From Deltaproteobacteria bacterium (GTDB lineage: Bacteria; Desulfobacterota; Syntrophorhabdia; Syntrophorhabdales; JANXAF01): a DNA stretch of 64,000 nt. A model generated the notes under the pieces. The model had not been told where the DNA came from and did no database searches. It saw nothing but the letters and a program-made list of their open reading frames with translations. This document shows positions 1 through 64,000 of this stretch, one piece after another. The DNA is taken from the NCBI GenBank assembly GCA_026417175.1, contig JAOADT010000001.1, forward strand, positions 38,918 to 102,917. The letters are read 5' to 3'. The number at the start of each line of letters is the position of its first letter. Positions within the stretch are counted from its first letter, which is position 1. The translations under genes were made by a program, and so were the position numbers.

Positions 1-2447
1 GCTTCACGGTAGTAATCCTCTTTGAATCCGTAAGTCCTCATATCCCTGAACAGGATGTAGATATCCACATTAGGGTTTATTTCTTTTAACTTCAGTGCAT
101 TTTTTACGGACTCGGAGCAACATACCCTCGAACAATAATTCCTCTCTTCTGTCCTTGATCCCACACACTGTATCATCACCACTGCACCTGCTGAAATTAC
201 CCTTTCATCTCTTTTTGCAATCAATTCTTCAAGCTCAAGGCCCGTTAACACTTTATCGCTTTGCCCGTATAGGTACTCATTAGGTTTAAATTCCTGAGCT
301 CCTGTGGCTATTACAGTGGCACCATGTCTAATCTCAAATACACCTCTTTCTGATTCTATTTTAGTTAGAAAGTTTCCCACGTATCCAGTGGCTGACAGGA
401 TTTTTGCACCCAGAAAGACATGGATACGGGGCTCACTATATACCCTTTTGACTAAATCCCTAAGATAGGATTGTACATCTTTGCCTTCTATTGTGTAGTA
501 GATCCTTCTGGCCAATCCTCCCAGCTCTCTCTCTTTTTCTATTAAATAAACGTCAAAACCTTGTGAGGCTATAGATAAAGCACAGGTCATTCCGGAAATC
601 CCACCACCTATAACTAAAACCCGTTTGTCTACAGGAAGTTCAAATTCTTGGAGTGGCTCCAAAAGAAGAGCCCTTGCTAAAGACATGCGAAGGAGTTCTT
701 TCGATTTATCAGTTGCCTCTTCTTTCTCTTTTGAATGTACCCATGAGCAATGTTCCCGAATGTTTGCAAATTCGAAAAAGTATTGGTTTAGACCACCCTC
801 TTTTAAAGAATCCCTAAATGTGGGCTCGTGGGTTCTCGGAGTACAAGCCGCCACAATAACCCTGTTTAACCCGTGTTCCTTTATGGCCTCCATTATCTGC
901 TTTGTCGATTCAGTGGAGCACGAGAAAAGCTGACCCTGAGCATGAACTACATTTGGTAACCTCCATGCGTATTCTATGACCGAAGGCACGTCCACGACGC
1001 GCCCAATATTGGCCCCTCAGTAACAGACAAATATACCGACCTTAGGTTCTTCACCTCTAACATCCCGTTCTTCTGGATATACTCTCTGTGTTGCCAACTT
1101 TCCCCTTCTGTAATTCAAAAGTTCACCGCATTTTGTGGCAGCTCCGCTCGATCCGAATACCGATTCGGGTATGTCTATTGGGCCAGAGAAGGCTCCGCTC
1201 ACAAAAATCCCTTTTTTGGAGGTTGTTACTGGAACAAAGCTATCTACTTTACAGAAGCGGTGTTCATTCAATTCTATACCAAACTTCTCTGCTACAAGGC
1301 TAGCTCCCTTGGGTGGACATAATCCCACTGACAAAACAACCATTTCAAATTCTTCATCTTTTACACCCCCATCGGGAGTCGAGTATCTTATCGTTATGTT
1401 ATTGGTAACCGGGTCCTCTTTAAGAATGTTCACATAACTTCTTATAAATCTTACATTTGGAAGAACTTCCGCTCTTTGGAAAAATCTCTCGAAATCCTTC
1501 CCGTAGGACCTTATGTCATTGTGAAAAACTACACATTCCGCCTCAGGATCATGATCTTTAGTTAGAATCACTTGCTTTTGGGTATATGTACAACAGACGG
1601 TAGAACAGTAGCTATTTCCACCTTCAATAACTTGTCTTGACCCTACGCACTGCACCCATGCTATCTTATGCGGATGCCTCAAATCCGAAGATCTTCTTAT
1701 CTCACCCTCGTATGGTCCAGTAGAACTCAATATTCTCTCGTAATCCATACTTGTGACCACGTTTTTAAATTTTCCGTACTTGTACTCATCTCTTAATCTG
1801 GGATCGTAAGGTTCAAAACCTAACGAAAGGATTATTGCTCCAACATTTATCTCTACCTTTTCTGGCTTTGCTGAGAAGTCTATCGCTTCATGCTTACATA
1901 CAGCCTCGCATATTTTACATTTCTTCTCTTTGAGATACAGACAGTTTTCGTCAATGTATGTTATTAGGGGTATGGCCTGAGAAAAGTAGATATGTACGGC
2001 TTTGTTCTTTGAGATCTCCTGATTAAAAGGATCTGGGATTTTCACAGGACAATATTCTACGCAAGTTGTGCAACCAGTACATTTATCTTCCCGGATGTAA
2101 CGGGGTTTCTTAACGAGCGTTACGCGAAAGTCTCCTGCTTCTCCTTCCACGTCGGACACTTCAGTGTAAGTTAAAACCTTTATATTAGGGTGCCGGCCGA
2201 CCTCGACCAGTTTAGGTGAAAGTATTCAGATGGAACATTCATTAGTTGGAAAAGTTTTGTCCAATTGAGCCATGTGACCACCGATAGAGGGGGCACTATC
2301 TACAAGAATTACTCTGAATCCGGAGTTTGCGAGATCAAGGGATGCCTGAATTCCACTTATTCCTCCCCCTACAACGAGAACATCTCCATAATTTTCTCTA
2401 TTTATCATTGTCCTGAACTTAGGAACTTCTAATATCTTCCTTTCCAT
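1..2447 (-). CDS. HdrA-like FAD/Fe-S oxidoreductase (BamE-like). Selenoprotein with two in-frame UGA codons. The 3' end runs off the window start.
   Basis: ORFs 2226..2447 and 1017..2159, plus the frame 3..1016, form one reading frame. I checked 3..1016 codon by codon and found no stop. The only interruptions are TGA at 2226..2228 and 1017..1019. The frame is colinear with the uninterrupted 1036-aa paralogue at 28536..31646 ([25 protein letters not shown](E/D)CS, KPRYI..CTGC). Both TGAs align with Cys in the paralogue: CSMC -> CSI-U and VCHCG -> VCY-U-G. Confidence 0.85.
986..1002 (-). promoter_or_regulatory. SECIS-like stem-loop downstream of UGA 1017..1019
   Basis: On the minus strand, GCGCGTC-GTG-GACGTGC forms a 7-bp stem (one G.U pair) with loop GUG. 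It starts 14 nt after the UGA. Confidence 0.45.
2193..2210 (-). promoter_or_regulatory. SECIS-like stem-loop downstream of UGA 2226..2228
   Basis: On the minus strand, CTGGTC-GAGGTC-GGCCGG forms a 6-bp stem (two G.U pairs) with loop GAGGUC. It starts 15 nt after the UGA. Confidence 0.4.
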
Positions 2448-2468
2448 GGGTACCTCCCCAATGTTTCA

Positions 2469-3278
2469 TTAGTTAGACATTACTTCACGAAATCCTATCT
2501 TTTCAGGATAGGAAAAGATACTAAAACTATTCTTACGAGCCCGACCGACAAGTGTTATCCCGATCTTTTTCGCATAGGATATGGCTCCTTCTGTCGGTGA
2601 ACGCCTCGTTACAAGAATAGCTACCTTTAGTCTTGCAGCTTTGAAAACCATCTCTGATGATATCCTTCCCGTCGTTAGAAGAATCTTATCCTTGGTTTCA
2701 ACGCCCTGAAGAAGACATTCTCCAGCGATCTTATCTATAGTGTTGTGCCTTCCTATATCGTCTGCTATGATAAGCAAATCTGTGGGATCCGCAAGTGCTG
2801 ATGTATGTATTCCCTTTGCATCTCTTTCCGATTCAACGTAATGGTTGAATTTGGCGATGAGATTTAGAAGTTCACTTTCTGAAATACTGAACATTGAATC
2901 AATTTTCTCCTTTTCTCTTCTAAAAACCGCTCCCCCCCCTAAACCTACGGGAATGGTTTTCGTTTCTTTAGGTATTGGGGTATCCTCTGGAATACTCACA
3001 TCAACTTCTTTACCATCCTTTGTCCATTTAATATCCTTTAAATCGTGGAGTTTCAAAATCAAACCTTCAAGATAAAGATAGCCACAAATCAAAGAATCCA
3101 ATTTCTCTGGAGTACAAAGCACATTTACAAGCTCCGTGCCGTTAACCTTTACCTTGATTTCTTTCTCTTTAGGAACGCTTGCGGTTCCTAAAGTAAATCC
3201 TTCTTCAGAATATGAGACACATGGCACATGAGCGACCATCTTTTCTTTGTTCGGAGCATTAAGCGCACTTTTTTTCAT
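2469..3278 (-). CDS. fdhD: FdhD/NarQ-family sulfurtransferase (formate dehydrogenase accessory protein FdhD-like)
   Basis: 269-aa ORF with the family-typical DDIGRHNTIDK ... TGRISSEMV region. Its ATG (3276..3278) overlaps the TGA (3275..3277) of the upstream HdrD-like gene (ATGA coupling). Confidence 0.8.
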   Translation of the reverse strand: MKKSALNAPNKEKMVAHVPCVSYSEEGFTLGTASVPKEKEIKVKVNGTELVNVLCTPEKLDSLICGYLYLEGLILKLHDLKDIKWTKDGKEVDVSIPEDTPIPKETKTIPVGLGGGAVFRREKEKIDSMFSISESELLNLIAKFNHYVESERDAKGIHTSALADPTDLLIIADDIGRHNTIDKIAGECLLQGVETKDKILLTTGRISSEMVFKAARLKVAILVTRRSPTEGAISYAKKIGITLVGRARKNSFSIFSYPEKIGFREVMSN

Positions 3279-4426
3279 ACAACTTCCTCAAGGACCTCGG
3301 TTAAATCTTTTATTCCGATCTTTTCGCCAAGACCGAGCACGAGGCGACTATCTTCAAACGCAGTTATACAGTATGGGCAGGATGTTACAAGTTCTTCCGC
3401 TCCCATATTCAGGGCCTGTTCAACCTTTTTGTTTGAAAATCTTTCCTCTTTTGGGGTCTCCATCCACACCCTTCCCCCACCCATACCGCAGCATAAGCTT
3501 TCCATCTTTGACTCTTCGAACTCTATCAATTCAAGACCAGGGATAGCTTTTAAAATTTCTCTTGGCTCATCAAATACCTTGTTATGCCTACCTAGATAAC
3601 AAGGATCATGATACGCGATCCTCTTTCGGTAATGACCATTTATCCTGAGCTTACCTTCTTTAAGAAGTTTGTAAAAAAACTGGGTCACATGGATAACCTC
3701 AAAGTTAACCATGAATTGAGGATATTCATTCTTGAACGTATGAAAACAATGAGGAGACGAGGTAATTATCCTTTTAACCCCATTCTCTATGAAAGTCTTT
3801 ATGTTCTCTTTTGCAAGACGTACATAAAGATCCTCATTTCCAGTCTTTCTTATACTTTCTCCGCAGCAGTTTTCCTTTTCTCCTAGCAAGCCGAAATCGA
3901 CTCTGGCTTTATCTAAAATTTTTACTACTGCCATCGCAACCCTTTTAAGTCTCGGATCGTAAGAAAGGTAACAGCAGGGAAAATAGAGGTATTCGGTTTT
4001 ATCATCAAAATCCTTAACAGGAAGACCTTCAGCCCATTCTTTCCTTTTTTGTCTCTCCTCGTTAAAAGGGTTTCCGCGAGACTGAAGACCTGCATTTATG
4101 GTCCTTATGGGCTTTACTGGTCCGGGGTACACATTATATCTTGTGGCAATTCTTCTTAAAGCCACCATATCATCTATTTGTTTAACATCCCTTGGACATA
4201 AGGTAGGACATCTTCCGCAAGTGGTACATCTCCATATTTCTTCCTTCTCTATCTCGCTCAATCCAAAAAGAGCTTCACGAACTATCCTTCTTACACTGAA
4301 TCTAGTTACATCATTCCAGGGGCATAAAGTATCGCATTTTCCACACTGAAAACAGTTTTGAACAGCCTCACCACCTGACTCTCTAATCTCATCTATTACT
4401 TCTTTAAAAGGTGCAACTACTTCCAT
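3275..4426 (-). CDS. HdrD-like Fe-S / CCG-domain protein (BamD-like)
   Basis: 383 aa. Two ferredoxin motifs (CFQCGKCDTLCP, CTTCGRCPTLCP) are followed by two Cys-rich CCG motifs (NCCGESIRK, LCCGMGGG). Paralogue of 31668..32819. Confidence 0.8.
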   Translation of the reverse strand: MEVVAPFKEVIDEIRESGGEAVQNCFQCGKCDTLCPWNDVTRFSVRRIVREALFGLSEIEKEEIWRCTTCGRCPTLCPRDVKQIDDMVALRRIATRYNVYPGPVKPIRTINAGLQSRGNPFNEERQKRKEWAEGLPVKDFDDKTEYLYFPCCYLSYDPRLKRVAMAVVKILDKARVDFGLLGEKENCCGESIRKTGNEDLYVRLAKENIKTFIENGVKRIITSSPHCFHTFKNEYPQFMVNFEVIHVTQFFYKLLKEGKLRINGHYRKRIAYHDPCYLGRHNKVFDEPREILKAIPGLELIEFEESKMESLCCGMGGGRVWMETPKEERFSNKKVEQALNMGAEELVTSCPYCITAFEDSRLVLGLGEKIGIKDLTEVLEEVV

Positions 4427-4429
4427 GAC

Positions 4430-4981
4430 TTATCCTTTCTTTGAAAGTCTATAGACCGCATCAAGGACTTTATCCCAACCGTATCTATCTATTAGCGACT
4501 GAACTCCTGTATCCATTTCCTCAGGTGTAGCCTCTTCTTCGACTTCTTCTTCTCTTTCCTCGTATGTAATGGCGTCCACGAGACACCACTTGGCACACAT
4601 GGGTTTATCCAAAGGAGGGTCGTCCTCGCACATATCACACTTGAGCGGAAGTCCAGAGTCAGGTTCTTTAAAGATGTCCCTAGAAGGACAGGAAGCACCA
4701 CAAAAACTGCAAACACTTATGCCATCTCCATAATTGCTCTGAGGTCTTTCATCAAGGAAGTAGACCGGTCTTCCCGCGCACTCAGCACTAGTGTAGAAAC
4801 TCGATTTTACGGGCACGAACACATTCTTTAGCTCATTTCTGAAAACGTGTATCCTCGCTCTGGCCGGGTTGACGTTACTATATTTGGGATTGGCATGAAA
4901 GGCAGCACATGCGACTTCGCATGCCCTGCAACCCATGCATTTGTTGAGATCTATTTTTAATACCTTTACCTTCCTCTTCAT
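4430..4981 (-). CDS. 4Fe-4S dicluster protein (BamC-like small subunit of the AOR-family enzyme)
   Basis: 183 aa with CMGCRACEVAC, CSFCGASCP and CDMCEDD..CAKWC cysteine clusters. Paralogue of 32832..33371. Lies immediately downstream of the AOR gene. Confidence 0.75.
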   Translation of the reverse strand: MKRKVKVLKIDLNKCMGCRACEVACAAFHANPKYSNVNPARARIHVFRNELKNVFVPVKSSFYTSAECAGRPVYFLDERPQSNYGDGISVCSFCGASCPSRDIFKEPDSGLPLKCDMCEDDPPLDKPMCAKWCLVDAITYEEREEEVEEEATPEEMDTGVQSLIDRYGWDKVLDAVYRLSKKG

Positions 4982-4993
4982 GGCACCGCTCCT

Positions 4994-6961
4994 CTATTCA
5001 TCCTTTAATATTCCTCTATTTACAAAATCATCGTAGACATAATCGAGGTCAAGGTTTTTCAAGGTTTCTTTGGTTGGGATCCCATCCTGATTCCACCCTC
5101 TGTATTTATAATACTCGTCCATTAACTTCTGTTCATAATCGGGAAATCTCTTTTTCCAATGATCTTCCGGCGGCTTCTCATCCTTTCTTCTCAAGCCTCT
5201 TCTTATATTATTTGCCCTAACCAAGTTTCTGACTCTAGTTGCAATCTTCCACAGTTCATTTTCATCTACATCCAACCCTGCACCGTAAGACACAAATAGA
5301 GGAAGATTGTGAATATGGTAAGGAGGCTTTATAGGAAATGAAGAAACACCAGCACACAAACCTAAAGAATCATCAATATAATGCATTGTTTCCTGCCATT
5401 CTACAAGTTCACAAACAAGATCAGGTGGGGGCCAGAAAGGAAAAACCTTACCCTCTTCTCCCCATTCCAGAACAAACTGTTTGAACCTTTCTTCTTTCCC
5501 AGTGGGAATCTGTATCCAGTCACTCACAAATTGCTCTCTTATTTCCCTTGGTAGGGGTGCTTGGGGAATCTGTCCCTCGATCTGGGTGATATTTATTTTC
5601 TCTCCTGTGGACCACATTATGTAATAAATGGGGTTTAACATTCCCAATTTTATTGGTACCTGCTCGTGTTTTTTTATTGTGTTGTGATCAAAAGCCTCTG
5701 CTCCCCTTCCTATTCTTCTTGCCGCCCAGTAAACTCCGTCTGCCAAAACATCTCCTATACCTTCCCTTCTAACTATACGCTCCAAAAGCCAGAAGAATCT
5801 CTCCTTCTTATCTCTTGGGAAGCCCTCCATGTCACTGTCTGTGAGTATTCCATTTTCGTACAATTCTATCGCAAAAGCCATTACCTGTGGTGCGGTGAAA
5901 CCATCTACCCCGTAATGTTGAGCGCGGGAAAGGATCTGAAAACCAAAGTCCAAATCGTCTACCTCTGCGGCCATTACGTATGTCAACTTTGTGAAACACT
6001 TGAGTATATAAGTGGGGTATCCTGGAACCTCTATTATACCGGCGCATCTCACAGGGCAGTTATAACAACTAATAAGTCTCTTCTTTACACTTTCCATAGT
6101 ATCGGCCCATCTTTTTTCCACTTCTTTGTTCCAGAAACCTTTTCTTCTTTGTCTGGCGTGACCCCATGCAAAGCTATCAAGATGCCATTCCTCGTCATGA
6201 AGGGCCATTTCTTGGGGTGAACCTATATAAGCAAGTATTGGAGGCACACCAGGAATTGGATTATTAAGCCGATATTGGATATAATCGAGAACCTTGTTGC
6301 ACTCATTAATAAACTCATAAGGTTTAGCGACGTTTATATCCTTCGTTCCCCTAACAGCTATAGCTTTTAACTTTTTGTCTCCCATCACTGCACCAAGTCC
6401 AAGCCTGCTCGCACTTCCTCTATGCGTCTCAATTGAAGCAAAAAAGACTCTGTTTTCTCCAGCTAGTCCTATAGATATAACTTGTGCTCTGGGTTCATTG
6501 AGCTCCTCTCTTATGGCCTCTGCTGTCTCATAAGTGCTTTTCCCTTGGAGATGTCTCGCATCCCTTATTTCAACCTTATCATTATTGACCCAAATGTACA
6601 CCCAGTCTGGGGCCTTACCCTTTACTATAATTTTGTCATAACCAGCAAATTTCAACTCTGGTGCCCAATAACCACCCATAATTGAGAAACCAAAAAGAGA
6701 ATTCTGCGGTGATAGTGATGTTATAATAGTCCGGTTAGCGGCAGGTGCTGGTGTACTAACTAAAAGGCCTCCACTAAAAATAAGTATGTTTTCGGAAGAG
6801 AATGGTTGAACTTCAGGAGAAACTCTATCCCACAGTATTTTTGCATTTGTACCAAGTCCTCCAAGATACATTTCAGTCATCTGAGGGTCGGTTTGAATTT
6901 TTTCTATGTTTCCCGTAGAAAGGTCTATTTCCAGAAAATACCCTGTTTCCGCATATCTCAT
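4994..6961 (-). CDS. Aldehyde:ferredoxin oxidoreductase (AOR)-family tungsto/molybdopterin enzyme (BamB-like)
   Basis: 655 aa. The N-terminus MRYAETGYFLEIDLSTGNIEK...GGLGTNAKILWD and the GENRV / GAVMGDK motifs are typical of the AOR family. Paralogue of 33389..35353. Confidence 0.85.
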   Translation of the reverse strand: MRYAETGYFLEIDLSTGNIEKIQTDPQMTEMYLGGLGTNAKILWDRVSPEVQPFSSENILIFSGGLLVSTPAPAANRTIITSLSPQNSLFGFSIMGGYWAPELKFAGYDKIIVKGKAPDWVYIWVNNDKVEIRDARHLQGKSTYETAEAIREELNEPRAQVISIGLAGENRVFFASIETHRGSASRLGLGAVMGDKKLKAIAVRGTKDINVAKPYEFINECNKVLDYIQYRLNNPIPGVPPILAYIGSPQEMALHDEEWHLDSFAWGHARQRRKGFWNKEVEKRWADTMESVKKRLISCYNCPVRCAGIIEVPGYPTYILKCFTKLTYVMAAEVDDLDFGFQILSRAQHYGVDGFTAPQVMAFAIELYENGILTDSDMEGFPRDKKERFFWLLERIVRREGIGDVLADGVYWAARRIGRGAEAFDHNTIKKHEQVPIKLGMLNPIYYIMWSTGEKINITQIEGQIPQAPLPREIREQFVSDWIQIPTGKEERFKQFVLEWGEEGKVFPFWPPPDLVCELVEWQETMHYIDDSLGLCAGVSSFPIKPPYHIHNLPLFVSYGAGLDVDENELWKIATRVRNLVRANNIRRGLRRKDEKPPEDHWKKRFPDYEQKLMDEYYKYRGWNQDGIPTKETLKNLDLDYVYDDFVNRGILKDE

Positions 6962-7097
6962 TGTGATTCTCCTTTTTTATTGAATCGTTTTTGAAAAATT
7001 TTTCACCTTAATTTGATTATCACACATTCTTCTACCAGTCAAGATAAAAAATGAAATAATTCACAAGCTCTCGACGAAAGGATTACATATTTTTGTC

Positions 7098-7125
7098 TTG
7101 ACACTTTAAAAAGTGCTGGTAGAAT
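7098..7125 (+). promoter_or_regulatory. Sigma-70-type promoter for the dodecin gene
   Basis: TTGACA (7098..7103), 16-nt spacer, TAGAAT (7120..7125), preceded by a TGg extended -10. RBS AAGGGAGG lies before the ATG at 7149. Confidence 0.5.
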
Positions 7126-7148
7126 TTTGGTAAAAAAGGGAGGTTTTT

Positions 7149-7364
7149 ATGAGTGACAGCGTATACAAAATAATCGAGGTCGTAGGTACCAGTACAACGT
7201 CATGGGAAGATGCTGCAAAAAACGCGGTAGAGATGGCAGCAAGAACTTTGGAGGATCTACGAATAGCTGAAGTAGTCAGACAGGATGTTACAATCGAAGA
7301 TGGAAAAGTGAAACTTTACCGCGTAAGACTTAACCTTTCATTCAAGTATCATCCAGAATTGTAA
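7149..7364 (+). CDS. Dodecin-family flavin-binding protein
   Basis: 71 aa. YKIIEVVGTSTTSWEDAAKNAVEMAARTLEDLRIAEVV is the dodecin (DUF1458) signature region. Confidence 0.7.
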   Translation: MSDSVYKIIEVVGTSTTSWEDAAKNAVEMAARTLEDLRIAEVVRQDVTIEDGKVKLYRVRLNLSFKYHPEL

Positions 7365-7392
7365 AAAAGGGGAGGTATCCCTCCCCTTTTTT
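7363..7392. terminator. Bidirectional intrinsic terminator between the convergent dodecin and groEL genes
   Basis: A-run, GGGGAGG (7369..7375), loop TATC, CCTCCCC (7380..7386), T-run. It reads as a hairpin followed by a U-tract on both strands. Confidence 0.75.
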
Positions 7393-7395
7393 ATA

Positions 7396-9027
<1,632 letters not shown>

Positions 9028-9042
9028 TTATCCCTCCTTTTT

Positions 9043-9333
9043 CTAATCTTCTACTATTGCAAGAATATCATCTTCTCTCAAAATGAGATGCTCTTCTCCT
9101 TCGATCTTTATCTCTGTTCCTGCGTACTTGCCAAAAAGTACTTTGTCACCCACCTTTACACTGAGAGGTATCTTTGTGCCGTTATCCAAATATTTTCCAT
9201 CACCTACAGCCACAACCTTGCCTTCTTGAGGCTTCTCTTTGGCGGAATCCGGGATTATGATTCCACCTTTTGTCTTTTCTTCTTCTTCAATTCTCACTAC
9301 AAGCACTCTGTCATGTAATGGCTTAACCTTCAT
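9043..9333 (-). CDS. groES: Co-chaperonin GroES (10 kDa)
   Basis: 96 aa. [12 protein letters not shown]...[22 protein letters not shown]. Confidence 0.97.
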
Positions 9334-9360
9334 CTTACCACTCTCCTTTCTTGATTTTTA

Positions 9361-9387
9361 TTAGCAATCAAGGTTAATAATTGCTAA
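9361..9387 (-). promoter_or_regulatory. CIRCE-like operator (HrcA binding site) upstream of groES
   Basis: TTAGCAATC-N9-AATTGCTAA, compared with the consensus TTAGCACTC-N9-GAGTGCTAA. It lies between the predicted promoter and the groES RBS. Confidence 0.7.
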
Positions 9388-9391
9388 CACA

Positions 9392-9420
9392 AATATAATG
9401 ACGGTCTAATTTTTTGTCAA
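9392..9420 (-). promoter_or_regulatory. Sigma-70-type promoter of groES-groEL
   Basis: On the minus strand: TTGACA (9420..9415), 17-nt spacer, TATATT (9397..9392). Confidence 0.6.
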
Positions 9421-9429
9421 GGGGCCGAC

Positions 9430-10209
9430 TTAAATATTAAATAGTAACTTTATACCTTGAGAATACCATCTACTGAAATTTTCATTTTCAAGTCTGTTCT
9501 TGTTTTTATCCCATATAATGGATTCAAAAGTTTCGTTTTTATTTATTGTGATGCCCAAGTCTCTTTGGGCCTGCTCGCAAAGCCTATCAACCATCCCGTT
9601 TAGGATTCGTTCCTTTTCATTTCCCACCTTCCAAAGGGCCCACCATCTTTCATAGGCAGAAGGTATTTCATCTATTTCTTTAAAGTAAAATCTTGTAAAA
9701 ACGCTTACCCATTCCCTTATCGTACGTTTTGATTCATGGAACACCTCTTCCACCTTGGGATACCTTTCTATTATATCCATCTCCACTCTTATCTTTTTTA
9801 TAAAGCCCTCAACTATGCTTAAAGGCCCGTGCTTTTTTTTGTATATCTTGTCTTTCAGCTTATTCCAAATTTCAACCAATGGGTAAGTTTCCACATCCTT
9901 TTTTGAATAATCAATCGTTTCCAAACTTTCAAGCTCTTTTTTACTTTTTTTTGGAACGCCATAAGCCAAAAGTCCAATAAGGTCAGATACTATATGCAAA
10001 AGAAGGGCCCTGTTTTTTGGCCTCATGTGCGGGAACATGTAACATATAAAATCATTTAATTCCAGAGCCTGAACAAAATGATTATTCTTTTTATTTAAAC
10101 TTAAATACTTAAGTGCATCGATGGCAAGACTTAAGGTGGCCATAGAAAAAATTTCGTCTTTCTTTTTCGTGTAAATAAGTACATCAAGTATATGCCGCCT
10201 AGGAAGCAA
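9430..10209 (-). CDS. Hypothetical protein (no family recognised), abutting the DnaJ-like gene
   Basis: 259-aa ORF. A TTG start at 10209 abuts the dnaJ-like stop and has a GAAGG SD-like element 7 nt upstream. An alternative ATG lies at 10143. I could recognise no motif. Confidence 0.5.
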   Translation of the reverse strand: MLPRRHILDVLIYTKKKDEIFSMATLSLAIDALKYLSLNKKNNHFVQALELNDFICYMFPHMRPKNRALLLHIVSDLIGLLAYGVPKKSKKELESLETIDYSKKDVETYPLVEIWNKLKDKIYKKKHGPLSIVEGFIKKIRVEMDIIERYPKVEEVFHESKRTIREWVSVFTRFYFKEIDEIPSAYERWWALWKVGNEKERILNGMVDRLCEQAQRDLGITINKNETFESIIWDKNKNRLENENFSRWYSQGIKLLFNI

Positions 10210-11142
10210 TTAAAGACCTTCTTTCCTTAATTCCTCGATTAGTCTTTTTTGTCTATCGGTGAGCTTTTTAGGTATATCTACGATCACCTCTACATACTGA
10301 TCACCGTTTATGTTTCTTTTGGGATCCGAAATTCCTAATCCTTTTAGCCTCATCTTTGAGTGACTCCTTATTCCCGGCGGAATCTTAACCTGTTTCGGTC
10401 CAAAGATACTTGGGACTTCAACGGTTGCTCCCAAAATGGCATCGGTTAGCTTTATATTTTTTGTTACGTAGATATCATACCCTTCTCTTTTGAATACCGG
10501 ATGTTCTCCAACTTTTATGGTGAGATACAGATCCCCCACCTCTCCTGTGTAAGGATCTCTGTTCCCTTTTCCCTGTAATCTGAGCTTTGTACCTGTGGAT
10601 ACACCAACGGGTATTTTAACGTTCACTTCCTCTGTCCTTCCGTTTCTGACAAAGGAAATTCTTTTTTCGGCGCCCTTAACAGCATCCATAAACGGGATCT
10701 CAAGTTCATAATGAACATCCAGACCACCTTCCGGTCTCTGCTCTCTAGTTATAAAGTCTCCGAAGTTAAAATCGTAAAATTTCCTTTTTCCATGCTGTCT
10801 TCCGCTTTCCCTACCAAATATGATACTAAATATGTCAGTTCCCCCAAATCCAAGATCTCTGAACAGATCCCCAATGTTGAATCCTCTAAATATATCCTCC
10901 TCCGTGTAATGTTTATGGAAGTCACTCATCCCATACATGTCGTAATGTTTTCTTTTTTCCTTGTCGCTTAAGACCGCGTAAGCCTCGTTTATTTCTTTGA
11001 ATTTTTCTTCCGCTTCCTTATTACCAGGGTTACGGTCTGGATGGTATTTTAGTGCCAATCTTCTGTATGCTTTCTTTATCTCTTCCTCTGTCGCGTCCTT
11101 ATTAACTCCAAGAATCTCATAATAATCCTTTTTTGTAGCCAT
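10210..11142 (-). CDS. DnaJ-class co-chaperone without a zinc finger (class II, CbpA-like)
   Basis: 310 aa. J domain (DYYEILGV...[14 protein letters not shown]), then a G/F-like region and C-terminal substrate-binding domains. No CxxCxGxG repeats. Confidence 0.85.
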
Positions 11143-11144
11143 TT

Positions 11145-11963
11145 TTATCCTTCCTTGTACGAAGCAAGATAGGTACCCATTGGATACCCTGTGGATCTAC
11201 TTACCTCTTCACACTTTACCTTCATCACGTAAGTGATCGGTCTTTTTGCAAATTCTGTAAGCGTCTCATAGTTACCCATACCTTTTGCGATAATGAAAGA
11301 ATTTCCTTCCCAAAACTCCTTTAGTGGCCCATTTATGTCCTCTTTTTTAAGACCCACCTCATCAGTTCCTGTAGAAAGGAAGTTTTTGAAAAATCTTGTA
11401 AGCTGATATTTTTTAACATCAACCATTGACAAGTCATTTTGAACAGGCTTCTCTCTGATGAGATAGTGAACTTTTTTGTCATTATTTTCCAGATAATCAA
11501 TAAGGATCAAATCGAATATGAAGTCCGAGATATTGTCTCCTATGATAAGCACGCTTCTGCTTTGGCTAAGCCCAGCTTCTATTTTTTCCATGTCCGCGAA
11601 AAAATGGATACCATCGGAACTAAATTCTCCATTTAGGAAGAAATCAGAACCATTTCCGATTGCCGAAAATTTGAGAGCTTCGGTAAGACCATCTGGAGTT
11701 TTATCCTTGATCTTTTCATACGCTTCCATTGCTCTTTTCAACTCGAGAAATTTTACTGACTCAAAGGGGTCTTCTATTTTCAATCTTTCTTTAATTGCTC
11801 GTAGCAGTCTATTCGCAACAGCAGGCGGTGTTACATCGGGTTTTAGGTTTCTGTCAATGAGCTCTTCAAATTCAGCGATATATTCTTCCGAAACCCGTAA
11901 AAGGTCAGACACTCTGTAAAGCAACCTTTTTAGGCATGAAGGACATGATTTACCGATTTTCAT
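11145..11963 (-). CDS. DUF89 / ARMT1-like damage-control phosphatase family protein
   Basis: 272 aa. N-terminal [16 protein letters not shown] and [10 protein letters not shown] motifs are characteristic of DUF89. Confidence 0.65.
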
Positions 11964-12135
11964 AATCTATTTTAAAAATAAGACCAATTTTCTTCTATTT
12001 CAATCCAATTTTCTTGTTCCTTTTCTTTTAGCAGAAAAGCATAAGTTGGGATTCATGGAAATTTTATAAATATAAATCAGCTCAAGAAACGCTTGGTAAC
12101 TAGAAGTAAGTGAAAAAGTTTTGCTGCAGAGCATC

Positions 12136-12411
12136 TCAACCGAACCTGTATTGGACTCCAAACTCTCCACCCGGGTACCCCCAAGATATTGCTCCTCGTA
12201 CACATGCAATCATGCATGTACCACACTCTAAGCATCCCGCATACTCAACAGTCATTTCATTTGTCTCCTCTATCAGCTTGTACAGATTTCCTGGACACAC
12301 GTTAAGGCAAAACCTCATTTTGCATGTTTTGCATATGGTATTGTTTATTGTTATATGACTTACTTTGTCATTTTTGATTATATTCTTTGCAAGCTTTTCT
12401 TCGGTTTTCAT
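12136..12411 (-). CDS. FixX-type ferredoxin-like protein
   Basis: The ATG at 12411 overlaps the fixC stop (ATGA). C-terminus CKTCKMRFCLNVCP...CLECGTCMIAC...WGYP. The longer ORF-track start at 12471 lies inside fixC. Confidence 0.8.
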   Translation of the reverse strand: MKTEEKLAKNIIKNDKVSHITINNTICKTCKMRFCLNVCPGNLYKLIEETNEMTVEYAGCLECGTCMIACVRGAISWGYPGGEFGVQYRFG

Positions 12412-13694
12412 ATCTTCCTTACCCTCAACAAGGTCTTTATGTTGCGCAGTCTTAAGAAGTCCTTCCCCCAATCCTTAAGGGTTTTCCAAATCCTTTCCTT
12501 TGGTTCCTCCCCAAAATAGACAAGCCTACCGAAAATCTCGGTCATTTTCGAGGGATAGAAACCGAAAAAGTCTTTATTGTCTAAAAAAGATGGCATCTCT
12601 TCAAAGGATTTAAGATCCTTAAGGACAAAGCTTCCACTCAATCTTTCCATGTAACCTGAGAGAACCCTTTCCGAAAAATCGCCACGACGGAAGGCCTCCT
12701 TTATTGTGTCTGCAGCCAAAAATCCTGAAGCAATCGCGAAGTCCATACCCCTCACTGTTATACCCATATTGAGAGCAAAACCTGCTGCGTCACCAGTGAT
12801 CAGAAACCCATTTCCGTATAGTTTTTCCACCCCTTTTAATCCAGACTCGGGGATTATATGCGCTGAATATTCGACTGTGTTGCCACCAGCAATAAGGTTT
12901 TTAACTTCATCTTTATCCTTGAATCTTTCTAGTAGTTCGTAAATTTTCATACTGGGATACATGTCCATAAGGGAGCTTATCTTCACAACAACACCTATCG
13001 AAATACTTTCCTTATTCGTATAAAGAAAACCACCGCCAAATACCCCTCCTGTCACATCCCCTACGAAAAGATGAGCAACTCCTTCTCCGCTTCCCACATT
13101 AAATCTCTCATTTATCCTATGTTCTGGCAATTCTATTATCTCTTTCACCCCAACTGCATAAGAATCAGCGGACAGCTCTTTTTTCATTCCCAACTTTCGC
13201 GTAAGCTGAGAAAGAACCCCTTCTGCGATTACTACAACCCTGGCGTATAGTCTTTCCCCACCAACATATACGCCTTCTACCCTTCCGTTGTCCTTTAGTA
13301 TGCCATCAACCCTGTATTTTGGAATAACGAATATACCCGAGTTTGACACCTTTTCAGACAGATATTTATCAAATTTTGCTCTCAGTACGGTATAGCTATG
13401 TTCCTCTTCTTTTAATTTTTTAGAAATGAAATCTAAAGTAAGGGACTCATTGTCTTTCCCTAGAAATGACCATCTCTCTCTTACAACCTTCCTCTCGAAC
13501 GGTGCGCCTTCTAACATATCGCCAATTAGGGGTTTTATCGGTTTTAGGTAAAGTCTTCCCCCAGTCATGTTTTTGCTCCCGGGAAATTCGCCCCTTTCAA
13601 GTACAAGGACGTTAAGTCCTTCATTTTTCAGTCCATAGGCACAGGATAGTCCAGCTAAACCCCCACCGACGATTATGACATCTAATTTTTCCAT
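12408..13694 (-). CDS. FixC-type FAD-dependent oxidoreductase (ETF:quinone oxidoreductase-like)
   Basis: 428 aa. N-terminal dinucleotide fold DVIIVGGGLAGLSCAY. Lies between etfA and fixX. Confidence 0.85.
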   Translation of the reverse strand: MEKLDVIIVGGGLAGLSCAYGLKNEGLNVLVLERGEFPGSKNMTGGRLYLKPIKPLIGDMLEGAPFERKVVRERWSFLGKDNESLTLDFISKKLKEEEHSYTVLRAKFDKYLSEKVSNSGIFVIPKYRVDGILKDNGRVEGVYVGGERLYARVVVIAEGVLSQLTRKLGMKKELSADSYAVGVKEIIELPEHRINERFNVGSGEGVAHLFVGDVTGGVFGGGFLYTNKESISIGVVVKISSLMDMYPSMKIYELLERFKDKDEVKNLIAGGNTVEYSAHIIPESGLKGVEKLYGNGFLITGDAAGFALNMGITVRGMDFAIASGFLAADTIKEAFRRGDFSERVLSGYMERLSGSFVLKDLKSFEEMPSFLDNKDFFGFYPSKMTEIFGRLVYFGEEPKERIWKTLKDWGKDFLRLRNIKTLLRVRKI

Positions 13695-14674
13695 TAGACT
13701 TCTTCCTTAGCCTTTTTTAGTTCCTCTTTAAGGACTGGGAGAATCGCAAATATATCGTCCACTATTCCGTAATCTGCAATGTTGAATATAGGTGCGTTAG
13801 GGTCCGAGTTTATAGCAACTATCGTCTTAGATGTATCTATTCCCATCGTATGATGGATTGCTCCTGAAACACCGCAACCTATATACAAAACTGGAGAAAC
13901 GGTTTTTCCGCTCTTTCCTATTTGTTCCTCATATTCTCGCCAATTCGCATCAACAACAGAGCGTGAAGCACCAACTCTCCCTCCCATAATATCTGCTATC
14001 TCTTCTAATATCTTGAAGTTCTCAGGAGCTTTCATACCTCTTCCACCGCATATGATGAAGTCCGCTTCCTGCAAATCTACTTTTTTTTCCTCTTTTCTCT
14101 CCGCTCTCAAAAATCTTATTTTTTTGTCTTTCTTTGTTTCAATTTTTTCCCTTATCACTTCTCCGGATAAACTAGGTTCGCTTACGGAAAAACTGTTTGG
14201 TCTAAGTGTTGTAACCACTTTGTTTCCTTCCTTAACCTCTACGTAGGAAAGTACCCTGCCTCCGAACAATGGTTTTTTGAATAGAAGCCTTCCGTTTTCT
14301 AATTCAAATCCAGTCACATCTGCAAGAATAGCCCAGTCAAGCATTCCTGAAAGCTTAGGAAGTATAAATCTTCCATAACCCGCGTGGGACCCTATGACGA
14401 AGGAGGAACTTGTTTTCTCAACTAGCATATGAAGTATCTCAGCGTAATTATCTATCGTAAAATCCGTGAGATACTCTTCGTCTACTACGTGTACGTAATC
14501 AGCGTGACCTTTCACATACTCAGCTAGAATTTCTACTTGAAATCCTATAATAGCCACATGAAGCTTCGATGAAAAAAATTTTCTTAATCTTTTCCCCGCT
14601 TCAATAGCTTCATAAGAGACCTTTCTTACAGATCTGTCCTTTAATTCTATGTAGACCAATACATCCTTTGCCAT
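13694..14674 (-). CDS. etfA: Electron transfer flavoprotein alpha subunit (EtfA/FixB)
   Basis: 326 aa. C-terminal FAD-binding region GASRSVVDANW...QIGKSGKTVSPVLYIGCGVSGAIHH. Confidence 0.9.
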   Translation of the reverse strand: MAKDVLVYIELKDRSVRKVSYEAIEAGKRLRKFFSSKLHVAIIGFQVEILAEYVKGHADYVHVVDEEYLTDFTIDNYAEILHMLVEKTSSSFVIGSHAGYGRFILPKLSGMLDWAILADVTGFELENGRLLFKKPLFGGRVLSYVEVKEGNKVVTTLRPNSFSVSEPSLSGEVIREKIETKKDKKIRFLRAERKEEKKVDLQEADFIICGGRGMKAPENFKILEEIADIMGGRVGASRSVVDANWREYEEQIGKSGKTVSPVLYIGCGVSGAIHHTMGIDTSKTIVAINSDPNAPIFNIADYGIVDDIFAILPVLKEELKKAKEEV

Positions 14675-14688
14675 CTTTCCACCTCTCT

Positions 14689-15465
14689 TTATATGACCTT
14701 AGCTTCCTGTTTGAGAAGGGATATCAATTTTTTAACTTTCTCTTCTGGGCTTTGTCCCTCAATTATTTTAACGGCTGGCCTTTTTCCTGGAAACTCAAAC
14801 CGAACTATCTCAGTTTTTTGAGTTAAGGGAATAGATAAAAGAGAATAAGGGTCTACGAAAGCTATTTGAGCCCTCATAGCCTTCATAACGCCCGTAATTG
14901 CAGGAACTCTCGGTTCATTTATCCCCTTTCTAAGAGAGAAAAGGGCGGGGAGTTCCACTTCATAGCCGAAAAAACTACCATCTATCTCAGAATCAACAAC
15001 GACTTTATTCGTGTCCATGACTTCTATTTTTACAACCGAACCAACGTATGGAATCTTAAGATTTTCTGCTATGAGCACTCCTACCACACCATTTTCGTCA
15101 TCCATAGCTCTTTCACCGCAAAAAATCAAATTAAAACCTTCTTTTTCGGCGAAGCCAGATAATACCTTTGCAGTAAAGTAAGGATCCCAAATGTTGTATT
15201 TTTCCGTTTCAATAAGTACAGCTCTGTCTACTCCCATTGCGATTGATGTCCTAAGCACCTCCTGAGCTTTCCTAGATCCTAAACTTACAGCCACAACTTC
15301 ACAGTTCTTGACTTTTTCCTTTACTCTTATTGCTTCTTCTATTGCAAATTCGTCAAAAAAATTGAGGCTAAATCGTTCTTCAAAATCCAGAGATTTTTTA
15401 TCGTCCTGTATGTTAATCTTTGCTTCGGAATCTAGCACTTGTTTCACAAACACAAGGATCTTCAA
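14689..15465 (-). CDS. etfB: Electron transfer flavoprotein beta subunit (EtfB/FixA)
   Basis: MKILVFVKQV... Start is the second TTG (15465), 6 nt after AAGGAGG. The track start at 15471 is too close to the SD. Confidence 0.88.
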   Translation of the reverse strand: MKILVFVKQVLDSEAKINIQDDKKSLDFEERFSLNFFDEFAIEEAIRVKEKVKNCEVVAVSLGSRKAQEVLRTSIAMGVDRAVLIETEKYNIWDPYFTAKVLSGFAEKEGFNLIFCGERAMDDENGVVGVLIAENLKIPYVGSVVKIEVMDTNKVVVDSEIDGSFFGYEVELPALFSLRKGINEPRVPAITGVMKAMRAQIAFVDPYSLLSIPLTQKTEIVRFEFPGKRPAVKIIEGQSPEEKVKKLISLLKQEAKVI

Positions 15466-15481
15466 TTTCAACCTCCTTACC

Positions 15482-16630
15482 TTAAAGTTTTCCGATTATA
15501 CTCCTTCCGATAAAATCCTTCAACACCTCATGTGTACCGCCTCCGTAAAGGAGGAATCTCGCATCTCTGAAGTATCTTTGAGGATTATATTCGTAAGCAA
15601 AAGCGTTAGCTCCGTAAATCCTTGTTACCTCATCTACTACTTTTAAACATACCTCAGTCGCGAACATCTTCGCTTCAGCTGCTATTGTTCTTGCGTCCAT
15701 TCTGTTTTCAAGAAGCCACGCTCCGTAATATACCATAAGTTTTGCTGCGTTCATTAATGTATCCATCTCTGCGAACTTCTCCCTTATGAGCTGAAAGTTC
15801 CCGATAGGTTGACCAAAAGCTATTCTTTTGCGGGCGAATTCCAGACCTTCTTCATAAGCGGCTCTGGCCAACCCTAACGCCATTGCACCTGTCATAAGTC
15901 TCACTTCATCAAGTATCTCACCCACATACTGTACCCCTTTTCCAAGTTCCTCACCCAGAAAGTTTTCATCAGGTACCCATACATTGTCGAAAATGAGCTC
16001 ACCTGTCACTGTACCTCTACAGCCCAGTTTACGTATAATCTGTCCGCTCGAAAACCCTGGAGTACCTTTTTCAACCAAGAAGAAGTTTAATCCTTTGAGA
16101 CCCAATGATGGATCAACAGTTGCGAGCACTGTACAAAAATCACATATAGGTCCGTTTGTTATCCACATTTTTGTACCGTTTATTCTCCATCCATCGCCGT
16201 CTTTGACTGCCCTAGTTCTTGTTGAACCGAGGTCAGATCCTGATTGGTCTTCAGTAAAACAGATAGTTGCTATCTTCTCACCTCTCATTGCCGGATATAG
16301 ACATCTCTCTTTTATAGCATCATTCCCAAATCTATAGATAAAATAAGTTCCCATTAAAATGTTCATTATTACACTTTGGGCAAAACCGACAGAGCCTCTA
16401 GTAATCTCCTCATAGAATATCATACACATTACCTTGTCCGCATTCATGCCGCCTATCTCTTCAGGGTATCTTAGTCCCAAATACCCAAGCTTAGAAAACT
16501 CTCGCCATAGGTCCCAGGGAAATTCGTCTTTTTCATCTATATCTTTGGCCTTTGGTATTATCATTTTGTTAACAGTGTCTCTTATGGTTTTTCTAAAAAA
16601 TTCTTGCTCCTCTGTTAACTTGAAGTCCAT
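15482..16630 (-). CDS. Acyl-CoA dehydrogenase
   Basis: 382 aa. LTEEQ..., ...GSDLGS..., WITNG and a C-terminal ..LYGGGTHEV.. typical of the ACAD family. Confidence 0.9.
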   Translation of the reverse strand: MDFKLTEEQEFFRKTIRDTVNKMIIPKAKDIDEKDEFPWDLWREFSKLGYLGLRYPEEIGGMNADKVMCMIFYEEITRGSVGFAQSVIMNILMGTYFIYRFGNDAIKERCLYPAMRGEKIATICFTEDQSGSDLGSTRTRAVKDGDGWRINGTKMWITNGPICDFCTVLATVDPSLGLKGLNFFLVEKGTPGFSSGQIIRKLGCRGTVTGELIFDNVWVPDENFLGEELGKGVQYVGEILDEVRLMTGAMALGLARAAYEEGLEFARKRIAFGQPIGNFQLIREKFAEMDTLMNAAKLMVYYGAWLLENRMDARTIAAEAKMFATEVCLKVVDEVTRIYGANAFAYEYNPQRYFRDARFLLYGGGTHEVLKDFIGRSIIGKL

Positions 16631-16655
16631 GGCGTACTCCTATCTGATGGTAATT

Positions 16656-16665
16656 TTGTATACAA
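16656..16665. promoter_or_regulatory. Perfect 10-bp palindrome TTGTATACAA overlapping the ACAD promoter -10 (candidate operator)
   Basis: Core of an 18-bp imperfect palindrome AATTTTGTATACAATATT (16652..16669). Confidence 0.35.
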
Positions 16666-16690
16666 TATTTTAACAGGCTCGGATTGTCAA
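16662..16690 (-). promoter_or_regulatory. Sigma-70-type promoter of the ACAD-etfBA-fixCX cluster
   Basis: On the minus strand: TTGACA (16690..16685), 17 nt, TATTGT (16667..16662). Confidence 0.45.
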
Positions 16691-16710
16691 GAAAAACGAA
16701 AAAGGCCTTT

Positions 16711-18240
16711 TTATGCTTCCAGAAAGGGGTATATCTTCTTTGCCCTAGTAGGATGCTTCAGTTTTTTTAATGCCTTGGCCTCTATCTGTCTTATCCTTTC
16801 CCTCGTAACTTCAAAAATCTGACCAACTTCTTCAAGAGTGTAATCCCGTTTTTCTCCTATTCCAAATCTCATCCTTATAACTTTTTCCTCTCGCGGGCTT
16901 AAAGTAGCAAGAACTTTTTCTAGCTGTTCCCTTAAATCGTTGAAAATGACCGAGTCTTGCGGGGAAGGCGTTCTCTTATCTTCTATAAAATCGCTCAGAT
17001 GAGTATCTTCCTCATCATTTATCGGGGTTTCCAAAGATATGGGTTCTTTTGTGATTCTAAGCACCTTTCTGACTTTCTCTGGTGGGAGACCAATCCGCGT
17101 AGCGATCTCTTCGGGTGTAGGTTCTCGCCCTACTTCCTGAACAAGTTCTCTGGAAATTTTTATTATTTTATTTATAGTCTCTATCATGTGAACTGGTATC
17201 CTAATTGTTCGAGCTTGGTCAGCAATAGCCCTGGTGATTGCCTGTCTCACCCACCAAGTCGCGTAAGTACTGAACTTGTAGCCTCGTTTATATTCAAAGC
17301 CCTCTACGGCCTTCATAAGACCTAAATTTCCCTCTTGAACTAAATCAAGAAAAGATAGACCTCTATTCAGATACCTTTTTGCTATACTTACGACCAGTCG
17401 TAAATTCGCTTTAACGAGTGCGTTTTTTGCTTCGGTATATTTCTTCTCTGCTTCTGTTATTCTTGATACGTATTTTTTCAGTCTTCCTGATGGAACACCA
17501 ACAATTTTCTCTACATTTCTTAACTCTTCTCTTAAGACCTTTACTTCCTTACTGTGTTTTTTCGCAGCCTCCATTTTCTTTTCCAAATCCTCTATCTTCT
17601 CAACGAACCTTTTCATCTCATTTACAATCGAATCCTGAATTTTTCTACCAAGGTGTATCTCTCTTATTATGTTTTTTATAGTGTCCTTGGCGGTTTTTCT
17701 TTCATGTTTGTTTTTTGCCTCATCCATTTTTTCTTTTGCCTTTTTCAACTTTTCAAGTAAGGTTACAACTCTGTGCATTTCATCTTCTATTTCAGTTTCT
17801 GTTGTTTCTTCATCCATATCTAACATGATTTCCTTTATTAGAGAGCCAGACTTCTTAAGTTTGGGCAAAATATTTAATAATTCCCGTATGGTGCCAGGAT
17901 ATTCACTAATTACGTTACTTATCTCTTTTCTGGTTTCTTCGATCTGTTTTGCGAACTTTACTTCCTCTTCTCTTGATAAAAGTTTAAGGTTACCCATTTC
18001 TCTGATATAGTGTCTTATTGGGTTTGTAATGTCATCTTCATACCCGTGGGTTAAATGCTCATCGAGTATGCCCTCTATGTCCTCATTTTCAATGGAAAAA
18101 GAATTGGTATCATCCAAATCAAATGTATCTATCTCCTCAAAAATAGCGCCCGATTCTTCTGTCTTTGTTATTAGACTGTATATTTCCCCATTTTCCTGTG
18201 AATCGTCATATGGTAGATAAACTCGAATTTCCTCATCCAT
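16711..18240 (-). CDS. rpoD: RNA polymerase primary sigma factor RpoD
   Basis: 509 aa. Acidic N-terminus, region 2 ([38 protein letters not shown]) and region 4 ([24 protein letters not shown]). Confidence 0.97.
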
Positions 18241-18253
18241 ATTAACCCCCCTT

Positions 18254-19951
18254 TTAACTTGATTTAAGTGCTTTCAAAACCTCCTTTTTCTCAATTAAAA
18301 TCTCTGAAATCTTTTTTTCATCCTTCTCTCTTTCAGCAAATGCCAGTCTTTCAGTAAGCATTTTAAGCTTTTCTTTCATAGCACTTTTTTTTGTGTATTT
18401 TATGAAATCTTCTATAATCTTTCTTTTTGCGTCTTTTTCTAATCTCTGTGCTTCAAAGACACCGGAAACTACAAACTCTCTTATATCTTCATTTTCCAGT
18501 CTAAACAGATATCCATTTAAATCAAAAACATCTCTCTCCATCTTCGTCGCAAAGAACTCTTCCATCAGTCTTTTTAAAGTACCATCTTTTATGTAATCAA
18601 CGACTTCGCGTAACCCGGAACCATATGCGAGTTCTGGATCGTCAAGAATTGTCCCTATTAACATTTTATTCACAGGAGGCAAAATTCTTTCTTCTTCCTT
18701 AAATTCAATATTTTTTGATTTTCCCTCAATCTCATCCCAGAATATATGTTCTTCTACCCCAGTCAATTCAGAAATTCTTTTTACATATAACCTTTTGTGC
18801 ACATTATCCCTCATTTGCTCTATGTACGGCATAACTGTCCTGATAAAAGATAGTTTCTTTTGAACAGTTTCCATACCGTACTTTTCTTTATGGTACTCAA
18901 AATAGTACTCAATGATGGGCATCCTTTTCTGGATAAGAGCAGAAATACCTGAATAGCCGTTTTTTCTCGCAAATGTATCTGGGTCTTCATTTTGAGGTAA
19001 AAGAACAATCTCCCCATTCACGCCATTTGCGGAAAATGTATCTATGGCTCTCAATGCACTCTTTATTCCAGCTTCATCAGAATCGAGCATAAGTGTGATA
19101 TTCTCGGTGTAATTTTTAAGTTTCTTAATTTGCTCTTCCGTAATGGCTGTCCCAAGGGATGCAACAACGTTCTTTATCCCGCAATTGTAAAGGGAGATCA
19201 TGTCAAAGTATCCTTCTACAATTATGGCAAGATTTTTGTCCACTATATCTCTTTTTGCCTTTTCCAGCCCAAAAAGTACGCTCCGCTTTGAAAAAACCTG
19301 CGATTCTGGAGAATTTATGTACTTTGGTAGCCTATCCTTTTCTATGCTTCTACCGCCGAATCCTATTACCCTTCCATTTACATCATAGATGGGAATTACA
19401 ATCCTTCCTCTAAAAATATCCTGTATCTCCGTACCCGTTATTTTTAAGATCCCCGTTGAAAAAAATACGTCTTTAGGGATTTTACAGCTTGAAAAAAACT
19501 CACTTATGTTCTTCCCACTAAAACCTAGTTTAAACTTGTCTATTGTTTCGTTATCAATGTCCCTTTCTCTCAAATACCTTAAGGCAATCTGACTCTGTTT
19601 TAAGTTTTTATGATAAAACTCTGCAAGTTCAGATAGCGCATCATAGATCGCAAAAGTTTTTACTTTCCACTCCTGTACGGGAATCCCATACTCCTTAGAC
19701 AAACTTTCGATAGCATCATGAAAATCCATGTTTTCATACTTCATTACAAAGCTTATAACGTTACCGCCTGTTTGGCAGCCGAAACAGTAAAATAACTGTT
19801 TTTCAGGACTCACGGTAAATGATGGTGTCTTTTCTTTATGAAAAGGACACAATCCTACAAAGTTCCGACCGGTCTTTTTTAGCCTCACATATCTCGATAT
19901 GAACTCCACTATATCGACCTTCTCTAAAATCGTATCGACTGCTGTTTTCAT
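18254..19951 (-). CDS. dnaG: DNA primase DnaG
   Basis: 565 aa. Zinc-ribbon [30 protein letters not shown] and a TOPRIM region ([11 protein letters not shown]). Confidence 0.95.
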
Positions 19952-22260
19952 GTGAGTTCAACTACAGTTATCCCCGGATTTTTTTCATCTAGTTTAAAAT
20001 TTGAAACATATTTAGACTGGGAGAGATACTCTCTAACCTTTAACATGAGCTTTCCGGTACCAATGCCGTGTAAAATCGTAACCTTGTTTACGCCGTTTAA
20101 GACTGCTCTGTCCATGAATCTATCCAAACACTCAATAGCTTCTTCTACCTTCATGCCCCTTAGATTCAATTTCCACACATCCACCTTCTCTGATGTTACT
20201 TTCACCCCTGTAGTTTCATTTGTTACTCTTTCTTCAACCCGGTCTATCTTTATAAGTTTCTCCTTACCTATTCTTGTTCTTATATTTCCTATAACAACTT
20301 CACATTCTCCGGATGAATCTTCTAAATCTGAAATATAGCCCACGCTTCCTAAGTTTTTAATCTTTACAAAATCCCCGACTTTAAGCGGTTTGTCTTCTTG
20401 TTCTTTTTTATCAATACCTGATTCCCTCTTTACCTCATTCAAGATCTCCTTGGCCCTTTTTACTGAAACTTTTTCTTTTTTGGAAACTTCTCTTTCTATC
20501 TCCCTTATCCTTTCGTCCAGTATTTCGATTTTATTTTTATACCTTTCTTCGAATCTTTTTATTATCTCTTCCTTTTTTTCTTCAATTCTTCTGAGTTTGT
20601 TTTTTAGACTCAATTTTACCTGAAGAATCTCTTCCCTTTCTCTTGCCAGTTCCTCTTCCTTTTTTCTTAACGCGTCAAATATACTATACATCATATACTC
20701 CTGCTCACCCAAATATCTGATACTTTTCTCCAATATGGAATCAGGAAAACCTACGTTCTTTGCAACATTCAGTGCATTACTCATGCCAACCGTGCCATAT
20801 GTGAGTTTATAGAGAGGAACCATCCTTACCGGATCATATTCACATGCTGCATTTTTTGCGAATTCTTTGGTAAACCCATAGCCTTTGAGATGGCCTAAGT
20901 GTGTAGTAACTACTAGCTTGCATCCTTTCTCTGCAAAAGCGTCCATTATACCCATGGAAAGTGCTGATGCTTCCTGAGGGTCAGTTCCTCCTCCGATCTC
21001 ATCTATCAAAATCAGTTCACCGCCGCTCGATTCTTGGTAAATATTTTTGATGGTGATCACATGAGAGGTAAAGCTACTTAGATCCTTGGAAAAGTCCTGC
21101 TCATCACCAACGAGAGCGTAGATTCTCTTATAAAGAGGGATCTTAGGATTTATACTTGCGGGGATAAACATACCTGAGTACGCCATGAGCAAAAGTAACC
21201 CAATTGTTTTCAGTGCAACTGTCTTACCGCCGGCATTTGGTCCACTAATTATGAGAACTTTTTTTTCTTCTTCTAAAATTATGTCTATAGGAACGGTAGC
21301 ATCACCTTTGTATGTCCTCAAAAGAGGATTAACTGCATTTTTGATGTACAAATCACCATTTTCTGTCACTTCTGGCCTTACACAGCCGAAGTCTATTGAA
21401 AAGAGCGAGAGACCACAAAAGAAATCTACTTCTTTCACGACTTCCAAGTGTCTATGTAATGAACCGAGATAGGTATTAACGTATGAAGTTAATTCTCTGA
21501 GAATCCTTTCTTCCTCCTCCTTTTCCCTCTTTTCCAAAACATTTATCTCGTTGTTCAGACTTACACATTCAATAGGTTCAACAAAGGAAGTCTTTAAAGT
21601 ATGTGAGTAATCGTGAACAATTCCGTCTATAGCCTGATTGAAGTTGGGTTTCATGGGAAGAACGTATCTTCCATTCCGTATAGTAATGTAAGTATCCTGA
21701 AGTAGACTTCTAAATCTATCGCTCTCCATGAGCTTTTCGAGATATTTTTTTATTTTTGTTCTTTTTACATGGAGCTCTCTCCTTATTTCCAAAAGTTCGT
21801 AAGAAGCACTGTCTTCAACAAAGCCTTCCCGGTTTATCGTTTTTTTTATTTTTCTTTCAACCTCTGTGAGAGGATTAATAATTCCCAATATGTATGTCAA
21901 ATACCTACCTTTTTTAGGAAGCTTTTTTAGATAAGAGATTAAACCCTGAACATAGCTTAAAAAATCTTGAAGTAGCAAAAATTCTTTTGGGTCTAATACA
22001 GAATTTCCAACAGAAAGTCTTTTAAGGACGTCTCGTATATCCGGAATACCAGCTAAGGGTGGTTTTCCAAACTGAGTTATAACATCGTAAAATTCTTGCA
22101 AGATATCCTGTCTCTCTTTTATCTTCTCGAGATCGTAAAAAGGTCTAAGGTTAACGAGATCATCATCCGCATAAGAAGTCAGTAAGTATGGTTTTACAAG
22201 ATTTAAAAGCTTAAAAAAATCTAAATGATGTAAGGTATTATCAGGCATATTGTGCTTCAA
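19948..22260 (-). CDS. mutS2: MutS2 endonuclease (MutS-related protein with Smr domain)
   Basis: 770 aa. Walker A GPNAGGKT and a C-terminal Smr domain (LNLRGMKVEEAI...ILHGIGTGKL). Confidence 0.92.
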   Translation of the reverse strand: MKHNMPDNTLHHLDFFKLLNLVKPYLLTSYADDDLVNLRPFYDLEKIKERQDILQEFYDVITQFGKPPLAGIPDIRDVLKRLSVGNSVLDPKEFLLLQDFLSYVQGLISYLKKLPKKGRYLTYILGIINPLTEVERKIKKTINREGFVEDSASYELLEIRRELHVKRTKIKKYLEKLMESDRFRSLLQDTYITIRNGRYVLPMKPNFNQAIDGIVHDYSHTLKTSFVEPIECVSLNNEINVLEKREKEEEERILRELTSYVNTYLGSLHRHLEVVKEVDFFCGLSLFSIDFGCVRPEVTENGDLYIKNAVNPLLRTYKGDATVPIDIILEEEKKVLIISGPNAGGKTVALKTIGLLLLMAYSGMFIPASINPKIPLYKRIYALVGDEQDFSKDLSSFTSHVITIKNIYQESSGGELILIDEIGGGTDPQEASALSMGIMDAFAEKGCKLVVTTHLGHLKGYGFTKEFAKNAACEYDPVRMVPLYKLTYGTVGMSNALNVAKNVGFPDSILEKSIRYLGEQEYMMYSIFDALRKKEEELAREREEILQVKLSLKNKLRRIEEKKEEIIKRFEERYKNKIEILDERIREIEREVSKKEKVSVKRAKEILNEVKRESGIDKKEQEDKPLKVGDFVKIKNLGSVGYISDLEDSSGECEVVIGNIRTRIGKEKLIKIDRVEERVTNETTGVKVTSEKVDVWKLNLRGMKVEEAIECLDRFMDRAVLNGVNKVTILHGIGTGKLMLKVREYLSQSKYVSNFKLDEKNPGITVVELT

Positions 22261-22273
22261 AAGCTACCTTTTA

Positions 22274-22720
22274 TCATCCAGATAGCCTCTTTAGCACCAT
22301 TTCACTTAGCTTCTTTCCATCGATTCTTCCAGGATATTTTTCCATGATGAATTTTATGACCTTGCCAGCCTCTTTTCTGTCTTTAGCGCCCACCTCTTTG
22401 ATCCCTTCGAGAACAGCATTTTCAATTTCTTCCTCACTAAGAGGGCGAGGGAGTAAATCTTCGAGGATTTTGAGTTCTTTTTCTTCAGCTTCTACAAGGT
22501 CTGTTCTTCCCCCTTTTTTAAAACTCTCTATAGATTCATGGTGCTGTCTTATGAGAGTTCTTACAACGCTATAGAATTCCTCTTCGGTGAGGAGCCTTTT
22601 CTTCTCAACCTCTTTGTTTTTGATGTTCGTGATAAGTAACCTATAGACTGAAATTTTTTCCTTTTCTTTATTCTTTATTGCCTCTTTGAGCTTTTCTTCT
22701 ATTTCGGCCCTTAAGTTCAT
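22274..22720 (-). CDS. GatB/YqeY domain-containing protein
   Basis: 148 aa. Typical YqeY layout and the classical position directly after rpsU. Confidence 0.8.
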   Translation of the reverse strand: MNLRAEIEEKLKEAIKNKEKEKISVYRLLITNIKNKEVEKKRLLTEEEFYSVVRTLIRQHHESIESFKKGGRTDLVEAEEKELKILEDLLPRPLSEEEIENAVLEGIKEVGAKDRKEAGKVIKFIMEKYPGRIDGKKLSEMVLKRLSG

Positions 22721-22930
22721 TTAGTAAAGGCCTTTCTCCATTATCTTCCTCAACTTCTTCAAGGCTCTTTTCTTTGCCGCGAGTATTTTTTTCTTTCTTC
22801 TCACACTTGGTTTCTCATAATGTTCTCTCTTCTTGATTTCAGAAAGTATCCCGGTCTTTTCACACTGTTTTTTAAATCTCCGTAGAGCACTTTCCAATGA
22901 TTCTCCTTCTTTCACGATAACTGCTGGCAT
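22721..22930 (-). CDS. rpsU: 30S ribosomal protein S21
   Basis: [27 protein letters not shown]... The ATG at 22930 is preceded by GGAGGGAGGG. The track start at 22948 is upstream of the SD. Confidence 0.93.
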
Positions 22931-22968
22931 CCATTTCCCTCCCTCCATCTTTGATTTTTAAGGTTTAT

Positions 22969-22998
22969 ATTTAAACTCAAAAAAATAAACCGTGTCAA
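22969..22998 (-). promoter_or_regulatory. Candidate promoter of the rpsU operon
   Basis: On the minus strand: TTGACA (22998..22993), 17-18 nt, TTTAAA/TTAAAT. Confidence 0.35.
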
Positions 22999-23078
22999 TA
23001 AATTTCCCTTAACTCCGATCTGATAGGGCAATAAACTTGTAAAAAACTAAAACGGATTATTGCAAGCCTTTAGACCAA

Positions 23079-25100
23079 ATGATAACATCTATTATGGTCC
23101 AGGATTTTCTCGAGTCTATTCTTGTAGTATTTGGAATATCTGCTTCCATAATTTACTTACTCGGAAAAATAAAACTTCCCTCCATAGTTGGTTTCCTCTT
23201 AGCCGGAACCATTATAGGACCTTATGGGATGGGGCTTATTCAAAGCTTAAAAGACGTTGAGATGATCGCAGAAATTGGAATTATCCTTCTTATGTTCACA
23301 ATAGGTGTTGAATTCTCACTGACTAAACTTTACGGGCTGAAGAAAGAAGTGTTCTTGTTTGGTCCCTTACAAATACTGCTTACAACAACTATCTCTGCCG
23401 TTTTGGCACACATCATTTTAGATATCCATTTGAGAAACGCCACTTTCTATGGGTTTGTCGTGAGTCTAAGTAGCACTGCTATTGTCATGAAACTTTTAGC
23501 TGAGAAAGGCGAGCTCAATACAAGACACGGGAAGATATGTGTGGGCATTTTATTATTTCAAGACATATGCGTAATTCCTTTGATGTTGTTGACTAGGCTT
23601 ATTTCAACTCATAACGAACAACCTTTAGGAGATTATCTGGTGGTTCTTCTTAAGTCTTTTTTGATACTCTTTGTAGTTTTTCTATTCTCTAGGACGGCCA
23701 TTCCCTATTTTCTTCATGAAATTGTCAAAACAAAAATTAGGGAGCTTTTTATCCTCGTAACAATCTTTGTTTGTCTTGGTACAGCCTATGTAACCTCCAA
23801 GTTGGGTCTTTCTTTAGCCCTTGGAGCCTTTCTTGCAGGAGTTATAATATCAGAATCGGAATACTCATCTCAGGCGCTCTCCGATATTTTGCCTTTTAAA
23901 GAAATATTTTCGGGCATATTCTTCATTTCTATTGGCATGTTACTGGATCTTGAGTTTTTAAAACTAAGGATCACAGATGAATTCGTGCTTATCTTGACAG
24001 TTATTTTTATTAAGATTCTGTCAGTTGTTTTTGCAGTTTACCCCTTTGTAAAATCCTTAAAAATTTCTCTTAAGACAGGTTTTTCTCTCGCTCAGATAGG
24101 AGAATTTTCATTCATCCTTTCTTTTGCCGGAAGGGCGCTAGGTCTTATAGATTCACAAGAATACCAGAGCTTTATTGCAATCACCGTTGCTTCCATGTTT
24201 ATAACACCTGCAATATTGAGATACTCTCCTAAAATAGTTGATGAACTGGTAAAATTGAAGCTTTTCCACCATTTTGAAAAGGTGACCAGAATAAAGGACA
24301 GTGAAATCTCTGTGAGAAAAATGAATCACGTCATAATAATCGGATTCGGGCTAAATGGTAGAAATCTTGCCAGGGTACTTAAAGATTCCGGAATAAGTTA
24401 TGTAATCCTGGATCTAAATCCGGACACTGTTAGAAAATCAAAAAGAAAAGGGGAACCTATATACTATGGAGATGGAACAAGTTCAGAAATCCTTCGCAAG
24501 CTTGGAATCCTTTGGGCAAAGATACTTGTCGTAGCCATCTCTGATCCCACATCCACAAAAAGGATTGTGGAAATGGCTAGGACCGAAAATCCCAGAATTC
24601 ACATAATTGTTAGAACCCGTTACGTCTCAGATATAGACGAGCTTTTGAATGTTGGTGCGAACGAGGTAATCCCTGAAGAATTCGAAACATCTCTTGAGAT
24701 ATTTGGACGGGTTTTACATCATTTTGGAGTTCCGAGAAACAAGATACTGGAAACAATAGACCGTATAAGACAAGAGGGATACAAAACTCTACTTTTAGAT
24801 ACACCCCTAAAAACAAGGGTCGGCTTGGAGTGCACAATGGTGGAAGGTCTTGAAATGGATAGCTACATTGTGGAAAAGGATTCCTGGTTAAAGGGAAAAT
24901 CGATAAAGGCCATAAATCTCAGGGCAAAAACAGGAGCAACAATTATCGCCGTAAAAAGGGGTGAAGAAAACATTCTAAATCCAGACCCAGACCTTGTTTT
25001 GAATGAGGGTGACATAGTCGTTTATTTAGGTACAAAAGAACAAGTTACACTAACCTTCCATTTTTTAAGTGGAAGGCCCTCCGGACAGAGCCTGAGTTAA
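23079..25100 (+). CDS. CPA2-family monovalent cation:proton antiporter (Kef-type) with C-terminal RCK (TrkA-N / TrkA-C) domains
   Basis: 673 aa. About 12 hydrophobic segments, then VIIIGFGLNGRNLARVL (a GxGxxG NAD fold) and a TrkA-C-like C-terminus. Confidence 0.85.
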   Translation: MITSIMVQDFLESILVVFGISASIIYLLGKIKLPSIVGFLLAGTIIGPYGMGLIQSLKDVEMIAEIGIILLMFTIGVEFSLTKLYGLKKEVFLFGPLQILLTTTISAVLAHIILDIHLRNATFYGFVVSLSSTAIVMKLLAEKGELNTRHGKICVGILLFQDICVIPLMLLTRLISTHNEQPLGDYLVVLLKSFLILFVVFLFSRTAIPYFLHEIVKTKIRELFILVTIFVCLGTAYVTSKLGLSLALGAFLAGVIISESEYSSQALSDILPFKEIFSGIFFISIGMLLDLEFLKLRITDEFVLILTVIFIKILSVVFAVYPFVKSLKISLKTGFSLAQIGEFSFILSFAGRALGLIDSQEYQSFIAITVASMFITPAILRYSPKIVDELVKLKLFHHFEKVTRIKDSEISVRKMNHVIIIGFGLNGRNLARVLKDSGISYVILDLNPDTVRKSKRKGEPIYYGDGTSSEILRKLGILWAKILVVAISDPTSTKRIVEMARTENPRIHIIVRTRYVSDIDELLNVGANEVIPEEFETSLEIFGRVLHHFGVPRNKILETIDRIRQEGYKTLLLDTPLKTRVGLECTMVEGLEMDSYIVEKDSWLKGKSIKAINLRAKTGATIIAVKRGEENILNPDPDLVLNEGDIVVYLGTKEQVTLTFHFLSGRPSGQSLS

Positions 25101-25661
25101 GAGGTATAGCGCCTGGGCGTAAGAAGTCGGACAGAGCGGGAAGCATTCTTTACACTTATCACATTCTTTTAAAGCGATCTCAGGGATAAAACTTATCTCT
25201 CTTTTCACCCCGCTTTGAACAAACGATATGGCATATTTTTTCTTGACTTCAGAGCAGTATCTAACACATAGACCACACAGGATGCAGAATATAGGTTCCT
25301 TCCCAAATTTTTCTTCTTTTGCACCATATTCTTCTTTTAGTTTGATAAGTTCGGGAGATCCTGGCGCACGTGCAAGAAGAAGCTCCACTATAATCCGCCT
25401 TATTTTTTCAACCTCTGGACTCCTTGTTTTCACAACAAGCCCTTCTTCAACTGGGTAAAGACAAGAGACAACATAATTTTTTCTTCCCCTACTTTCAATT
25501 TCTACTGTGCATAGTCTGCAACCGCCATAGGGCTCAAGATCTTTATGGTAGCAAAGTGTGGGAATATCTATACCTTCCCTTAAAGCTACCTGAAGGATGG
25601 TCATACCTTTTTCTGCCTTACATTCCTTCCCGTCTATGGTTATATTCACTACATCTGACAT
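25065..25661 (-). CDS. [2Fe-2S]/[4Fe-4S] protein resembling the NuoG N-terminus (BamI-like)
   Basis: Start MSDVVNITIDGKE at 25661, 2 nt after the NuoF-like stop. Motifs CYHKDLEPYGGCRLCTVEI, CILCGLCVRYC and CDKCKECFPLCP. Confidence 0.8.
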   Translation of the reverse strand: MSDVVNITIDGKECKAEKGMTILQVALREGIDIPTLCYHKDLEPYGGCRLCTVEIESRGRKNYVVSCLYPVEEGLVVKTRSPEVEKIRRIIVELLLARAPGSPELIKLKEEYGAKEEKFGKEPIFCILCGLCVRYCSEVKKKYAISFVQSGVKREISFIPEIALKECDKCKECFPLCPTSYAQALYLLTQALSGGPST

Positions 25662-25663
25662 CT

Positions 25664-27313
25664 TTACTTCTCCTTGACTAATCGTGATTCGAACTCTTTC
25701 CAAAAGTATTTCAAAGCACTCTCCAAGGGAGATGAAGCTGTTCTTCCCAATGCGCACAGAGAAGCCTCTTTTTGAACATCGCAGATTTCTCTTATCGTTT
25801 CCACATCCTGATACGTGCCGGAACCGTCCTTTATCTTTTTGAGGAGTTTTCTTATCTGTCTTATACCCTCCCTACAAGGGACACACTTACCACATGATTC
25901 TGTTGATAGAAAATCCAGAAAATAAGAGACTAGTTCAAGCATATCATCTTTTTCGTCAAGAACAAGTAACCCACCAGCGCCAATAGGTGCTCCTAATTTG
26001 GCACATGCGTCAAAATCTAAAGGGGTATCTATTAGTTCCTTCGGAATTGATCCACCCATGGCAGACCCAAAATGAACAGCCTTTAAATCATTTCCGTTTC
26101 CAGTTCCTCCACCTAAGTCGAATACAATCTCCCTCAGACTCATCCCAAAAGGTACCTCAATCACTCCGGCATTTTTTATTCTTCCCGAAAGCGATATAAG
26201 CTTTGTCCCCTTGCTCCTCTCGGTGCCTATTTTCGAGTACCATTCAGCCCCATTTTCTATAATGAGGGGTACATTGGCCCATGTTTCCACGTTATTTAAA
26301 TTACTAGGTTTTTCGTAGATCCCGCTTACCGATGTCCTTATGTATTTGGGTCTAGGCTCAGGAATCTTTCCTTCGATCGACCTCATTAAAGCACTAGATT
26401 CACCGCTAACGAATATGCCTATATCCAGGTGAATCTCCACATCGAAGTCGAACCCGCTTCCCAATATGTTCTTTCCAATAAAACCATATTCTCTCGCTTT
26501 GCTAATAGCTGTTTCTATATTTTTTAATAAGTCTGGTGCATCATGCCTGGTATAGATAAATCCTTGTCTGGCCCCTATGGCATAAGCCCCAATTATTAGA
26601 CCTTCGAGAACTATGTGGGGATTGCCCCCGAGGATTGCTCTATCCATGTATGCACCAGGTTCACCCTCATGTCCATTAACGATCACATATTTGATGTCAC
26701 TTTTTGCGTTTCTTGTAGTCTCCCACTTCTGACCAGCAGGAAAGCCGCCACCTCCTCTCCCTCTTAAATTGGACTTCTTGATCTCCTCTAAAACATCAGT
26801 TGGAGACATTTGGGTTAGCGCCTTTACTAAAGCAGAATAACCTCCAAGTGCTATGTAATCGTCAATACTTTGGGGATCAATCTTTGTGTTATATCCGAGG
26901 ATAAGCCTAGTCTGTCTATTATAGAACGGTATATCCTTAAGGTGAGGGGTCTTCCCTACTTTTTCATCTTCGTAGACAAGTCTGTCAACAATTCTATTTC
27001 TCAATATGGTTTCCTCAATTATTTCTGTTGCATCTTTTTCTTTCACTTTAAGGTAACATATCTCTTCAGGATAAATGATTATACTTGGCCCCCAGGAACA
27101 CATCCCATGACATCCCGTGAGTTTGACCTTGATTTTTTCTTCAAGACCCTTTTTACCAAGCTCATCCTTTAGTGCGCTTGCAATCTTTTTTCCATCTTTA
27201 CTTGAACATCCTCCCCCGCCACAAACTGATATTATCCGTTCCGAAGAAGCCATTATAGACTGTACCCTATTTTTCAATTTTAAAAAGTCTTCATATGAGC
27301 TTATTCTCTGCAT
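25664..27313 (-). CDS. NuoF-like NAD(P)H-binding FMN/Fe-S flavoprotein with an N-terminal thioredoxin-like [2Fe-2S] domain (BamH-like)
   Basis: 549 aa. GRGGGGFPAGQKW (FMN site) and ESCGKCVPCREG ([4Fe-4S]). N-terminal CGGGGCSS...CHGMCSWGP. Confidence 0.9.
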   Translation of the reverse strand: MQRISSYEDFLKLKNRVQSIMASSERIISVCGGGGCSSKDGKKIASALKDELGKKGLEEKIKVKLTGCHGMCSWGPSIIIYPEEICYLKVKEKDATEIIEETILRNRIVDRLVYEDEKVGKTPHLKDIPFYNRQTRLILGYNTKIDPQSIDDYIALGGYSALVKALTQMSPTDVLEEIKKSNLRGRGGGGFPAGQKWETTRNAKSDIKYVIVNGHEGEPGAYMDRAILGGNPHIVLEGLIIGAYAIGARQGFIYTRHDAPDLLKNIETAISKAREYGFIGKNILGSGFDFDVEIHLDIGIFVSGESSALMRSIEGKIPEPRPKYIRTSVSGIYEKPSNLNNVETWANVPLIIENGAEWYSKIGTERSKGTKLISLSGRIKNAGVIEVPFGMSLREIVFDLGGGTGNGNDLKAVHFGSAMGGSIPKELIDTPLDFDACAKLGAPIGAGGLLVLDEKDDMLELVSYFLDFLSTESCGKCVPCREGIRQIRKLLKKIKDGSGTYQDVETIREICDVQKEASLCALGRTASSPLESALKYFWKEFESRLVKEK

Positions 27314-27324
27314 AGCCTTTCCTT

Positions 27325-27771
27325 TTATCCAATTTTCTTAAGTATTCCTTCTATATCATCAGGTTTTACATTTCCATATACTTCACCATCTATCTCTATT
27401 TCCGGCCCAGAAGCACAGCGTCCGGAACAGGAGGATAATTCTAAGCTAAACTTCATGTCAGGAGTTGAATCACCTACTTTAATCCCAAGGAGGTTTTCAA
27501 GTTTTTCTACAACTTCCCTTCCACCCCTTATATAGCAGGACACCCCCGAACAAACTTTTATCACATGCTCAGCTTTGGGTTTCAGGCTAAACGTTTTGTA
27601 AAAAGTTGCTATTCGCATCACTTCATTCACTGGAACAGACAATCTCTTACTGAGATAAAAAATAGATTCTCTAGGTATATACCCCTTTTCGTGTTGAACG
27701 TCCATTAACATCTCGATGAGAAAATTTCTTCTTCTGGAATACTTCTCTATGATGCTTTCCAAATAATCCAT
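27325..27771 (-). CDS. NuoE-like thioredoxin-fold [2Fe-2S] protein (BamG-like)
   Basis: 148 aa. CSGVSCYIRGG ... CSGRCASGPEIEIDG. Confidence 0.88.
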   Translation of the reverse strand: MDYLESIIEKYSRRRNFLIEMLMDVQHEKGYIPRESIFYLSKRLSVPVNEVMRIATFYKTFSLKPKAEHVIKVCSGVSCYIRGGREVVEKLENLLGIKVGDSTPDMKFSLELSSCSGRCASGPEIEIDGEVYGNVKPDDIEGILKKIG

Positions 27772-27774
27772 AGA

Positions 27775-28527
27775 TCAACTCCCTACTTGTGTCTCTAGTT
27801 TCACAAATCCTTCTAATTCAAGATTTTTTAATGCTTTAAGAATCTCCTTTTCGTCAATGCCTACCCTTTTTGACAATTCTCCGTATTCTGAAATTCCTTT
27901 TCTTTTAGCATCAACTATAAGCCCCATAGTTATTTTATCGAAAATCATTTTTTCGATAATACTATTTATCTCAGGGCTTTCAAAATATTCGTCAATTTTT
28001 CCGATATTATTCCCTTGGAACCTGAGTCTCCCTCTTTCTACTAGTTTGATGTACGGAAGGAGATTCAGTACCACACCTAGCCTCTCATTCATAACTTCAT
28101 CTGGTAAACCTTCTTTCTTTCCTATGGGTCCAAGCTCTTTTATCTGCCGTATGAAATCTTGCATCACTTCTGCAAATCTAACACCTTCTGCAGATGAGAG
28201 AAATTCCATTCTGATTCTCTTTTTATCAATACCAATAAATCCGAAAATCTTTTTTAAAAGAATAATCATTCCATATGCGTGAATATTACCTTCCGTTGTG
28301 TAATGGCATTCTCCTGGAAGACATCCCACTACTATTATTCCATCCACTTTTTCTTTAAATGAATTAATCACGAAGGCAGGATCAACTCGTCCCGTACACA
28401 TAACACGAATCAGTCTTATATCTGGGGGGTATTGCAGTCTGGAAACTCCAGCCAGGTCAGCCGCTCCGTACCCTCACCAAAAACAAACAAAACCGATAAT
28501 CTTTGGCATATACTCAAAGGTATTCAT
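27775..28527 (-). CDS. MvhD-like (methyl-viologen-reducing hydrogenase delta subunit family) selenoprotein (BamF-like), with a C-terminal extension
   Basis: The track ORF starts at 28401 (MCTGRVDP), but the frame stays open upstream through a single TGA (28474..28476) to the ATG at 28527, which has AGGAGG 4 nt upstream. The result is [48 protein letters not shown], matching the MvhD N-terminal consensus C-x-W-C-x-Y-x-G-A-D-L-A-G with Sec at the second Cys. Confidence 0.85.
28439..28451 (-). promoter_or_regulatory. SECIS-like stem-loop downstream of UGA 28474..28476
   Basis: On the minus strand, CTGGA-GTT-TCCAG is 22 nt after the UGA. It is flanked by a possible outer helix GGGTA (28473..28469) / TACCC (28431..28427). 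Confidence 0.4.
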
Positions 28528-28535
28528 AGATCCTC

Positions 28536-31500
28536 CTAATCTTTTTCTCTTAAAGCTTCAATACCTTCTCTTATCTGAGTGTAAAGCTGGGTATCTGTAA
28601 AGTGCTTAAGCTGTATCGCATTTGTCGGGCATTTAGCGTTGCAAAGTCCATCTCCTTTACAGAGCACTGGATTAACTCTAGCTTTTTTTCCTCTTTCAGT
28701 TTCGTAAAACTCGATAGCGTCATATTTACAGACCGAAATACATGCGCGACAAGATACGCACTTTTCTTCATCGACTTCACATATGGCTCCCGAAGCCAAA
28801 ACGTAGTCTTTAGAAAGAAGTGTTAAAGCTCTACCTGCCGCTCCGTAAGCTTGATTTATCGCTTCATTTACATGTTTTGGATAGTGTGCCATTCCGCACA
28901 GAAACACTCCTTCTGCAGAAAAGTCTACAGGACGTAATTTCACATGGGCTTCTTGGAAGAAACCGTCAGGGTTGATCGGAACTTTGAAGAACTTTGAAAT
29001 CTGGGTATTATTTCTATGAGGAATCACAGCTGAGGCCAATACTAACATGTCAGCTTCGATTTCTAGTTCCTTCTTTATAACTCTGTCTACCACTTTTACG
29101 ATAAAACTTTCCTTTCCCTTGGACCCTTTAAATTCTACAGTAGGAGGAATGTCTAGGTCGTAACGGATGAAACGTACTTCTTTGTCCTGGGCTTTAAAAT
29201 AATAATCTTCGTTGAAACCATAGGTCCTCATGTCTCTGAAAAGTATGTATATATCCTTCTCAGGGTATTTCTCTTTTAGCTTCAGGGCATTTTTTACTGA
29301 ATGGTTGCAACATATTCTACTGCAGTAATTTCTTTCCTCGTTTCTTGATCCAACGCATTGGATCATTACAATGGTCCCTACATTTTTGATCCTTTCATCT
29401 TCCCTAGCTAGAAGTTCTTCGAATTCAAAATTTGTTACAACAAAATTGTTCTTTCCATACATATATTCTTTCGGTTTATATTCTTCTGCTCCTACCGCTA
29501 CTATTGCAACTCCGTGCTTAATTGTACTAATTCCGTCCCTTGTTCTTATCCTTGTGGAAAAGTTCCCCACGTATCCTGTGACATCGAGTATCTCCGAATT
29601 TGTCCTCACATGGATGTTAGGATGCGAAAGCACCTGGCCTATAAGTTCGTCTGTAAAAGAGCGAACATCAAACCCATCAAGAGTGAAATAAAGTTTCTTG
29701 GCATTTCCTCCAAGAGTCTCCTCTTTTTCCACAAGGTATACCTCGTAACCTTGTCTTGCTATACTTAAGGCAGAGACCATACCGGCTATTCCACCGCCAA
29801 CAACGAGTACTCTTTTATCTATGGGAAGTCTCAATTCCTCAAGAGGGGCTAGATACACAGCTCTAGCTACAGCCATTCTGACTAAATCCTTTGCTTTCTT
29901 CGTTGCACGCTCCTTTTCCCTTGGATGCACCCAAGAGCAATGTTCCCTTATATTTGCCATTTCAAAGTAATACTGGTTAATTCCGCCTTCTCTTAGGGTA
30001 TCTCTGAAAAGCGGTTCATGGGTCCTTGGAGTGCAGGCCGCAACAACAACTCTATTCAATCTTTTCTCCTTTATCGCATCTGCTATCTGTTTTGCCGCAT
30101 CTGTAGAGCATGCAAATATTGACTCCTGTGCATGTACCACGTATTTAAGTCTTGAAGCAAATCTTACCACCTCTGGTACGTTTACAACCCTTCCTATGTT
30201 TGCTCCGCAATGACATACAAATACTCCCACACGAGGTTCTTCTTGAGTTGTATCCCTTTCTTCTGGGTAAAGTCTCTCCTTAGTCAGTAGATTTCTACGT
30301 GTGCCGAGTATTTCCCCGCACTGACTTGCTGCACCGCTTGCAGATACAACAGATTCAGGTATATCCATGGGACCTTGAAACGCACCACTCACAAATATTC
30401 CGGGTCTTGAAGTTTTTATAGGATTGGAAGGAGAAAATTTTGAAAACCCGTACCCATTTAATTCGATGCCAAATTTCTGAGCAAGTTCTGTATATCCACT
30501 TGGTGGCTTGAGCCCAACAGAAAGTACCACCATATCAAAATCCTCTTCTTTTACCCCGTCCTCTGTAGCATATCTTATCCTAAGATTCTTGGTGTCTGGA
30601 ATCTCACCCTCCAACGAGACATAACTTCTTATGAATCTTACCCCTTTTAAATTCGATGCTCTTTGGTAAAACCTTTCAAAGTCTTTTCCAAATGACCTTA
30701 TATCGTTGTGGAATACCACACATTCGCAGTCAGGTTCATGCTCCTTTGTAAGAATCACTTGCTTCTGTGTATAGGCGCAACACACGGAGGAACAATAGGG
30801 AGAGCCAGGTTCTTTTAATGTTCTAGATCCTACACACTGAATCCATGCCACTTTCTTTGGATGCCTTTTGTCAGACTTTCTTAGGATCTCTCCTTCGTAT
30901 GGACCGGTAGAGCAGAGTAATCTTTCGTAGTCAAGGCTTGTCACGACGTTATCGTAAACCCCGTAGCCAAATTCAGTTGTAAGTGAAGGATCAAACACTT
31001 CAAAACCAGGAGCTAGAATAATGGCTCCAACTTCTATCTCTTCCCTTTTCGGTTTTTGAAAAAGATCTATAGCCTTGTTCTTGCAAACACCCGCGCATAT
31101 GGAGCACTTCTCTCCACTTAGATACAGACAGTTATCCCTGTTTATGTAAGCAACAAGTGGAACGGCTTGAGAAAAATACACATGAATAGCCTTATTCTTT
31201 GAAAGCTTCTGATTGTATTCGTCCTCAACTTTTATTGGGCAGAACTCGGTACACATACCGCATCCGGTACATCTTTCCTCATCAATGTATCGCGGTTTTC
31301 TTATAAGGCTCACTCTGAACTCGGGAAATTCGCCATCAACCTTCTCTACTTCCGTATATGTGAGAATCTTAATGTTTGGGTGTCTACTACACTCGACCAG
31401 TTTCGGTGACTCTATACACATGGAACAGTCATTTGTGGGAAAGGTCTTATCAAGCTGTGCCATGTGACCACCTATGCCTGGAGCACGGTCAACAAGATAA

Positions 31501-31646
31501 ACTTTGAAACCAGAAGAGGCAAGATCTAAAGACGCTTGTATACCACTTATTCCTCCACCGACGACCATTATGTCGCCAACTTCTTTTTTTTCGAAATCCC
31601 TTATAAGTTGCAAAATTTTTTCTTTAGTGATTACCTCTCCGTTCAC
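28536..31646 (-). CDS. Double HdrA-like FAD/Fe-S oxidoreductase (BamE-like), all-Cys version
   Basis: 1036 aa. Two dinucleotide folds ([32 protein letters not shown]), several ferredoxin-type Cys clusters and a C-terminal 2x[4Fe-4S] motif (CVSCRACISVC, CKGDGLCNAKCP). Confidence 0.9.
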   Translation of the reverse strand: MNGEVITKEKILQLIRDFEKKEVGDIMVVGGGISGIQASLDLASSGFKVYLVDRAPGIGGHMAQLDKTFPTNDCSMCIESPKLVECSRHPNIKILTYTEVEKVDGEFPEFRVSLIRKPRYIDEERCTGCGMCTEFCPIKVEDEYNQKLSKNKAIHVYFSQAVPLVAYINRDNCLYLSGEKCSICAGVCKNKAIDLFQKPKREEIEVGAIILAPGFEVFDPSLTTEFGYGVYDNVVTSLDYERLLCSTGPYEGEILRKSDKRHPKKVAWIQCVGSRTLKEPGSPYCSSVCCAYTQKQVILTKEHEPDCECVVFHNDIRSFGKDFERFYQRASNLKGVRFIRSYVSLEGEIPDTKNLRIRYATEDGVKEEDFDMVVLSVGLKPPSGYTELAQKFGIELNGYGFSKFSPSNPIKTSRPGIFVSGAFQGPMDIPESVVSASGAASQCGEILGTRRNLLTKERLYPEERDTTQEEPRVGVFVCHCGANIGRVVNVPEVVRFASRLKYVVHAQESIFACSTDAAKQIADAIKEKRLNRVVVAACTPRTHEPLFRDTLREGGINQYYFEMANIREHCSWVHPREKERATKKAKDLVRMAVARAVYLAPLEELRLPIDKRVLVVGGGIAGMVSALSIARQGYEVYLVEKEETLGGNAKKLYFTLDGFDVRSFTDELIGQVLSHPNIHVRTNSEILDVTGYVGNFSTRIRTRDGISTIKHGVAIVAVGAEEYKPKEYMYGKNNFVVTNFEFEELLAREDERIKNVGTIVMIQCVGSRNEERNYCSRICCNHSVKNALKLKEKYPEKDIYILFRDMRTYGFNEDYYFKAQDKEVRFIRYDLDIPPTVEFKGSKGKESFIVKVVDRVIKKELEIEADMLVLASAVIPHRNNTQISKFFKVPINPDGFFQEAHVKLRPVDFSAEGVFLCGMAHYPKHVNEAINQAYGAAGRALTLLSKDYVLASGAICEVDEEKCVSCRACISVCKYDAIEFYETERGKKARVNPVLCKGDGLCNAKCPTNAIQLKHFTDTQLYTQIREGIEALREKD

Positions 31647-31667
31647 GTCTCTTTCCTCTTTTCTTTT

Positions 31668-32819
31668 TTAAGTTACTTCGTTTATTAACTCTGCCAAGTC
31701 CTTTATACGAAGCTTATCTTCGTAACCCATGATTAGCTTACTGTCTTCCAGCGCTGTTATGCAGTAAGGACAACTAGTCACAAGTTCCATAGCACCCAAT
31801 TTCACCGCGTCTTCAACTCTTATGTTAGAAAACCTTTCGTGTTTCTCGGTTTCGGCCCAAACTCTACCCCCTCCCATTCCACAACACAAGCTTGCGAGTC
31901 TATTCTCTGGAAGCTCCAGCATATTGACCCCATTTATTGACCTGAGTACCTCTCTAGGTTTTTCAAATATGTTACTGTGTCTTCCAAGGTAACAGGGATC
32001 GTGATAAGCGATATTTGCCACATAGTCTCTGCTGAGTTTTAATCTCTTGGACTCTATGAGTTCTTTCAAATACTCGGATATGTGTACAACCTCAAAATTT
32101 GCACCGAAATTAGGATATTCATTTTTGAAAGTGTAATAGCAATGTGGTGATGAGACGACTATTTTTCTTACCCCGAAGTCAATAAACTTTTTTAGATTTT
32201 CTTTGGCAAGCTTCTTAAAAACTTCTTCATTTCCCGTTTTCCTTATGCTTTCCCCACAACAACTTTCAGCCTCACCGAGAATCCCAAAATTCACCTGTGC
32301 CTTTTGTAACAGCTGTACAGTTGCTCTCGCAACGTTTCTGAGTCTCGGATCGTAGCACATATAACAGCATGTGAAATAGAGAACCTCCATCTTCTCCTCA
32401 AAAATCTTAACGTTTAGTCCTTCTGCCCACTTCGCTCTCTCCTTTGGGTCCTCATTAAATGGATTACCTTTAGAGATGAGGTAAGTAGCTATCTGTCTGT
32501 AAGTTTTTGTAGAGCTTGGAAATACATTGTAAGCAGTTGCCATTCTTCTTATGGCCACTATGTCATCAATCTGTCTCACATCCCTCGGACACAAAAGGAC
32601 GCATCTCCCACACGTGGTACATCTCCAAATGTCCTCTTTTTCAATCTCTGTGAGACCAAATACCGCATCTCTTATCAATCTTCTCATACTAAATACCCTA
32701 ACGCGATTCCAAGGACATACCGCATCACATTTACCGCACTGATAACAGTACTTTACCCTTTCCCCACCGTACTGTTTTATCTCATCAATTACCTCTTTAA
32801 AAGGCGCCACAATTTCCAT
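31668..32819 (-). CDS. HdrD-like Fe-S / CCG-domain protein (BamD-like)
   Basis: 383 aa. CYQCGKCDAVCP and CTTCGRCVLLCP, then the CCG motifs SCCGESIRK and LCCGMGGG. Confidence 0.85.
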   Translation of the reverse strand: MEIVAPFKEVIDEIKQYGGERVKYCYQCGKCDAVCPWNRVRVFSMRRLIRDAVFGLTEIEKEDIWRCTTCGRCVLLCPRDVRQIDDIVAIRRMATAYNVFPSSTKTYRQIATYLISKGNPFNEDPKERAKWAEGLNVKIFEEKMEVLYFTCCYMCYDPRLRNVARATVQLLQKAQVNFGILGEAESCCGESIRKTGNEEVFKKLAKENLKKFIDFGVRKIVVSSPHCYYTFKNEYPNFGANFEVVHISEYLKELIESKRLKLSRDYVANIAYHDPCYLGRHSNIFEKPREVLRSINGVNMLELPENRLASLCCGMGGGRVWAETEKHERFSNIRVEDAVKLGAMELVTSCPYCITALEDSKLIMGYEDKLRIKDLAELINEVT

Positions 32820-32831
32820 GTCTAACCCTCA

Positions 32832-33371
32832 TTACAACTCTTTCGCTACTTTTGCAATTGTATCCACGACTTTCTCAAGACCATGTCTTTTTAACAGAGT
32901 AGCTACAGATACTTGGAGTTCGTCGGTCGTATGTGGTTCCACCTCTACTTCCCTCTCGATGTATGTAAGGGCTCCCGAATGACATTCCTTTACACACATC
33001 GGAATGTCCGAATCTTCTCCTTCACATGCATCGCATTTAAATGGAAGACCAGACTCCGGATCTTTGAACGCATCCCTTGAGGGACAGGCTGCTGGACAGA
33101 ATTCGCATGTACCAAATTCTCGACCCCGGATAGTAAAAGAGTTTCTGGCGTTGCATTCAGCTTCAGTGTACTGACCTGCTCTGATCGCCACGTAGTTGTC
33201 CGCAAACTCATCGATTATCACCCGAATCCTCGATTTTGCAGGGTTCACACTTGAATATTTGGGGTTCGCGTGGACCTGTGAACATACAATCTCGCAGCAT
33301 CTACAACCATTGCACTTGTCCATATCAAATCTTATTTCCTTTATCTTCTTTTTTACTTTTTGTCCTTCCAT
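32832..33371 (-). CDS. 4Fe-4S dicluster protein (BamC-like)
   Basis: 179 aa. CNGCRCCEIVC, CEFCPAACP and CDACEGE..CVKEC. Confidence 0.8.
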   Translation of the reverse strand: MEGQKVKKKIKEIRFDMDKCNGCRCCEIVCSQVHANPKYSSVNPAKSRIRVIIDEFADNYVAIRAGQYTEAECNARNSFTIRGREFGTCEFCPAACPSRDAFKDPESGLPFKCDACEGEDSDIPMCVKECHSGALTYIEREVEVEPHTTDELQVSVATLLKRHGLEKVVDTIAKVAKEL

Positions 33372-33388
33372 GTCTTACGCTCCTTTAC

Positions 33389-35353
33389 CTATATTCCCCA
33401 AGGATACTTGTCTTTGTATTTTTCGTAGACATTTGGGACCTCGTCATTACCAGTCAAAATTCCCCTTTTCAAGAAATCTTCTGCCACGAAATCCAGATCC
33501 AGTTTTTTTAAAGTCTCAACCGTGGGAATGCCTTGCTTTGTCCATCCTTGATACTCGTAATAGCAGTCAAGAAGGATTTGTTCGTACTCGTGGTTTCTCA
33601 CTGCCCAATGGTCTTCCGGCGGTTTCTCATCCTCTCTCCTCATACCTCTTCGCACATTCAGTGCCCGAACGAGATTTCTATTTCTCTTATAAACTGTCCA
33701 AAGTTTTTCTTCATCGAACTCCACTCCTGTGATCACAGTTATAAACTCTGGGATGTTATGTATGTGGTATACGGTTCTTCCTCCGAATTGGCCCCTAAAT
33801 GAGGAGACAAAACCGCACAACCCGGTTGCATCATCAATGTAATGCATAGCCTCATTCCACTCTGTAATTGCACATGCCATTTCGATTGTAACCATTTCTC
33901 TTTTTTCCCACTCCAAGAACCATTTCTTAAATCTCTCATCCTTTGCAGCGATCCATCCCCTTACGAATTCTTCCCTCTCCTCTCTGGTAGGAAGGGGATC
34001 CTGAGGAAAAGATCCCTCTATCTGGGTTATATTCATCTTCTCCCCTGTGGCTATCATTAAGAAGTACGGAGGATTAAGTTTCCCTAGTTTTATCGGAACC
34101 TGTTCAAACTTCTTTGTTGTGTTATGATCGAAAGCCTCGGCTCCTTTTCCTATCTTACGGGCAGCCCAGTATACGCCATCTGCAAGAATATCCCCAATAC
34201 CTTCTCTTTTCACAATCTTGTCCAAGAAGTAAAAAAATCGACCTTTAATATCGTTTGGCATGCCGGGCAGATCGTTGTCTGTGAGTATCCCTGCTTCGTA
34301 AAGTTCCAGCGCAAACGCTATAACTTGAGGTGTTGTGTAAGAATCGAGGCCTAGATTTTGGGCTACACCTAAGATATCGTAACTGAAATCAAGTTCCTGA
34401 AAGGCTGCCATATGGTAAGTATCTTTGCCAAAACATTTGTAAGAAAATCTCTTTCTTCCCGGCCAAGATATAACATTATGACATCTCTTTGGACAATTAA
34501 AACAACCTGTTTGTCTATCTAAGTGATCGTATTTTATACGTGTAAATCTTTCTTCAATTTCAGGTGTCCAGTAACCTTTCCTTCTCACTCTTGCATTTCC
34601 CCAAGCAAAATTGTCATGATGAAAGCTATCGTCTTCGTCTACCGCCATCCAGTCACCAACGTGTGGGTTTTCAGCGATTTCTTTCCTGAGTCTATTTCCT
34701 AGTTCAAATGCTTTTTGAGGGTTTGCTACGTACAAATCCTTAGTTCCCTTTATGGCTATTGCCTTTACCCTCTTGTCACCCATTACAGCACCTGCCCCAC
34801 GCGCTGCACTCGCATGGCTGTGATCTATAGAAGCATAAAATACTCGGTTCTCCCCAGCAGGTCCGATTGCTGCAATTTGGAATCTATGCCCGAGTTCTTT
34901 TTTTAGTACTTCCTGTGTGTCATATGTGCCAAGACCTTTTAGATGACTCGCATCTCTTATCTCAACCTTATCGTCGCAGATATAGATGTACACTAACTTG
35001 TCAGCCTTTCCTTTTATTATGATCTTATCATAACCTGCGAATTTCATCTCCGGAGCGAAATAACTTCCCATCATAGTGTGTGCGTGGAGATTAGTTTGCG
35101 GGGAGAATGTATTTACTATCGTTCTATTGGCTCCTGGGATAGGAGTCCCACAGAAAAGACCTGCGCTGAATATAAGTAAATTATCTGGGGAAAAGGGTTC
35201 CACCTCTGGAGGAACTCTGTCCCATAGAATTCTATCCGCAGATCCCTGACCCCCAACGTAAAGCTCGAGCCATCTAGGATCAGATTCCACCTTTTCTATA
35301 TTTCCTGTCGAGAGATCAATCTCTAAAAAATATCCAGTTTCTCCGTATCTCAT
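33389..35353 (-). CDS. AOR-family tungsto/molybdopterin enzyme (BamB-like)
   Basis: 654 aa. MRYGETGYFLEIDLSTGNIEK..., GENRV, GAVMGDK. The AAGGAG RBS lies in the 13-nt gap after the IclR gene. Confidence 0.88.
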   Translation of the reverse strand: MRYGETGYFLEIDLSTGNIEKVESDPRWLELYVGGQGSADRILWDRVPPEVEPFSPDNLLIFSAGLFCGTPIPGANRTIVNTFSPQTNLHAHTMMGSYFAPEMKFAGYDKIIIKGKADKLVYIYICDDKVEIRDASHLKGLGTYDTQEVLKKELGHRFQIAAIGPAGENRVFYASIDHSHASAARGAGAVMGDKRVKAIAIKGTKDLYVANPQKAFELGNRLRKEIAENPHVGDWMAVDEDDSFHHDNFAWGNARVRRKGYWTPEIEERFTRIKYDHLDRQTGCFNCPKRCHNVISWPGRKRFSYKCFGKDTYHMAAFQELDFSYDILGVAQNLGLDSYTTPQVIAFALELYEAGILTDNDLPGMPNDIKGRFFYFLDKIVKREGIGDILADGVYWAARKIGKGAEAFDHNTTKKFEQVPIKLGKLNPPYFLMIATGEKMNITQIEGSFPQDPLPTREEREEFVRGWIAAKDERFKKWFLEWEKREMVTIEMACAITEWNEAMHYIDDATGLCGFVSSFRGQFGGRTVYHIHNIPEFITVITGVEFDEEKLWTVYKRNRNLVRALNVRRGMRREDEKPPEDHWAVRNHEYEQILLDCYYEYQGWTKQGIPTVETLKKLDLDFVAEDFLKRGILTGNDEVPNVYEKYKDKYPWGI

Positions 35354-35366
35354 ACTTTCACTCCTT

Positions 35367-36134
35367 TTAAACTTTTTGCGTATTTACTGCATTTATTTCT
35401 TTTGCAACTGATAAAAGCATTTTAACAATCTCATCTATCTTCTCATTTGGTAGCTGGCTTTTCAATCCGACAACCCATATAGCCGACTGAACATTTTTAC
35501 TTCCGGTCTCTATAGGTACCGAAAGTCCTATCATACCTTCGATGTATTCTTCAAAGTCGTAAGCGATGCCTTCTTTTTTTATCCGGAGTAGTTCGCTTTT
35601 GAACTTGTCCTTATCGATTATGGTTTTCTCCGTGTACTTTCTCAATTCTGTTTTTTCTAAGAGTTCCTCTATCTTATCTTCCGACAACTGGGAAAGCATA
35701 GCTTTTATCCCTGCACCTGCAAAAGGTGGCATAGTCAGCCCTATATCTGAACTGAGCTTGATACCATGATCCGCCTCAACCTTATCCACCAGTATGGCCT
35801 GGGCCCCTGACCGGACACCTAAAAATACCGAAAGACCACTCTCATTTTTTATGAACTCTAGGTATGGATGGGCAAGCTGAATCAGGTTTGACTTTCTGCT
35901 TGCCATATTAGCTAGCGTGTAAAAAAGTGTTCCCAGTGAGAATCTTCCAGAAGGTAAACAATTAAGTACGTGAAGTGCAGCTAATGTGTAAATTATGTTA
36001 TATACTGTGCTTTTATTAATACCGAGTTTCTTTGAAATATCAGATATACCTAAAGGTTCCTCACTTTTAGCTAGCGCTTCAAGGATCTTGAAACATTTTT
36101 CAATTGCTGGAACTTTTTTGAATTTGTTCTCCAT
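35367..36134 (-). CDS. IclR-family transcriptional regulator
   Basis: 255 aa. N-terminal wHTH (IEKCFKILEALAKSEEPLGISDISKKLGINKSTVYNIIYTL) and a C-terminal IclR effector domain. Confidence 0.88.
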   Translation of the reverse strand: MENKFKKVPAIEKCFKILEALAKSEEPLGISDISKKLGINKSTVYNIIYTLAALHVLNCLPSGRFSLGTLFYTLANMASRKSNLIQLAHPYLEFIKNESGLSVFLGVRSGAQAILVDKVEADHGIKLSSDIGLTMPPFAGAGIKAMLSQLSEDKIEELLEKTELRKYTEKTIIDKDKFKSELLRIKKEGIAYDFEEYIEGMIGLSVPIETGSKNVQSAIWVVGLKSQLPNEKIDEIVKMLLSVAKEINAVNTQKV

Positions 36135-36148
36135 ATGGAACAGTATGT

Positions 36149-36177
36149 TTTATATAATAAACCAAAGGCATTGTCAA
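36149..36177 (-). promoter_or_regulatory. Sigma-70-type promoter of the IclR gene (very short, SD-less leader)
   Basis: On the minus strand: TTGACA (36177..36172), 17 nt, TATAAA (36154..36149). Only 14 nt separate the -10 from the ATG at 36134, and there is no purine-rich SD. Confidence 0.45.
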
Positions 36178-36212
36178 GGAATTTTTTAAATTAGAGAGAT
36201 GTTTCAAAAGAT

Positions 36213-37985
36213 TCAGAGGCTTTTCAAAACTTCCTCTAACATCCTTTCGAGTTTTGCCTCCTCCGTCTCATCCGCATATTTAGGAGGTAAAACATCTGGA
36301 AAAAACTGGAATATTCCTTTTAGGATCACCTCTGCATGAGGAGGACACCCGGGAAGATGAATACCTTTATCTTTATTATGAAGCTGACACATCCCCATAA
36401 ATATGTTAGTTTCATTGGGATTTATCCCTTTTCCCTCGTACGGACCGAGATATATATTTATCGGTTTTTCAAAGGGTCTATCTATGAGGAGTTTTTCAGG
36501 TTCTTTTGGATCTGGTCTTCTTAATTTATGAACCACAAAATGGAGATATCCTCTACATCCGGAACATGCCCCGTCGTAGTGAATCTTAAGGTTCATACCT
36601 CCTGAGAGATTAATCTCGGGCAATTTGAAGGGGCTTCTCACTTCTTCAACAGAAGCTCCGACAATCTTTATTTTTTCAGACTCTATCGGACCAAAACCCT
36701 GAATGTAAGCCAAAAGCACAGGCGGAGAATCCTTTGGATCAAGTCCCATTATCCTCATACAAGTCGCGTCCACAGCTACAGGGTTTTCCCCGGCTATTAA
36801 AAGATTCATGACTTTAGGTATACCGGAGACCGGTCCAAAGTCCTCCTGTCCTACAAGGCCATCGATAATAGTGAGTTTTGGTTTAACAAGATGATGAATA
36901 TTTACCAAATTCTGCCAAAGACCAAAGAAATGGGTCATGTATTTTTCAAGTGGTGGCATAGTGCCCTGTAGGTTTTTTACTGCCAGAGACACAACAGCGG
37001 CAAAGTGAAGCTTCATCACAGGAAGGCTAATTATCACATCAGCATCCAACAACGTTTTTGGAACTTTTCGAGAGGCCATACGTTTTTTGTAAGGAACGGG
37101 TAGCTCTACTGTTTCATCCGTGTTAAGATCGACTAGTTTAACTTTTCCGGGGAAAAGCTCCTCCAATTTATCGTACCCATAGATTTTGAACATTTTTGTC
37201 GTGGCGCTTCTATTTATGGAAGATCCTTCTGCCACTATTATCTTTGAAGCCGTGGGAAGAAGAAATGTTATCAAAGCTTTAACGAGTTTCAAGTCAGTCA
37301 CAACGCCACCTTTGTATTGACCCTCTAGCATTCCATGATCAGCAACAATATTAGGTTTTAAAACAACAGTTTGGCCTTTTTTTACATACTTTCTTATCCC
37401 ACCGAGTTTTTCAAAAAGATCTTTAACTGCCTCGTATATATCTTCCTCGGACTGCGCCGGGTTTACCTTCTGGATAACTACTGTTTCTGTCTTTCTGTAT
37501 GGCCTTATCTGTTTAAATTCTTTCAATCGGTCGAAATAGACCACGGTACTTAATTCAAGTTTATCTCTTTTTAACTCACCATCGATTATTTTCCTAAATG
37601 GGCGAAATCCGTATTCTAAAAGTAAGTTGTTTTTTTTAACGTCATTCTCATGTATGGTTGCGGACAGGAGACTATGTTCAGCAATTAGTCTATCAAAAGC
37701 ACTAAAAATTAAGTTTTTAGGATCATTACTTTCTGATACCCATATCTCCTCAATGTTGCTATTTCCCACATCAAGTATGATGAAACCAAAATCATCTTTC
37801 CCTTTCTTTATCTTGTAAACGGTAATGTCTTTACTTTTCGTCCACTTTGCCCATAGATAGTCAACGTAGTCCTCAGATATTTCTGGGATTTTAGAGTAAT
37901 AATCGAAAAGTGCTTTTTTAATTCTGCCTGTTAAATTTGTCTTTTTTAATGAAAGGTCTTGCATGCTCGAATCTCCTTCACTCAT
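36213..37985 (-). CDS. DUF362 domain protein with an N-terminal GNAT-like domain and a C-terminal Cys cluster
   Basis: 590 aa. The central GQTVVLKPNIVADHG...VAEGSS...VMKLH region is typical of DUF362. The first roughly 150 aa have a GNAT-like pattern (weak call). C-terminal CSGCRGY...GMCQ...GCPPH. Confidence 0.6.
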   Translation of the reverse strand: MSEGDSSMQDLSLKKTNLTGRIKKALFDYYSKIPEISEDYVDYLWAKWTKSKDITVYKIKKGKDDFGFIILDVGNSNIEEIWVSESNDPKNLIFSAFDRLIAEHSLLSATIHENDVKKNNLLLEYGFRPFRKIIDGELKRDKLELSTVVYFDRLKEFKQIRPYRKTETVVIQKVNPAQSEEDIYEAVKDLFEKLGGIRKYVKKGQTVVLKPNIVADHGMLEGQYKGGVVTDLKLVKALITFLLPTASKIIVAEGSSINRSATTKMFKIYGYDKLEELFPGKVKLVDLNTDETVELPVPYKKRMASRKVPKTLLDADVIISLPVMKLHFAAVVSLAVKNLQGTMPPLEKYMTHFFGLWQNLVNIHHLVKPKLTIIDGLVGQEDFGPVSGIPKVMNLLIAGENPVAVDATCMRIMGLDPKDSPPVLLAYIQGFGPIESEKIKIVGASVEEVRSPFKLPEINLSGGMNLKIHYDGACSGCRGYLHFVVHKLRRPDPKEPEKLLIDRPFEKPINIYLGPYEGKGINPNETNIFMGMCQLHNKDKGIHLPGCPPHAEVILKGIFQFFPDVLPPKYADETEEAKLERMLEEVLKSL

Positions 37986-38581
37986 TTTTTATTCTTTTCT
38001 GCTCTAAAACTGCTCATTAGTTCATACTCTGATGAGATATATGGCATGGGGTCGACAAGTTTGATTATAGCATCCTCATTAATCAAATTCCAGTCAAGCC
38101 GCTGCGTAGCTTTACCAATTACTCTACCAATTGAAATATGGATGTGAGGGAAAATACCATTTTTTACATTTTGAGAGATGACGCCTAGAATTTGACCTTC
38201 TTTTAATTCCTTTCCTTCCTTTATATCTACATCTAAATCCAGATGGCCATATGCCCACAAAAGATCGGGGTGCGAAAAAACGAATAATGACTTTCCGAGG
38301 TAGTCGTCCACAACCGAAACGACGTATCCAGAAAACAGCGAAGGCACAAACATCCCTGGCTTTATCCTATCTACTTTCTTTACTTCTGTCCTGTAAAAGC
38401 AGAGGTCAACACCTTGATGAGGTTTTGTTCTTTGCTTTCCTTCATTCCACCATTTTTTTTGACTTTCAAAAAGCATTCCTGGATAAAAAACCCAGTTCCT
38501 AAATGAACTAAATTTGATCCCGTTCGACTCAAAAAAAAGTCTGGTAAAATCACTTTCAGCCTTTTTCATGGATACTATCAT
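37982..38581 (-). CDS. M23 (LytM)-family metallopeptidase-like protein without a signal peptide
   Basis: 199 aa. HQGVD (HxxxD) and PHIHISIG (HxH) motifs. No N-terminal hydrophobic segment. Its TGA overlaps the ATG of the downstream DUF362 gene (ATGA at 37982..37985). Confidence 0.6.
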   Translation of the reverse strand: MIVSMKKAESDFTRLFFESNGIKFSSFRNWVFYPGMLFESQKKWWNEGKQRTKPHQGVDLCFYRTEVKKVDRIKPGMFVPSLFSGYVVSVVDDYLGKSLFVFSHPDLLWAYGHLDLDVDIKEGKELKEGQILGVISQNVKNGIFPHIHISIGRVIGKATQRLDWNLINEDAIIKLVDPMPYISSEYELMSSFRAEKNKK

Positions 38582-38649
38582 AATCTGAAAATAAAAAAAA
38601 TTTCAAAGAATTAATTGACGGGAAATTACACCCGAACCAACTTATTTTC

Positions 38650-38677
38650 TTGATTCTTGCCAAGAAAGTTATAAAAT
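38650..38677 (+). promoter_or_regulatory. Candidate promoter of xerC (near-leaderless)
   Basis: TTGATT (38650..38655), 16 nt, TAAAAT (38672..38677). The ATG at 38688 is only 10 nt downstream and has no SD. Confidence 0.4.
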
Positions 38678-38687
38678 AATATTTTCT

Positions 38688-39575
38688 ATGAATTGCGAAA
38701 AAATAGGGAAGATAAAAGAAGAATTTTTATCCTACCTACAGTACGAAAGGAATTATTCAGAAAATACCTTGCGAGCTTATAAAATTGACATAGAGGAATT
38801 TATATCATTTGTGATCAATAAGGGTTACAGTTTTCTCGATCACCACGGAATTAGAGCATATGTTGTGGAAAAATACAAAGTTTTGAGAAAGACATCTCTT
38901 TCCCGAAAAATATCATCTGTAAAGTCCTTTTACAGGTTTATGAAAAAAAGGGGATACGTGGAGAGAGACCCGACACAAATTATAAAAAGTCCAAAGTCTG
39001 AAAAACGTTTGCCTAAATTCTTCACCGTGGATGAGATGTTCCATTTCCTAGAATCAATTCCAACTAATGGCTTACTAAATAAGAGAAACAAGGCGATATT
39101 TGAACTCATCTATTCCACTGGAATAAGAGCCCAAGAAGCTTTAAACATGAATATAGAGGATATCCATATCGAGGGGATGTGGGTAAAAGTGAAGGGTAAA
39201 GGAGGAAAGGAAAGGATAGTTCCATTCGGCAAAAAGGCGAAAGAGGCAATAATTGATTATCTTGAGGAAAGGGGTAAAAAATTCAAATTCGGGGAAAAAG
39301 ATCCCCTCTTTGTAAATAAAAAAGGAAAACGTCTTTCTTATAGAGGATTACATACCTTGATGCGGAACGTGAAATTCCGCGCCGGCATTCATAAGAATCT
39401 TGCCCTCCACGGCATAAGGCACTCCTTTGCTACTCACATGCTGGATGGAGGTGCAGACCTAAGGTTCATTCAGGAACTTTTAGGTCATTCTAAGCTTTCT
39501 ACAACCCAAAGATATACACATGTTTCAATAGATAAGCTTATGGAAATCTATGATAAAGCACATCCGAGAAAGTAG
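38688..39575 (+). CDS. xerC: Tyrosine recombinase XerC/XerD
   Basis: 295 aa. N-terminal SAM-like core-binding domain and a C-terminal catalytic region ...[39 protein letters not shown]. Classical synteny with hslVU. Confidence 0.88.
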
Positions 39576-40107
39576 GATAAAAAGCACAACGGTAATATGT
39601 GTAAGACACAAAGGTGCCGTTGCTATGGGCGGAGATGGCCAAGTAACGTTAAGTAGCTATATCATGAAAAAAGAAGCAAGAAAGATTAGAAGACTTTATA
39701 AAGACAGGTGTCTGGCAGGATTTGCTGGAGCCTCAGCGGATGCTTTTACTCTGCTTGAAAGATTTGAAAAGAAGTTGGAAGAATACAGTGGTAACATAGT
39801 AAGAGCCTCAGTGGAGCTAGCTAAAGATTGGAGGACTGACAGGTTGCTAAGAAGGTTGGAAGCTTTTCTCGTAGTGGCAGATAAAGAACACACTTATATT
39901 CTATCAGGAACAGGAGATGTGATCGAACCAGATGACGGGATAGCCGCCATAGGATCGGGCGGACCGTATGCCCTTGCAGCGGCAAAGGCACTCATTAGAC
40001 ATACTGATCTTACCGCCCAAGAAATAGTAAAAGAGGCGATGAAAATCGCCTCTGAAATATGTATATACACTAACGAAAACATAGTCATTGAGGAACTACC
40101 TACATGA
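39550..40107 (+). CDS. hslV: ATP-dependent protease subunit HslV
   Basis: [21 protein letters not shown]...[14 protein letters not shown]. The only in-frame start upstream of the catalytic Thr-Thr is the ATG at 39550, giving a 12-residue leader. Confidence 0.9.
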
Positions 40108-41432
40108 AAACGTTGACGCCGAGAGAGATAATGGAAGAACTTAATAGATACATTGTGGGCCAGGAAAAGGCAAAAAAAGCAGTGTCTATTGCTTTACGTA
40201 ATAGATGGCGAAGACAAATGATACCTAAAGAACTGAGGGATGAGGTTGCACCGAAAAACATTATTATGATAGGTCCAACAGGGGTTGGAAAAACAGAGAT
40301 AGCGAGAAGATTAGCTAAGTTGGCAAATGCCCCCTTTCTAAAAGTTGAAGCCACGAAGTTTACAGAGGTTGGATACGTGGGAAGGGATGTGGAATCAATG
40401 ATAAGAGATCTGACCGAACTTGCGGTAAATATGGTCAAAAAGGAGGAACAGGAGAAGGTAATAGAAAAGGCAAAACAAATGGCTGAAGAACGTATTCTAG
40501 ACTTACTTCTACCCCTGAAGAAGTCTGATAATCCTGAAGATTATTCCTCAAGAGTGGCCACACGGGATAAGATAAAACAGAAATTCCTATCGGGACAGCT
40601 TAATGACCGATTCGTTGAGATTGATGTACCAGAAAGAACTATCCCAGTTGTAGAAATTTTTGCAGGCCAGGGATTGGAAGAATTCGATGCGCAACTTAGA
40701 GATCTTTTCAGCAATATATTACCAAAAAAAACCAAAAAGAGGAGGATGAAAGTCAAAGAGGCTTATGAGTACCTTATTCAGGAGGAGTCAAAAAAACTCG
40801 TAGATATGGATAAGGTAATAAGGGAGGCAATAGAGAGAGTTGAACAATCGGGTATTATATTCATTGACGAAATAGATAAGATAGCCAGCAGAGATAAAAC
40901 TTATGGGCCGGATGTTTCTCGAGAAGGTGTGCAAAGAGATATATTGCCCATAGTTGAAGGAACAACAGTAACGACTAAATACGGTATGGTAAGAACTGAC
41001 CATATTCTCTTTATTGCGGCTGGTGCATTCCACATGTCAAAACCGTCTGACCTTATACCTGAATTGCAAGGAAGATTTCCCATTAGGGTGAATTTGGATC
41101 CCCTTACGAAGGATGATTTTTTTAGGATTCTTACAGAGCCCGAGAATGCTCTTATTAAACAGTACAAGGAACTTCTGAAAACTGAGGAAGTTGAACTCGA
41201 TTTCGAAAAAGACGCAATATACGAGATAGCAGAGATTGCTCAGAAGATAAATGAGATGACGGAAAATATAGGGGCTAGAAGGCTATACACTGTAATGGAA
41301 AAGCTTCTGGAAGACATTTCGTTCTACGCGCCGGAAATGAGAGGTCAAAAGGTAGTTATAACAAAGGCATACGTTAGGGAAAAACTTTCGGAATATTTAG
41401 AAAAAGAAGACTTAAGTAGATACATCCTTTAG
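40104..41432 (+). CDS. hslU: ATP-dependent protease ATPase subunit HslU
   Basis: 442 aa. [21 protein letters not shown] and Walker [16 protein letters not shown]. Confidence 0.97.
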
Positions 41433-41434
41433 TC

Positions 41435-42274
41435 ATGGAAGAAAAGATAAATGTTTTACTTGAAGCTCTTCCTTACATAATAAAGTTTCACGGGAAGACC
41501 TTCGTAATAAAGTACGGTGGCGCAGCTATGGAAGAGGAGAGATTAAGGAGAGATTTTGCTAGGGATGTCGTTCTTTTAAAACACGTAGGCATAAATACGG
41601 TTGTGGTACATGGTGGAGGAAAAAAGATAGGAAAGCTGCTAGACGATTTGAAGATCCAGAGTCATTTTATAAATGGTTTGAGAGTCACAGACGAAGAAAC
41701 CCTTGGGGTAGTTGAAATGGTTCTTTCGGGTAGCATAAACAAAGAGATAGTAAAGTATATAAATGAAATGGGTGGTAAAGCCATAGGCCTGTCCGGTAAG
41801 GATGGGAGACTTCTTCTCGCCCAGAGAGTCTCCAATGAAAATCTTGGCCTGGTAGGTGAAGTGGTCTCAGTGAATGTAGACATAATTGAGAGCATAAGCA
41901 AAATGGGATATATCCCAGTCATAGCCCCTGTTGCAGATGGGGCAGATGGCAAAACATACAACATAAATGCAGATACAGCTGCAGGTGCAATAGCGGGAGC
42001 TCTTAAAGCAGAAAAGCTAATCCTTCTCACGGACGTAGATGGTGTTTTGAATTCAAAGGGAGAGCTTTTGTCCATTATAGACGGACGTGACATAGACAAA
42101 CTAATAAATGAAGAAGTGGTAAAGGGGGGCATGATTCCTAAAATCGAATGTGCCAGAGAAGCCCTTAAAAAAGGAGTTGGGAAGGTGCATATAATAAACG
42201 GTAATGTCCCGCACGCACTTCTCCTCGAGATATTCACTGATTCAGGGATAGGAACTCAAATCCAAGGGGTTTAA
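41435..42274 (+). CDS. argB: Acetylglutamate kinase
   Basis: 279 aa. FVIKYGGAAM...VVVHGGG...NINADTAAGAIA. Confidence 0.95.
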   Translation: MEEKINVLLEALPYIIKFHGKTFVIKYGGAAMEEERLRRDFARDVVLLKHVGINTVVVHGGGKKIGKLLDDLKIQSHFINGLRVTDEETLGVVEMVLSGSINKEIVKYINEMGGKAIGLSGKDGRLLLAQRVSNENLGLVGEVVSVNVDIIESISKMGYIPVIAPVADGADGKTYNINADTAAGAIAGALKAEKLILLTDVDGVLNSKGELLSIIDGRDIDKLINEEVVKGGMIPKIECAREALKKGVGKVHIINGNVPHALLLEIFTDSGIGTQIQGV

Positions 42275-42279
42275 AAGAT

Positions 42280-43467
42280 ATGCAGGATGAGGTGATTAGA
42301 AAGGCAAATAGTATAATTGCCAATACATACAAGAGATTTCCGATAGTCATCACAAGAGGTGAGGGATGTTGGGTCTGGGATTTAAACGGAAGAAGGTACC
42401 TTGACTTTATATGTGGTATCGCGGTTTGTAATCTCGGCCACACAAATAGAAATGTGGTAAACGGAATTGTTGCACAAATGGAGAAACTTTCTCACATCTC
42501 AAATCTCTTTTACAATGACATGCAGGTAAAGGCAGCCGATATTCTGGTTCAGAAATCATTTGGGGATAAGGTCTTTTTTTGCAATAGTGGGGCAGAGGCC
42601 AATGAGGCTGCTATAAAGTTGGCCAGAAGATACTCTTACAAAAAATATGGAAGTAAGAGGTTCCACATAATCAGTATGGAAAATTCATTCCATGGGAGAA
42701 CATTAGGAACCCTTTCGGCAACAGGTCAAAAAAGGTTTTGGGAAGGATTTGAGCCCGTACTTCAAGGTTTCATCCATGTTCCATTCAATTCTAGAAAGGT
42801 GGTCGAAGAAAAAATAAAAGAAGGTGTTTGTGCAGTTATTATCGAGCTAATACAAGGAGAAGGAGGGGTTCGCGTTGCGGATCCTGATTTTGTGCGGTTT
42901 CTCCGAAAAATTACCGAAGAAAACGATGTTATCCTCATCATAGACGAAGTTCAAACTGGCATAGGAAGAACGGGAAAGCTTTTCGCTTACGAGCATTTTG
43001 GTATAGAACCGGACCTCATGACCCTCGCAAAAGCTTTAGGAAATGGCTTCCCTTGTGGTGCATTAATAGGTAAGGAAAAATTTATGAATGCGTTTGATAT
43101 TGGAAGTCATGCTTCCACATTCGGTGGAAATCCTTTGGCATCTAGTGCAATTTTAGCGACTCTAAACACTATTTTCGATGAAGATTTGCTCACTAAAGCT
43201 CAGAAAATGGGGGATTACCTTTGGCAAGGATTAAAGAAATTAAAGGAAAATTTTTCCGTAATAAAAGACCTCCGCGGCATGGGGTTAATGTGGGGAATAG
43301 AGGTATCAGCGGATGCTGAAAAAATGGTCCAGGATTTTTTCGAAGAAGGGATACTGATAAATGTAACACAGGGGACAGTTTTGAGGCTCCTTCCGCCTCT
43401 TACCGTCACAAAGGAAGAGATAGATATATTTCTCGAGACGGCAGAGAGAGTTCTAAGAAAATACTAA
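42280..43467 (+). CDS. argD: Acetylornithine aminotransferase
   Basis: 395 aa. Class III aminotransferase: FFCNSGAEANEAAIKLAR, DEVQTGIGRTGK, TLAKALGNG. Confidence 0.92.
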   Translation: MQDEVIRKANSIIANTYKRFPIVITRGEGCWVWDLNGRRYLDFICGIAVCNLGHTNRNVVNGIVAQMEKLSHISNLFYNDMQVKAADILVQKSFGDKVFFCNSGAEANEAAIKLARRYSYKKYGSKRFHIISMENSFHGRTLGTLSATGQKRFWEGFEPVLQGFIHVPFNSRKVVEEKIKEGVCAVIIELIQGEGGVRVADPDFVRFLRKITEENDVILIIDEVQTGIGRTGKLFAYEHFGIEPDLMTLAKALGNGFPCGALIGKEKFMNAFDIGSHASTFGGNPLASSAILATLNTIFDEDLLTKAQKMGDYLWQGLKKLKENFSVIKDLRGMGLMWGIEVSADAEKMVQDFFEEGILINVTQGTVLRLLPPLTVTKEEIDIFLETAERVLRKY

Positions 43468-43490
43468 TTAGACAAGGAGAATTTGTGTAA

Positions 43491-44396
43491 ATGGTAAGAC
43501 ATTTTACGAAGCTTACGGATATAGAGGAGAAAGAGGCCAGGCTTATCTTTCAGAGGGCAAAAGAACTAAAAAACATGAGAAAAGAAAAGATACCCTGTAA
43601 AACCCTTGAAAACAAGATTCTGGCGATGATATTTGAAAAAGCTTCAACTAGAACGAGAATTTCTTTTGAGGTTGGGATTAAAGAGCTTGGAGGAGAAGCG
43701 ATTGTTATGAATGCTTCAGACATGCAATTGAGCCGGGGTGAACCGGTAAAGGATACAGCAAGGGTTTTGAGTAGATACGTACATGCCATAATGATAAGAA
43801 CATTCAGTCAGGATACAGTTGAGGAACTAGCTAGATGGTCAACTATTCCAGTTATAAATGGTCTCTCAGACAAGTATCATCCGTGTCAGATTCTTTCAGA
43901 CATATTTACTATTGAGGAACTTATGGGAAACATTGAAGGAATTCATGTGGCCTACATAGGAGACGGTAACAATGTAGCCAATTCTCTCATAGAAGCATCC
44001 ATGGTGTTCAGGTTCAGATTAACTATGGCAAGTCCTGCGGGATACACACCCGACATTGAGATAGTCGAAAAAGCAAAGAAAGGAGGTTTTTTCGAGCTAA
44101 CCTCTGACCCCCGTGATGCCGTTAAAGGTGCTGATGTTGTTTACACGGATGTTTGGGTCTCTATGGGGCAGGAAAAAGATGCGGAGAGAAAAAGAGAGAT
44201 TTTCAAGCCTTACAAGGTAGACGATCTTCTTCTAAATAAGGCAAAAAAACAAACCATAGTATTACATTGCCTTCCGGCTCATAGGGGTGAGGAGATAACA
44301 GAAGAGGTGTTTGAGAGATTTCAGGATGTGATATTTACACAGGCTGAAAACAGGCTTCACGTACAGAAGTCGCTTCTAGAGTGGCTTATGTTGTAA
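43491..44396 (+). CDS. argF: Ornithine carbamoyltransferase
   Basis: 301 aa. FEKASTRTRISFE, HPCQ, HCLPAHRGEE. Confidence 0.95.
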   Translation: MVRHFTKLTDIEEKEARLIFQRAKELKNMRKEKIPCKTLENKILAMIFEKASTRTRISFEVGIKELGGEAIVMNASDMQLSRGEPVKDTARVLSRYVHAIMIRTFSQDTVEELARWSTIPVINGLSDKYHPCQILSDIFTIEELMGNIEGIHVAYIGDGNNVANSLIEASMVFRFRLTMASPAGYTPDIEIVEKAKKGGFFELTSDPRDAVKGADVVYTDVWVSMGQEKDAERKREIFKPYKVDDLLLNKAKKQTIVLHCLPAHRGEEITEEVFERFQDVIFTQAENRLHVQKSLLEWLML

Positions 44397-44422
44397 GTTT
44401 ATAGCTATTTTGGAGGTCTCAG

Positions 44423-45637
44423 ATGAAAAAAATAAAAAAGGTGGTTCTTGCCTATTCTGGAGGCCTGGATACTTCTGTAATATTACACTGGTTAAAGGAG
44501 AAATACGGATGCGAGGTAATAGCTTATGTGGCTGACATCGGACAGGAGGAAGAACTGGAGGGAATAAAGGAGAAGGCTTACAAAACAGGTGCATCAAAAG
44601 TATACGTAGAAGACCTAAAAGAAGAATTCGCAAGAGACTACATATTCTTTGCGATCAAAGCCTCTGCTGTTTACGAGGGAGCTTATCTAATGGGTACCTC
44701 AATCGCGAGACCCTTAATCGCAAAAAGACAGATAGAAATAGCAAAAATGGAAAATGCAGATGCCGTCGCCCATGGAGCAACAGGCAAAGGAAACGACCAG
44801 GTAAGATTCGAACTAACCTATTATGCGTTTGAACCGAATATTAAAATCATAGCACCTTGGAGAGAATGGGAGTTTACCTCCCGCGAGGAACTTATTGAGT
44901 ACGCAAGAAAAAATCGGATACCCATAGTTGCAACTAAAAAGAAACCGTATAGTATGGATAGAAATCTCATGCATATAAGTTATGAAGGCGGTATCTTGGA
45001 AGACCCCTGGGTAGAACCCAAAGAAGATATGTTCATACTTACAAAGTCTCCGGAAAACGCTCCCGATAAACCCACCTACTTGGAGATCGCCTTCGAAGAC
45101 GGGGCTCCCATAAGTGTGAATGGAAAAAGAATGTCACCATTTGAGCTTATTTCTTTTCTGAATAAGGTAGGTGGAGAGAATGGAATTGGAAGAATAGATA
45201 TAGTTGAGAATCGATTTGTGGGGATGAAATCGAGAGGGGTTTACGAGACACCAGGTTGCACAATTCTACATGTCGCCCATAGGGCTGTAGAATCCATAAC
45301 CATGGATAGGGAAGTCATGCATATAAGAGACAGTCTAATTCCAAAGATTTCAGAACTTATATATTACGGATTTTGGTTTTCTCCCGAAATGAAATGTTTG
45401 AAAGAATTCATAGAAAGTTCGCAGAAAGGTGTGACAGGTGTAGCAAAGGTAAAACTTTATAAGGGTGGCTGTTATATTGTTGGAAGAAGATCTGAAAAAT
45501 CTCTTTACATGAAGGACCTGGCCACATTTGAGAAAGGAAAGATGTATGAACAGAAAGATGCCACCGGATTCATAAAATTGAACGCACTTAGACTCAGGGT
45601 TAAAACCTTGGTAGACAAGGAGGAGAAATTTAAATGA
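44423..45637 (+). CDS. argG: Argininosuccinate synthase
   Basis: 404 aa. [13 protein letters not shown]...[13 protein letters not shown]. Confidence 0.97.
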
Positions 45638-48111
45638 ACGTCTACGATCCTTCCACGATAGAGTTGAAATGGCAGAAAATCTGGGAGGAAAAAAAACTCT
45701 TCAAAGCATATGAACAAAGTAAAAAACCGAAATACTACCTTCTCGAGATGTTTCCGTATCCTTCGGGAAGGATCCATATGGGTCATGTGAGAAATTACTC
45801 AATCGGAGATGTGATAGCGAGATATAAATGGATGAGAGGTTACAATGTGCTTCATCCAATGGGGTGGGATGCCTTTGGGATGCCCGCTGAGAATGCAGCA
45901 ATGGAACATGGAATACATCCTGCAAAGTGGACTAATCAAAACATAGAGTACATGAAAAATCAGTTGAAAAGACTGGGTTTCAGCTATGACTGGGATAGGG
46001 AAATAGCAACATGCGATGTTGAATACTACAAGTGGGAACAATGGATGTTCTTAAAAATGTATGAAAGGGGTCTTGCGTATAGAAAGAAAGCTCCTGTGAA
46101 TTACTGTGAGAGGTGTACAACTGTTCTTGCAAATGAACAGGTGATCAATGGAAAGTGCTGGAGATGTGGTCAGGACGTAGTGCAGAAAGAGCTTACCCAA
46201 TGGTTCTTTGCGATTACAAAATACGCAGATGAACTTTACGAGTTTTGCGATAAACTTGAAGGTTGGCCAGAAAAAGTGAGACAGATGCAAAAAAACTGGA
46301 TAGGAAAAAGCGAGGGTGCTGAGGTCGATTTTATTATTGAGGACGGAACCCCGCTCCGTATATTTACTACTAGGCCTGACACTCTGTTTGGGGTTACATT
46401 TATGGTCTTGGCCCCTGAACACCCGTTAGCCGAGACTCTCTCTAAAGGGACTAAGTACGAAACTGAGGTTAAGGCATTCATAGAAAGAGTAAAATCCCAA
46501 GACAGGAGCTTCAGAACAGAAATTTCAGCTGAAAAGGATGGCGTCTTTACAGGTCGATACGCCATCAATCCTTTAACAGGACTTAAGGTTCCTATATATG
46601 TTGGCAATTTCGTTCTCATGGAGTACGGAACTGGAGCAATAATGTCTGTCCCTGCCCATGACCAGAGAGATTTCGAATTTGCAAAAAAATATGGGCTTCC
46701 CATAGTTATCACAATAATGCCTTATAATAACACTATTGACCCTCAAACTATGGAGTCAGCTTACGAGGGAGACGGATATCTTGTTAATTCTATGGATTTT
46801 AACGGGATGGATAACCGGGAAGCGATTCCAAAGATAATTGATTATTTAGAAGAAAAAAAAATAGGCAAGAGGGCAACTTATTACAGACTTAGAGACTGGG
46901 GTATTTCGAGACAGAGGTACTGGGGTGCACCTATCCCCATAATTTATTGCGATGAATGTGGCATTGTGCCTGTTCCCTATGAGGATCTTCCAGTGGTTTT
47001 ACCGCTTAATCTTGAAGTTAAGATCGTCGGAAAATCTCCCCTTATGGAAAGCAAAGAATTTTATGAAGCAGCTTGTCCTAAATGCGGAAAACCTGCAAAG
47101 AGAGAAACAGACACAATGGACACGTTTGTAGAGTCCTCCTGGTATTTCTTAAAATTCACATGCCCCGAATACAAAGCCGGTGCCCTTGATAAAACGCTTG
47201 TGGATTATTGGATGCCTGTGGATCAATATATCGGGGGGATCGAACACGCTATCCTACATTTACTCTATTCAAGGTTTTTCAACAGGGTGCTAAATGAAAT
47301 CGGCCTTGTAAGCGTACGGGAACCCTTTAAAAACTTACTCACCCAGGGCATGGTCATCAAAGATGGGGCAAAGATGAGTAAATCGAAAGGTAATGTGGTT
47401 GACCCGGACTATCTAATCGAAAAGTACGGTGCCGATACAACGAGGCTTTACTGCCTGTTTGCAGCCCCGCCTGAGAAAGATTTAGACTGGTCCGATAGGG
47501 GCGTGGAAGGTTGCTATCGTTTTCTTCAGAGGCTTTGGAGATTCATCGTGGAAAAGAAGGAAAGATTGACACAAATAGATTCAAGCGTAATTGTATCTGA
47601 AAAAAATGAAAAAGATCTCGAACTAACATATAAGTTACACAAAACTATAAAAAAAGTGACCGAGGATATTGAAAGATTCCATCTTAACACGGCGATTGCC
47701 GCATCGATGGAATTTTTAAACTTTCTTTACAAACTTCAGGAGGAAAAATCGATTGACCAAGTTTCCCCAGAATTACTTAAAGGATCAATAAAGGTTATAA
47801 TCAAGTTATTGCATCCCTTTGTACCTCATATAACTTCTGAACTGTTTGAGTTAATAGGGGAAAATTTTCAAGATTTAATGGAAGGTTGGCCCATTTACGA
47901 CGAAAAATATATAGAAGAGGAAAAAATTACAATTCCTATACAAATAAATGGAAAATTGAGGGATACTGTTGTGACAAAAAGAGGATTAGAAGAGGAAGAG
48001 CTAAAAAAGCTCGCCCTATCGTCTAATAAGGTAAAAAAATATATTGAAGGGAGGGAGGTAAAGAAAGTTATAGTTTTGCCGGATAAGCTGGTGAATATAG
48101 TATGTCTTTGA
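45634..48111 (+). CDS. leuS: Leucine--tRNA ligase
   Basis: 825 aa. [15 protein letters not shown] (HIGH) and KMSKSKGN (KMSKS). Confidence 0.98.
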
Positions 48112-48605
48112 GATTCTTAATCGTTTTATGTCTTTTTGCTTTGTTGGTTCAATCTTGCGGATATCAAATTGTTCGTGAAAAAGGAATTTACGAGGGCAAA
48201 ATAAAATCCATATATTTATCCGGCTTTAAAAATGCTACATTCGAACCTCATATTTCTATGTATGTTACAGATGTTTTCGGAGCAGAGCTTCTATCCCTCG
48301 GACTTTTTGAAATAAATAAACCCTCTTCAGAGGCATCTTTAGAAGGACTTATACGGAGAGTCACGATAGGTCCTCAGACTGTAGACAAGAAGGGCATAGC
48401 GGTTGAAAAAAACATCGAGCTGGAGATCGAACTTTCCCTAATATCAAAGGAGGGGATGCTGATAAAAAAGTGGATCTTGACTGAAAGAGAAACATTCAGA
48501 GTTGATGATCCTAACTCTGAAGATTACAACAGGAGGGAGGCAATAAAAAGGGCCGCGGCGAAGATCGCGAGGCGTTTTACATCATTAATTTTTATGGAAT
48601 ACTGA
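48102..48605 (+). CDS. lptE: LptE-like LPS-assembly lipoprotein
   Basis: 167 aa. Signal peptide with lipobox LVQS-C-G. Conserved position directly after leuS, overlapping it by 10 nt. Confidence 0.6.
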
Positions 48606-48608
48606 CGA

Positions 48609-48887
48609 CTAACCGCTTCCTTGAATTAGCTTATTTATCCTTTTGGTGAACCTAGAAATCTTTCGAGACGCAGTTCTTTTATGAATCACACCTTTGGAGG
48701 CAGCCTTGTTGATCACTGAGATAGCCTTCCTTATAGAATTATCTATAGTTTGAGCATCCTTCTTCTCTTCAATAGCCAAAAGCGCTTTCTTTATGTAAGT
48801 TTTCATCATTGACTTTACACTTGAATTTCTTATTCGCCTTGCCTCCGCCTGTCTCGCCCTTTTTATTGCAGATTTATTTTTTTTCAA
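48609..48887 (-). CDS. rpsT: 30S ribosomal protein S20
   Basis: 92 aa. KSAIKRARQAEARRIRN... TTG start preceded by GGGAGGG. Confidence 0.93.
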   Translation of the reverse strand: MKKNKSAIKRARQAEARRIRNSSVKSMMKTYIKKALLAIEEKKDAQTIDNSIRKAISVINKAASKGVIHKRTASRKISRFTKRINKLIQGSG

Positions 48888-48910
48888 CTAACCCTCCCAA
48901 TTTTTGTGAG

Positions 48911-48939
48911 TATGTATCATGATCTACACTTTTTGTCAA
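48911..48939 (-). promoter_or_regulatory. Candidate promoter of rpsT
   Basis: On the minus strand: TTGACA (48939..48934), 17 nt, TACATA (48916..48911). Confidence 0.4.
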
Positions 48940-49224
48940 TTATTTCCTACCCGCACTTCTCTTTGAAGCCTTAAGAGGATTTATCTTCTGTTCTTCTTGT
49001 TTTACAACCTTCTTTACATGTGTAGCCATAGGACATAAGCCGGACTGCCACTTCTGAGCCGGATACGGGAAGCTTAGACAGTACTTTCCGGTCTCAAACT
49101 CCTTCACCCGACCACAACCATCACACTTGTCTATCACAGGATAACAGCTACCTCCATTGTATGAACACCCGGTCTTTTTCATAAAAACGCATTCTACTCC
49201 TTTCTTTATGGTTTCACAAACCAT
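48940..49224 (-). CDS. PxxKW-family cysteine-rich small protein
   Basis: MVCETIKKGVEC...CSYNGGSCYPVIDKCDGCG...YPAQKWQSGLCPMATH contains the P-x-x-K-W motif and 9 Cys. The ATG at 49224 lies 5 nt after AGGAGG. Confidence 0.6.
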   Translation of the reverse strand: MVCETIKKGVECVFMKKTGCSYNGGSCYPVIDKCDGCGRVKEFETGKYCLSFPYPAQKWQSGLCPMATHVKKVVKQEEQKINPLKASKRSAGRK

Positions 49225-49287
49225 AAGCACCTCCTACTATTCAATTTTCTGTGCGAATTTTAAACCAAGCTAAAAAACCGGCCCGTT

Positions 49288-49316
49288 ATTAAACAAAATT
49301 TTTTAAAAAATGTCAA
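49288..49316 (-). promoter_or_regulatory. Candidate promoter of the PxxKW gene
   Basis: On the minus strand: TTGACA (49316..49311), 17 nt, TTTAAT (49293..49288). Confidence 0.4.
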
Positions 49317-49327
49317 ATTCTGAAAAT

Positions 49328-49828
49328 CTACATCTGGGAAATAGTTAGCAATAAAGGCCAGGGGTACTCGCCAGGCTTTATTTCATCTAGTATAAACTTG
49401 TAATCCAGCTTTAACGAAAATCTTCTTTCTCCTTTCAAAATTATAACACCCCCGTCTGGTCCCATCTTTGTCTCGCCAAATTGACCTCGCACAAGTACTT
49501 CTTTAAAAATCCCTTTTTCAACTGTGTCAAAGGCAAGCACACAACCCATCCTAGAGTTTGTCGTAAGCTCTACTATTGTCGCAGCCTGAATCTCTACATA
49601 ACCCCTGCTTACATCTTCCTCAGTAATCTTCACCTTTTTCTCCTGGTGTACAATATTTGTTTTTATATAATCTTTAACAAATGCACTGACTGTCAAAGTG
49701 GTGCTCTCTCTTCTACCCTCGGCAAGTACATCATTTACTAAAAAAAATGAAGACAGAAGTAAAAAAGAGATACACAAAGCTAGCCTCCTCTGTATCATCA
49801 GCACTTTTTCTATGGCTTGGGGCTCCAC
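49328..49828 (-). CDS. Hypothetical secreted protein at the distal end of the pilus operon
   Basis: 166-aa ORF. Probable start at MIQRRLALCISFLLLSSFFLVNDVLA (49798), which gives a signal peptide. The remainder is beta-rich, with no recognised family. Confidence 0.5.
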   Translation of the reverse strand: MEPQAIEKVLMIQRRLALCISFLLLSSFFLVNDVLAEGRRESTTLTVSAFVKDYIKTNIVHQEKKVKITEEDVSRGYVEIQAATIVELTTNSRMGCVLAFDTVEKGIFKEVLVRGQFGETKMGPDGGVIILKGERRFSLKLDYKFILDEIKPGEYPWPLLLTISQM

Positions 49829-49854
49829 TAAACCAAGATCTACAAGTATTTCTC

Positions 49855-50130
49855 CTAGCTTTTTGTGAGGTCTTTTTTCTGTTCCATAAGGGCCTTCTTA
49901 ACCTTTTCCTCACTTATGAAGCCTGACCATGCGAGTAACTCCCCTACTCTAAACCCACTAAGACCCAACATGCCTTTTCCTGCTTTCTCTTCTTTCACGA
50001 GAGGGTGTTCTATGGTAAGAGGAACGGGGAGATGTACACTTTCTCCTTTCAGCAAACTAAAGATCTTAAGAATATCCATCTCGTCTTTTTGCCAGTCAAC
50101 TACTATATATTTCGACTTATTGTTCTTCAT
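49855..50130 (-). CDS. Hypothetical small protein with a C-terminal GspE/MshE-N-terminal-like helix motif
   Basis: 91 aa. RVGELLAWSGFISEEKVKKALMEQKK resembles the lGelLv..g.it.eql..AL..Qk motif of T2SS-E N-terminal domains. Confidence 0.4.
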   Translation of the reverse strand: MKNNKSKYIVVDWQKDEMDILKIFSLLKGESVHLPVPLTIEHPLVKEEKAGKGMLGLSGFRVGELLAWSGFISEEKVKKALMEQKKDLTKS

Positions 50131-50147
50131 TTCTCTTTTCTGTTAAT

Positions 50148-50597
50148 TCAGTAACTAATGGTAACAGCCAATTGATCTGTGTAAAATCCCGTGCCCACCT
50201 CTTGGGTTGCAAATACTCTTCCGTAAACTTTTAAAAGAACACTGGAATTCTTTTTTACGTTTGCACGGACAGTATAAGTACCCGATGTGCCATCTCCCCA
50301 TATTCGTGTTCTTGCCGCATCAGTGTAAATGTTGTAATTTAGCATCTCTCCATACTCAACATTTCTTAATCTTCTCGGATTAAATCCGGAGTTAGAACTT
50401 GGTCCAATCGATACCTGCACGTTAGAAGTTTTATCACAATATATCGTTAAAATACCAGTATAATCTGTATGGGAAGAGGAAAGTGGATTATATTCTGAAA
50501 ACGTAAGATTCGAAGCAGTTATTGTACAGAAGCCAATGGCTTTTTCACAAATAAAAAGGAAAATAGATATAGCTAGAAAACTATTTCTCCCAAACAA
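50148..50597 (-). CDS. Spore-coat-U (SCPU) domain pilin-like protein (Csu-type minor subunit)
   Basis: 149 aa. Signal peptide. NYNIYTDAARTRIWGDG and the C-terminal ..YTDQLAVTISY are typical of SCPU/CsuA-B proteins. Confidence 0.65.
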   Translation of the reverse strand: MFGRNSFLAISIFLFICEKAIGFCTITASNLTFSEYNPLSSSHTDYTGILTIYCDKTSNVQVSIGPSSNSGFNPRRLRNVEYGEMLNYNIYTDAARTRIWGDGTSGTYTVRANVKKNSSVLLKVYGRVFATQEVGTGFYTDQLAVTISY

Positions 50598-52796
50598 TTA
50601 TTTCCCCTATATCTATGAAAGGTTCAGAATTATCTGGTATAGAAAGGTGGAAAATGTAGAGCTTTTCTCCGATTATTACTTCCCCCCTGTAGGTACCCGG
50701 ATTAAGGTCTTCTATATAAAATTCTCCTCCCCTTCCGATCAAAAACTTTACCTCTTTTTCCCCATGGCCAAGGATGGCTTCAGAAAGCTCGATAGGTTCT
50801 CCTCCTATTTTTCGCATCCTACCGGTCACCGCACATACCCTTTTCGGGATAAAATCAACGAGGGATCCACCCTTTCGTGGTACGGATAGCTCCTTTTTGT
50901 AATAGGAAAGGCTATAGTCTAAGGGTATATCCTTATCATTTACCTTTATCTCACTTATCAATCTCGATGGAAATGAAGCGATGGCTATCTTACCGTCTTT
51001 TTCAGTTTTTCCAATTTCATTATTTTCTTTGTAGATTCTTACCCCTTCCATATTGGGTACTCGAACTATCAAAAAACCATCATATACTGGTCTGGAAAGG
51101 GCAAACTCTCCTCCCGCGTAAAGTAAGCTTCCCGAACTGCTAATAGTAAGAGCCTTATTTTCATGAACAAGCGAATAAATTCCGTATCTCGAATCGTACT
51201 GTAGACGCGGTTTAATTACTGTATCTCTTTTTTCTGAGTTTACTTCTAAATAGTAACTTAATCCTTCCGCTTGAGGTGGCTTTTTTTGAATTTTAAATCT
51301 CACGTTATCTTCTCGAACACCTAATGTCAAAAAATGTTCTCCAAATTTGTAACTTAAAGAGAGAAAAGCAGTTTTCTTTTCTTTGGAGCTCAGCCCATTG
51401 ATATACAGGACAACATTTTTACTGAGGTTCCTTGAGTAGGAGCCGGAAAGTGTAGCTATTTTTCTAATCTCGTCTCTTATGTAACCCAAAGAAAAAGATC
51501 CAATCTCTGATTTACCGAAACTCAAAGATGATGCTGCAAAAATTCCACGTTTGTCCCACTGTTGTACAACCGTAGCATAATTCTTTTCTATCCAGGCTAT
51601 ATTGAGATCTATCCCGAAATTCTTCGTAAAAAACGAGTAACTTGTCGATAAGCCATAACTTTGATTCCTTCCCCATAAACTAAATGAGGTGTTTATATCG
51701 AAAGAACCGTATAAAGTTGAGATAGTGATTCCTGGACCGAGATTTCCTAACTTGTGTTTCCACTCGCCTCTTAGCCCTGCCGTTAAATTTTTATTGATTC
51801 CGTATCTGTGGATAAATGAAAACACTGGATCTGAGTATTTCTCGCCTTTTTTTAGAAAACCCAAATTATAGCTAAAATCATGTAGTCCCTTTTGTAAGTT
51901 GGATTCACAAACATAAAATGGAAGATAAATGGTCTCTTCTCTTCCAAAAACATCTTTTAAGGTGATCTCAACGTTATGCCTTCCCGTAGACCCTATGATG
52001 TCAGTTAGGCTGAAAGTTCCTGGAGAAAGTTTTTCTTTTTTAACCAAGTATCCGTCTAGAGATACTATCACTTCTGAAGGATATTTAGCGTATCCTTCAT
52101 AGCTAAAAGGCGTTGTCTTAATAAAATACGGATCAAAAGAGTAGTCTTTTGCGTAACTTATTCCTAGAAATGGAAAGCTCGAGGATAGAGCTTTACCAAT
52201 GAAATACCCATCGCCTATTGCTAGGGTTTCATATTTTTTGGGGTTTTCAAGATAAAACGTAGTATAAGTTCTTTTGAAACTTTTAACACCTTCAGAATTT
52301 TCATATACCGAACTACAAAGAAAAAGAAAGTCTCGAAATCTGATACCCAATTCCTGAGGAAACACCAGCTTCTCAACCTGGTTTCCCCTTGTAACATTTG
52401 CTCCATAATTAAAAAAGAAGCTTTTCGAATCTTCCGGTGGGAGTTTTTTTCTTTTAGGTGACACTTCGATTGTTTTTTTTGAAAGTAGACCTGGTGGAAA
52501 CTCAATATGAAGCATGGAGGTTTTTTCGTTTATATGCCATACTACACCTTCGATCTCTCTTAGTGAAACGTACTCTTCAAAAAATTTATTCTTTTTCGGT
52601 TCGTTTACACCCATTTTATAGAGATCCTCAGTCCTTATGTAAAATTCTTCATTTCTTTTCAAAATAAAGAAGTCCCCTTTTTTTTCCCATTCACTTCAAC
52701 CCCTAGAACAAGAACTTCTTCCGCAAAGCTTCGAGCTACCGCCAATAAGAAGAGAACGACCAGAAGTTTAATTCTCCAAGTGAATCCATCTTTCAA
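50581..52796 (-). CDS. Fimbrial outer-membrane usher (CsuD-like), interrupted by a -1 frameshift at an A8 tract
   Basis: The large ORF 50581..52662 has no signal peptide, and its 'M' is a TTG artefact. A 45-codon ORF begins at TTG 52796, with GAGGA 8 nt upstream. It encodes MKDGFTWRIKLLVVLFLLAVARSFA|EEVLVLGVEVNGKKKG and stops at 52659..52661. A shift of -1 within GGGAAAAAAAAGGGG (52674..52688) joins it to ...DFFILKRNEEFYIRTEDL... Confidence 0.65.
52678..52685 (-). other. A8 homopolymer / A_AAA_AAG slippery heptamer at the usher frameshift site
   Basis: The plus strand has T8 at 52678..52685. In the upstream frame the minus strand reads GGG AAA AAA AAG GGG. Confidence 0.7.
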
Positions 52797-53511
52797 TTTT
52801 GAAGTCCTCATCAGACCGGACCACAACTTGTACCTTTGAAAGCTCGCGAGCTTTAATATGATCTATCCCAAAGGAAAAATGTTTTCGTTTTCCAGGCAGT
52901 ATATACCAGCCGTTCTCACGTGAAGATATGATTTCTTCCCCGGATTTATTTAAACCCCGTATTTTTACTTCATTCGCTATAAAATGAGTATTACCCGTAT
53001 TAGAGACAGCTATAACAAGTTTATTGTCTATTATTTCTGCAATCTCTACATTGCCTGATCTCTTTTTGTAATAAGGTGACAAGAATACGGGGATGGATAC
53101 TCTAAGGAGGATACTTACGGTAGCTCCATGTTTTATGTCAGATTTTATCGGAGGTAATTCCTCTACCATTATCCTGTATGTACCCTCTTTTTCAAAGGTA
53201 CTCTTTTGGCAACCAATTCTTATTACTTTTTCCTCGGAAGGTTTTAGTTGGACAATCTTTGGAAAGATAACGATATCGTTTGTTTCCTCATAAATATCAT
53301 TTCCGTTGTCATCCTGTTCCCAAGAATATACTCTAATTTGTATACTGAGATCTTTGGTGTCTACATTCTTTATAGTAAGTTTGTCAGTTAGATTTTTAGA
53401 ATCTAGAAAAATCTTGACAGGATATATATCAAAAACTGCGCATTTCACATCAAAGCAGATCACAAAGTTAATGAGAATTAGGAAAATAAATAAGGTACGT
53501 TTTTTTACCAT
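52768..53511 (-). CDS. Periplasmic pilus chaperone (PapD-like / CsuC-like)
   Basis: 247 aa. Signal peptide, then an Ig-like fold pattern (VFDIYPVKIFL...LTIKN...IRVYSW...FPKIVQLKPSEEKVIRI). Confidence 0.7.
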   Translation of the reverse strand: MVKKRTLFIFLILINFVICFDVKCAVFDIYPVKIFLDSKNLTDKLTIKNVDTKDLSIQIRVYSWEQDDNGNDIYEETNDIVIFPKIVQLKPSEEKVIRIGCQKSTFEKEGTYRIMVEELPPIKSDIKHGATVSILLRVSIPVFLSPYYKKRSGNVEIAEIIDNKLVIAVSNTGNTHFIANEVKIRGLNKSGEEIISSRENGWYILPGKRKHFSFGIDHIKARELSKVQVVVRSDEDFKIERWIHLEN

Positions 53512-53560
53512 AGATTATCCTCCTTTGATAATAAGAAGAAAGGGGGTGTTTACCCCCTTT

Positions 53561-54025
53561 TTAGTATGAAACGGTCGCTGTGAGCGTCCTTGTGTAGTTT
53601 CCCGTCCCCACATCTTGCTGGGCAGGGATCCTACCGTAGGCCCCTATTTGGATTGGAGAAGAATTCTGAGCCTGTCCCGTAATTCCAGGGGAGTTGTTTG
53701 GAAAAGCCTGGGTACGAGCTGCATCTCTGTATATCTCGAAACTTAGCTGCTCGTTCTCCGGCCCGATCATAGTTCTCGTCCCGGAGATGTAAACGTCATA
53801 ATTAGTTCTTTTGACACACTGAATGGTAATGTTCCCATCACCATCTTTCGGGTTGGAACTCGTAGGGTCATATTCTCCAAAATTGATATCTCCTACGCTA
53901 GATATTCTGCATTTTGCCGAGACACTCGCAGTAACTTGCATGTTTGCAGTGTCAGTCGCTGCAAGGGCGAAATAAGGAGTCAAAACGATCCCGACTAAAA
54001 AGATTACCATTAGATGCTTTTTCAT
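53561..54025 (-). CDS. SCPU-domain major pilin-like protein (CsuA/B-like)
   Basis: MKKHLMVIFLVGIVLTPYFALA signal peptide. FEIYRDAARTQAF and the C-terminal YTRTLTATVSY. The ATG at 54025 is preceded by GGGAGGG. Confidence 0.65.
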   Translation of the reverse strand: MKKHLMVIFLVGIVLTPYFALAATDTANMQVTASVSAKCRISSVGDINFGEYDPTSSNPKDGDGNITIQCVKRTNYDVYISGTRTMIGPENEQLSFEIYRDAARTQAFPNNSPGITGQAQNSSPIQIGAYGRIPAQQDVGTGNYTRTLTATVSY

Positions 54026-54285
54026 ATTACCCTCCCTTAGCAATTTTTTTATAATTTTTTGAGCCCTTACTGACTTCCTTTACCTCCTTTCTGGGCCTTT
54101 ATCTGTCCAATATTAGTCGAAAAGTGTCTTAGGGCAATAATATGTGTCCGATACCTGATAGAGATAGCCTTATACCTTATAAATTTTTAGGGTATATAGC
54201 TTGATGAAAAAGTGAAAAATTTCTTTTTTTACAATTTGTATTGACACAGAATAATATTGAAGGTTACTCTTTACTTAAGTTAACT

Positions 54286-54705
54286 ATGCCTATTCTGGAA
54301 AAGGATAACGATATACGTAAAATATTAGCTGAGAGTAAAAATGTAGCTGTGTATGGGATCACGAAGGATGCTCAGAAACCAGCTTATTACGTACCTAAGG
54401 TTTTGAAAGATAAAGGGTTTAAATTGATTGGAGTGAACCCTAAATACGCAGGAGAGGAGATTTTGGGTGCAAAAGTTTTAAAATCGCTTGCTGAAATACC
54501 TGATGAGATAGACGTTATTTTAATTTTCAGACCTCCAAGCGAGGTACCTCAAATACTAAAAGAAGCTTACATTAAGGGGTTTAAAACCTTCTGGATGCAA
54601 CCGGGAACCGTAAACGACGAAGTAAAAAGGGAACTTAATGAGAAAGGATATAATGTGGTTGCGGGAAAATGCATGAAAATAGAAAGCGAGAAGCTTTTAA
54701 AATGA
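54286..54705 (+). CDS. CoA-binding domain protein (YccU/YneT-like)
   Basis: IRKILAESKNVAVYGITKDAQKPAYYVPKVLKDKGFKLIGVNPKY...VDVILIFRP. The start at ATG 54286 fits the family N-terminus; the track start is TTG 54241. Confidence 0.75.
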   Translation: MPILEKDNDIRKILAESKNVAVYGITKDAQKPAYYVPKVLKDKGFKLIGVNPKYAGEEILGAKVLKSLAEIPDEIDVILIFRPPSEVPQILKEAYIKGFKTFWMQPGTVNDEVKRELNEKGYNVVAGKCMKIESEKLLK

Positions 54706-54974
54706 AGGAGATAAGAGTTTTTACTACAAAAACTTGACCATTCTGTCATAAAGTGAAAGAGTTCCTTTCACTAAAAGGATTTACATTCCAAGAGATCGAT
54801 GTCTCTTATGATCCAGAAGCCTTGGAAGAACTCAGGAAACTCGCTCATAGACTAGTGGTACCGGCAACAGTGATAAATAATGAAGTGAAAGTAGACTTCG
54901 ACCAAAAAAACTTTAGAGGAAAAGCTAAAGTAAAGTTAAATGTCTATCATACTCTCTTTGGTGGGAAGCCCTAG
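54702..54974 (+). CDS. Glutaredoxin-like selenoprotein (U-P-F-C redox motif)
   Basis: The ATG at 54702 overlaps the upstream TGA (ATGA). The frame reads MKEIRVFTTKT-U-PFCHKVKEFLSLKGFTFQEIDV..., with TGA at 54735..54737 at the first Cys of a CPxC glutaredoxin motif. The track ORF 54753..54974 is the in-frame 3' part. Confidence 0.8.
54753..54771 (+). promoter_or_regulatory. SECIS-like stem-loop downstream of UGA 54735..54737
   Basis: GTGAAAG-AGTTC-CTTTCAC: a perfect 7-bp stem with a 5-nt loop, starting 15 nt after the UGA. Confidence 0.55.
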
Positions 54975-55923
54975 AAAAGAAGGTTCATCCGAAAGACTTC
55001 TTCGCCTACTTTTAGAAGAAATCGAAGGCAGGCCTTTCTTGAATAGAATTGTGCACGTTTCCGATTTTAACATATCTCCCTGTCAGGGTTGCCGTTTCTG
55101 CGAGGAAAAAGGGTACTGTCGCATAAAAGACGACATGGAACAACTTTATTTCTTGTTTGGGGAGTCTGATCTGATTTTGATCGCTACCCCTATATTTTTT
55201 TACAATTTTCCTGCTCAGTTTAAAGCGCTGATAGACAGAATGCAGACGCTCTGGGCCCGGAAGTATCGTTTGGGTCTGAATGATCCTAAACGTGACAAAA
55301 GGTATGCATTTATCGTTGCAGTAGGGGCCACAAAAGGGAAAAACCTTTTTCTGGGTCTGGAGCTAACAGCAAAATATTTTCTCGATGCGGTCGGTGCTAA
55401 ACTTTTCGGGCTCTGGGGTTTGAGAGGCGTGGATAAACCACAAGATATTTTTAATTTTCCAGAATCATTAGAAGAGCTCAGAGATAGAGCAAAAGGGTTA
55501 ATTGAAACCCTGTCAAAGAAAAAGAGGATCCTTTTTCTTTGTCGGGAGAACGCCTGTAGAAGCCAGATGGCAGAGGCCTTTTTTCAGTTATACGGAGGCG
55601 ACCAATTCGAAGCCTTAAGCGCGGGAGACAAACCTGCATCACAGGTGAATCCTAAAGCAATTGAGGTCATGGCCGAACAAGGTTTAGACATTTTCTATCG
55701 TAAACCTAAGAACTTGAACAATTTACTCGGTCTTGCCCCTTTTGATTGGATTGTAACTATGGGGTGCGAGATTAATTGTCCGGTTGTGCCCGCAAAAAAA
55801 AGGGTTGAATGGCAGATTGAAGACCCGTCGCACGGATCCCTACAAAAATTTAGGGAGGTGAGAGACAAGATTCACGAGAAAGTAAAAGAGCTTATGGAGG
55901 TGGTAAAAAATGAAAGAGCTTAA
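54940..55923 (+). CDS. Fusion protein: N-terminal iron-sulfur-flavoprotein (Isf)-like NADPH-dependent FMN reductase domain + C-terminal LMW-PTP/ArsC-type arsenate reductase domain
   Basis: N-terminus: [15 protein letters not shown]... with the compact Cys motif [13 protein letters not shown] (CX2CX2CX5C). C-terminus: [19 protein letters not shown] (CX5R-S P-loop), as in thioredoxin-coupled ArsC. Confidence 0.75.
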
Positions 55924-56011
55924 GGACGGATGCGTTAAACCTGCAAGAGGTCCCATTATCAAGAAAGATGGGGTAGAAGAAAGGCAAACCAATATTGATA
56001 AGGGGGTCCCT

Positions 56012-56605
56012 ATGAGAGCACGAGTCGGAAAGGAAGCTATAGATTTTGAGGCAAACGGTTTTGTGAGGGACGAAGGCTTCAAACAGATCAGACTTTCCGA
56101 TTATAAAGGTAAGTGGATAGTACTATGTTTTTATCCTGGAGATTTCACCTTTGTTTGACCAACAGAACTTGCGGCAGTTGCCGCACTATACAGCGAGTTT
56201 CAGAAGCTCAATTGCGAAGTATTATCTGTGAGCACAGACAGTCGTTTCGTACACAAGGTATGGCATGATGAAGAGCTCTCAAGGATGGTCAAAAATGGGA
56301 TTCCTTTCCCGATGCTCTCTGATCCCGGAGGAAAAATTGGAGAGCTCTACGGTGTATATGACGAAGATGCTGGTGTAGATATCCGGGGAAGATTCATAAT
56401 AGACCCAGACTTTATAATAAGGGCTGTGGAGATACTTACCCCAGAGGTCGGTAGAAACCCTGATGAGTTATTAAGACAGTTAAAGGCCTTCCAGCATGTT
56501 AGAGAAACAGGAGAGGTAACACCCTCTGGTTGGCAACCAGGCAAAGTAACACTTAAGCCCAGTCCAAATCTTGTGGGAAAGGTATGGGAGATTTGGAAGC
56601 CATAG
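56012..56605 (+). CDS. Peroxiredoxin (AhpC/Prx1 type) selenoprotein, with Sec at the peroxidatic position
   Basis: ORFs 55910..56158 and 56228..56605 are in one frame, joined by TGA 56156..56158: ...[22 protein letters not shown]..., against the canonical FYPLDFTFVCPTE. Probable start [14 protein letters not shown] at 56012, with AGGGGG 5 nt upstream. An alternative upstream ATG lies at 55910. Confidence 0.85.
56170..56185 (+). promoter_or_regulatory. SECIS-like stem-loop downstream of UGA 56156..56158
   Basis: TGCGGC-AGTT-GCCGCA: a perfect 6-bp GC-rich stem with a 4-nt loop, starting 11 nt after the UGA. Confidence 0.55.
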
Positions 56606-56660
56606 GTAAAACACCTTTTAAGTTTTTGAACCAAGTTCAGGTATTTTTAACTGAATTTTC

Positions 56661-56689
56661 TTGACAAGCGGTCGCTACTGGTGTAAAAG
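56661..56689 (+). promoter_or_regulatory. Candidate promoter of the TRAP transporter operon
   Basis: TTGACA (56661..56666), 17 nt, TAAAAG (56684..56689). Confidence 0.35.
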
Positions 56690-56758
56690 AGGATGGAAGG
56701 CTGTATACAAAATAATAATAAAAAAACCGAAATATATCACTGAAAGGGGGGGAATAAA

Positions 56759-57787
56759 ATGAAGAAGCTTTTGATCATACTAATCATAGCGAACTTACCT
56801 CTTTTGCTTTTGAAACTAGGTTTTCCGGGGAGCGCCTCAGCTCAGCAGATAACTCTAACCTATGCGAATTTTCCACCTGCCACTACATTTCCTTGCGTAC
56901 AAATGGAAAGGTGGGCCCGGGAAGTTGAAAAAAGAACAAACAACAAGGTGAAGGTTCAAACATTTCCTGGAGGAACGCTTCTCGGTGCTAGGAATATGTT
57001 TGAAGGTGTAATAGCAGGAACTGCAGACATAGGAAATTTTGCAATGAGTTACCACCCTGGAAGATTTCCTGTGACCGAAGCTATTGATTTACCTATTGGA
57101 TTCACAAGTGCAAGAGCTGCTAGCATGGCTTTACTTGAGCTTATTGAAAAATATAACCCTAAGGAATTCGAACAAGTAAAAGTAGTAACAGCTTTCACCT
57201 GCCCCCCGGCAGACTTTATGACAAAAACCCCCGTTAGATCATTAAAAGACATAAAGGGCATGGAACTAAGAGCCTCTGGAACAGGTGCAGAGGTCTTGAA
57301 AAGACTTGGCGCAGTGCCCGTCGGGATGCCCCAGTCCGAGGCACCGGAAGCAATCCAAAAAGGTGTAGTTAAAGGAAACGTTTCCTCTATGGAAATTCTT
57401 AAGGATTTTAACTTTGCCGCGTATTTACCCTATGCTACTGAGGCAAACCTCTTTGTAGTTAGCTTCGCAGTTGTTATGAACATGAAGAAGTGGAATTCCC
57501 TACCAGAGGACGTAAAGAAGGTTATAGATGATTTAAAAAAGGAACAGGCGGAATGGACAGCTACATACGTAGACAACCACGTAAAAGAAGCATTGAAATG
57601 GTCAAAAGAGCAATACAATCATCAACTTTTTAAACTGCCTCCTGAAGACATAGAGGAAATAAGAAGACTCACCAGACCTATGATTGATGACTACATAAAG
57701 AAGGTCACTGCTCAAGGGTTGCCAGGACGACAGATAATAGAGGATGTGTACAAATTAAAAGAAAAATACGAAAGGATCTATAAGTAA
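56759..57787 (+). CDS. TRAP transporter substrate-binding protein (DctP family)
   Basis: 342 aa. Signal peptide, then ITLTYANFPPATTFPCVQMERWAREVEKRTNNKVKVQTFPGGTL, typical of the DctP family. Confidence 0.88.
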   Translation: MKKLLIILIIANLPLLLLKLGFPGSASAQQITLTYANFPPATTFPCVQMERWAREVEKRTNNKVKVQTFPGGTLLGARNMFEGVIAGTADIGNFAMSYHPGRFPVTEAIDLPIGFTSARAASMALLELIEKYNPKEFEQVKVVTAFTCPPADFMTKTPVRSLKDIKGMELRASGTGAEVLKRLGAVPVGMPQSEAPEAIQKGVVKGNVSSMEILKDFNFAAYLPYATEANLFVVSFAVVMNMKKWNSLPEDVKKVIDDLKKEQAEWTATYVDNHVKEALKWSKEQYNHQLFKLPPEDIEEIRRLTRPMIDDYIKKVTAQGLPGRQIIEDVYKLKEKYERIYK

Positions 57788-57796
57788 TCTTTTCAT

Positions 57797-57823
57797 GCCC
57801 GCGGATAAAAGCATTCCGCGGGC
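57797..57823 (+). terminator. Intercistronic stem-loop between dctP-like and dctQ-like genes (partial terminator / mRNA stabiliser)
   Basis: GCCCGCGGA-taaaagcat-TCCGCGGGC: a perfect 9-bp GC-rich stem, followed by only a weak T-tract (GTCCCTTTATT). Confidence 0.55.
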
Positions 57824-57845
57824 GTCCCTTTATTCAGGAGGATAA

Positions 57846-58325
57846 ATGGATTCACTCAAAACAGTAGTTCACACTATAAACCGAATCTGTGCTTTCCTTG
57901 GTGGAATCTTTATAATTATCCTTACAACAATTGCCGCGGGTAATATGCTTTTGAGGATCATATATAGACCTATACATGGTTCTTACGAACTCATAGGGTT
58001 TTTTGGCGCAGCCTCTATCGGACTTGCTTTGGGGTACACACAGCTAAGAAAAGACCACATAATAGTTACAATCGTAAGCGACAGGTTTGGTAAAAAGACA
58101 AAGAAAATTATCGATCTTTTTTCAAACATGGTGAGTTCGCTTTTTTTTATTGTATGCGGTACAGAAACTTTGAAATGGGGATCAAGGCTTGCCAAATCTG
58201 GGGAACTTTCTGAAACCCTAAAAATACCGTACTATCCCTTCGTTTACTTGCTGGGGACGGGTTTTCTTATCATTGCTATTACACTCATCCTCGATTTCAT
58301 AATTGCGTTTGAGAGGAAAAAGTAG
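57846..58325 (+). CDS. TRAP transporter small permease (DctQ family)
   Basis: 159 aa with four hydrophobic segments. Lies between the DctP-like and DctM-like genes. Confidence 0.85.
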   Translation: MDSLKTVVHTINRICAFLGGIFIIILTTIAAGNMLLRIIYRPIHGSYELIGFFGAASIGLALGYTQLRKDHIIVTIVSDRFGKKTKKIIDLFSNMVSSLFFIVCGTETLKWGSRLAKSGELSETLKIPYYPFVYLLGTGFLIIAITLILDFIIAFERKK

Positions 58326-58326
58326 C

Positions 58327-59631
58327 GTGACACCTATAGACGGTCTCACATGGACTCTTTTAATGCTCTGCTCCATGCTTTTTTTGCGAATTCCAGTGGG
58401 CTTTGTACTCGGCATATTTGGATTCTTCGGCATTATCTACGGAGTCTCATTAAAGGCAGCTCTCAATATGGTGGGAACTGATCTTTGGCAGACCTTTTCA
58501 GCTTATGGCTTGACAGTAATACCAATGTTCATTTTGATGGGCCAGATATGTTTTTATTCGCAAGTAAACGAGAGGCTTTACAAAACTGCTTACAGTTGGT
58601 TTGGGAGTGTACGCGGAGGCCTTGCCATAACAACGATAATGGCATGTGCTGGATTTTCTGCGATATGCGGATCAAATACAGCAACAGCTGCAACCATGAC
58701 TGCTGTAGCCTTACCTGAAATGAAAAGATATAGGTACGATCCGCTTCTAATCTCAGGTTCTATAGCAGCAGGATCAACACTTGGAGTAGTAATCCCGCCG
58801 AGTGTTGTTCTTGTTGTTTACGGGATTTACACAGGTGTCTCTATAGGAAAACTGTTCTTCGGGAGTTTCATGCCAGGATTAATACTTGCAGGAATTATGG
58901 CTGGCACGGCATTTTTAATGTGTCTTTCTAGACCGAAACTTGGCCCTGGGGGTCCAAAAACATCCCTTTTAGGTAAGATAAAAGCCATTCCAGACGCGAT
59001 TGATATGGTTTTGCTTTTTGGAATCATAATGGTAAGTCTTTATGCGGGAATATTCACCCCCTCTGAAGCCGGTGCGGCAGGTTCTGTAGTTGCCATACTA
59101 ATAGGGATTTTTAGGAGAAAGTTGACGTGTGGTGCGTTCTTTAAAGCGATCGTTGATACACTGAGGGTGTCCTGTATGATATTTATGCTAATTGCGGGAG
59201 CTACACTATTTGGAAGATTTCTCGCCGTTACCAGGCTCCCTTACGTTGTAGCAGAGTGGGTAGCTTCTCTTCCATATCCTGCATGGGTCATCCTTTGGTC
59301 TATGTTAGTAATTTACATCATAGGTGGTTGTGTAATGGACGCTCTCGCATTTCTTCTCATCACTATTCCTATATTTTTTCCCGTTGCTCAAAAACTTGGC
59401 TATGATCCTATATGGTTCGGGGTGGTTCTCACAGTTGTGACAACTATGGGGGCGGTGACTCCACCCGTAGGAATATCTGCTTACATAGTATCGGGTATGT
59501 CAAAAGAAATCCCGCTGTCAGTAGTCTTTAAAGGGGTTCTTTTTTTTCTTCCTTCTTATATTCTAACCTTATTGATATTGAACTTATTTCCGTCTCTAGT
59601 TACTTTTTTTTCAGGGCTTGTAAAATACTGA
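58327..59631 (+). CDS. TRAP transporter large permease (DctM family)
   Basis: Polytopic membrane protein. Probable GTG start at 58327, 1 nt after the dctQ stop. The track start at 58303 lies inside dctQ. Confidence 0.88.
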   Translation: MTPIDGLTWTLLMLCSMLFLRIPVGFVLGIFGFFGIIYGVSLKAALNMVGTDLWQTFSAYGLTVIPMFILMGQICFYSQVNERLYKTAYSWFGSVRGGLAITTIMACAGFSAICGSNTATAATMTAVALPEMKRYRYDPLLISGSIAAGSTLGVVIPPSVVLVVYGIYTGVSIGKLFFGSFMPGLILAGIMAGTAFLMCLSRPKLGPGGPKTSLLGKIKAIPDAIDMVLLFGIIMVSLYAGIFTPSEAGAAGSVVAILIGIFRRKLTCGAFFKAIVDTLRVSCMIFMLIAGATLFGRFLAVTRLPYVVAEWVASLPYPAWVILWSMLVIYIIGGCVMDALAFLLITIPIFFPVAQKLGYDPIWFGVVLTVVTTMGAVTPPVGISAYIVSGMSKEIPLSVVFKGVLFFLPSYILTLLILNLFPSLVTFFSGLVKY

Positions 59632-60138
59632 TTAAGTTTTTATGAAAGTAGGTGCCCTTTCCTGCGTTTTTCCACCTTTGATTTTATGGTAATAATCATA
59701 GGTCATAGGGTCTGCCTCTGATATTATCTCTGCTTCCCGAACCCTTCCAAAAAATACCGTATGCGTTATAACATCTATTTCTTTTTCAAGTTCGCACTCG
59801 AAGTAGCCAACTGCGTAATCTAGAACAATGGGGCTTCCTATTACCCCAATTCGGTATTGTACTTTTTCAAATTTTTTAACCTCCCTCCCAGTTCTGAACC
59901 CCAGCCATCCTATAAACTCAAGAGGCGTATCCTTCGAAAGTATGGATATCGAAAATATCTTACTTGTTTCGATACACTCATGGGTCAAATTTTTCTTATT
60001 TATGCTTACTGCAATTATGGGCGGATCAGAAGCTACTTGAAAGACCGTGTTAGCTATTTGGCCATTTAAGAATTCCGGTTTTTTTGAAGCTACTACGTAA
60101 AGACCATAACTTATTTTTTGAAAAGTTTTAGTATTCAT
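59632..60138 (-). CDS. Flavin reductase-like domain protein
   Basis: 168 aa. ISYGLYVVASKKPEFLNGQIANTVFQVASDPPIIAVSINKKNLTHECI fits the flavin_reduct family. Confidence 0.75.
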   Translation of the reverse strand: MNTKTFQKISYGLYVVASKKPEFLNGQIANTVFQVASDPPIIAVSINKKNLTHECIETSKIFSISILSKDTPLEFIGWLGFRTGREVKKFEKVQYRIGVIGSPIVLDYAVGYFECELEKEIDVITHTVFFGRVREAEIISEADPMTYDYYHKIKGGKTQERAPTFIKT

Positions 60139-60167
60139 ATTATCCCCTTTCTAATTTAAATTCCTAT

Positions 60168-61796
60168 TTAAATTCCTAAAATGTCCCTTATTAATAAGTA
60201 TACAAATTCTTCTCCCAATTCTTCTTTTAGAACTGGAGAAACAATTACCCCGTGTACATTTTCTGGAATATGATTACACGATTTCTGAAAAAAACCGTAC
60301 CAAGTTCTTCCTTTTTTATCTCTTATTTTTAATCTCCCGTTTGATTCGAAAACAGCGTCTGGATAAAGTAAAAGCCGTGGATAGGGATTGCCTAAGCCAA
60401 ACGGTCCAAAAAGATCCAGCGCACGAATAGCTTCCCCCGTTAATTCATCAAATTCAGCCTCCGTATCAAAGAAAATTTTGGCTTTTTCACAAGAAAAAGA
60501 ACTTACAGCGTTCTCAAAAGCTTCAGAAAAACATTCCAGATTTTTTGGTGCTAGAGACAAACCACAGGCGTATCTGTGACCACCGTACTTGATCAAAAGA
60601 TGTGACATCGAAGATAGTGAACCATAAAGGTCGAATCCGTCAACACCCCTTCCAGAACCTTTAAGTATCCCATCAACTAACGTCAAAATGATAGTGGGCT
60701 TATTGTACATTTCAGCAACTTTTTGAGCAACTATCCCTATGACCCCGATATGCCAACCCTCGTCATAAAGAACAAGACTTTTATTTTTGTGCAGTTCTTT
60801 CTCATTAATAATGGTACTTACATCTTGAAGAATGTCTTCTTCTACTGTCTGCCTTATTCTGTTGGCCTCATTCAATTCATCAAGCAAAAGAAGCGACAAT
60901 TCGGCATCTTCCTGAATTAAGAATTCTACTGACTTTGCCGCATGGGAAATTCTTCCCGGCGCATTTATTCTTGGAATCACGATGAAACTCATCTGAAACT
61001 CATCTAGTCTTCTGTCTGGAAGGATTTTTGATTTGTAGAATGACTTTAGCCATTGTCTTGGCTTTTTTTTCATCATTTCCAGGCCAAATTTGGTTATTAT
61101 TCTGTTATCACCTGAAAGGGGTACCATATCTGCGATAGTTCCTAACGCAACAAGATCTAGTTCCTTCCTTAGATTTATTTTGTGATTAATAATACCTTTT
61201 TTCATAAGCTCCCTTCTTAAAGCGATGAGAAAGAAAAAAGTCACACCACAAGCTGCTAGATCTTTAGTAGGGAAAAGGGAGTCTCTTCTTTTAGGATTTA
61301 CAAAAGCACGTGCAGATGGATAACATTCTTTTACTTCATGGTGGTCGATAACAATCGTATCTATCCCAAGATTTTTAGCAAAATCTATTTCCTCAAAATT
61401 TGAGGATCCCAAATCTACCGCTATTAATAGCCTTATGCCTCTCTGTTTTAGCTCACTTAATGCATTTACATTAAGTCCGTATCCTTCATTTCTGGTAGGA
61501 ATGTAGAACTCTACAGGAAAACCTAGTTCCTTAAAGAAGTTAATACAGATCGCAACAGAAGTAACTCCGTCAGCATCATAATCACCGTAGATGCATATCT
61601 TCTCCCTATTGGTTATGGCTTTGACAACTCTTTCCACCGCTCGCTCTATGTCTGGAAGAAGGTAAGGATCCGACAGGTCTTTTAACTCAGGATAAAGAAA
61701 CTTCTTAACTTCTTCGATTGTCGTTATCCCTCTTGACAAAAGAATCCTAGTAACAAGTGGGGGAAGGTTTAGCCTTTCTTTAAGGTCTTCGCTCAA
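60168..61796 (-). CDS. recJ: Single-stranded-DNA-specific exonuclease RecJ
   Basis: 542 aa. DHH-family motifs (IYGDYDADGVTS, VIDHH) and DHHA1 (GGHRYACG). Confidence 0.92.
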   Translation of the reverse strand: MSEDLKERLNLPPLVTRILLSRGITTIEEVKKFLYPELKDLSDPYLLPDIERAVERVVKAITNREKICIYGDYDADGVTSVAICINFFKELGFPVEFYIPTRNEGYGLNVNALSELKQRGIRLLIAVDLGSSNFEEIDFAKNLGIDTIVIDHHEVKECYPSARAFVNPKRRDSLFPTKDLAACGVTFFFLIALRRELMKKGIINHKINLRKELDLVALGTIADMVPLSGDNRIITKFGLEMMKKKPRQWLKSFYKSKILPDRRLDEFQMSFIVIPRINAPGRISHAAKSVEFLIQEDAELSLLLLDELNEANRIRQTVEEDILQDVSTIINEKELHKNKSLVLYDEGWHIGVIGIVAQKVAEMYNKPTIILTLVDGILKGSGRGVDGFDLYGSLSSMSHLLIKYGGHRYACGLSLAPKNLECFSEAFENAVSSFSCEKAKIFFDTEAEFDELTGEAIRALDLFGPFGLGNPYPRLLLYPDAVFESNGRLKIRDKKGRTWYGFFQKSCNHIPENVHGVIVSPVLKEELGEEFVYLLIRDILGI

Positions 61797-62644
61797 TCAA
61801 AACTCCTTCTTTTTTTTAGTTCTTTAACTATTTTCGGAATAGTATTTGGGTAAACAAAAGTTGCTGTGCCTATTTGAACTGCCTTTGCTCCTGCCCGTAG
61901 AAAGGAAATAACATCTTCTGTGTTCATGATACCCCCAACCCCGATGATAGGGATTGGTACTGCTTTGGAACAGTCGTACACGGCCTTGAGTGCGATTGAT
62001 TTCAAAAAAGGGCCGGAGAGTCCACCTCTTATCACTCTGTTTTCTTCCAAAACAACGCCCGGAATTGTGTTGATAAGAGTTAAACCATCGGCACCAGCCT
62101 CAAAAGCGGCTTTAGCTAATTCTACAATATCTGTCACTTCCTGTGAGAGCTTTGCAATTACGGGAAAATTTGTCGCCGATTTTACACCTCTAATAATCCT
62201 AAATACCGTCTCAGGCTTTTTTCCAAAAAGGATTCCACCCGTTTTAACGTTTGGACAAGATAAGTTCACCTCAATAGCAAGAACAACAGGATTATCGCCA
62301 ATTGCCAGTGCACACTCAATGTATTCCTCTTCTGTAAATCCGAAAATGTTCACTACCACCGGAGTTTTTCTTTCTAAAAAAAACTCGGTGTACTCTTCTA
62401 AATACCTTTTTATTCCAATGTTTTGAAGGCCAATTGAGTTTAACATCCCACATCCTAAGTCAAAAATTCTCGGTTGGGGATTCCCCTGGCACGGGAGAAT
62501 GGAAAGTCCCTTCGTAACGAACGCCCCGAGTACTTTTATACTCCAAAGCCTCTCTATTTCCCTGCCATAACCCAGCGTTCCCGAAGCATTCATTACAGGA
62601 TTTCTTAGCTTTTTTCCGAAGATTTCTATAGCGATAGATCCCAT
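61793..62644 (-). CDS. pyrD: Dihydroorotate dehydrogenase, catalytic subunit (class 1B)
   Basis: 283 aa. NPVMNASGT..., NLSCPNV, and the GGI...GA..VQIGTA C-terminus. Confidence 0.9.
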   Translation of the reverse strand: MGSIAIEIFGKKLRNPVMNASGTLGYGREIERLWSIKVLGAFVTKGLSILPCQGNPQPRIFDLGCGMLNSIGLQNIGIKRYLEEYTEFFLERKTPVVVNIFGFTEEEYIECALAIGDNPVVLAIEVNLSCPNVKTGGILFGKKPETVFRIIRGVKSATNFPVIAKLSQEVTDIVELAKAAFEAGADGLTLINTIPGVVLEENRVIRGGLSGPFLKSIALKAVYDCSKAVPIPIIGVGGIMNTEDVISFLRAGAKAVQIGTATFVYPNTIPKIVKELKKRRSFD

Positions 62645-63384
62645 AGGTCGAATACGGGTCCTTCCAAACAGACCCTTTTCATAGGATGTTCTGCATTTTC
62701 AGTCTTAACCGCACATCCGAAACAGAGTCCCATTCCACACCCCATTTTTTCTTCCCAAAGGACCTGACACGGAACTCTGTAAGTCACCAGTACATTTTTC
62801 AAGCTAACATACATATCTTTTGGTCCACAGGCTAATATCTCGAAGTCTACCCCAGAAAAATAGTGAATATGTTGGGATAGACAGGATATTATATCTCCTT
62901 TATATCCAAAGCTTCCATCCATTGTTGCAATGATCGGATCATGACTTATAAGATTCCGAATTAAAGCGAGCCCTTTAGATGAGGACGTTCCGTAAAATAT
63001 TTGAAACCGACCTTTCATTCTTTCGATCAGGAGATTAACGCCGGCAATCCCGATTCCTCCAGCGACAATTACATAAAGATCTCTGTTTCTTAGGGCGAAA
63101 CCCCTCCCGAGGGGGCCAAGAAGTGAAATCTCTCTTCCTTTTTTCATTCTACTTAATAGATTTGTACCAAAACCTCTGACCTTATACATTATGGAAATAG
63201 TATCTTCACCCACCTTATAGAGTGTGAAGGGTCTTCTTAAGAAAACCTTCTTATCATCGATCATAACCATAACAAATTGCCCGGGAACCACATCGGGAAT
63301 TTTGGCTTTAACCTTCACCGTAAGTAAGAAATGTTTTTCCGTTAGCTCAATGTTTTCAAGTATTTTACCTAGTATGTGTTTCAT
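62626..63384 (-). CDS. pyrK: Dihydroorotate dehydrogenase electron-transfer subunit
   Basis: 252 aa. FAD/NAD ferredoxin-reductase fold and a C-terminal [2Fe-2S] motif MGCGMGLCFGCAV. Lies upstream of pyrD. Confidence 0.88.
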   Translation of the reverse strand: MKHILGKILENIELTEKHFLLTVKVKAKIPDVVPGQFVMVMIDDKKVFLRRPFTLYKVGEDTISIMYKVRGFGTNLLSRMKKGREISLLGPLGRGFALRNRDLYVIVAGGIGIAGVNLLIERMKGRFQIFYGTSSSKGLALIRNLISHDPIIATMDGSFGYKGDIISCLSQHIHYFSGVDFEILACGPKDMYVSLKNVLVTYRVPCQVLWEEKMGCGMGLCFGCAVKTENAEHPMKRVCLEGPVFDLWDLSL

Positions 63385-63866
63385 CCTTCCGCCGAAAAAG
63401 TAAGATACATAACTAACGCATCCTCACCGCTGTCCTCGTAATATCTTTTCCTTTTGCCCACTATTTTAAAGCCAGATTTTATGTAAAGTCGCAAAGCGAC
63501 CAAATTTTTCTCGCGCACCTCGAGAAATACATGTCTTATTCCTTTCTTTTGTAATGTATCCAAAGCGATAGATAAGAGCTCCGAACCATACCCTCGTCCT
63601 CTAAACCTTGGGTCCACAGCGAAGTTTAGAATATGACACTCGTCAGAAGCCAAAAGACACATTATGTATCCGATAAGCTCACCATCCACTTCTAGTCCTA
63701 GGTTGAAACCTAAAGGAGAGTTAATCTGAGTTTTGAGTGCCTCCTTGGTCCAGGGAGACGGAAAAGATGCTTTTTCTATCTGAAAAACTCTATTAAGATC
63801 GCTTAATGATACCACTTTTGTCCTTTTTGTTTTTTTTCTTTCCTCGATCTTATGGGTATTACCCAT
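63381..63866 (-). CDS. rimI: GNAT acetyltransferase, RimI-like (ribosomal-protein-alanine N-acetyltransferase)
   Basis: 161 aa. IEKASFPSPWTKEAL...ILNFAVDPRFRGRGYGSELL...LEVREKNLVALRLYIKSGF. Confidence 0.85.
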   Translation of the reverse strand: MGNTHKIEERKKTKRTKVVSLSDLNRVFQIEKASFPSPWTKEALKTQINSPLGFNLGLEVDGELIGYIMCLLASDECHILNFAVDPRFRGRGYGSELLSIALDTLQKKGIRHVFLEVREKNLVALRLYIKSGFKIVGKRKRYYEDSGEDALVMYLTFSAEG

Positions 63867-64000
63867 TATAGATGCTCTGATTTGGAAAATCTTATCAAAT
63901 CTTCCTTTGTATTTATATTTGTAAAGACAGAAATCGATCCATTGTAAAACCGTAAATTATTTTCCAAGATCCTAACCTGAAGATATGGGAAGATCGACTG
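63866..64000 (-). CDS. 3' end of an unidentified gene (5' part outside the window); position is compatible with tsaB but not demonstrable
   Basis: The minus-strand frame is open from 64000 and ends at TAA 63868..63866, overlapping the rimI ATG (TAATG). Only 44 codons are visible. Confidence 0.35.
   Translation of the reverse strand, partial: QSIFPYLQVRILENNLRFYNGSISVFTNINTKEDLIRFSKSEHL

Follow-up and report, generated by a model that had tools for sequence, protein, structure and literature searches.

The window, a stretch of 64,000 nucleotides from the genome of a Deltaproteobacteria bacterium, carries two paralogous genes for an HdrA-like subunit, and one of them has Cys codons where the other has in-frame UGA. 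The question raised by this locus is whether the two copies belong to isoenzymes exchanged according to selenium supply or whether the difference has another origin. A sequence-only reading had proposed that Cys in one paralogue (BamE-1) stands exactly at the UGA sites of the other (BamE-2), that both belong to paralogous Bam-like clusters, that the MvhD-like gene beside BamE-1 carries a UGA of its own, and that the arrangement resembles the Sec/Cys pairs Vhu/Vhc and Fru/Frc. Our results confirm the first three points and not the last. We consider it likely that the Sec/Cys split is an inherited trait of two ancient paralogous clusters; isoenzymes under selenium control are unlikely because both complexes need selenium.

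Two paralogous Bam-type clusters

Judged from their sequences, both clusters are of the class II benzoyl-CoA-reductase type, with putative benzoyl-CoA reduction (Table 1). Cluster 2 (IclR-BamB1C1D1E1F1GHI) comprises the complete B-C-D-E-F-G-H-I operon set. Cluster 1 (BamB2C2D2-FdhD-E2-F2) is a partial Bam gene set without GHI, and no BamGHI genes were found near it. FdhD occurs in cluster 1 only, BamGHI and the IclR regulator in cluster 2. BamE-2 runs past the window edge by 622 bases, to position 38242 of the contig (C11), and the MvhD-like BamF-2, with Sec in FLCHWUGYGAAD and an extra C-terminal two-[4Fe-4S] ferredoxin domain, lies just past the window (C11:37366-38211). Identity between the clusters is 56% for subunit B, 42% for C, 61% for D, 63% for E and 48% for F; they are deep, anciently diverged paralogues. 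Both BamB-1 and BamB-2 have a Cys aligned to C322 of Geobacter metallireducens BamB, a residue that we take to be a tungsten ligand. With different BamB proteins and different electron-input modules, the two enzymes are probably functionally distinct.

Table 1. Features of the two clusters, with positions in the window
Feature	Position	Strand	Description
BamE-1	28536-31646	-	fused double HdrA-like subunit, 1036 aa, all-Cys, zero in-frame stops
BamE-1 site 1, C74-S-M-C77 redox pair	31416-31427	-	Cys77 codon TGT 31416-31418
BamE-1 site 2, V-C478-H-C480-G	30207-30215	-	Cys480 codon TGC 30207-30209
BamE-2	1-2447	-	codons 1-815 of 1040; selenoprotein gene, U74 and U477
BamE-2 UGA74, C71-S-I-U74	TGA 2226-2228	-	canonical HdrA CxxU selenocysteine site
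BamE-2 UGA477, V-C475-Y-U477-G-A-N-I-G	TGA 1017-1019	-	second Cys of CxC motif
BamE-2 site-1 hairpin, proposed SECIS	2193-2210	-	CUGGUCG-AGGU-CGGCCGG, begins 18 nt past UGA
BamE-2 site-2 hairpin, proposed SECIS	984-1004	-	GGGCGCGUC-GUG-GACGUGCCU, begins 15 nt past UGA
BamF-1	27775-28527	-	MvhD/FlpD-like subunit, 250 aa, U18 in FVCFWUGYGAAD
BamF-1 UGA18, FVC15-F-W-U18-GYGAAD	TGA 28474-28476	-	equivalent of Sec19 of G. metallireducens BamF
BamF-1 stem-loop, proposed SECIS	28434-28464	-	GCGG..CUGGA-GUU-UCCAG.CUGC
BamB-1	33389-35353	-	AOR-family tungsten-enzyme homologue, more diverged of the two BamB; 776 bits to 4Z3W
BamC-1	32832-33371	-	ferredoxin-like
BamD-1	31668-32819	-	HdrD-like, CCG domains
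BamG	27325-27771	-	NuoE-like
BamH	25664-27313	-	NuoF-like
BamI	25065-25757	-	2Fe-2S/4Fe-4S
IclR-type regulator	35367-36134	-	upstream of cluster 2; present in G004 orthologous cluster too
BamB-2	4994-6961	-	1007 bits to 4Z3W
BamC-2	4430-4981	-	cluster 1
BamD-2	3275-4426	-	cluster 1
FdhD	2469-3278	-	cluster 1

The G. metallireducens enzyme, Bam[(BC)2DEFGHI]2, displays Cys59-Cys62 in BamE and Sec19 in BamF, the latter modelled near a [2Fe-2S] cluster in the cryo-EM structure (preprint 10.64898/2026.04.10.717634). Cluster 2 shares with it the gene order, the BamE Cys-x-x-Cys pair and a BamF Sec adjoining the first cluster Cys. It differs in BamB: against the protein of the G. metallireducens BamBC crystal structure (PDB 4Z3W, chain A), BamB-1 is more diverged than BamB-2 and aligns with indels (scores in Table 1), the next best hit, AOR, reaching about 220 bits. 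Since BamB-2 is the one closer to the characterised BamB, cluster 2 is no plain orthologue of the Geobacter operon. Again unlike the G. metallireducens system, no ring-cleaving hydrolase BamA/Oah scored above the cut-off in this 96%-complete genome (best TIGR03200 match 133.8 bits, cut-off 464), and for this reason we only infer benzoyl-CoA as the substrate.

BamE-1 has the traits of a Bam-type BamE, namely a fused double HdrA, a CxxC pair and an internal HdrA-N-terminal-type domain; it matches HdrA (5ODC_A) in three segments and contains two Rossmann/FAD modules. Its CSMC motif corresponds to the Cys59-Cys62 pair of G. metallireducens BamE and, in HdrA, to C194-x-x-C/U197 (aligned to C194..C197 of 5ODC). 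C478-H-C480 forms the CxC motif in the [4Fe-4S] domain of the HdrA-N-terminal type. When TGA was translated as U and the codons were checked, Cys77 and Cys480 of BamE-1 matched UGA74 and UGA477 of BamE-2, and BLASTP aligned both pairs gap-free (65% identity over 798 residues). These two UGAs and UGA18 of BamF-1 all fall at family-conserved Cys positions; the TGA at 27775-27777 is the BamF-1 stop codon.

In-frame UGAs and their downstream hairpins

An in-frame UGA at a conserved Cys with an adjacent downstream stem-loop, the combination that marks bacterial selenoproteins, is what we find at these sites. For 82 distinct Sec-type genes, RNAalifold gives the BamE-2 site-1 hairpin as the consensus; it is missing from 28 Cys-type genes including BamE-1, where a hairpin was sought downstream of the CSMC site and none was found. 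At site 2, the 60-nt window of the hairpin reaches -18.2 kcal/mol, a value equalled or bettered by 1.2% of BamE-2 in-frame windows. This hairpin is retained in the Sec-bearing orthologue of genome G004; in the Cys-bearing orthologue of the sister genome G003, the GRVVDVP peptide is encoded by synonymous codons and a weaker, different stem takes its place. Likewise, the CUGGA-GUU-UCCAG stem of BamF-1 is the consensus across 71 distinct Sec-type BamF genes. These hairpin tests relied on ranking windows inside each gene, on comparison with the paralogue and orthologues and on alifold; mononucleotide-shuffle z-scores gave no information and were not relied on.

Under the standard code BamE-2 shows two in-frame stops, and one could take it for a decaying pseudogene in which the UGAs are ordinary stops. 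We find this hardly credible. The 1040-codon frame is stop-free apart from the two UGAs, each of which stands for a conserved Cys and is followed by a hairpin, and every segment, also past both UGAs, shows a dN of 0.09-0.15 and a saturated dS; BamE-2 is thus under strong purifying selection downstream of both. The same UGA pair recurs in the 79%-identical G004 orthologue, from another genus, and the Sec machinery is complete in the genome (tRNA-Sec, SelA, SelB and SelD, the last itself a selenoprotein). The orthologue, the hairpins and the dN/dS values also eliminated sequencing error as the source of the UGAs. The sequence evidence argues that they are real selenocysteine codons, with Sec incorporation predicted. 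Each UGA would be decoded co-translationally via its directly downstream hairpin and the genome's own SelA, SelB, SelD and tRNA-Sec. Such an in-frame hairpin per UGA differs from the situation in archaeal HdrA, in which a 3'-UTR SECIS can serve many UGAs.

Sec/Cys states among relatives

The survey of the three positions in orthologues, which the sequence-only reading had called for, was run on a sample of 175 BamE genes scored at BamE site 1, BamE site 2 and BamF. The commonest state is Sec at site 1, Cys at site 2 and Sec in BamF (114/175). Cys at all three sites was found in 27/175 and the state of cluster 2, with Cys at both BamE sites and Sec in BamF, in 15/175; two genes have Sec at all three sites, and BamF was absent from view on the locus in 17. 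Site 1 is U in 116 of the 175 genes and not one of these 116 is accompanied by a Cys-type BamF. The states form a nested series, from Sec in BamF through Sec at the BamE CxxU to Sec at the second BamE site. The site-2 Sec (U477) is found in this BamE-2 and its G004 orthologue alone among the 175.

Over 117-173 sequences the site-1 state requires only 3-4 changes; the large trees (FastTree) are unrooted and give these changes no direction. The site-2 tree is compatible with one gain and a reversion or with a single gain in the clade formed by the window and G004 (AU p = 0.125, the alternative having 90/92 support). BamE-1 clusters phylogenetically with Geobacteraceae BamE (support 95/98). G. 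metallireducens was absent among the listed matches of a BamB-seeded scan of relatives, which gave at least 584, and six loci of Geobacteraceae stood in for it; Cys-BamE goes with Sec-BamF at all six of the Geobacteraceae loci with a BamE. The mixture of Cys-BamE and Sec-BamF is not special; it is the ordinary Geobacter-type state. G004 has a separate orthologue for each cluster, and G003 has the cluster-1 type alone, without a second BamE.

Selenium in these protein families was already documented: a Sec-bearing BamE is annotated in Desulfococcus multivorans (PMC5109826), HdrA/FrhD selenoproteins are reported in Syntrophus and Syntrophobacter (PMC1794560), and HdrA and MvhD are long-known selenoprotein families showing Sec/Cys conversions. 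Cluster 1 resembles these sulfate-reducer and syntroph clusters in its CxxU in BamE, its CxxU in BamF and the conserved hairpins, and differs by the second Sec (CxU) of BamE-2, otherwise seen among the sampled BamE genes in one sister genus. We rejected the idea that this second Sec is unprecedented: a degenerate pattern, G[VIM][FY]VCxUGxNI, matches at least 119 DNA stretches, and among the 80 inspected, about 70 are archaeal, mostly Asgard, with the translated context of an HdrA N-terminal domain, and nine are bacterial HdrA-like genes; moreover, multi-Sec HdrA of Lokiarchaeota was published in 2016 (Mariotti 2016, PMC4989117). A tighter BamE-type pattern, FVCxUGANIG, gave one match, by chance. 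The CxU position is that of the Sec in many Asgard HdrA and some other bacterial HdrA-like proteins.

Inheritance, selenium supply and electron transfer

The analogy with Vhu/Vhc and Fru/Frc is easily understood, as these are also paralogous sets with Sec versus Cys at homologous positions. In those systems, however, the Cys set is wholly selenium-free and induced upon selenium limitation, whereas cluster 2 encodes a selenoprotein subunit; the present paralogues are also far more diverged and differ in composition. With U18 in BamF-1 and a Sec in BamF-2 there is no selenium-free set, and the analogy fails for that reason. As a selenium-responsive pair, cluster 1 (three Sec per BamEF unit) would be made under ample selenium supply and cluster 2 (one Sec) under shortage, reducing the demand for selenium. 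This difference in Sec number would fit, as would a regulator adjacent to cluster 2 only and the precedent of selenium-switched pairs in Methanococcus. We hold this to be unlikely. Cluster 2 still depends on U18 with its conserved hairpin, SelD itself is a selenoprotein, the regulator is of the IclR type typical for aromatic catabolism, and the BamB proteins, at 56% identity, go with different electron-input modules; G003 moreover possesses the Sec-rich type alone, and cluster 2 has its Cys/Sec combination in common with Geobacteraceae, as a conserved trait of the lineage. It is conceivable that the cell spares selenium by moving from three Sec per protomer to one.

Alternatively, the clusters could form one system, in which cluster 1 borrows BamGHI of cluster 2 and the Sec- and Cys-type BamE compete for this module. 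The missing BamGHI near cluster 1 would fit, as would relatives with BamE-F(-GHI) modules away from BamBCD. We give this possibility a similarly low probability. G003 carries the cluster-1 type and no second BamE, and BamF of G. metallireducens contacts BamI through a winged-helix motif (10.64898/2026.04.10.717634), while BamF-2 bears its additional ferredoxin domain; taken together, this domain and the winged-helix interface suggest that electrons enter cluster 1 directly, by a different route.

Inheritance from two old lineages is thus the reading that we prefer. The electron module of cluster 2 is of the Geobacter type, with Cys-x-x-Cys in BamE and Sec only in the MvhD-like BamF. Cluster 1 belongs to the commoner lineage, in which the CxxC pair of BamE ends in Sec and BamF too is a selenoprotein. 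Its small family would have gained a further Sec in the [4Fe-4S] domain of the HdrA-N-terminal type, in place of the second Cys of the CxC motif.

As for the role of these residues, published HdrA and BamE structures suggest that the BamE CxxC/U pair may act as a disulfide or selenenylsulfide relay between the bifurcating FAD and cluster E3, and that Sec18 of BamF-1 would sit beside the [2Fe-2S] cluster. U74 of BamE-2 corresponds to Sec197 of Methanococcus maripaludis HdrA, for which cryo-EM density suggests a Cys-Sec selenenylsulfide bridge (PMC13518236); BamE, as a fused HdrA dimer, works for a tungsten ring reductase and not for a heterodisulfide reductase. Judged by its conservation, U477 is probably a ligand of [4Fe-4S] cluster E3. 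One step further, and with rather little confidence, we suppose that three chalcogen positions form one relay: the Sec of BamF by the [2Fe-2S] cluster F1, the CxxC/U pair of BamE and, at the mobile cluster E3, its CxC/U ligand. In that case, the nested adoption of Sec (BamF, CxxU, CxU) would mirror the order of the relay. Cluster 1 would be the natural all-selenium form, bringing a selenenylsulfide together with a [4Fe-4S] cluster that selenium ligates, and cluster 2 of the same cell would be the minimal-selenium form. The two would offer a natural comparison for how electrons move among F1, E3 and the bifurcating FAD when HdrA-type proteins bifurcate.

The elements described here are largely known already, namely Sec in HdrA, MvhD and BamE and the multi-Sec HdrA of Asgard archaea. 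Our results correct the attractive reading of a selenium back-up, which is unsupported here, and compare the Sec/Cys states of BamE and BamF across 175 genes: they are nested and stable over the phylogeny, and BamF keeps its Sec in every case of a Sec-bearing BamE. The comparison is relevant to the roles of the Cys/Sec pair and of the MvhD/BamF Sec in flavin-based electron bifurcation, a question raised by the 2026 BCRII and Hdr-Vhu-Fwd structure papers. A single genome with one-Sec and three-Sec versions of the module would be a reasonable source of proteins for their side-by-side comparison.

Sec and Cys positions in the two Bam-like clusters

Pfam and solved-structure searches place both Bam-like clusters of the window (class II benzoyl-CoA-reductase type) on the minus strand, with the same gene theme twice (table). 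In the whole-genome layout BamE-2, from cluster 1, has 1040 codons and extends past the window edge. With TGA translated as U, BLASTP aligns it with BamE-1 of cluster 2 at 65% identity over 798 residues, gap-free around site 1 (second residue of the CxxC/U pair) and site 2 (second Cys/Sec of the CxC/U motif). The sequence-only reading had placed Cys in BamE-1 exactly where BamE-2 has UGA, and a further UGA in the MvhD-like gene of the Cys-type cluster; this is correct at both sites and for BamF-1. It is slightly incomplete, since BamF-2 of cluster 1, invisible to that reading, also bears Sec (FLCHWUGYGAAD), and cluster 1 carries three Sec and cluster 2 one. While the observation is confirmed, its interpretation is only partly supported.

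Genes of the two clusters and the codons at the Sec/Cys positions (window coordinates unless a contig is named)
Feature	Cluster	Position	Strand	Description
IclR regulator	2	35367-36134	minus	
BamB-1	2	33389-35353	minus	AOR family
BamC-1	2	32832-33371	minus	
BamD-1	2	31668-32819	minus	HdrD-like
BamE-1	2	28536-31646	minus	fused double HdrA
BamE-1 site 1	2	31416-31418	minus	TGT; C74-S-M-C77
BamE-1 site 2	2	30207-30209	minus	TGC; V-C478-H-C480-G
BamF-1	2	27775-28527	minus	MvhD/FlpD-like
BamF-1 Sec	2	28474-28476	minus	TGA; FVC15-F-W-U18-GYGAAD
BamG	2	27325-27771	minus	NuoE-like
BamH	2	25664-27313	minus	NuoF-like
BamI	2	25065-25757	minus	
BamB-2	1	4994-6961	minus	
BamC-2	1	4430-4981	minus	
BamD-2	1	3275-4426	minus	
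FdhD	1	2469-3278	minus	
BamE-2	1	2447 to window edge	minus	
BamE-2 site 1	1	2226-2228	minus	TGA; C71-S-I-U74
BamE-2 site 2	1	1017-1019	minus	TGA; V-C475-Y-U477-G
BamF-2	1	C11 (contig of the window):37366-38211		downstream of BamE-2, just beyond window; FlpD domain and C-terminal two-[4Fe-4S] ferredoxin domain

The whole-genome layout has no BamGHI downstream of BamF-2 which, together with its ferredoxin domain, suggests that cluster 1 receives its electrons by another route; in G. metallireducens a winged-helix motif of BamF is the interface with BamI (10.64898/2026.04.10.717634). The FdhD-family gene between BamD-2 and BamE-2 recurs in many related clusters (e.g. loci L142, L143, L145, L146, L148, L149), suggesting that it helps to mature the tungsten-pterin cofactor of BamB. 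Between the two clusters, 12408-16630 (minus strand) encodes an acyl-CoA dehydrogenase, ETF beta, ETF alpha and a FixC/ETF-QO-like flavoprotein; by analogy with G. metallireducens, where ETF is the high-potential electron acceptor (10.64898/2026.04.10.717634), these may form a partner module for Bam here. The BamF-1 stop is itself a TGA, with the BamG start one codon on in the same frame (TGA TCT ATG, 27769-27777), and is read as an ordinary stop followed by restart. No BamA/Oah ring-cleaving hydrolase above the family cut-off was found in this 96%-complete, 2.15-Mb genome with two Bam clusters (best match 133.8 bits, cut-off 464); 'benzoyl-CoA reductase' therefore names the family to which the clusters are assigned, not a function shown for them.

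Decoding of the UGA codons and proposed role of the sites

The genome encodes tRNA-Sec, SelA, SelB and SelD, the SelD gene (contig C88) having its own in-frame UGA. In BamE-2, a hairpin CUGGUCG-AGGU-CGGCCGG starts 18 bases 3′ of UGA74; RNAalifold recovers it as the consensus over 82 distinct Sec-type BamE genes, and 28 Cys-type genes, BamE-1 among them, lack it (mean MFE after site 1, -12.6 versus -7.2 kcal/mol). Another hairpin, GGGCGCGUC-GUG-GACGUGCCU, starts 15 bases 3′ of UGA477, in a 60-nt window of -18.2 kcal/mol that only 1.2% of BamE-2 in-frame windows equal or better. The G004 orthologue, from another genus (79% identical), has the same site-2 UGA and the same hairpin. That of the relative G003 (85% identical) has TGT there, keeping the peptide GRVVDVP by synonymous codons with a weaker and different stem. 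For BamE-2, dN is 0.09-0.15 with saturated synonymous sites in all three segments, including those after each UGA. The Sec machinery, hairpins, orthologous UGA and low dN past both UGAs exclude a pseudogene or sequencing error. A further HdrA-like locus with one in-frame TGA (contig C77, 71682-80302) and the TGA-bearing SelD suggest a wider selenoproteome in this organism.

From published HdrA and BamE structures, the CxxC/U pair would lie near E3 and site 2 would be a cluster ligand. In one conformational state of G. metallireducens BamE, the pair forms a disulfide lying 3.4 A away from E3 (10.64898/2026.04.10.717634), and in M. maripaludis HdrA, Cys and Sec197 flank density read by the authors as a possible selenenylsulfide bridge (PMC13518236). 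U74 of BamE-2 aligns to C77 of BamE-1 and the latter to C197 of 5ODC, hence its equivalence to HdrA residue 197. The domain holding site 2 has only four invariant Cys across five solved HdrA sequences: the CxC pair, one some 30 residues later and that of AAC(S/T)P. Judging from this conservation rather than from coordinates, site 2 is very probably a ligand of the domain's [4Fe-4S] cluster.

Distribution of Sec/Cys states and the proposed selenium switch

The orthologue survey called for by the sequence-only reading pooled 80 loci retrieved by a BamE-1 query, 39 from the window's own class and 80 found with G. metallireducens BamB, giving 175 distinct BamE genes with nested states. Sec at site 1, Cys at site 2 and Sec in the adjacent BamF is the commonest (114 of 175); 27 are Cys at all three positions, 15 have Sec in BamF only, two (the window and G004) have Sec at all three, and in 17 no BamF was seen on the locus. 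Sec-type BamE never pairs with Cys-type BamF (0/116 in the pooled set), a pattern rather than a statistic given the few independent events: the states are phylogenetically stable, 3-4 changes sufficing for site 1 on trees of 117-173 sequences.

In unrooted trees (FastTree for the large ones), BamE-1 lies in a clade with orthologues of G004 and another relative, G054; every member combines a Cys-type BamE with a Sec-type BamF and has BamGH. BamE-1 falls together with the Geobacteraceae BamE (support 92 in the large tree; with Geotalea, 95/98 in the careful one). The six Geobacteraceae loci that contain a BamE all have the order BCDEFGHI, the BamE motifs being CSMC and VVCYCG and the BamF motif CTWU. 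As in cluster 2, G. metallireducens Bam has a Cys pair in BamE and Sec in BamF: cryo-EM displays a Cys59-Cys62 disulfide, and Sec19 beside a [2Fe-2S] cluster (10.64898/2026.04.10.717634), and a 2006 selenoproteome table gives this species FrhD/MvhD, with HdrA not listed. The mixed arrangement proposed as a useful system is thus present in cluster 2 but is the canonical, studied one. The phenomenon belongs to known kinds, HdrA/MvhD Sec/Cys variation and the Geobacter-type mixed state. BamE-2 forms a trio with its G003 and G004 orthologues (100/100) within the Sec-type majority. Oddly, by sequence match to 4Z3W (1007 versus 776 bits) BamB-2, not BamB-1, is the nearer to characterised BamB.

The proposed likeness to selenium-switched isoenzyme pairs does not hold. 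Vhu/Vhc-type pairs are defined by a selenium-free set, whereas neither Bam cluster here is selenium-free. The two clusters also differ in catalytic subunit, electron-input module and accessory genes, their shared subunits being 56% (B), 42% (C), 61% (D), 63% (E) and 48% (F) identical; G004 keeps each cluster separately and G003 only the Sec-rich type. A milder selenium-sparing regulation of these two clusters seems to us improbable. Relatives of the same class (L122-L140, e.g. L127:6944-13912) carry all-Cys BamE-BamF(-GHI) modules without adjacent BamBCD (CSMC, YVCHCG, ICNWCCYGGAD), a type not in the window's genome. These adjoin unrelated genes (proteases, ABC transporters) in genomes that also hold full Sec-type clusters; they would be likelier selenium-independent modules, and could be that or serve another enzyme.

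The second Sec in the HdrA family

A degenerate DNA scan of species-representative genomes for G-[VIM]-[FY]-V-C-x-U-G-x-N-I found at least 119 stretches, against roughly 0.05 expected by chance. Of 80 of these that were examined, about 70 come from archaea, chiefly Asgard, and their translated surroundings are those of an HdrA N-terminal domain; in 32 of these archaeal matches a CxxU motif (mostly CSIU) follows some 180 residues on, and in six U also takes the place of the third or fourth invariant Cys (LS[LM]UTEGG in L277, L292, L297 and L317; A[AS]UTPK in L259 and L276). In those Asgard HdrA, one cluster would have selenocysteine as more than one of its presumed ligands. Nine of the 80 are bacterial HdrA-like genes, six being closely related Desulfobacterota genes with long open frames (L242, L265, L269, L283, L307, L314). 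One of the six, read at full length, has a Cys-rich N-terminal extension, ferredoxin/NuoG-like by eye, and its sole Sec at CxU. In all six the UGA precedes a GC-rich hairpin on the peptide GGVV(D/N)VP, paralleling that of BamE-2 on GRVVDVP.

A 2016 paper describes Lokiarchaeota HdrA in which as many as four Sec are spread over five positions, possibly including this one (PMC4989117); in a 2026 review HdrA still has a single Sec, that of CxxU. A stricter pattern, the BamE form FVCxUGANIG, gave no genuine match elsewhere. From these scans and the Lokiarchaeota precedent, the second Sec is new for BamE and confined to the window's family, at a position recurrent in the wider HdrA family. The present work makes two modest additions: Sec is distributed over the three positions in a nested way, and one genome holds both a three-Sec and a one-Sec BamEF pair.

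What the first reader, a model, noticed from the sequence alone, without database searches (positions are those of the whole stretch)
52659..52796. Usher gene split at an A8 tract that is also an A_AAA_AAG slippery site: phase variation, programmed -1 frameshift or homopolymer error
The usher signal peptide and first beta-strand (MKDGFTWRIKLLVVLFLLAVARSFA-EEVLVLGVEVNGKKKG) are encoded from TTG 52796, which has a GAGGA SD 8 nt upstream. They are in a frame that terminates at 52659..52661. The rest of the usher (from ...DFFILKRNEEFYIRTEDL) is in the -1 frame. The junction is GGG-AAA-AAA-AAG-GGG (T8 on the plus strand, 52678..52685).

Three explanations are possible:
- One extra A would fuse the frames. 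That is the behaviour of slipped-strand phase-variable fimbrial genes.
- In the upstream frame the sequence is exactly the A_AAA_AAG heptamer used for programmed -1 ribosomal frameshifting in dnaX and IS elements.
- A sequencing homopolymer error would give the same picture.

Either biological option would give ON/OFF or stoichiometric control of pilus assembly at the usher level.
Basis: seen in the sequence. Interest (0 to 1): 0.6.

Follow-up and report, generated by a model that had tools for sequence, protein, structure and literature searches.

The report
Pilus usher gene broken at A8 run
The only pilus-assembly pore (usher) gene of this uncultured anaerobe is split by a missing A in a lysine-codon run, and a second gene of the same operon is split the same way, so this looks like ordinary gene decay in a lineage without mismatch repair, not programmed recoding.

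Summary
On the minus strand, the usher signal peptide and first strand end at TGA 52661-52659. The rest of the usher (to 50581) is in the -1 frame. The junction is an A8 run at 52678-52685. Reading across it gives NGKKKGDFFILK, which aligns without a gap to intact homologues.

The "slippery heptamer" is not evidence of recoding:
- Any AAA-AAA-AAA-G run that loses one A becomes A_AAA_AAG in that phase.
- 802 such in-phase heptamers sit in intact ORFs of this genome.
- A tRNA-Lys(CUU) is present.
- The downstream hairpin is unexceptional.
- The nearest homologue (43% identity) has no A run at this site.

The last gene of the operon (49328-50130) is also split by a one-base deficit at an A6 or A5 run.

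The assembly is Illumina/Nextera and clean. None of 391 long A/T runs inside conserved genes breaks a frame. The genome also holds multi-lesion pseudogenes and lacks MutS1 and MutL.

My odds:
- Real deletions in a decaying or switched-off sigma-type chaperone-usher operon: about 0.6.
- Assembly artefact: about 0.2.
- Evolved phase switch: about 0.1.
- Ribosomal or transcriptional recoding: under 0.1.

The parts
53561..54043 (-). First pilin gene (SCPU / spore-coat-protein-U domain subunit, 160 aa), intact
   Evidence: PF05229, E 7e-26. Same position as the 154-aa SCPU gene in homologue locus L006.
53539..53560 (-). G+C-rich hairpin followed by a T-rich tail, just after the pilin gene; terminator- or attenuator-like
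   Evidence: Consensus scan only. Its function is inferred.
52768..53511 (-). PapD-like periplasmic chaperone gene (247 aa), intact
   Evidence: PF00345, E 6e-16.
52659..52811 (-). Usher 5' fragment in frame 0: probable start ATG 52811 (alternative TTG 52796), signal peptide, first beta-strand, then premature TGA at 52661-52659
   Evidence: Aligns to the N-terminus of the intact usher P0004.
52678..52685 (-). A8 run (T8 on the plus strand), the frame junction; contains A_AAA_AAG in the upstream frame
   Evidence: One base short of the length that keeps the frame and the family spacing LN-x4-GDFF.
50581..52695 (-). Usher body in the -1 frame (704 codons open). It has no signal peptide of its own.
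   Evidence: PF00577. 43% identity over 99% of its length to the intact 735-aa usher P0004.
50148..50597 (-). Second SCPU-domain subunit gene (149 aa), intact
   Evidence: PF05229, E 1e-27.
49855..50130 (-). N-terminal fragment (91 aa) of the last operon gene, ending at TAG 49857-49855
   Evidence: Matches residues of about 60-90 of the intact 275-aa ORF of L006.
49860..49878 (-). Second frame junction: A6 run at 49873-49878 and A5 run at 49860-49864. A one-base deficit in one of them shifts the gene to the -1 frame.
   Evidence: With either site the repaired length equals that of the homologue.
49328..49897 (-). C-terminal fragment of the last operon gene, in the -1 frame
   Evidence: tblastn against the L006 275-aa protein: 42% identity, E 4e-54. 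All seven homologues found are single ORFs of 275-369 aa.

Best explanation
This is a genuine one-base deletion in a run of three AAA lysine codons (A9 to A8) at about codon 47 of the genome's only usher gene. It was produced by replication slippage in a lineage that appears to lack MutS1-MutL mismatch repair. The deletion cuts the signal peptide and first strand off the pore, so the sigma-type (SCPU/Csu-like) chaperone-usher pilus cannot be assembled. A second, independent one-base deficit at a short A run breaks the last gene of the same operon. The operon is therefore switched off and at an early stage of decay in the sequenced population. The A_AAA_AAG heptamer is simply what remains when AAA-AAA-AAA-G loses one A. 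Shown here: the two frame breaks, the homology across both, the cleanness of the assembly elsewhere, and the missing repair genes. Inferred: that the deletions are real in the DNA and that no meaningful amount of full-length usher is made.
For: 1.
2. A second -1 break lies in the neighbouring gene at 49328-50130. Its homologues are single ORFs.
3. The platform is Illumina/Nextera: mosaic-end adapters sit at four contig ends.
4. A tblastn scan used 1158 ORFs of a same-family relative (median 72% identity). Of these, 981 have matches of at least 50% identity, and only two or three show true frame splits, none at a long A/T run.
5. 391 A/T runs of 8 or more bases, 40 of them 9-10 long, lie inside uninterrupted alignments.
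6. Other genes here are clear pseudogenes with several lesions. An OYE-like gene on contig C8 has a TAA nonsense codon plus an A8 frameshift. An HDAC-like gene on C77 has two frameshifts plus a TAA.
7. The only MutS-family gene is a MutS2. The MutL domain is absent from this genome and from all 30 relatives searched.
8. No other usher exists in the genome.
9. There is a precedent: loss of one A from an A8 run in the Salmonella Enteritidis fimbrial gene sefD (PMC8538453).
Against: Raw reads could not be inspected, so the A8 call is not independently verified. No near-identical strain exists in any collection searched. Apart from the two frameshifts, the operon has no nonsense codon or larger deletion, so any decay is very recent, or the lesions are not real. 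The sole glmM copy, normally an essential gene, carries a one-base insertion at a non-homopolymer site, which shows that sporadic indel errors may exist in this assembly.
Confidence: 0.6

Rival explanations
1. Assembly or consensus artefact: the true sequence is A9 and the usher is intact. The MAG consensus dropped one A, for example because of low coverage or a mixed strain population.
For: This is a 97-contig MAG. glmM, usually essential and present here as a single copy, has a one-base insertion, so sporadic indel errors are plausible. In a population without mismatch repair, reads at an A8/A9 run may be mixed.
Against: The library is Illumina/Nextera. None of 391 long A/T runs in conserved genes is frame-broken, and A9/A10 runs are called in frame 40 times. 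This explanation needs a second independent error 2.8 kb away at a run of only 5-6 A. At the observed rate of roughly 0.2-0.4% split genes, two errors in one six-gene operon is very unlikely unless errors cluster locally.
Confidence: 0.2
2. Evolved phase-variable (contingency) switch: the A run in the 5' coding region flips between A8 (OFF) and A9 (ON) by replication slippage, giving heritable, reversible control of piliation at the usher level.
For: The run lies at about codon 47 of about 743, the typical place for such switches. A9 restores the frame exactly. Without MutS1/MutL, slippage would be frequent. Pilus genes in Bifidobacterium breve are switched in this way at a G run (PMC9187656).
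Against: The run is not special. There are 937 A/T runs of 8 or more bases in 2.1 Mb, and 540 sense-strand A8 runs inside ORFs. A second frameshift at a short, poorly reversible A5/A6 run disables another operon gene. The nearest homologue has only AAAA at this site. No length polymorphism could be examined.
Confidence: 0.1
3. Programmed -1 ribosomal frameshifting on A_AAA_AAG, as in E. coli dnaX or IS3-family transposases. A fraction of ribosomes would slip and make full-length usher, setting its stoichiometry.
For: The heptamer is in the correct phase. An 11-bp AU-rich hairpin starts 5 nt downstream. The trans-frame product has the family's exact spacing.
Against: The phase follows automatically from deleting one A in AAA-AAA-AAA-G. 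The heptamer occurs in phase 802 times in ORFs, 2.4-fold more than codon usage predicts, so it is not avoided. The hairpin (-8.5 kcal/mol) is only at the 15th percentile of regions downstream of those 745 ordinary heptamers, and the wider region folds no better than shuffles (z -0.57). The genome has a tRNA-Lys(CUU), which is expected to hold AAG firmly; high slippage in E. coli depends on having a single tRNA-Lys (PMC5009743). The site is not conserved in homologues. dnaX here has no shift site. The zero-frame product would be a useless peptide of about 50 aa. The second broken gene has no canonical heptamer.
Confidence: 0.04
4. Rescue by transcriptional slippage: RNA polymerase adds an extra A on the A8/T8 template in some transcripts, as in Thermus dnaX, Shigella mxiE or Buchnera poly(A) genes, giving a low level of in-frame mRNA.
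For: Slippage on A/T runs is a general property of RNA polymerase. The organism appears to belong to a thermophilic branch (earlier notes, untested). Some in-frame mRNA is physically likely.
Against: Documented productive cases use runs of 9 or more (PMC5009743), and this run is 8. With 540 sense-strand A8 runs in ORFs, efficient slippage at A8 would damage hundreds of proteins. It cannot explain the A5/A6 break. No RNA data were available.
Confidence: 0.04

Closest known systems
Sigma-type ('archaic', SCPU/Csu-like) chaperone-usher pili, e.g. Acinetobacter baumannii CsuA/BABCDE
   Same: SCPU-domain subunits, a PapD-like chaperone and a PF00577 usher sit in one operon. A homologue is named 'sigma-fimbria biogenesis outer membrane usher' (P0013).
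   Different: The usher is only about 30-35% identical to named homologues and is frame-broken. The last gene is an uncharacterised protein of about 270 aa (weak DUF4388 match) instead of a CsuE-type tip adhesin. The host is an anaerobic Syntrophorhabdia-like MAG.
Salmonella Enteritidis sefD (A8 run, single-A deletion) and usher pseudogenes in host-restricted Salmonella
   Same: Loss of one A from an A8 run inside a chaperone-usher fimbrial operon disrupts the gene (PMC8538453). Fimbrial pseudogenes arising from frameshifts are common (PMC3373541).
   Different: Those cases are documented across many sequenced strains. Here there is one MAG and no strain comparison.
Bifidobacterium breve sortase-dependent pilus genes interrupted at a G run
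   Same: An interrupted pilus gene that might be a pseudogene, a recoding site or a switch (PMC5009743). It was resolved as an ON/OFF replication-slippage switch (PMC9187656).
   Different: That is a different pilus type with a G run, and the switch was shown by deep sequencing. Here polymorphism is untested and a second lesion is present.
E. coli dnaX / IS3-family A_AAA_AAG programmed -1 frameshift
   Same: The same heptamer in the same phase.
   Different: There is no conserved stimulator and no conservation of the site. tRNA-Lys(CUU) is present and the heptamer is ubiquitous in this genome.

Membership tests
Sigma-type (SCPU) chaperone-usher pilus operon | Outer-membrane usher (PF00577) | tested here: met
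   E 7e-17 on the -1-frame body. 99% coverage against intact ushers.
Sigma-type (SCPU) chaperone-usher pilus operon | PapD-like periplasmic chaperone | tested here: met
   PF00345, E 6e-16.
Sigma-type (SCPU) chaperone-usher pilus operon | SCPU-domain pilin subunits | tested here: met
   PF05229 in two genes, E 7e-26 and 1e-27.
Sigma-type (SCPU) chaperone-usher pilus operon | Usher encoded as one ORF with its own signal peptide (needed for function) | tested here: not met
   The signal peptide and the body are in different frames.
Programmed -1 ribosomal frameshift site (dnaX / IS3 type) | X_XXY_YYZ heptamer in the zero frame | tested here: met
   A_AAA_AAG at 52677-52683. It is an automatic consequence of the deletion, and 802 other in-phase copies exist.
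Programmed -1 ribosomal frameshift site (dnaX / IS3 type) | Stimulatory downstream structure 5-9 nt away, or an upstream internal SD | tested here: inconclusive
   There is an 11-bp AU-rich hairpin 5 nt downstream at -8.5 kcal/mol. It falls at the 15th percentile of 745 ordinary heptamer contexts, and the region has z -0.57. Upstream there is only a weak AGGGG about 15 nt away (read by eye).
Programmed -1 ribosomal frameshift site (dnaX / IS3 type) | Shift site and frame break conserved in homologues | tested here: not met
   All five homologues read are single-frame here. The nearest has CCA-AAA-GGC at the site.
Programmed -1 ribosomal frameshift site (dnaX / IS3 type) | Weak AAG decoding (a single tRNA-Lys UUU), as in E. 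coli | tested here: not met
   Both tRNA-Lys(UUU) and tRNA-Lys(CUU) genes were found.
Homopolymer phase-variable contingency locus | Repeat tract in the 5' coding region whose length change toggles the frame | tested here: met
   The A8 run is at about codon 47, and A9 restores the frame.
Homopolymer phase-variable contingency locus | Tract longer than, or otherwise distinct from, the genomic background | tested here: not met
   There are 835 A8/T8 and 102 longer runs in the genome, and 540 sense-strand A8 runs in ORFs.
Homopolymer phase-variable contingency locus | Tract-length polymorphism within a population or among strains | not testable with these tools
No near-identical sequence exists in any collection.
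Homopolymer phase-variable contingency locus | Rest of the system intact, so that switching restores function | tested here: not met
   A second frameshift lies in the last operon gene. Whether that gene is needed for piliation is unknown.
Productive transcriptional slippage site | Run of at least 9 A or T (documented bacterial cases) | tested here: not met
   The run is 8. The criterion is taken from PMC5009743.

The most novel reading that the evidence does not exclude
In an order-wide lineage without MutS1-MutL repair, the hundreds of A8/A9 lysine runs may act as accidental contingency loci. On this reading the pilus usher toggles between A8 and A9 in the population, and low-level ribosomal or transcriptional slippage on A_AAA_AAG leaks a little usher in OFF cells. 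That would make a noisy, two-layer control of piliation in an uncultured syntroph.
Probability: 0.12. Interest if true: 0.45.

Novelty: new member of a known kind. Interest (0 to 1): 0.15.

Why it matters
The finding itself matters little: it is one more fimbrial gene inactivated by homopolymer slippage. It does have three practical uses. First, it shows that an in-phase A_AAA_AAG at a frame break cannot be read as a recoding signal in an AT-rich, lysine-rich genome. Second, annotators should mark the 693-aa 'usher' as a pseudogene fragment that lacks its signal peptide. Third, it pointed to the apparent absence of canonical mismatch repair across this whole order, which would shape how all homopolymer frame breaks in these MAGs should be interpreted.

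Tried and rejected
2. I looked for other strains or independent assemblies. The search for related loci, two exact-pattern scans allowing A6-A10 in metagenome and genome contigs and exact-protein look-ups of the chaperone and the 693-aa ORF all found nothing.
3. A homology-free, genome-wide frameshift screen based on adjacent ORF pairs lacking an SD plus start codon was too noisy to use. I replaced it with a tblastn scan using a relative's ORFs.
4. I screened frame-switch signatures at all runs of 8 or more bases. Nearly all were ordinary gene boundaries. Only the usher, the C8 OYE-like pseudogene and one unclear case on contig C56 remained.
5. Pfam on the second broken gene and its intact homologue gave only sub-threshold hits (DUF4388). 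My impression that its N-terminus resembles an MshEN/T2SSE_N motif is unverified.
6. dnaX was checked as a possible in-genome precedent for recoding and has no shift site.
7. NucS as an alternative repair system gave only a sub-threshold match to a 125-aa ORF.

Full report
**1. The observation**

The finding is accurate. On the minus strand the sequence reads ...GTG AAT GGG AAA AAA AAG GGG ACT TCT TTA TTT TGA.
- The A8 run is at 52678-52685.
- The upstream frame stops at 52661-52659.
- The -1 frame is open from 52695 to the stop at 50581. It encodes a 704-residue usher body that matches Pfam Usher PF00577.

A read-through N-terminus aligns without a gap across the junction to the closest intact homologue (P0004, 735 aa, 43% identity). 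The aligned stretches are VEVNGKKKGDFFILK and IELNREPKGDFFVLK, with E 2e-20. Other homologues share the spacing LN-x4-G(D/E)FF. The two pieces are therefore one gene, one base short of being in frame.

One refinement concerns the start codon. The in-frame ATG at 52811 gives the same 44-nt overlap with the chaperone gene as in homologue locus L006. It is a better start than TTG 52796, although GAGGA does lie 8 nt before that TTG.

**2. Context**

The locus is a sigma-type (SCPU/Csu-like) chaperone-usher operon on the minus strand:
- SCPU pilin, 53561-54043.
- A hairpin with a T-rich tail, 53539-53560.
- PapD-like chaperone, 52768-53511.
- The split usher.
- A second SCPU subunit, 50148-50597.
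- A final gene of unknown family.

The same gene order occurs in L006. This is the only usher in the genome. Earlier notes of this scan place the genome among thermophilic Syntrophorhabdia-like Desulfobacterota. I did not test that placement.

**3.

The final gene is split into a 91-aa ORF (49855-50130) and a -1-frame continuation (49328-49897). tblastn with the intact 275-aa L006 protein gives 42% identity and E 4e-54 for the continuation. The N-terminal piece matches the preceding residues.

The only place the frames can join is GAACAGAAAAAAGACCTCACAAAAAGCTAG. This contains an A6 run (49873-49878) and an A5 run (49860-49864). One more base in either restores exactly the homologue's length. 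All seven database homologues are single ORFs of 275-369 aa.

**4. Is the assembly at fault?**

- Nextera mosaic-end adapters sit at four contig ends, so the data are Illumina short reads.
- I fetched 1.32 Mb of a same-family relative and ran its 1158 ORFs against this genome with tblastn. Median identity was 72%, and 981 ORFs had matches of at least 50% identity.
- Of the seven frame-split signals in that scan (six queries), three came from spurious queries. The real ones are listed below, and none is at a long A/T run.
  - An HDAC-like gene with two frameshifts and a TAA nonsense codon, which is a true pseudogene.
  - glmM with a one-base insertion at a non-homopolymer site.
  - A histidine-kinase/receiver junction that may be a natural split.
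- 391 A/T runs of 8 or more bases, including 40 of length 9-10, lie inside uninterrupted alignments. Long runs are therefore called correctly.
- A screen of all runs of 8 or more bases with a frame-switch signature added one more case. It is an OYE-like gene on contig C8 with both a TAA nonsense codon (DEYGG*LENR) and an A8 frameshift, again a genuine pseudogene.

Split genes therefore make up roughly 0.2-0.4% of conserved genes. Two independent errors within one six-gene accessory operon would be very unlikely unless errors cluster locally. Multi-lesion pseudogenes, by contrast, are demonstrably present. The glmM lesion is a caution that sporadic assembly indels may exist.

**5. Is it recoding?**

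Deleting one A from GGG-AAA-AAA-AAA-GGG necessarily yields GGG-AAA-AAA-AAG-GGG. That is A_AAA_AAG in the canonical phase, so the heptamer carries no independent information. Six further points weigh against recoding.
- In the approximate ORF set (1999 ORFs) the in-phase heptamer occurs 802 times against 334 expected from codon usage. It is not avoided.
- The downstream 11-bp AU-rich hairpin (-8.5 kcal/mol, 5 nt away) ranks at the 15th percentile of the 745 ordinary heptamer contexts. The wider region is no more structured than shuffles, with z -0.57.
- The genome encodes both tRNA-Lys(UUU) and tRNA-Lys(CUU). The high slipperiness of this heptamer in E. coli is attributed to its single tRNA-Lys. 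Thermus, with two, uses transcriptional slippage on A9 instead (PMC5009743).
- The nearest homologue has CCA-AAA-GGC at the site, and all five homologues whose sequences were read are single-frame there.
- dnaX in this genome has no shift site.
- The second broken gene has no canonical heptamer.

Transcriptional slippage is documented for runs of 9 or more. With 540 sense-strand A8 runs in ORFs, efficient slippage at A8 would be harmful genome-wide.

**6. Why A runs?**

The only MutS-family protein is a MutS2, with MutS_III, MutS_V, MSSS and Smr domains, at window 19948-22260. The MutL domain PF01119 is absent from this genome and from all 30 sampled relatives of the order, while 11 of 14 control genomes have it. 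NucS is not convincingly present.

Without MutS1-MutL, slippage intermediates at homopolymers go uncorrected. A-run indels should then dominate the mutational spectrum. The homopolymer length distribution collapses after 8-9 bases, which is consistent with strong selection against longer runs.

**7. Verdict**

The best-supported reading (about 0.6) is a real slippage deletion. It has switched off the sole chaperone-usher pilus operon, which is beginning to decay.

An A8-to-A9 reversion is physically possible, so some ON/OFF heterogeneity may exist. Nothing marks this run as an evolved switch (about 0.1). Assembly artefact stays at about 0.2 because reads were unavailable. Programmed ribosomal frameshifting and productive transcriptional slippage together are below 0.1.

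Close precedents are:
- The single-A deletion in the A8 run of Salmonella sefD, and frameshifted fimbrial pseudogenes more generally.
- The interrupted Bifidobacterium pilus genes, later shown to be replication-slippage switches.

This is an ordinary finding and I score it low.

Noticed in passing
window 49328-50130 (minus strand): The last gene of the pilus operon is split by a -1 frame break at an A6 (49873-49878) or A5 (49860-49864) run. It is a homologue of a 275-aa ORF in L006 and belongs to an uncharacterised family of 275-369 aa with weak DUF4388 matches.
   Followed up: yes
window 19948-22260 (minus strand); whole genome and 30 relatives: The only MutS-family gene is a MutS2 (Smr). The MutL domain PF01119 is absent from this genome and from all 30 relatives sampled (21 genera), and there is no convincing NucS. 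Canonical mismatch repair appears to be missing order-wide.
   Followed up: partly
G000 contig C22:123717-125064 (outside the window): The sole glmM (phosphoglucosamine mutase, normally essential) carries a one-base insertion at AACAGACCTG relative to the same-family genome G001. This is either a sporadic assembly error or an unexplained real lesion.
   Followed up: partly
G000 contig C8:~14200-15700 and C77:88784-90007 (outside the window): There are two multi-lesion pseudogenes. One is an OYE-like gene with a TAA nonsense codon (DEYGG*LENR) plus an A8 frameshift. The other is an HDAC-like gene with two frameshifts plus a TAA nonsense codon.
   Followed up: partly
whole genome: A/T homopolymer counts fall about 0.4-fold per added base up to length 8 (835 runs of 8). 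They then collapse to 99 runs of 9 and 3 of 10. In-phase A_AAA_AAG heptamers are 2.4-fold over-represented in ORFs.
   Followed up: partly
G000 contigs C41, C42, C56 and C88 (ends): Untrimmed Nextera mosaic-end adapter sequence (AGATGTGTATAAGAGACAG) remains at four contig ends of the deposited assembly.
   Followed up: yes
window 53539-53560 (minus strand): A 9-bp G+C-rich hairpin with a T-rich tail lies between the pilin and chaperone genes. It could be an attenuator that sets the pilin-to-assembly-protein ratio.
   Followed up: no
G000 contig C33:~29590-29690 (outside the window): A hybrid histidine kinase that is one 1013-aa ORF in relative G001 is split here, between the kinase and receiver domains, into two frames. 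It is unclear whether this is a frameshift or a natural two-gene arrangement.
   Followed up: no

Follow-up and report, generated by a model that had tools for sequence, protein, structure and literature searches.

Judged from its sequence, a block of four genes on the plus strand of the window (the whole 64,000-nucleotide stretch of DNA analyzed) is a genuine operon for oxidative stress, from an anaerobic bacterium of the Desulfobacterota type. The genes encode, in order, a CoA_binding_2 protein, a selenocysteine (Sec) glutaredoxin-like protein (Sec-Grx), a fusion of FMN_red and LMW-ArsC domains, and a Sec-peroxiredoxin of the PrxU family. The block is followed by a TRAP transporter. On balance, we lean towards an oxygen/peroxide-defence operon of a strict anaerobe without glutathione, Desulfobacterota-type, in which Sec-Grx would serve as the dedicated thioredoxin-fold partner of the fusion. 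The selenoprotein families are already known; what is new is the module and the role of the fusion.

The recharging of thiol/selenol peroxidases in glutathione-free strict anaerobes is only partly understood. The locus points to a family of at least about 1,800 relatives, which are regular but unstudied in rubredoxin/flavodiiron/desulfoferrodoxin/cytochrome bd clusters and in some lineages carry their own redoxin, either Sec-Grx or a Grx::FTR protein. If the favoured reading is true, the block could reveal either a substrate not yet known for the ArsC fold or a new electron route for peroxide defence, and the label "arsenate reductase" on homologues from sediment/groundwater metagenomes is probably misleading.

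Gene layout and selenocysteine decoding

The four co-directional genes of the preliminary description were borne out by gene calls and domain identities, with corrections to one start and one overlap. The first gene (54286..54705, +) encodes a CoA_binding_2 (YccU/YneT-like) protein of 139 aa, scoring 113.8 bits against Pfam PF13380 (gathering threshold 22.8). Its start had been placed at TTG 54241, which is wrong: the true start is ATG 54286, from which the N-terminus agrees with those of the relatives G001, G002, L231, and L103, and the TTG falls inside a promoter-like region. The promoter-like site upstream of the operon (TTTACA-16-AATAAT, 54228..54255, +) has 10/12 matches and is weak evidence, and such sites were no more numerous in the region than in shuffled sequence. 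No internal plus-strand terminator was found within the block, where terminator/promoter counts were likewise no better than in shuffled sequence. The stop of the CoA-binding gene overlaps the ATG of the Sec-Grx gene (ATGA); this coupling is real and recurs in L231.

The Sec-Grx gene (54702..54974 as assembled, +; UGA at 54735-54737) matched Pfam PF00462 with 60.6 bits (gathering threshold 22.9), and the T-U-P-F-C motif follows beta-1. The U-P-F-C glutaredoxin-like protein proposed earlier was confirmed in this way, with the in-frame TGA as the first active-site position, and the orthologues in L231, L103, L233, and L234 have their TGA in the same place. Scores were below the NCBIfam cut-offs for YruB (TIGR02196, 60.3 against 88.55) and Uxx-star (NF041212, 58.6 against 66). 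The 35-nt overlap that had been noted between the Sec-Grx and fusion genes goes back to a 1-nt indel, either an assembly error or a true frameshift, within the A7 run at 54904-54910. Past this run, the alternative frame reads TLEEKLK-stop, which is the C-terminus in every relative, and the real stop is probably the TAA at 54931-54933, 6 nt ahead of the ATG of the fusion gene.

The last gene (55910..56605, +; 231 aa) overlaps the stop of the fusion gene by 14 nt and contains a UGA at 56156-56158 (U83). The product matched the PrxU model NF040737 with 366.5 bits (cut-off 270), residues 6-230 aligning with model positions 2-230 of 233, and the gene start was placed at 55910 because the model covers these residues. 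TGA occupies the peroxidatic position (FTFV-U-PTE), and its earlier naming as a Sec-peroxiredoxin stands. The further claim that it has no resolving Cys was upheld for the canonical C-terminal position, which reads EVTPSGW, but not for the protein as a whole, as an N-terminal Cys is invariant throughout the family: Cys8 at 55931-55933, within a [DE][GS]CVKP motif present in 24/24 family sequences. At the position of the EVCP resolving motif of typical 2-Cys enzymes, A/V-T-P-S-G-W was found in the 24 PrxU sequences; the Prx of G002 has EVCPAKW. No description of the invariant N-terminal Cys motif was found in the literature.

PrxU is known from Eubacterium acidaminophilum, where it is a selenocysteine peroxiredoxin (Sohling et al. 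2001, as cited in PMC13188914). The protein of the window resembles it in scoring above the curated cut-off, in its TxxU site, and in having no AhpC-type C-terminal resolving Cys. It differs in nothing essential, and the linkage to Sec-Grx and the fusion is peculiar to the clade of the window. Among 96 genomes of the class, PrxU was present in 32, and 31 of these copies have a single in-frame TGA. Selenoprotein glutaredoxins are likewise established; Zhang et al. 2006 (PMC1794560) treat them as a Grx family, as does a table of PMC13188914. The protein encoded here shares the Grx fold and UxxC with them, but has a flavoprotein::ArsC-like neighbour, a candidate client (a peroxiredoxin) for which there is no precedent, sub-cut-off scores, and a genome without detected gshB. 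Both selenoproteins fall within families already known and are not unusual there: one is a UxxC redoxin with the Grx fold, the other a PrxU.

The presence of two selenoproteins was confirmed: on the evidence of tRNA-Sec, SelB, and a conserved hairpin after each TGA, both TGAs are selenocysteine codons. The genome contains tRNA-SeC (C44:61120-61215) and SelB (382.6 bits; cut-off 242). In the Grx mRNA, folding predicted a SECIS-type hairpin at 54753..54771 (+), 15 nt after the UGA, with a 7-bp stem (GUGAAAG/CUUUCAC) and the loop AGUUC. In five sequences, 100% of its cells were paired and two pairs had compensatory changes, compared to 31-60% pairing in slid controls. The SECIS-type hairpin predicted by folding in the PrxU mRNA (56170..56185, +; UGCGGC-AGUU-GCCGCA) lies 11 nt after the UGA; its core, CGGC-RGUY-GCCG, was kept in 24 distinct PrxU genes, with a G-C/A-U exchange at the base of the stem. 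No Rfam family matched either hairpin.

The fusion protein and its family

The fusion gene (54940..55923, +) is one ORF of 327 aa with PF03358 and PF01451 domains, in agreement with the Isf-like::ArsC-like fusion (FMN_red plus LMWPc) described initially. The N-terminal FMN_red domain (PF03358, 68.3 bits against 24) is flavodoxin-like and has the motif C48-x2-C51-x2-C54-x5-C60, which fits the compact CX2CX2CX4-7C of Isf; in 30 homologues, C48, C54, and C60 were invariant and C51 was not. By sequence, the domain matched nothing in the PDB at E<=1e-5 (the best looser match was 1rli, a flavodoxin-like protein of B. subtilis), so the term Isf-like derives from the Cys motif only; no Isf structure or curated Isf model matched the domain either. 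The domain probably carries a [4Fe-4S] cluster besides FMN. Isf of Methanosarcina thermophila reportedly reduces O2/H2O2 in a ferredoxin-dependent manner. The fusion has in common with it the flavodoxin-like FMN_red fold, the compact CX2CX2CX5C near the N-terminus, an anaerobic host, and an oxidative-stress setting, but differs in its C-terminal ArsC-like domain and in that one Cys of the motif varies among family members.

The C-terminal LMW-PTP/ArsC domain (PF01451, 78.8 bits) contains the P-loop C201-x5-R207-S208, the relay pair C276/C280 (GCEINCP), and D295. All but the last of these residues were invariant in the 30 homologues, and D295 was conserved in at least 90%. The best PDB match of the fusion was 3t38, the thioredoxin-coupled Cg_ArsC1', with GCxxxCP aligned. 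The AF2 model (pLDDT 91, pTM 0.88) had fold matches to ArsC (TM 0.86), and to FMN azoreductases and SP1951. The ArsC-like domain resembles the thioredoxin-coupled LMW ArsC enzymes (S. aureus pI258 ArsC; C. glutamicum Cg_ArsC1', 3t38) in fold, P-loop, Cys relay, and Asp, and is of the complete three-cysteine, thioredoxin-coupled type. It differs from them in being fused to a flavoprotein, in never occurring in an ars operon, in scoring below the cut-offs, and in standing within oxygen-defence clusters.

This bears on arsenate, which the preliminary description had offered as an alternative substrate. The ArsC-like domain would then be the arsenate reductase of the cell, recharged by Sec-Grx, with arsenite exported by ACR3 encoded elsewhere. 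Such a role would agree with the full catalytic set (CX5R-S, Cys relay, and Asp), with the fact that the fusion holds the only LMW-ArsC domain of the genome, with an ACR3 gene split over contigs C20 and C46, and with the name "arsenate reductase" that some databases give to homologues. However, the domain scored only 88-91 bits against the curated ArsC equivalog models and was below every cut-off (90.9 against 215, 88.3 against 174.3, and 89.3 against 157.6), no arsR, acr3, arsB, or arsA was found near the block, and the ACR3 of the genome stands alone without ars neighbours. ACR3 was also absent from all 76 fusion loci analyzed, and the context of the fusion family is consistently that of oxygen defence. 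The arsenate explanation is thus very improbable, and arsenate is probably not the substrate of the domain.

At E<=1e-30, the fusion family numbered 1847 proteins; both domains were present in every one of the top 120. A single-protein scan of genome contigs returned only separate ArsC or Isf genes because its peptide patterns were too specific, whereas an alignment-based scan returned nine fusions. No paper on a flavoprotein::ArsC-like fusion was found in the literature, and the homologues bear no annotation other than "NAD(P)H-dependent oxidoreductase" or "arsenate reductase".

Same-strand neighbours of 76 full-length fusion loci included rubredoxin/Hrb (44 loci), flavodiiron protein (37), class III cytochrome c (30), desulfoferrodoxin (27), rubrerythrin (19), and CydAB (14-15). 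Where at least 3 kb of flank was available, 44/56 loci had at least one O2-defence gene. Going by these neighbourhoods, O2-defence clusters regularly include the family, and the peroxide/oxygen-defence interpretation of the block is strongly supported. Most family members sit inside clusters such as the rbo(dfx)-rub-roo and cydAB operons of sulfate reducers; the copy in the window differs in having lost those neighbours, with only Grx, PrxU, and the CoA-binding gene kept, and then TRAP. Redoxin and Prx were both absent from most fusion loci. In sister lineages, a Glutaredoxin::FeThRed_B protein (with the catalytic domain of ferredoxin:thioredoxin reductase, FTR) is encoded upstream of the fusion, at a distance of approximately 340-390 nt at four loci and of several kb at two. 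Where the upstream redoxin is of the CGHC type, it has an FTR-type reductase of its own, either as a fusion or as a pair.

Conservation of the gene block

Conservation of the block in related genomes, which had been suggested as a check, was found in part: a three-gene core of Sec-Grx, fusion, and PrxU is shared by five lineages of one clade (support 100/99; the window, L231/L232, L233, L234, and L103), and in L231 all four genes recur together with DctPQM. Sec-Grx lies directly upstream of the fusion in 5/5 lineages, with a gap of less than 40 nt, and Sec-PrxU belongs to the same same-strand cluster, also in 5/5. The internal branches of the clade are long (up to ~1.8 substitutions per site), and the neighbourhoods otherwise vary between CoA-binding/TRAP and DUF166/flavodiiron/desulfoferrodoxin. 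The association of Sec-Grx with the fusion has one evolutionary origin and counts as one event, not five. Outside the clade, PrxU was found in the fusion cluster at one Grx::FTR locus and at 0/66 fusion loci without a redoxin.

Within the same family, genomes G001 and G002 retain the CoA-binding gene, the fusion, and TRAP, without Grx or Sec-PrxU. Since they keep the fusion but not Grx, the fusion would be able to work without Sec-Grx. Loss of the Sec trait was considered as the cause of the missing selenoprotein genes and was rejected because both genomes retain SelB.

In class-level synteny of 96 genomes, 29 PrxU loci and 25 Grx-like loci had no fusion, Grx, or CoA-binding neighbour. Taken alone, this suggested that the block was a one-off, a view overturned by the metagenome relatives. 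The dependence of PrxU on Sec-Grx implied by the preliminary description found no support, as PrxU stands alone in 29/29 other class-level loci. Only two of the 96 genomes have both PrxU and Grx, against ~9 expected by chance, and no common redox partner was found beside PrxU within 1.5 kb at the other loci.

These distributions could also be explained by independent antioxidant enzymes under one stress-inducible promoter, with no mutual electron transfer and with both PrxU and the ArsC-like domain served by the general thioredoxin system. In anaerobes, clustering of oxygen-defence genes is common, and the fusion is found among many unrelated scavengers; the solitary PrxU loci, the NCBIfam naming of PrxU as thioredoxin-dependent, and the absence of Grx from G001 and G002 point in the same direction. 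Against independence, Sec-Grx and the fusion have stayed adjacent (<40 nt) in every deep-clade lineage while all else was rearranged, and a second, unrelated-looking redoxin type (Grx::FTR) stands upstream of the fusion in other lineages. We regard independent action as rather unlikely.

Possible electron flow through the block

According to the favoured reading, Sec-Grx would be the dedicated thioredoxin-fold partner of the fusion and would reduce the C276-C280 disulfide of the ArsC-like domain, in the way that thioredoxin reduces pI258 ArsC or Cg_ArsC1'. With its C201 P-loop, the ArsC-like domain would in turn reduce some oxidised substrate. Sec-Grx may also recycle PrxU, acting on a selenenic acid or on a Se-S bond that involves Cys8. 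For the Isf-like domain, the options are that it scavenges O2/H2O2 itself using low-potential electrons, as is reported for Methanosarcina Isf, or that it feeds the thiol relay. The tight linkage of Sec-Grx to the fusion, the Cys triad that aligns with thioredoxin-coupled Cg_ArsC1', and the Glutaredoxin::FeThRed_B proteins of sister lineages speak for this reading; G001 and G002, the usual lack of linkage between PrxU and any Grx, and the single origin of the Sec-Grx association speak against it. Glutathione synthetase gshB (TIGR01380) was not found in the 96%-complete genome, in a search for this one enzyme of the pathway; glutathione, the reductant of a classical glutaredoxin, would accordingly have no gshB to supply it. 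Sec-Grx may instead be reduced by a TrxR that the genome encodes at another site, or by the flavin domain of the fusion itself. As an idea, a Sec redoxin serving a Sec enzyme without the usual resolving Cys has a parallel in Clostridium oremlandii, where a 1-Cys Sec-MsrA is recycled by Sec-Grx and not by Trx (PMC4333827, citing Kim et al. 2011).

The opposite direction of transfer, from the Isf domain to Grx, was proposed initially. In its full form, electrons would pass in a linear chain from NAD(P)H or ferredoxin to the Isf-like domain, (through the ArsC-like Cys relay) to Sec-Grx, and on to Sec-PrxU, making the fusion a redoxin reductase of a new kind, analogous to AhpF, behind a selenium-based peroxidase. 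Like AhpF/AhpC and TrxR/Trx/Prx, the block encodes a flavoprotein, a thioredoxin-fold carrier, and a peroxiredoxin together; it differs in that the fusion is of a predicted FMN/Fe-S type without the pyridine-nucleotide-disulfide fold, and that carrier and peroxidase use Sec. We know of no FMN-type reductase that reduces a disulfide via an ArsC fold. A linear chain would fit the co-conservation of the Grx-fusion-PrxU core in a deep clade, the tight translational coupling of the genes, the lack of glutathione to recharge Grx, the confident single-body arrangement of the two domains in the fusion model (pTM 0.88), and the co-location of PrxU with redoxin-bearing fusion loci only. The proposed direction finds no support in the sister lineages, where the upstream redoxin, fused to an FTR catalytic domain, has its own reductase. 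From this Grx::FTR fusion, we infer that the redoxin gives electrons to the ArsC-like domain and does not take them from the flavin domain; in its CGHC form, the redoxin looks as if it supplied the fusion with electrons and not the reverse. Most fusion loci, moreover, have neither redoxin nor Prx, G001 and G002 do without Grx and Sec-PrxU, PrxU has its own invariant N-terminal Cys and is usually unlinked, and TrxR is present in the genome. We therefore consider the linear chain unlikely.

A more specific proposal, in which the fusion represents a new class of redoxin reductase of low potential (ferredoxin/FMN/[4Fe-4S]) that charges Sec-Grx through the ArsC-fold Cys relay, with Sec-Grx driving the Sec-peroxiredoxin, is doubtful and distinctly unlikely. 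It would amount to an all-selenium chain independent of glutathione and NAD(P)H, to which the ATGA-coupled CoA-binding protein might link CoA as a low-molecular-weight thiol. The CoA-binding gene adjoins the fusion in five related genomes.

Gene layout and selenocysteine codons

The four genes lie on the plus strand between 54241 and 56605, as the preliminary description had them, and make up a real island, an oxygen/peroxide-defence operon. Gene 1 encodes a CoA_binding_2 protein of 139 aa (PF13380, 113.8 bits). Its true start was placed at ATG 54286 because the N-terminus MPILEKDNDIRKIL agrees with the orthologues in two same-family genomes (G001 and G002) and at the compared loci L231 and L103; the start given earlier, TTG 54241, falls inside or just past a promoter-like TTTACA-16-AATAAT and was discarded. 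Gene 2, a glutaredoxin-fold protein (Sec-Grx; PF00462, 60.6 bits), begins at 54702 with the ATG of the ATGA overlap already described, and an in-frame TGA encodes its first active-site residue (MKEIRVFTTKT-U-PFC). Gene 3 is the fusion, a single 327-aa ORF (54940–55923) with FMN_red flavodoxin-like and LMWPc/ArsC domains. Gene 4 (55910–56605) encodes the peroxiredoxin PrxU, which scored 366.5 bits against model NF040737 (curated cut-off 270) and has a TGA at the peroxidatic position (FTFV-U-PTEL). As the match spans residues 6–230, ATG 55910, which has the ribosome-binding site GGAGGTGG, was taken as the true start.

Genes 2 and 3 seem to overlap by 35 nt only because of a 1-nt indel, absent from every relative, in the A7 run at 54904–54910. 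The assembled frame gives Sec-Grx a nonconserved 21-residue C-terminal tail; the alternative frame gives TLEEKLK-stop, the C-terminus of every relative (ALEEKLK), and the ancestral stop (TAA 54931–54933) lies 6 nt ahead of the fusion ATG. The indel is likely a homopolymer assembly error.

Both TGAs are selenocysteine codons, as first proposed, since the genome (2.15 Mb, 39% G+C) encodes tRNA-Sec and SelB (382.6 bits), a hairpin follows each UGA, and the changes in the Grx stem are paired. In the folded Grx mRNA, a 7-bp stem capped by the loop AGUUC lies 15 nt past the UGA. Standard pairs were found in 35/35 cells (five distinct orthologous genes), two pairs vary on both sides (U-A/C-G and G-C/A-U), and pairing is held though the encoded amino acids differ among orthologues; with the pairing slid as a control, the paired fraction was only 31–60%. 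In the PrxU mRNA, a UGCGGC-AGUU-GCCGCA hairpin follows 11 nt past the UGA, its core kept in 24 distinct PrxU genes. Both selenoproteins are of known kinds, and Prx TxxU and Grx UxxC are listed selenoprotein families (table of PMC13188914; Table 1 of PMC1794560). A PrxU-family gene was present in 32 of the 96 genomes of the class, 31 of the 32 having a single in-frame TGA.

Conservation of the block

Conservation of the four-gene block failed in close genomes and at class-level loci; among metagenome relatives it held for the whole block in the closest one and for a Sec-Grx/fusion/PrxU core in the others. Full-length fusion was found in only G001 and G002 among 41 close genomes, in the order rpsT, PxxKW protein, CoA-binding, fusion, TRAP dctP, and neither Grx nor Prx is present at these loci. 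SelB is retained in both. G002 has a canonical 2-Cys Prx at another site (FVCPTE...EVCPAKW), adjoining a radical-SAM-like gene and a pyridine-nucleotide-disulfide oxidoreductase, apparently of the Nox/CoA-disulfide-reductase type (L321, G002:C9:5200-7900). Across the class, the other three genes were absent within 1.5 kb of 29 other PrxU and 25 other Grx-like loci, and the 32 PrxU genomes and 26 Grx-relative genomes had just two in common.

P0002, the closest homologue of the fusion at 64% identity, belongs to the same block, CoA-binding, Sec-Grx, fusion, Sec-PrxU, DctPQM, with a likewise ATGA-coupled Sec-Grx (T-U-V-F-C). Beside two remoter homologues (51–52% identity), Sec-PrxU starts and Sec-Grx–fusion ends a cluster with desulfoferrodoxin, Zn-ribbon, Flavin_Reduct::rubredoxin, flavodiiron protein and DUF166 in between. 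This order recurs in L103, from a Thermodesulfobacteriota MAG, where a CoA-binding gene follows closely and the contig also carries PrxU, upstream of the gene for rubredoxin. Maximum-likelihood analysis of 76 fusion proteins groups the five Sec-Grx lineages and G001 in a single clade (100/99), with path lengths of up to ~1.8 substitutions per site; this points to a single origin of the Sec-Grx/fusion association, kept despite extensive rearrangement and lost in G001/G002.

An archaic chaperone-usher pilus operon (49328–54043) separates the PxxKW and CoA-binding genes in the window. It looks like an insertion, because in G001 and G002 (L003, L004) the gene for the PxxKW Cys-rich protein immediately precedes that for the CoA-binding protein.

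The fusion family and its neighbours

The fusion had 1847 relatives at E ≤ 1e-30, and both Pfam domains were present in the best 120 of the 1847. The relatives, annotated as 'NAD(P)H-dependent oxidoreductase', 'flavin reductase' or 'arsenate reductase', come from Desulfobacterota and some Spirochaetota MAGs. Same-strand neighbours were scored, with Pfam names checked, at 76 full-length fusion loci: rubredoxin or Flavin_Reduct::rubredoxin (44/76), flavodiiron protein (37), small class III cytochrome c, mostly directly upstream (30), desulfoferrodoxin (27), rubrerythrin (19), CydA and CydB of cytochrome bd (14 and 15), DUF166 (10), SufC and SufBD (7), Sec-Grx (5), Glutaredoxin(CGHC) with a ferredoxin:thioredoxin reductase (FTR) catalytic domain (5), PrxU (5, or 6 counting the contig of L103) and CoA-binding (4). 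At least one oxygen-defence gene was present in 44 of the 56 loci having at least 3 kb of flank; the fusion is therefore a regular, unstudied member of anaerobes' oxygen-defence clusters, not of ars operons.

The cytochrome (three CxxCH, signal peptide) of the 30 loci, all among L243–L307 (for example L298:5596-5949), ends ~10–60 nt before the fusion in most of them, often with cydAB ahead; the cytochrome is periplasmic, the flavoprotein next to it cytoplasmic. In a sister clade (L102, L104–L109, L283), genes for a SufC-like ABC ATPase, SufBD and DUF166 precede the fusion, and the gene after it encodes a histidine kinase whose N-terminal domain is rubrerythrin-like. DUF166 is also upstream of Sec-Grx in L103, L233 and L234. 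Glutaredoxin(CGHC)::FeThRed_B, the latter being the FTR catalytic domain, is upstream of the fusion in L250 (3965-4531), L247, L251, L299, L264 and L307, at ~340–390 nt in four loci and several kb in L264 and L307; the two parts are separate or frame-shifted ORFs in some loci.

The N-terminal domain has the motif C48-x2-C51-x2-C54-x5-C60 and, in the AlphaFold model, superposes on FMN azoreductases and SP1951; its earlier label, 'Isf-like' (iron-sulfur flavoprotein), stems solely from this compact Cys motif. C48, C54, C60, C201, R207, S208, C276 and C280 are invariant in 30 fusion homologues, at least 90% of which also keep D295. Among solved structures, the best relative of the ArsC-like domain is Corynebacterium glutamicum Cg_ArsC1' (3t38), which depends on thioredoxin and whose GCGDVCP aligns with GCEINCP of the fusion, and the model (pLDDT 91, pTM 0.88) superposes on ArsC structures (TM 0.86). 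Because of these residues, the alignment and the superposition, the domain is a complete three-cysteine, disulfide-cascade ArsC fold of the type reduced by a Trx-fold protein, yet it scored far under all three cut-offs of the curated ArsC equivalogs.

Proposed electron flow

The interest of the block lies in an uncharacterised fusion family and its clade-specific module with Sec-Grx and PrxU. The analysis established which genes are present, that Sec is decoded, that the fusion family sits in an oxygen-defence setting and that Sec-Grx, fusion and PrxU are linked throughout the clade; the wiring is put forward as a hypothesis. Sec-Grx would serve the fusion as a dedicated partner with a Trx fold, passing electrons both to the ArsC-like domain, at its C276-C280 disulfide, and to PrxU. 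This donor role appears more likely than that of an acceptor from the flavin domain. Bearing on the choice are the FTR catalytic domain to which the redoxin upstream of the fusion is fused, or by which it is followed, in other lineages, and which gives that redoxin a reductase of its own; the TrxR encoded in the genome, in which no glutathione synthetase was found; and the Clostridium oremlandii MsrA precedent, in which a Sec-Grx serves a Sec enzyme lacking the usual resolving Cys (PMC4333827).

In the chain of the preliminary description, the flavin domain would reduce Grx, which would then reduce a PrxU with no resolving Cys. The canonical C-terminal resolving Cys is indeed absent (EVTPSGW), but the premise is doubtful, because a Cys in the N-terminal extension of the family (~35 residues) is invariant: it was found in [DE][GS]CVKP[AS][KR]GP in 24/24 distinct sequences, including those of L175–L203, L231 and L250. 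This residue, Cys8 (55931–55933, plus strand), is a candidate resolving or relay residue, and no description of the motif was found in the literature. The chain of the preliminary description is unlikely. Any obligatory chain is opposed by most fusion loci, where redoxin and Prx are both absent, by G001 and G002, which manage without the two, and by PrxU being normally a stand-alone gene.

Arsenate reduction by the ArsC-like domain, which is catalytically complete and the only LMW-ArsC in a genome with an isolated ACR3 gene, is a more improbable function still, as contextual support is absent and ACR3 was a same-strand neighbour at 0/76 fusion loci. The sole ACR3 arsenite-pump gene of the genome is split over two contig ends (C20:20391-21158 and C46:1-328); it has no ars neighbours and adjoins pepP/efp and a nucleotidyl-transferase-like gene.
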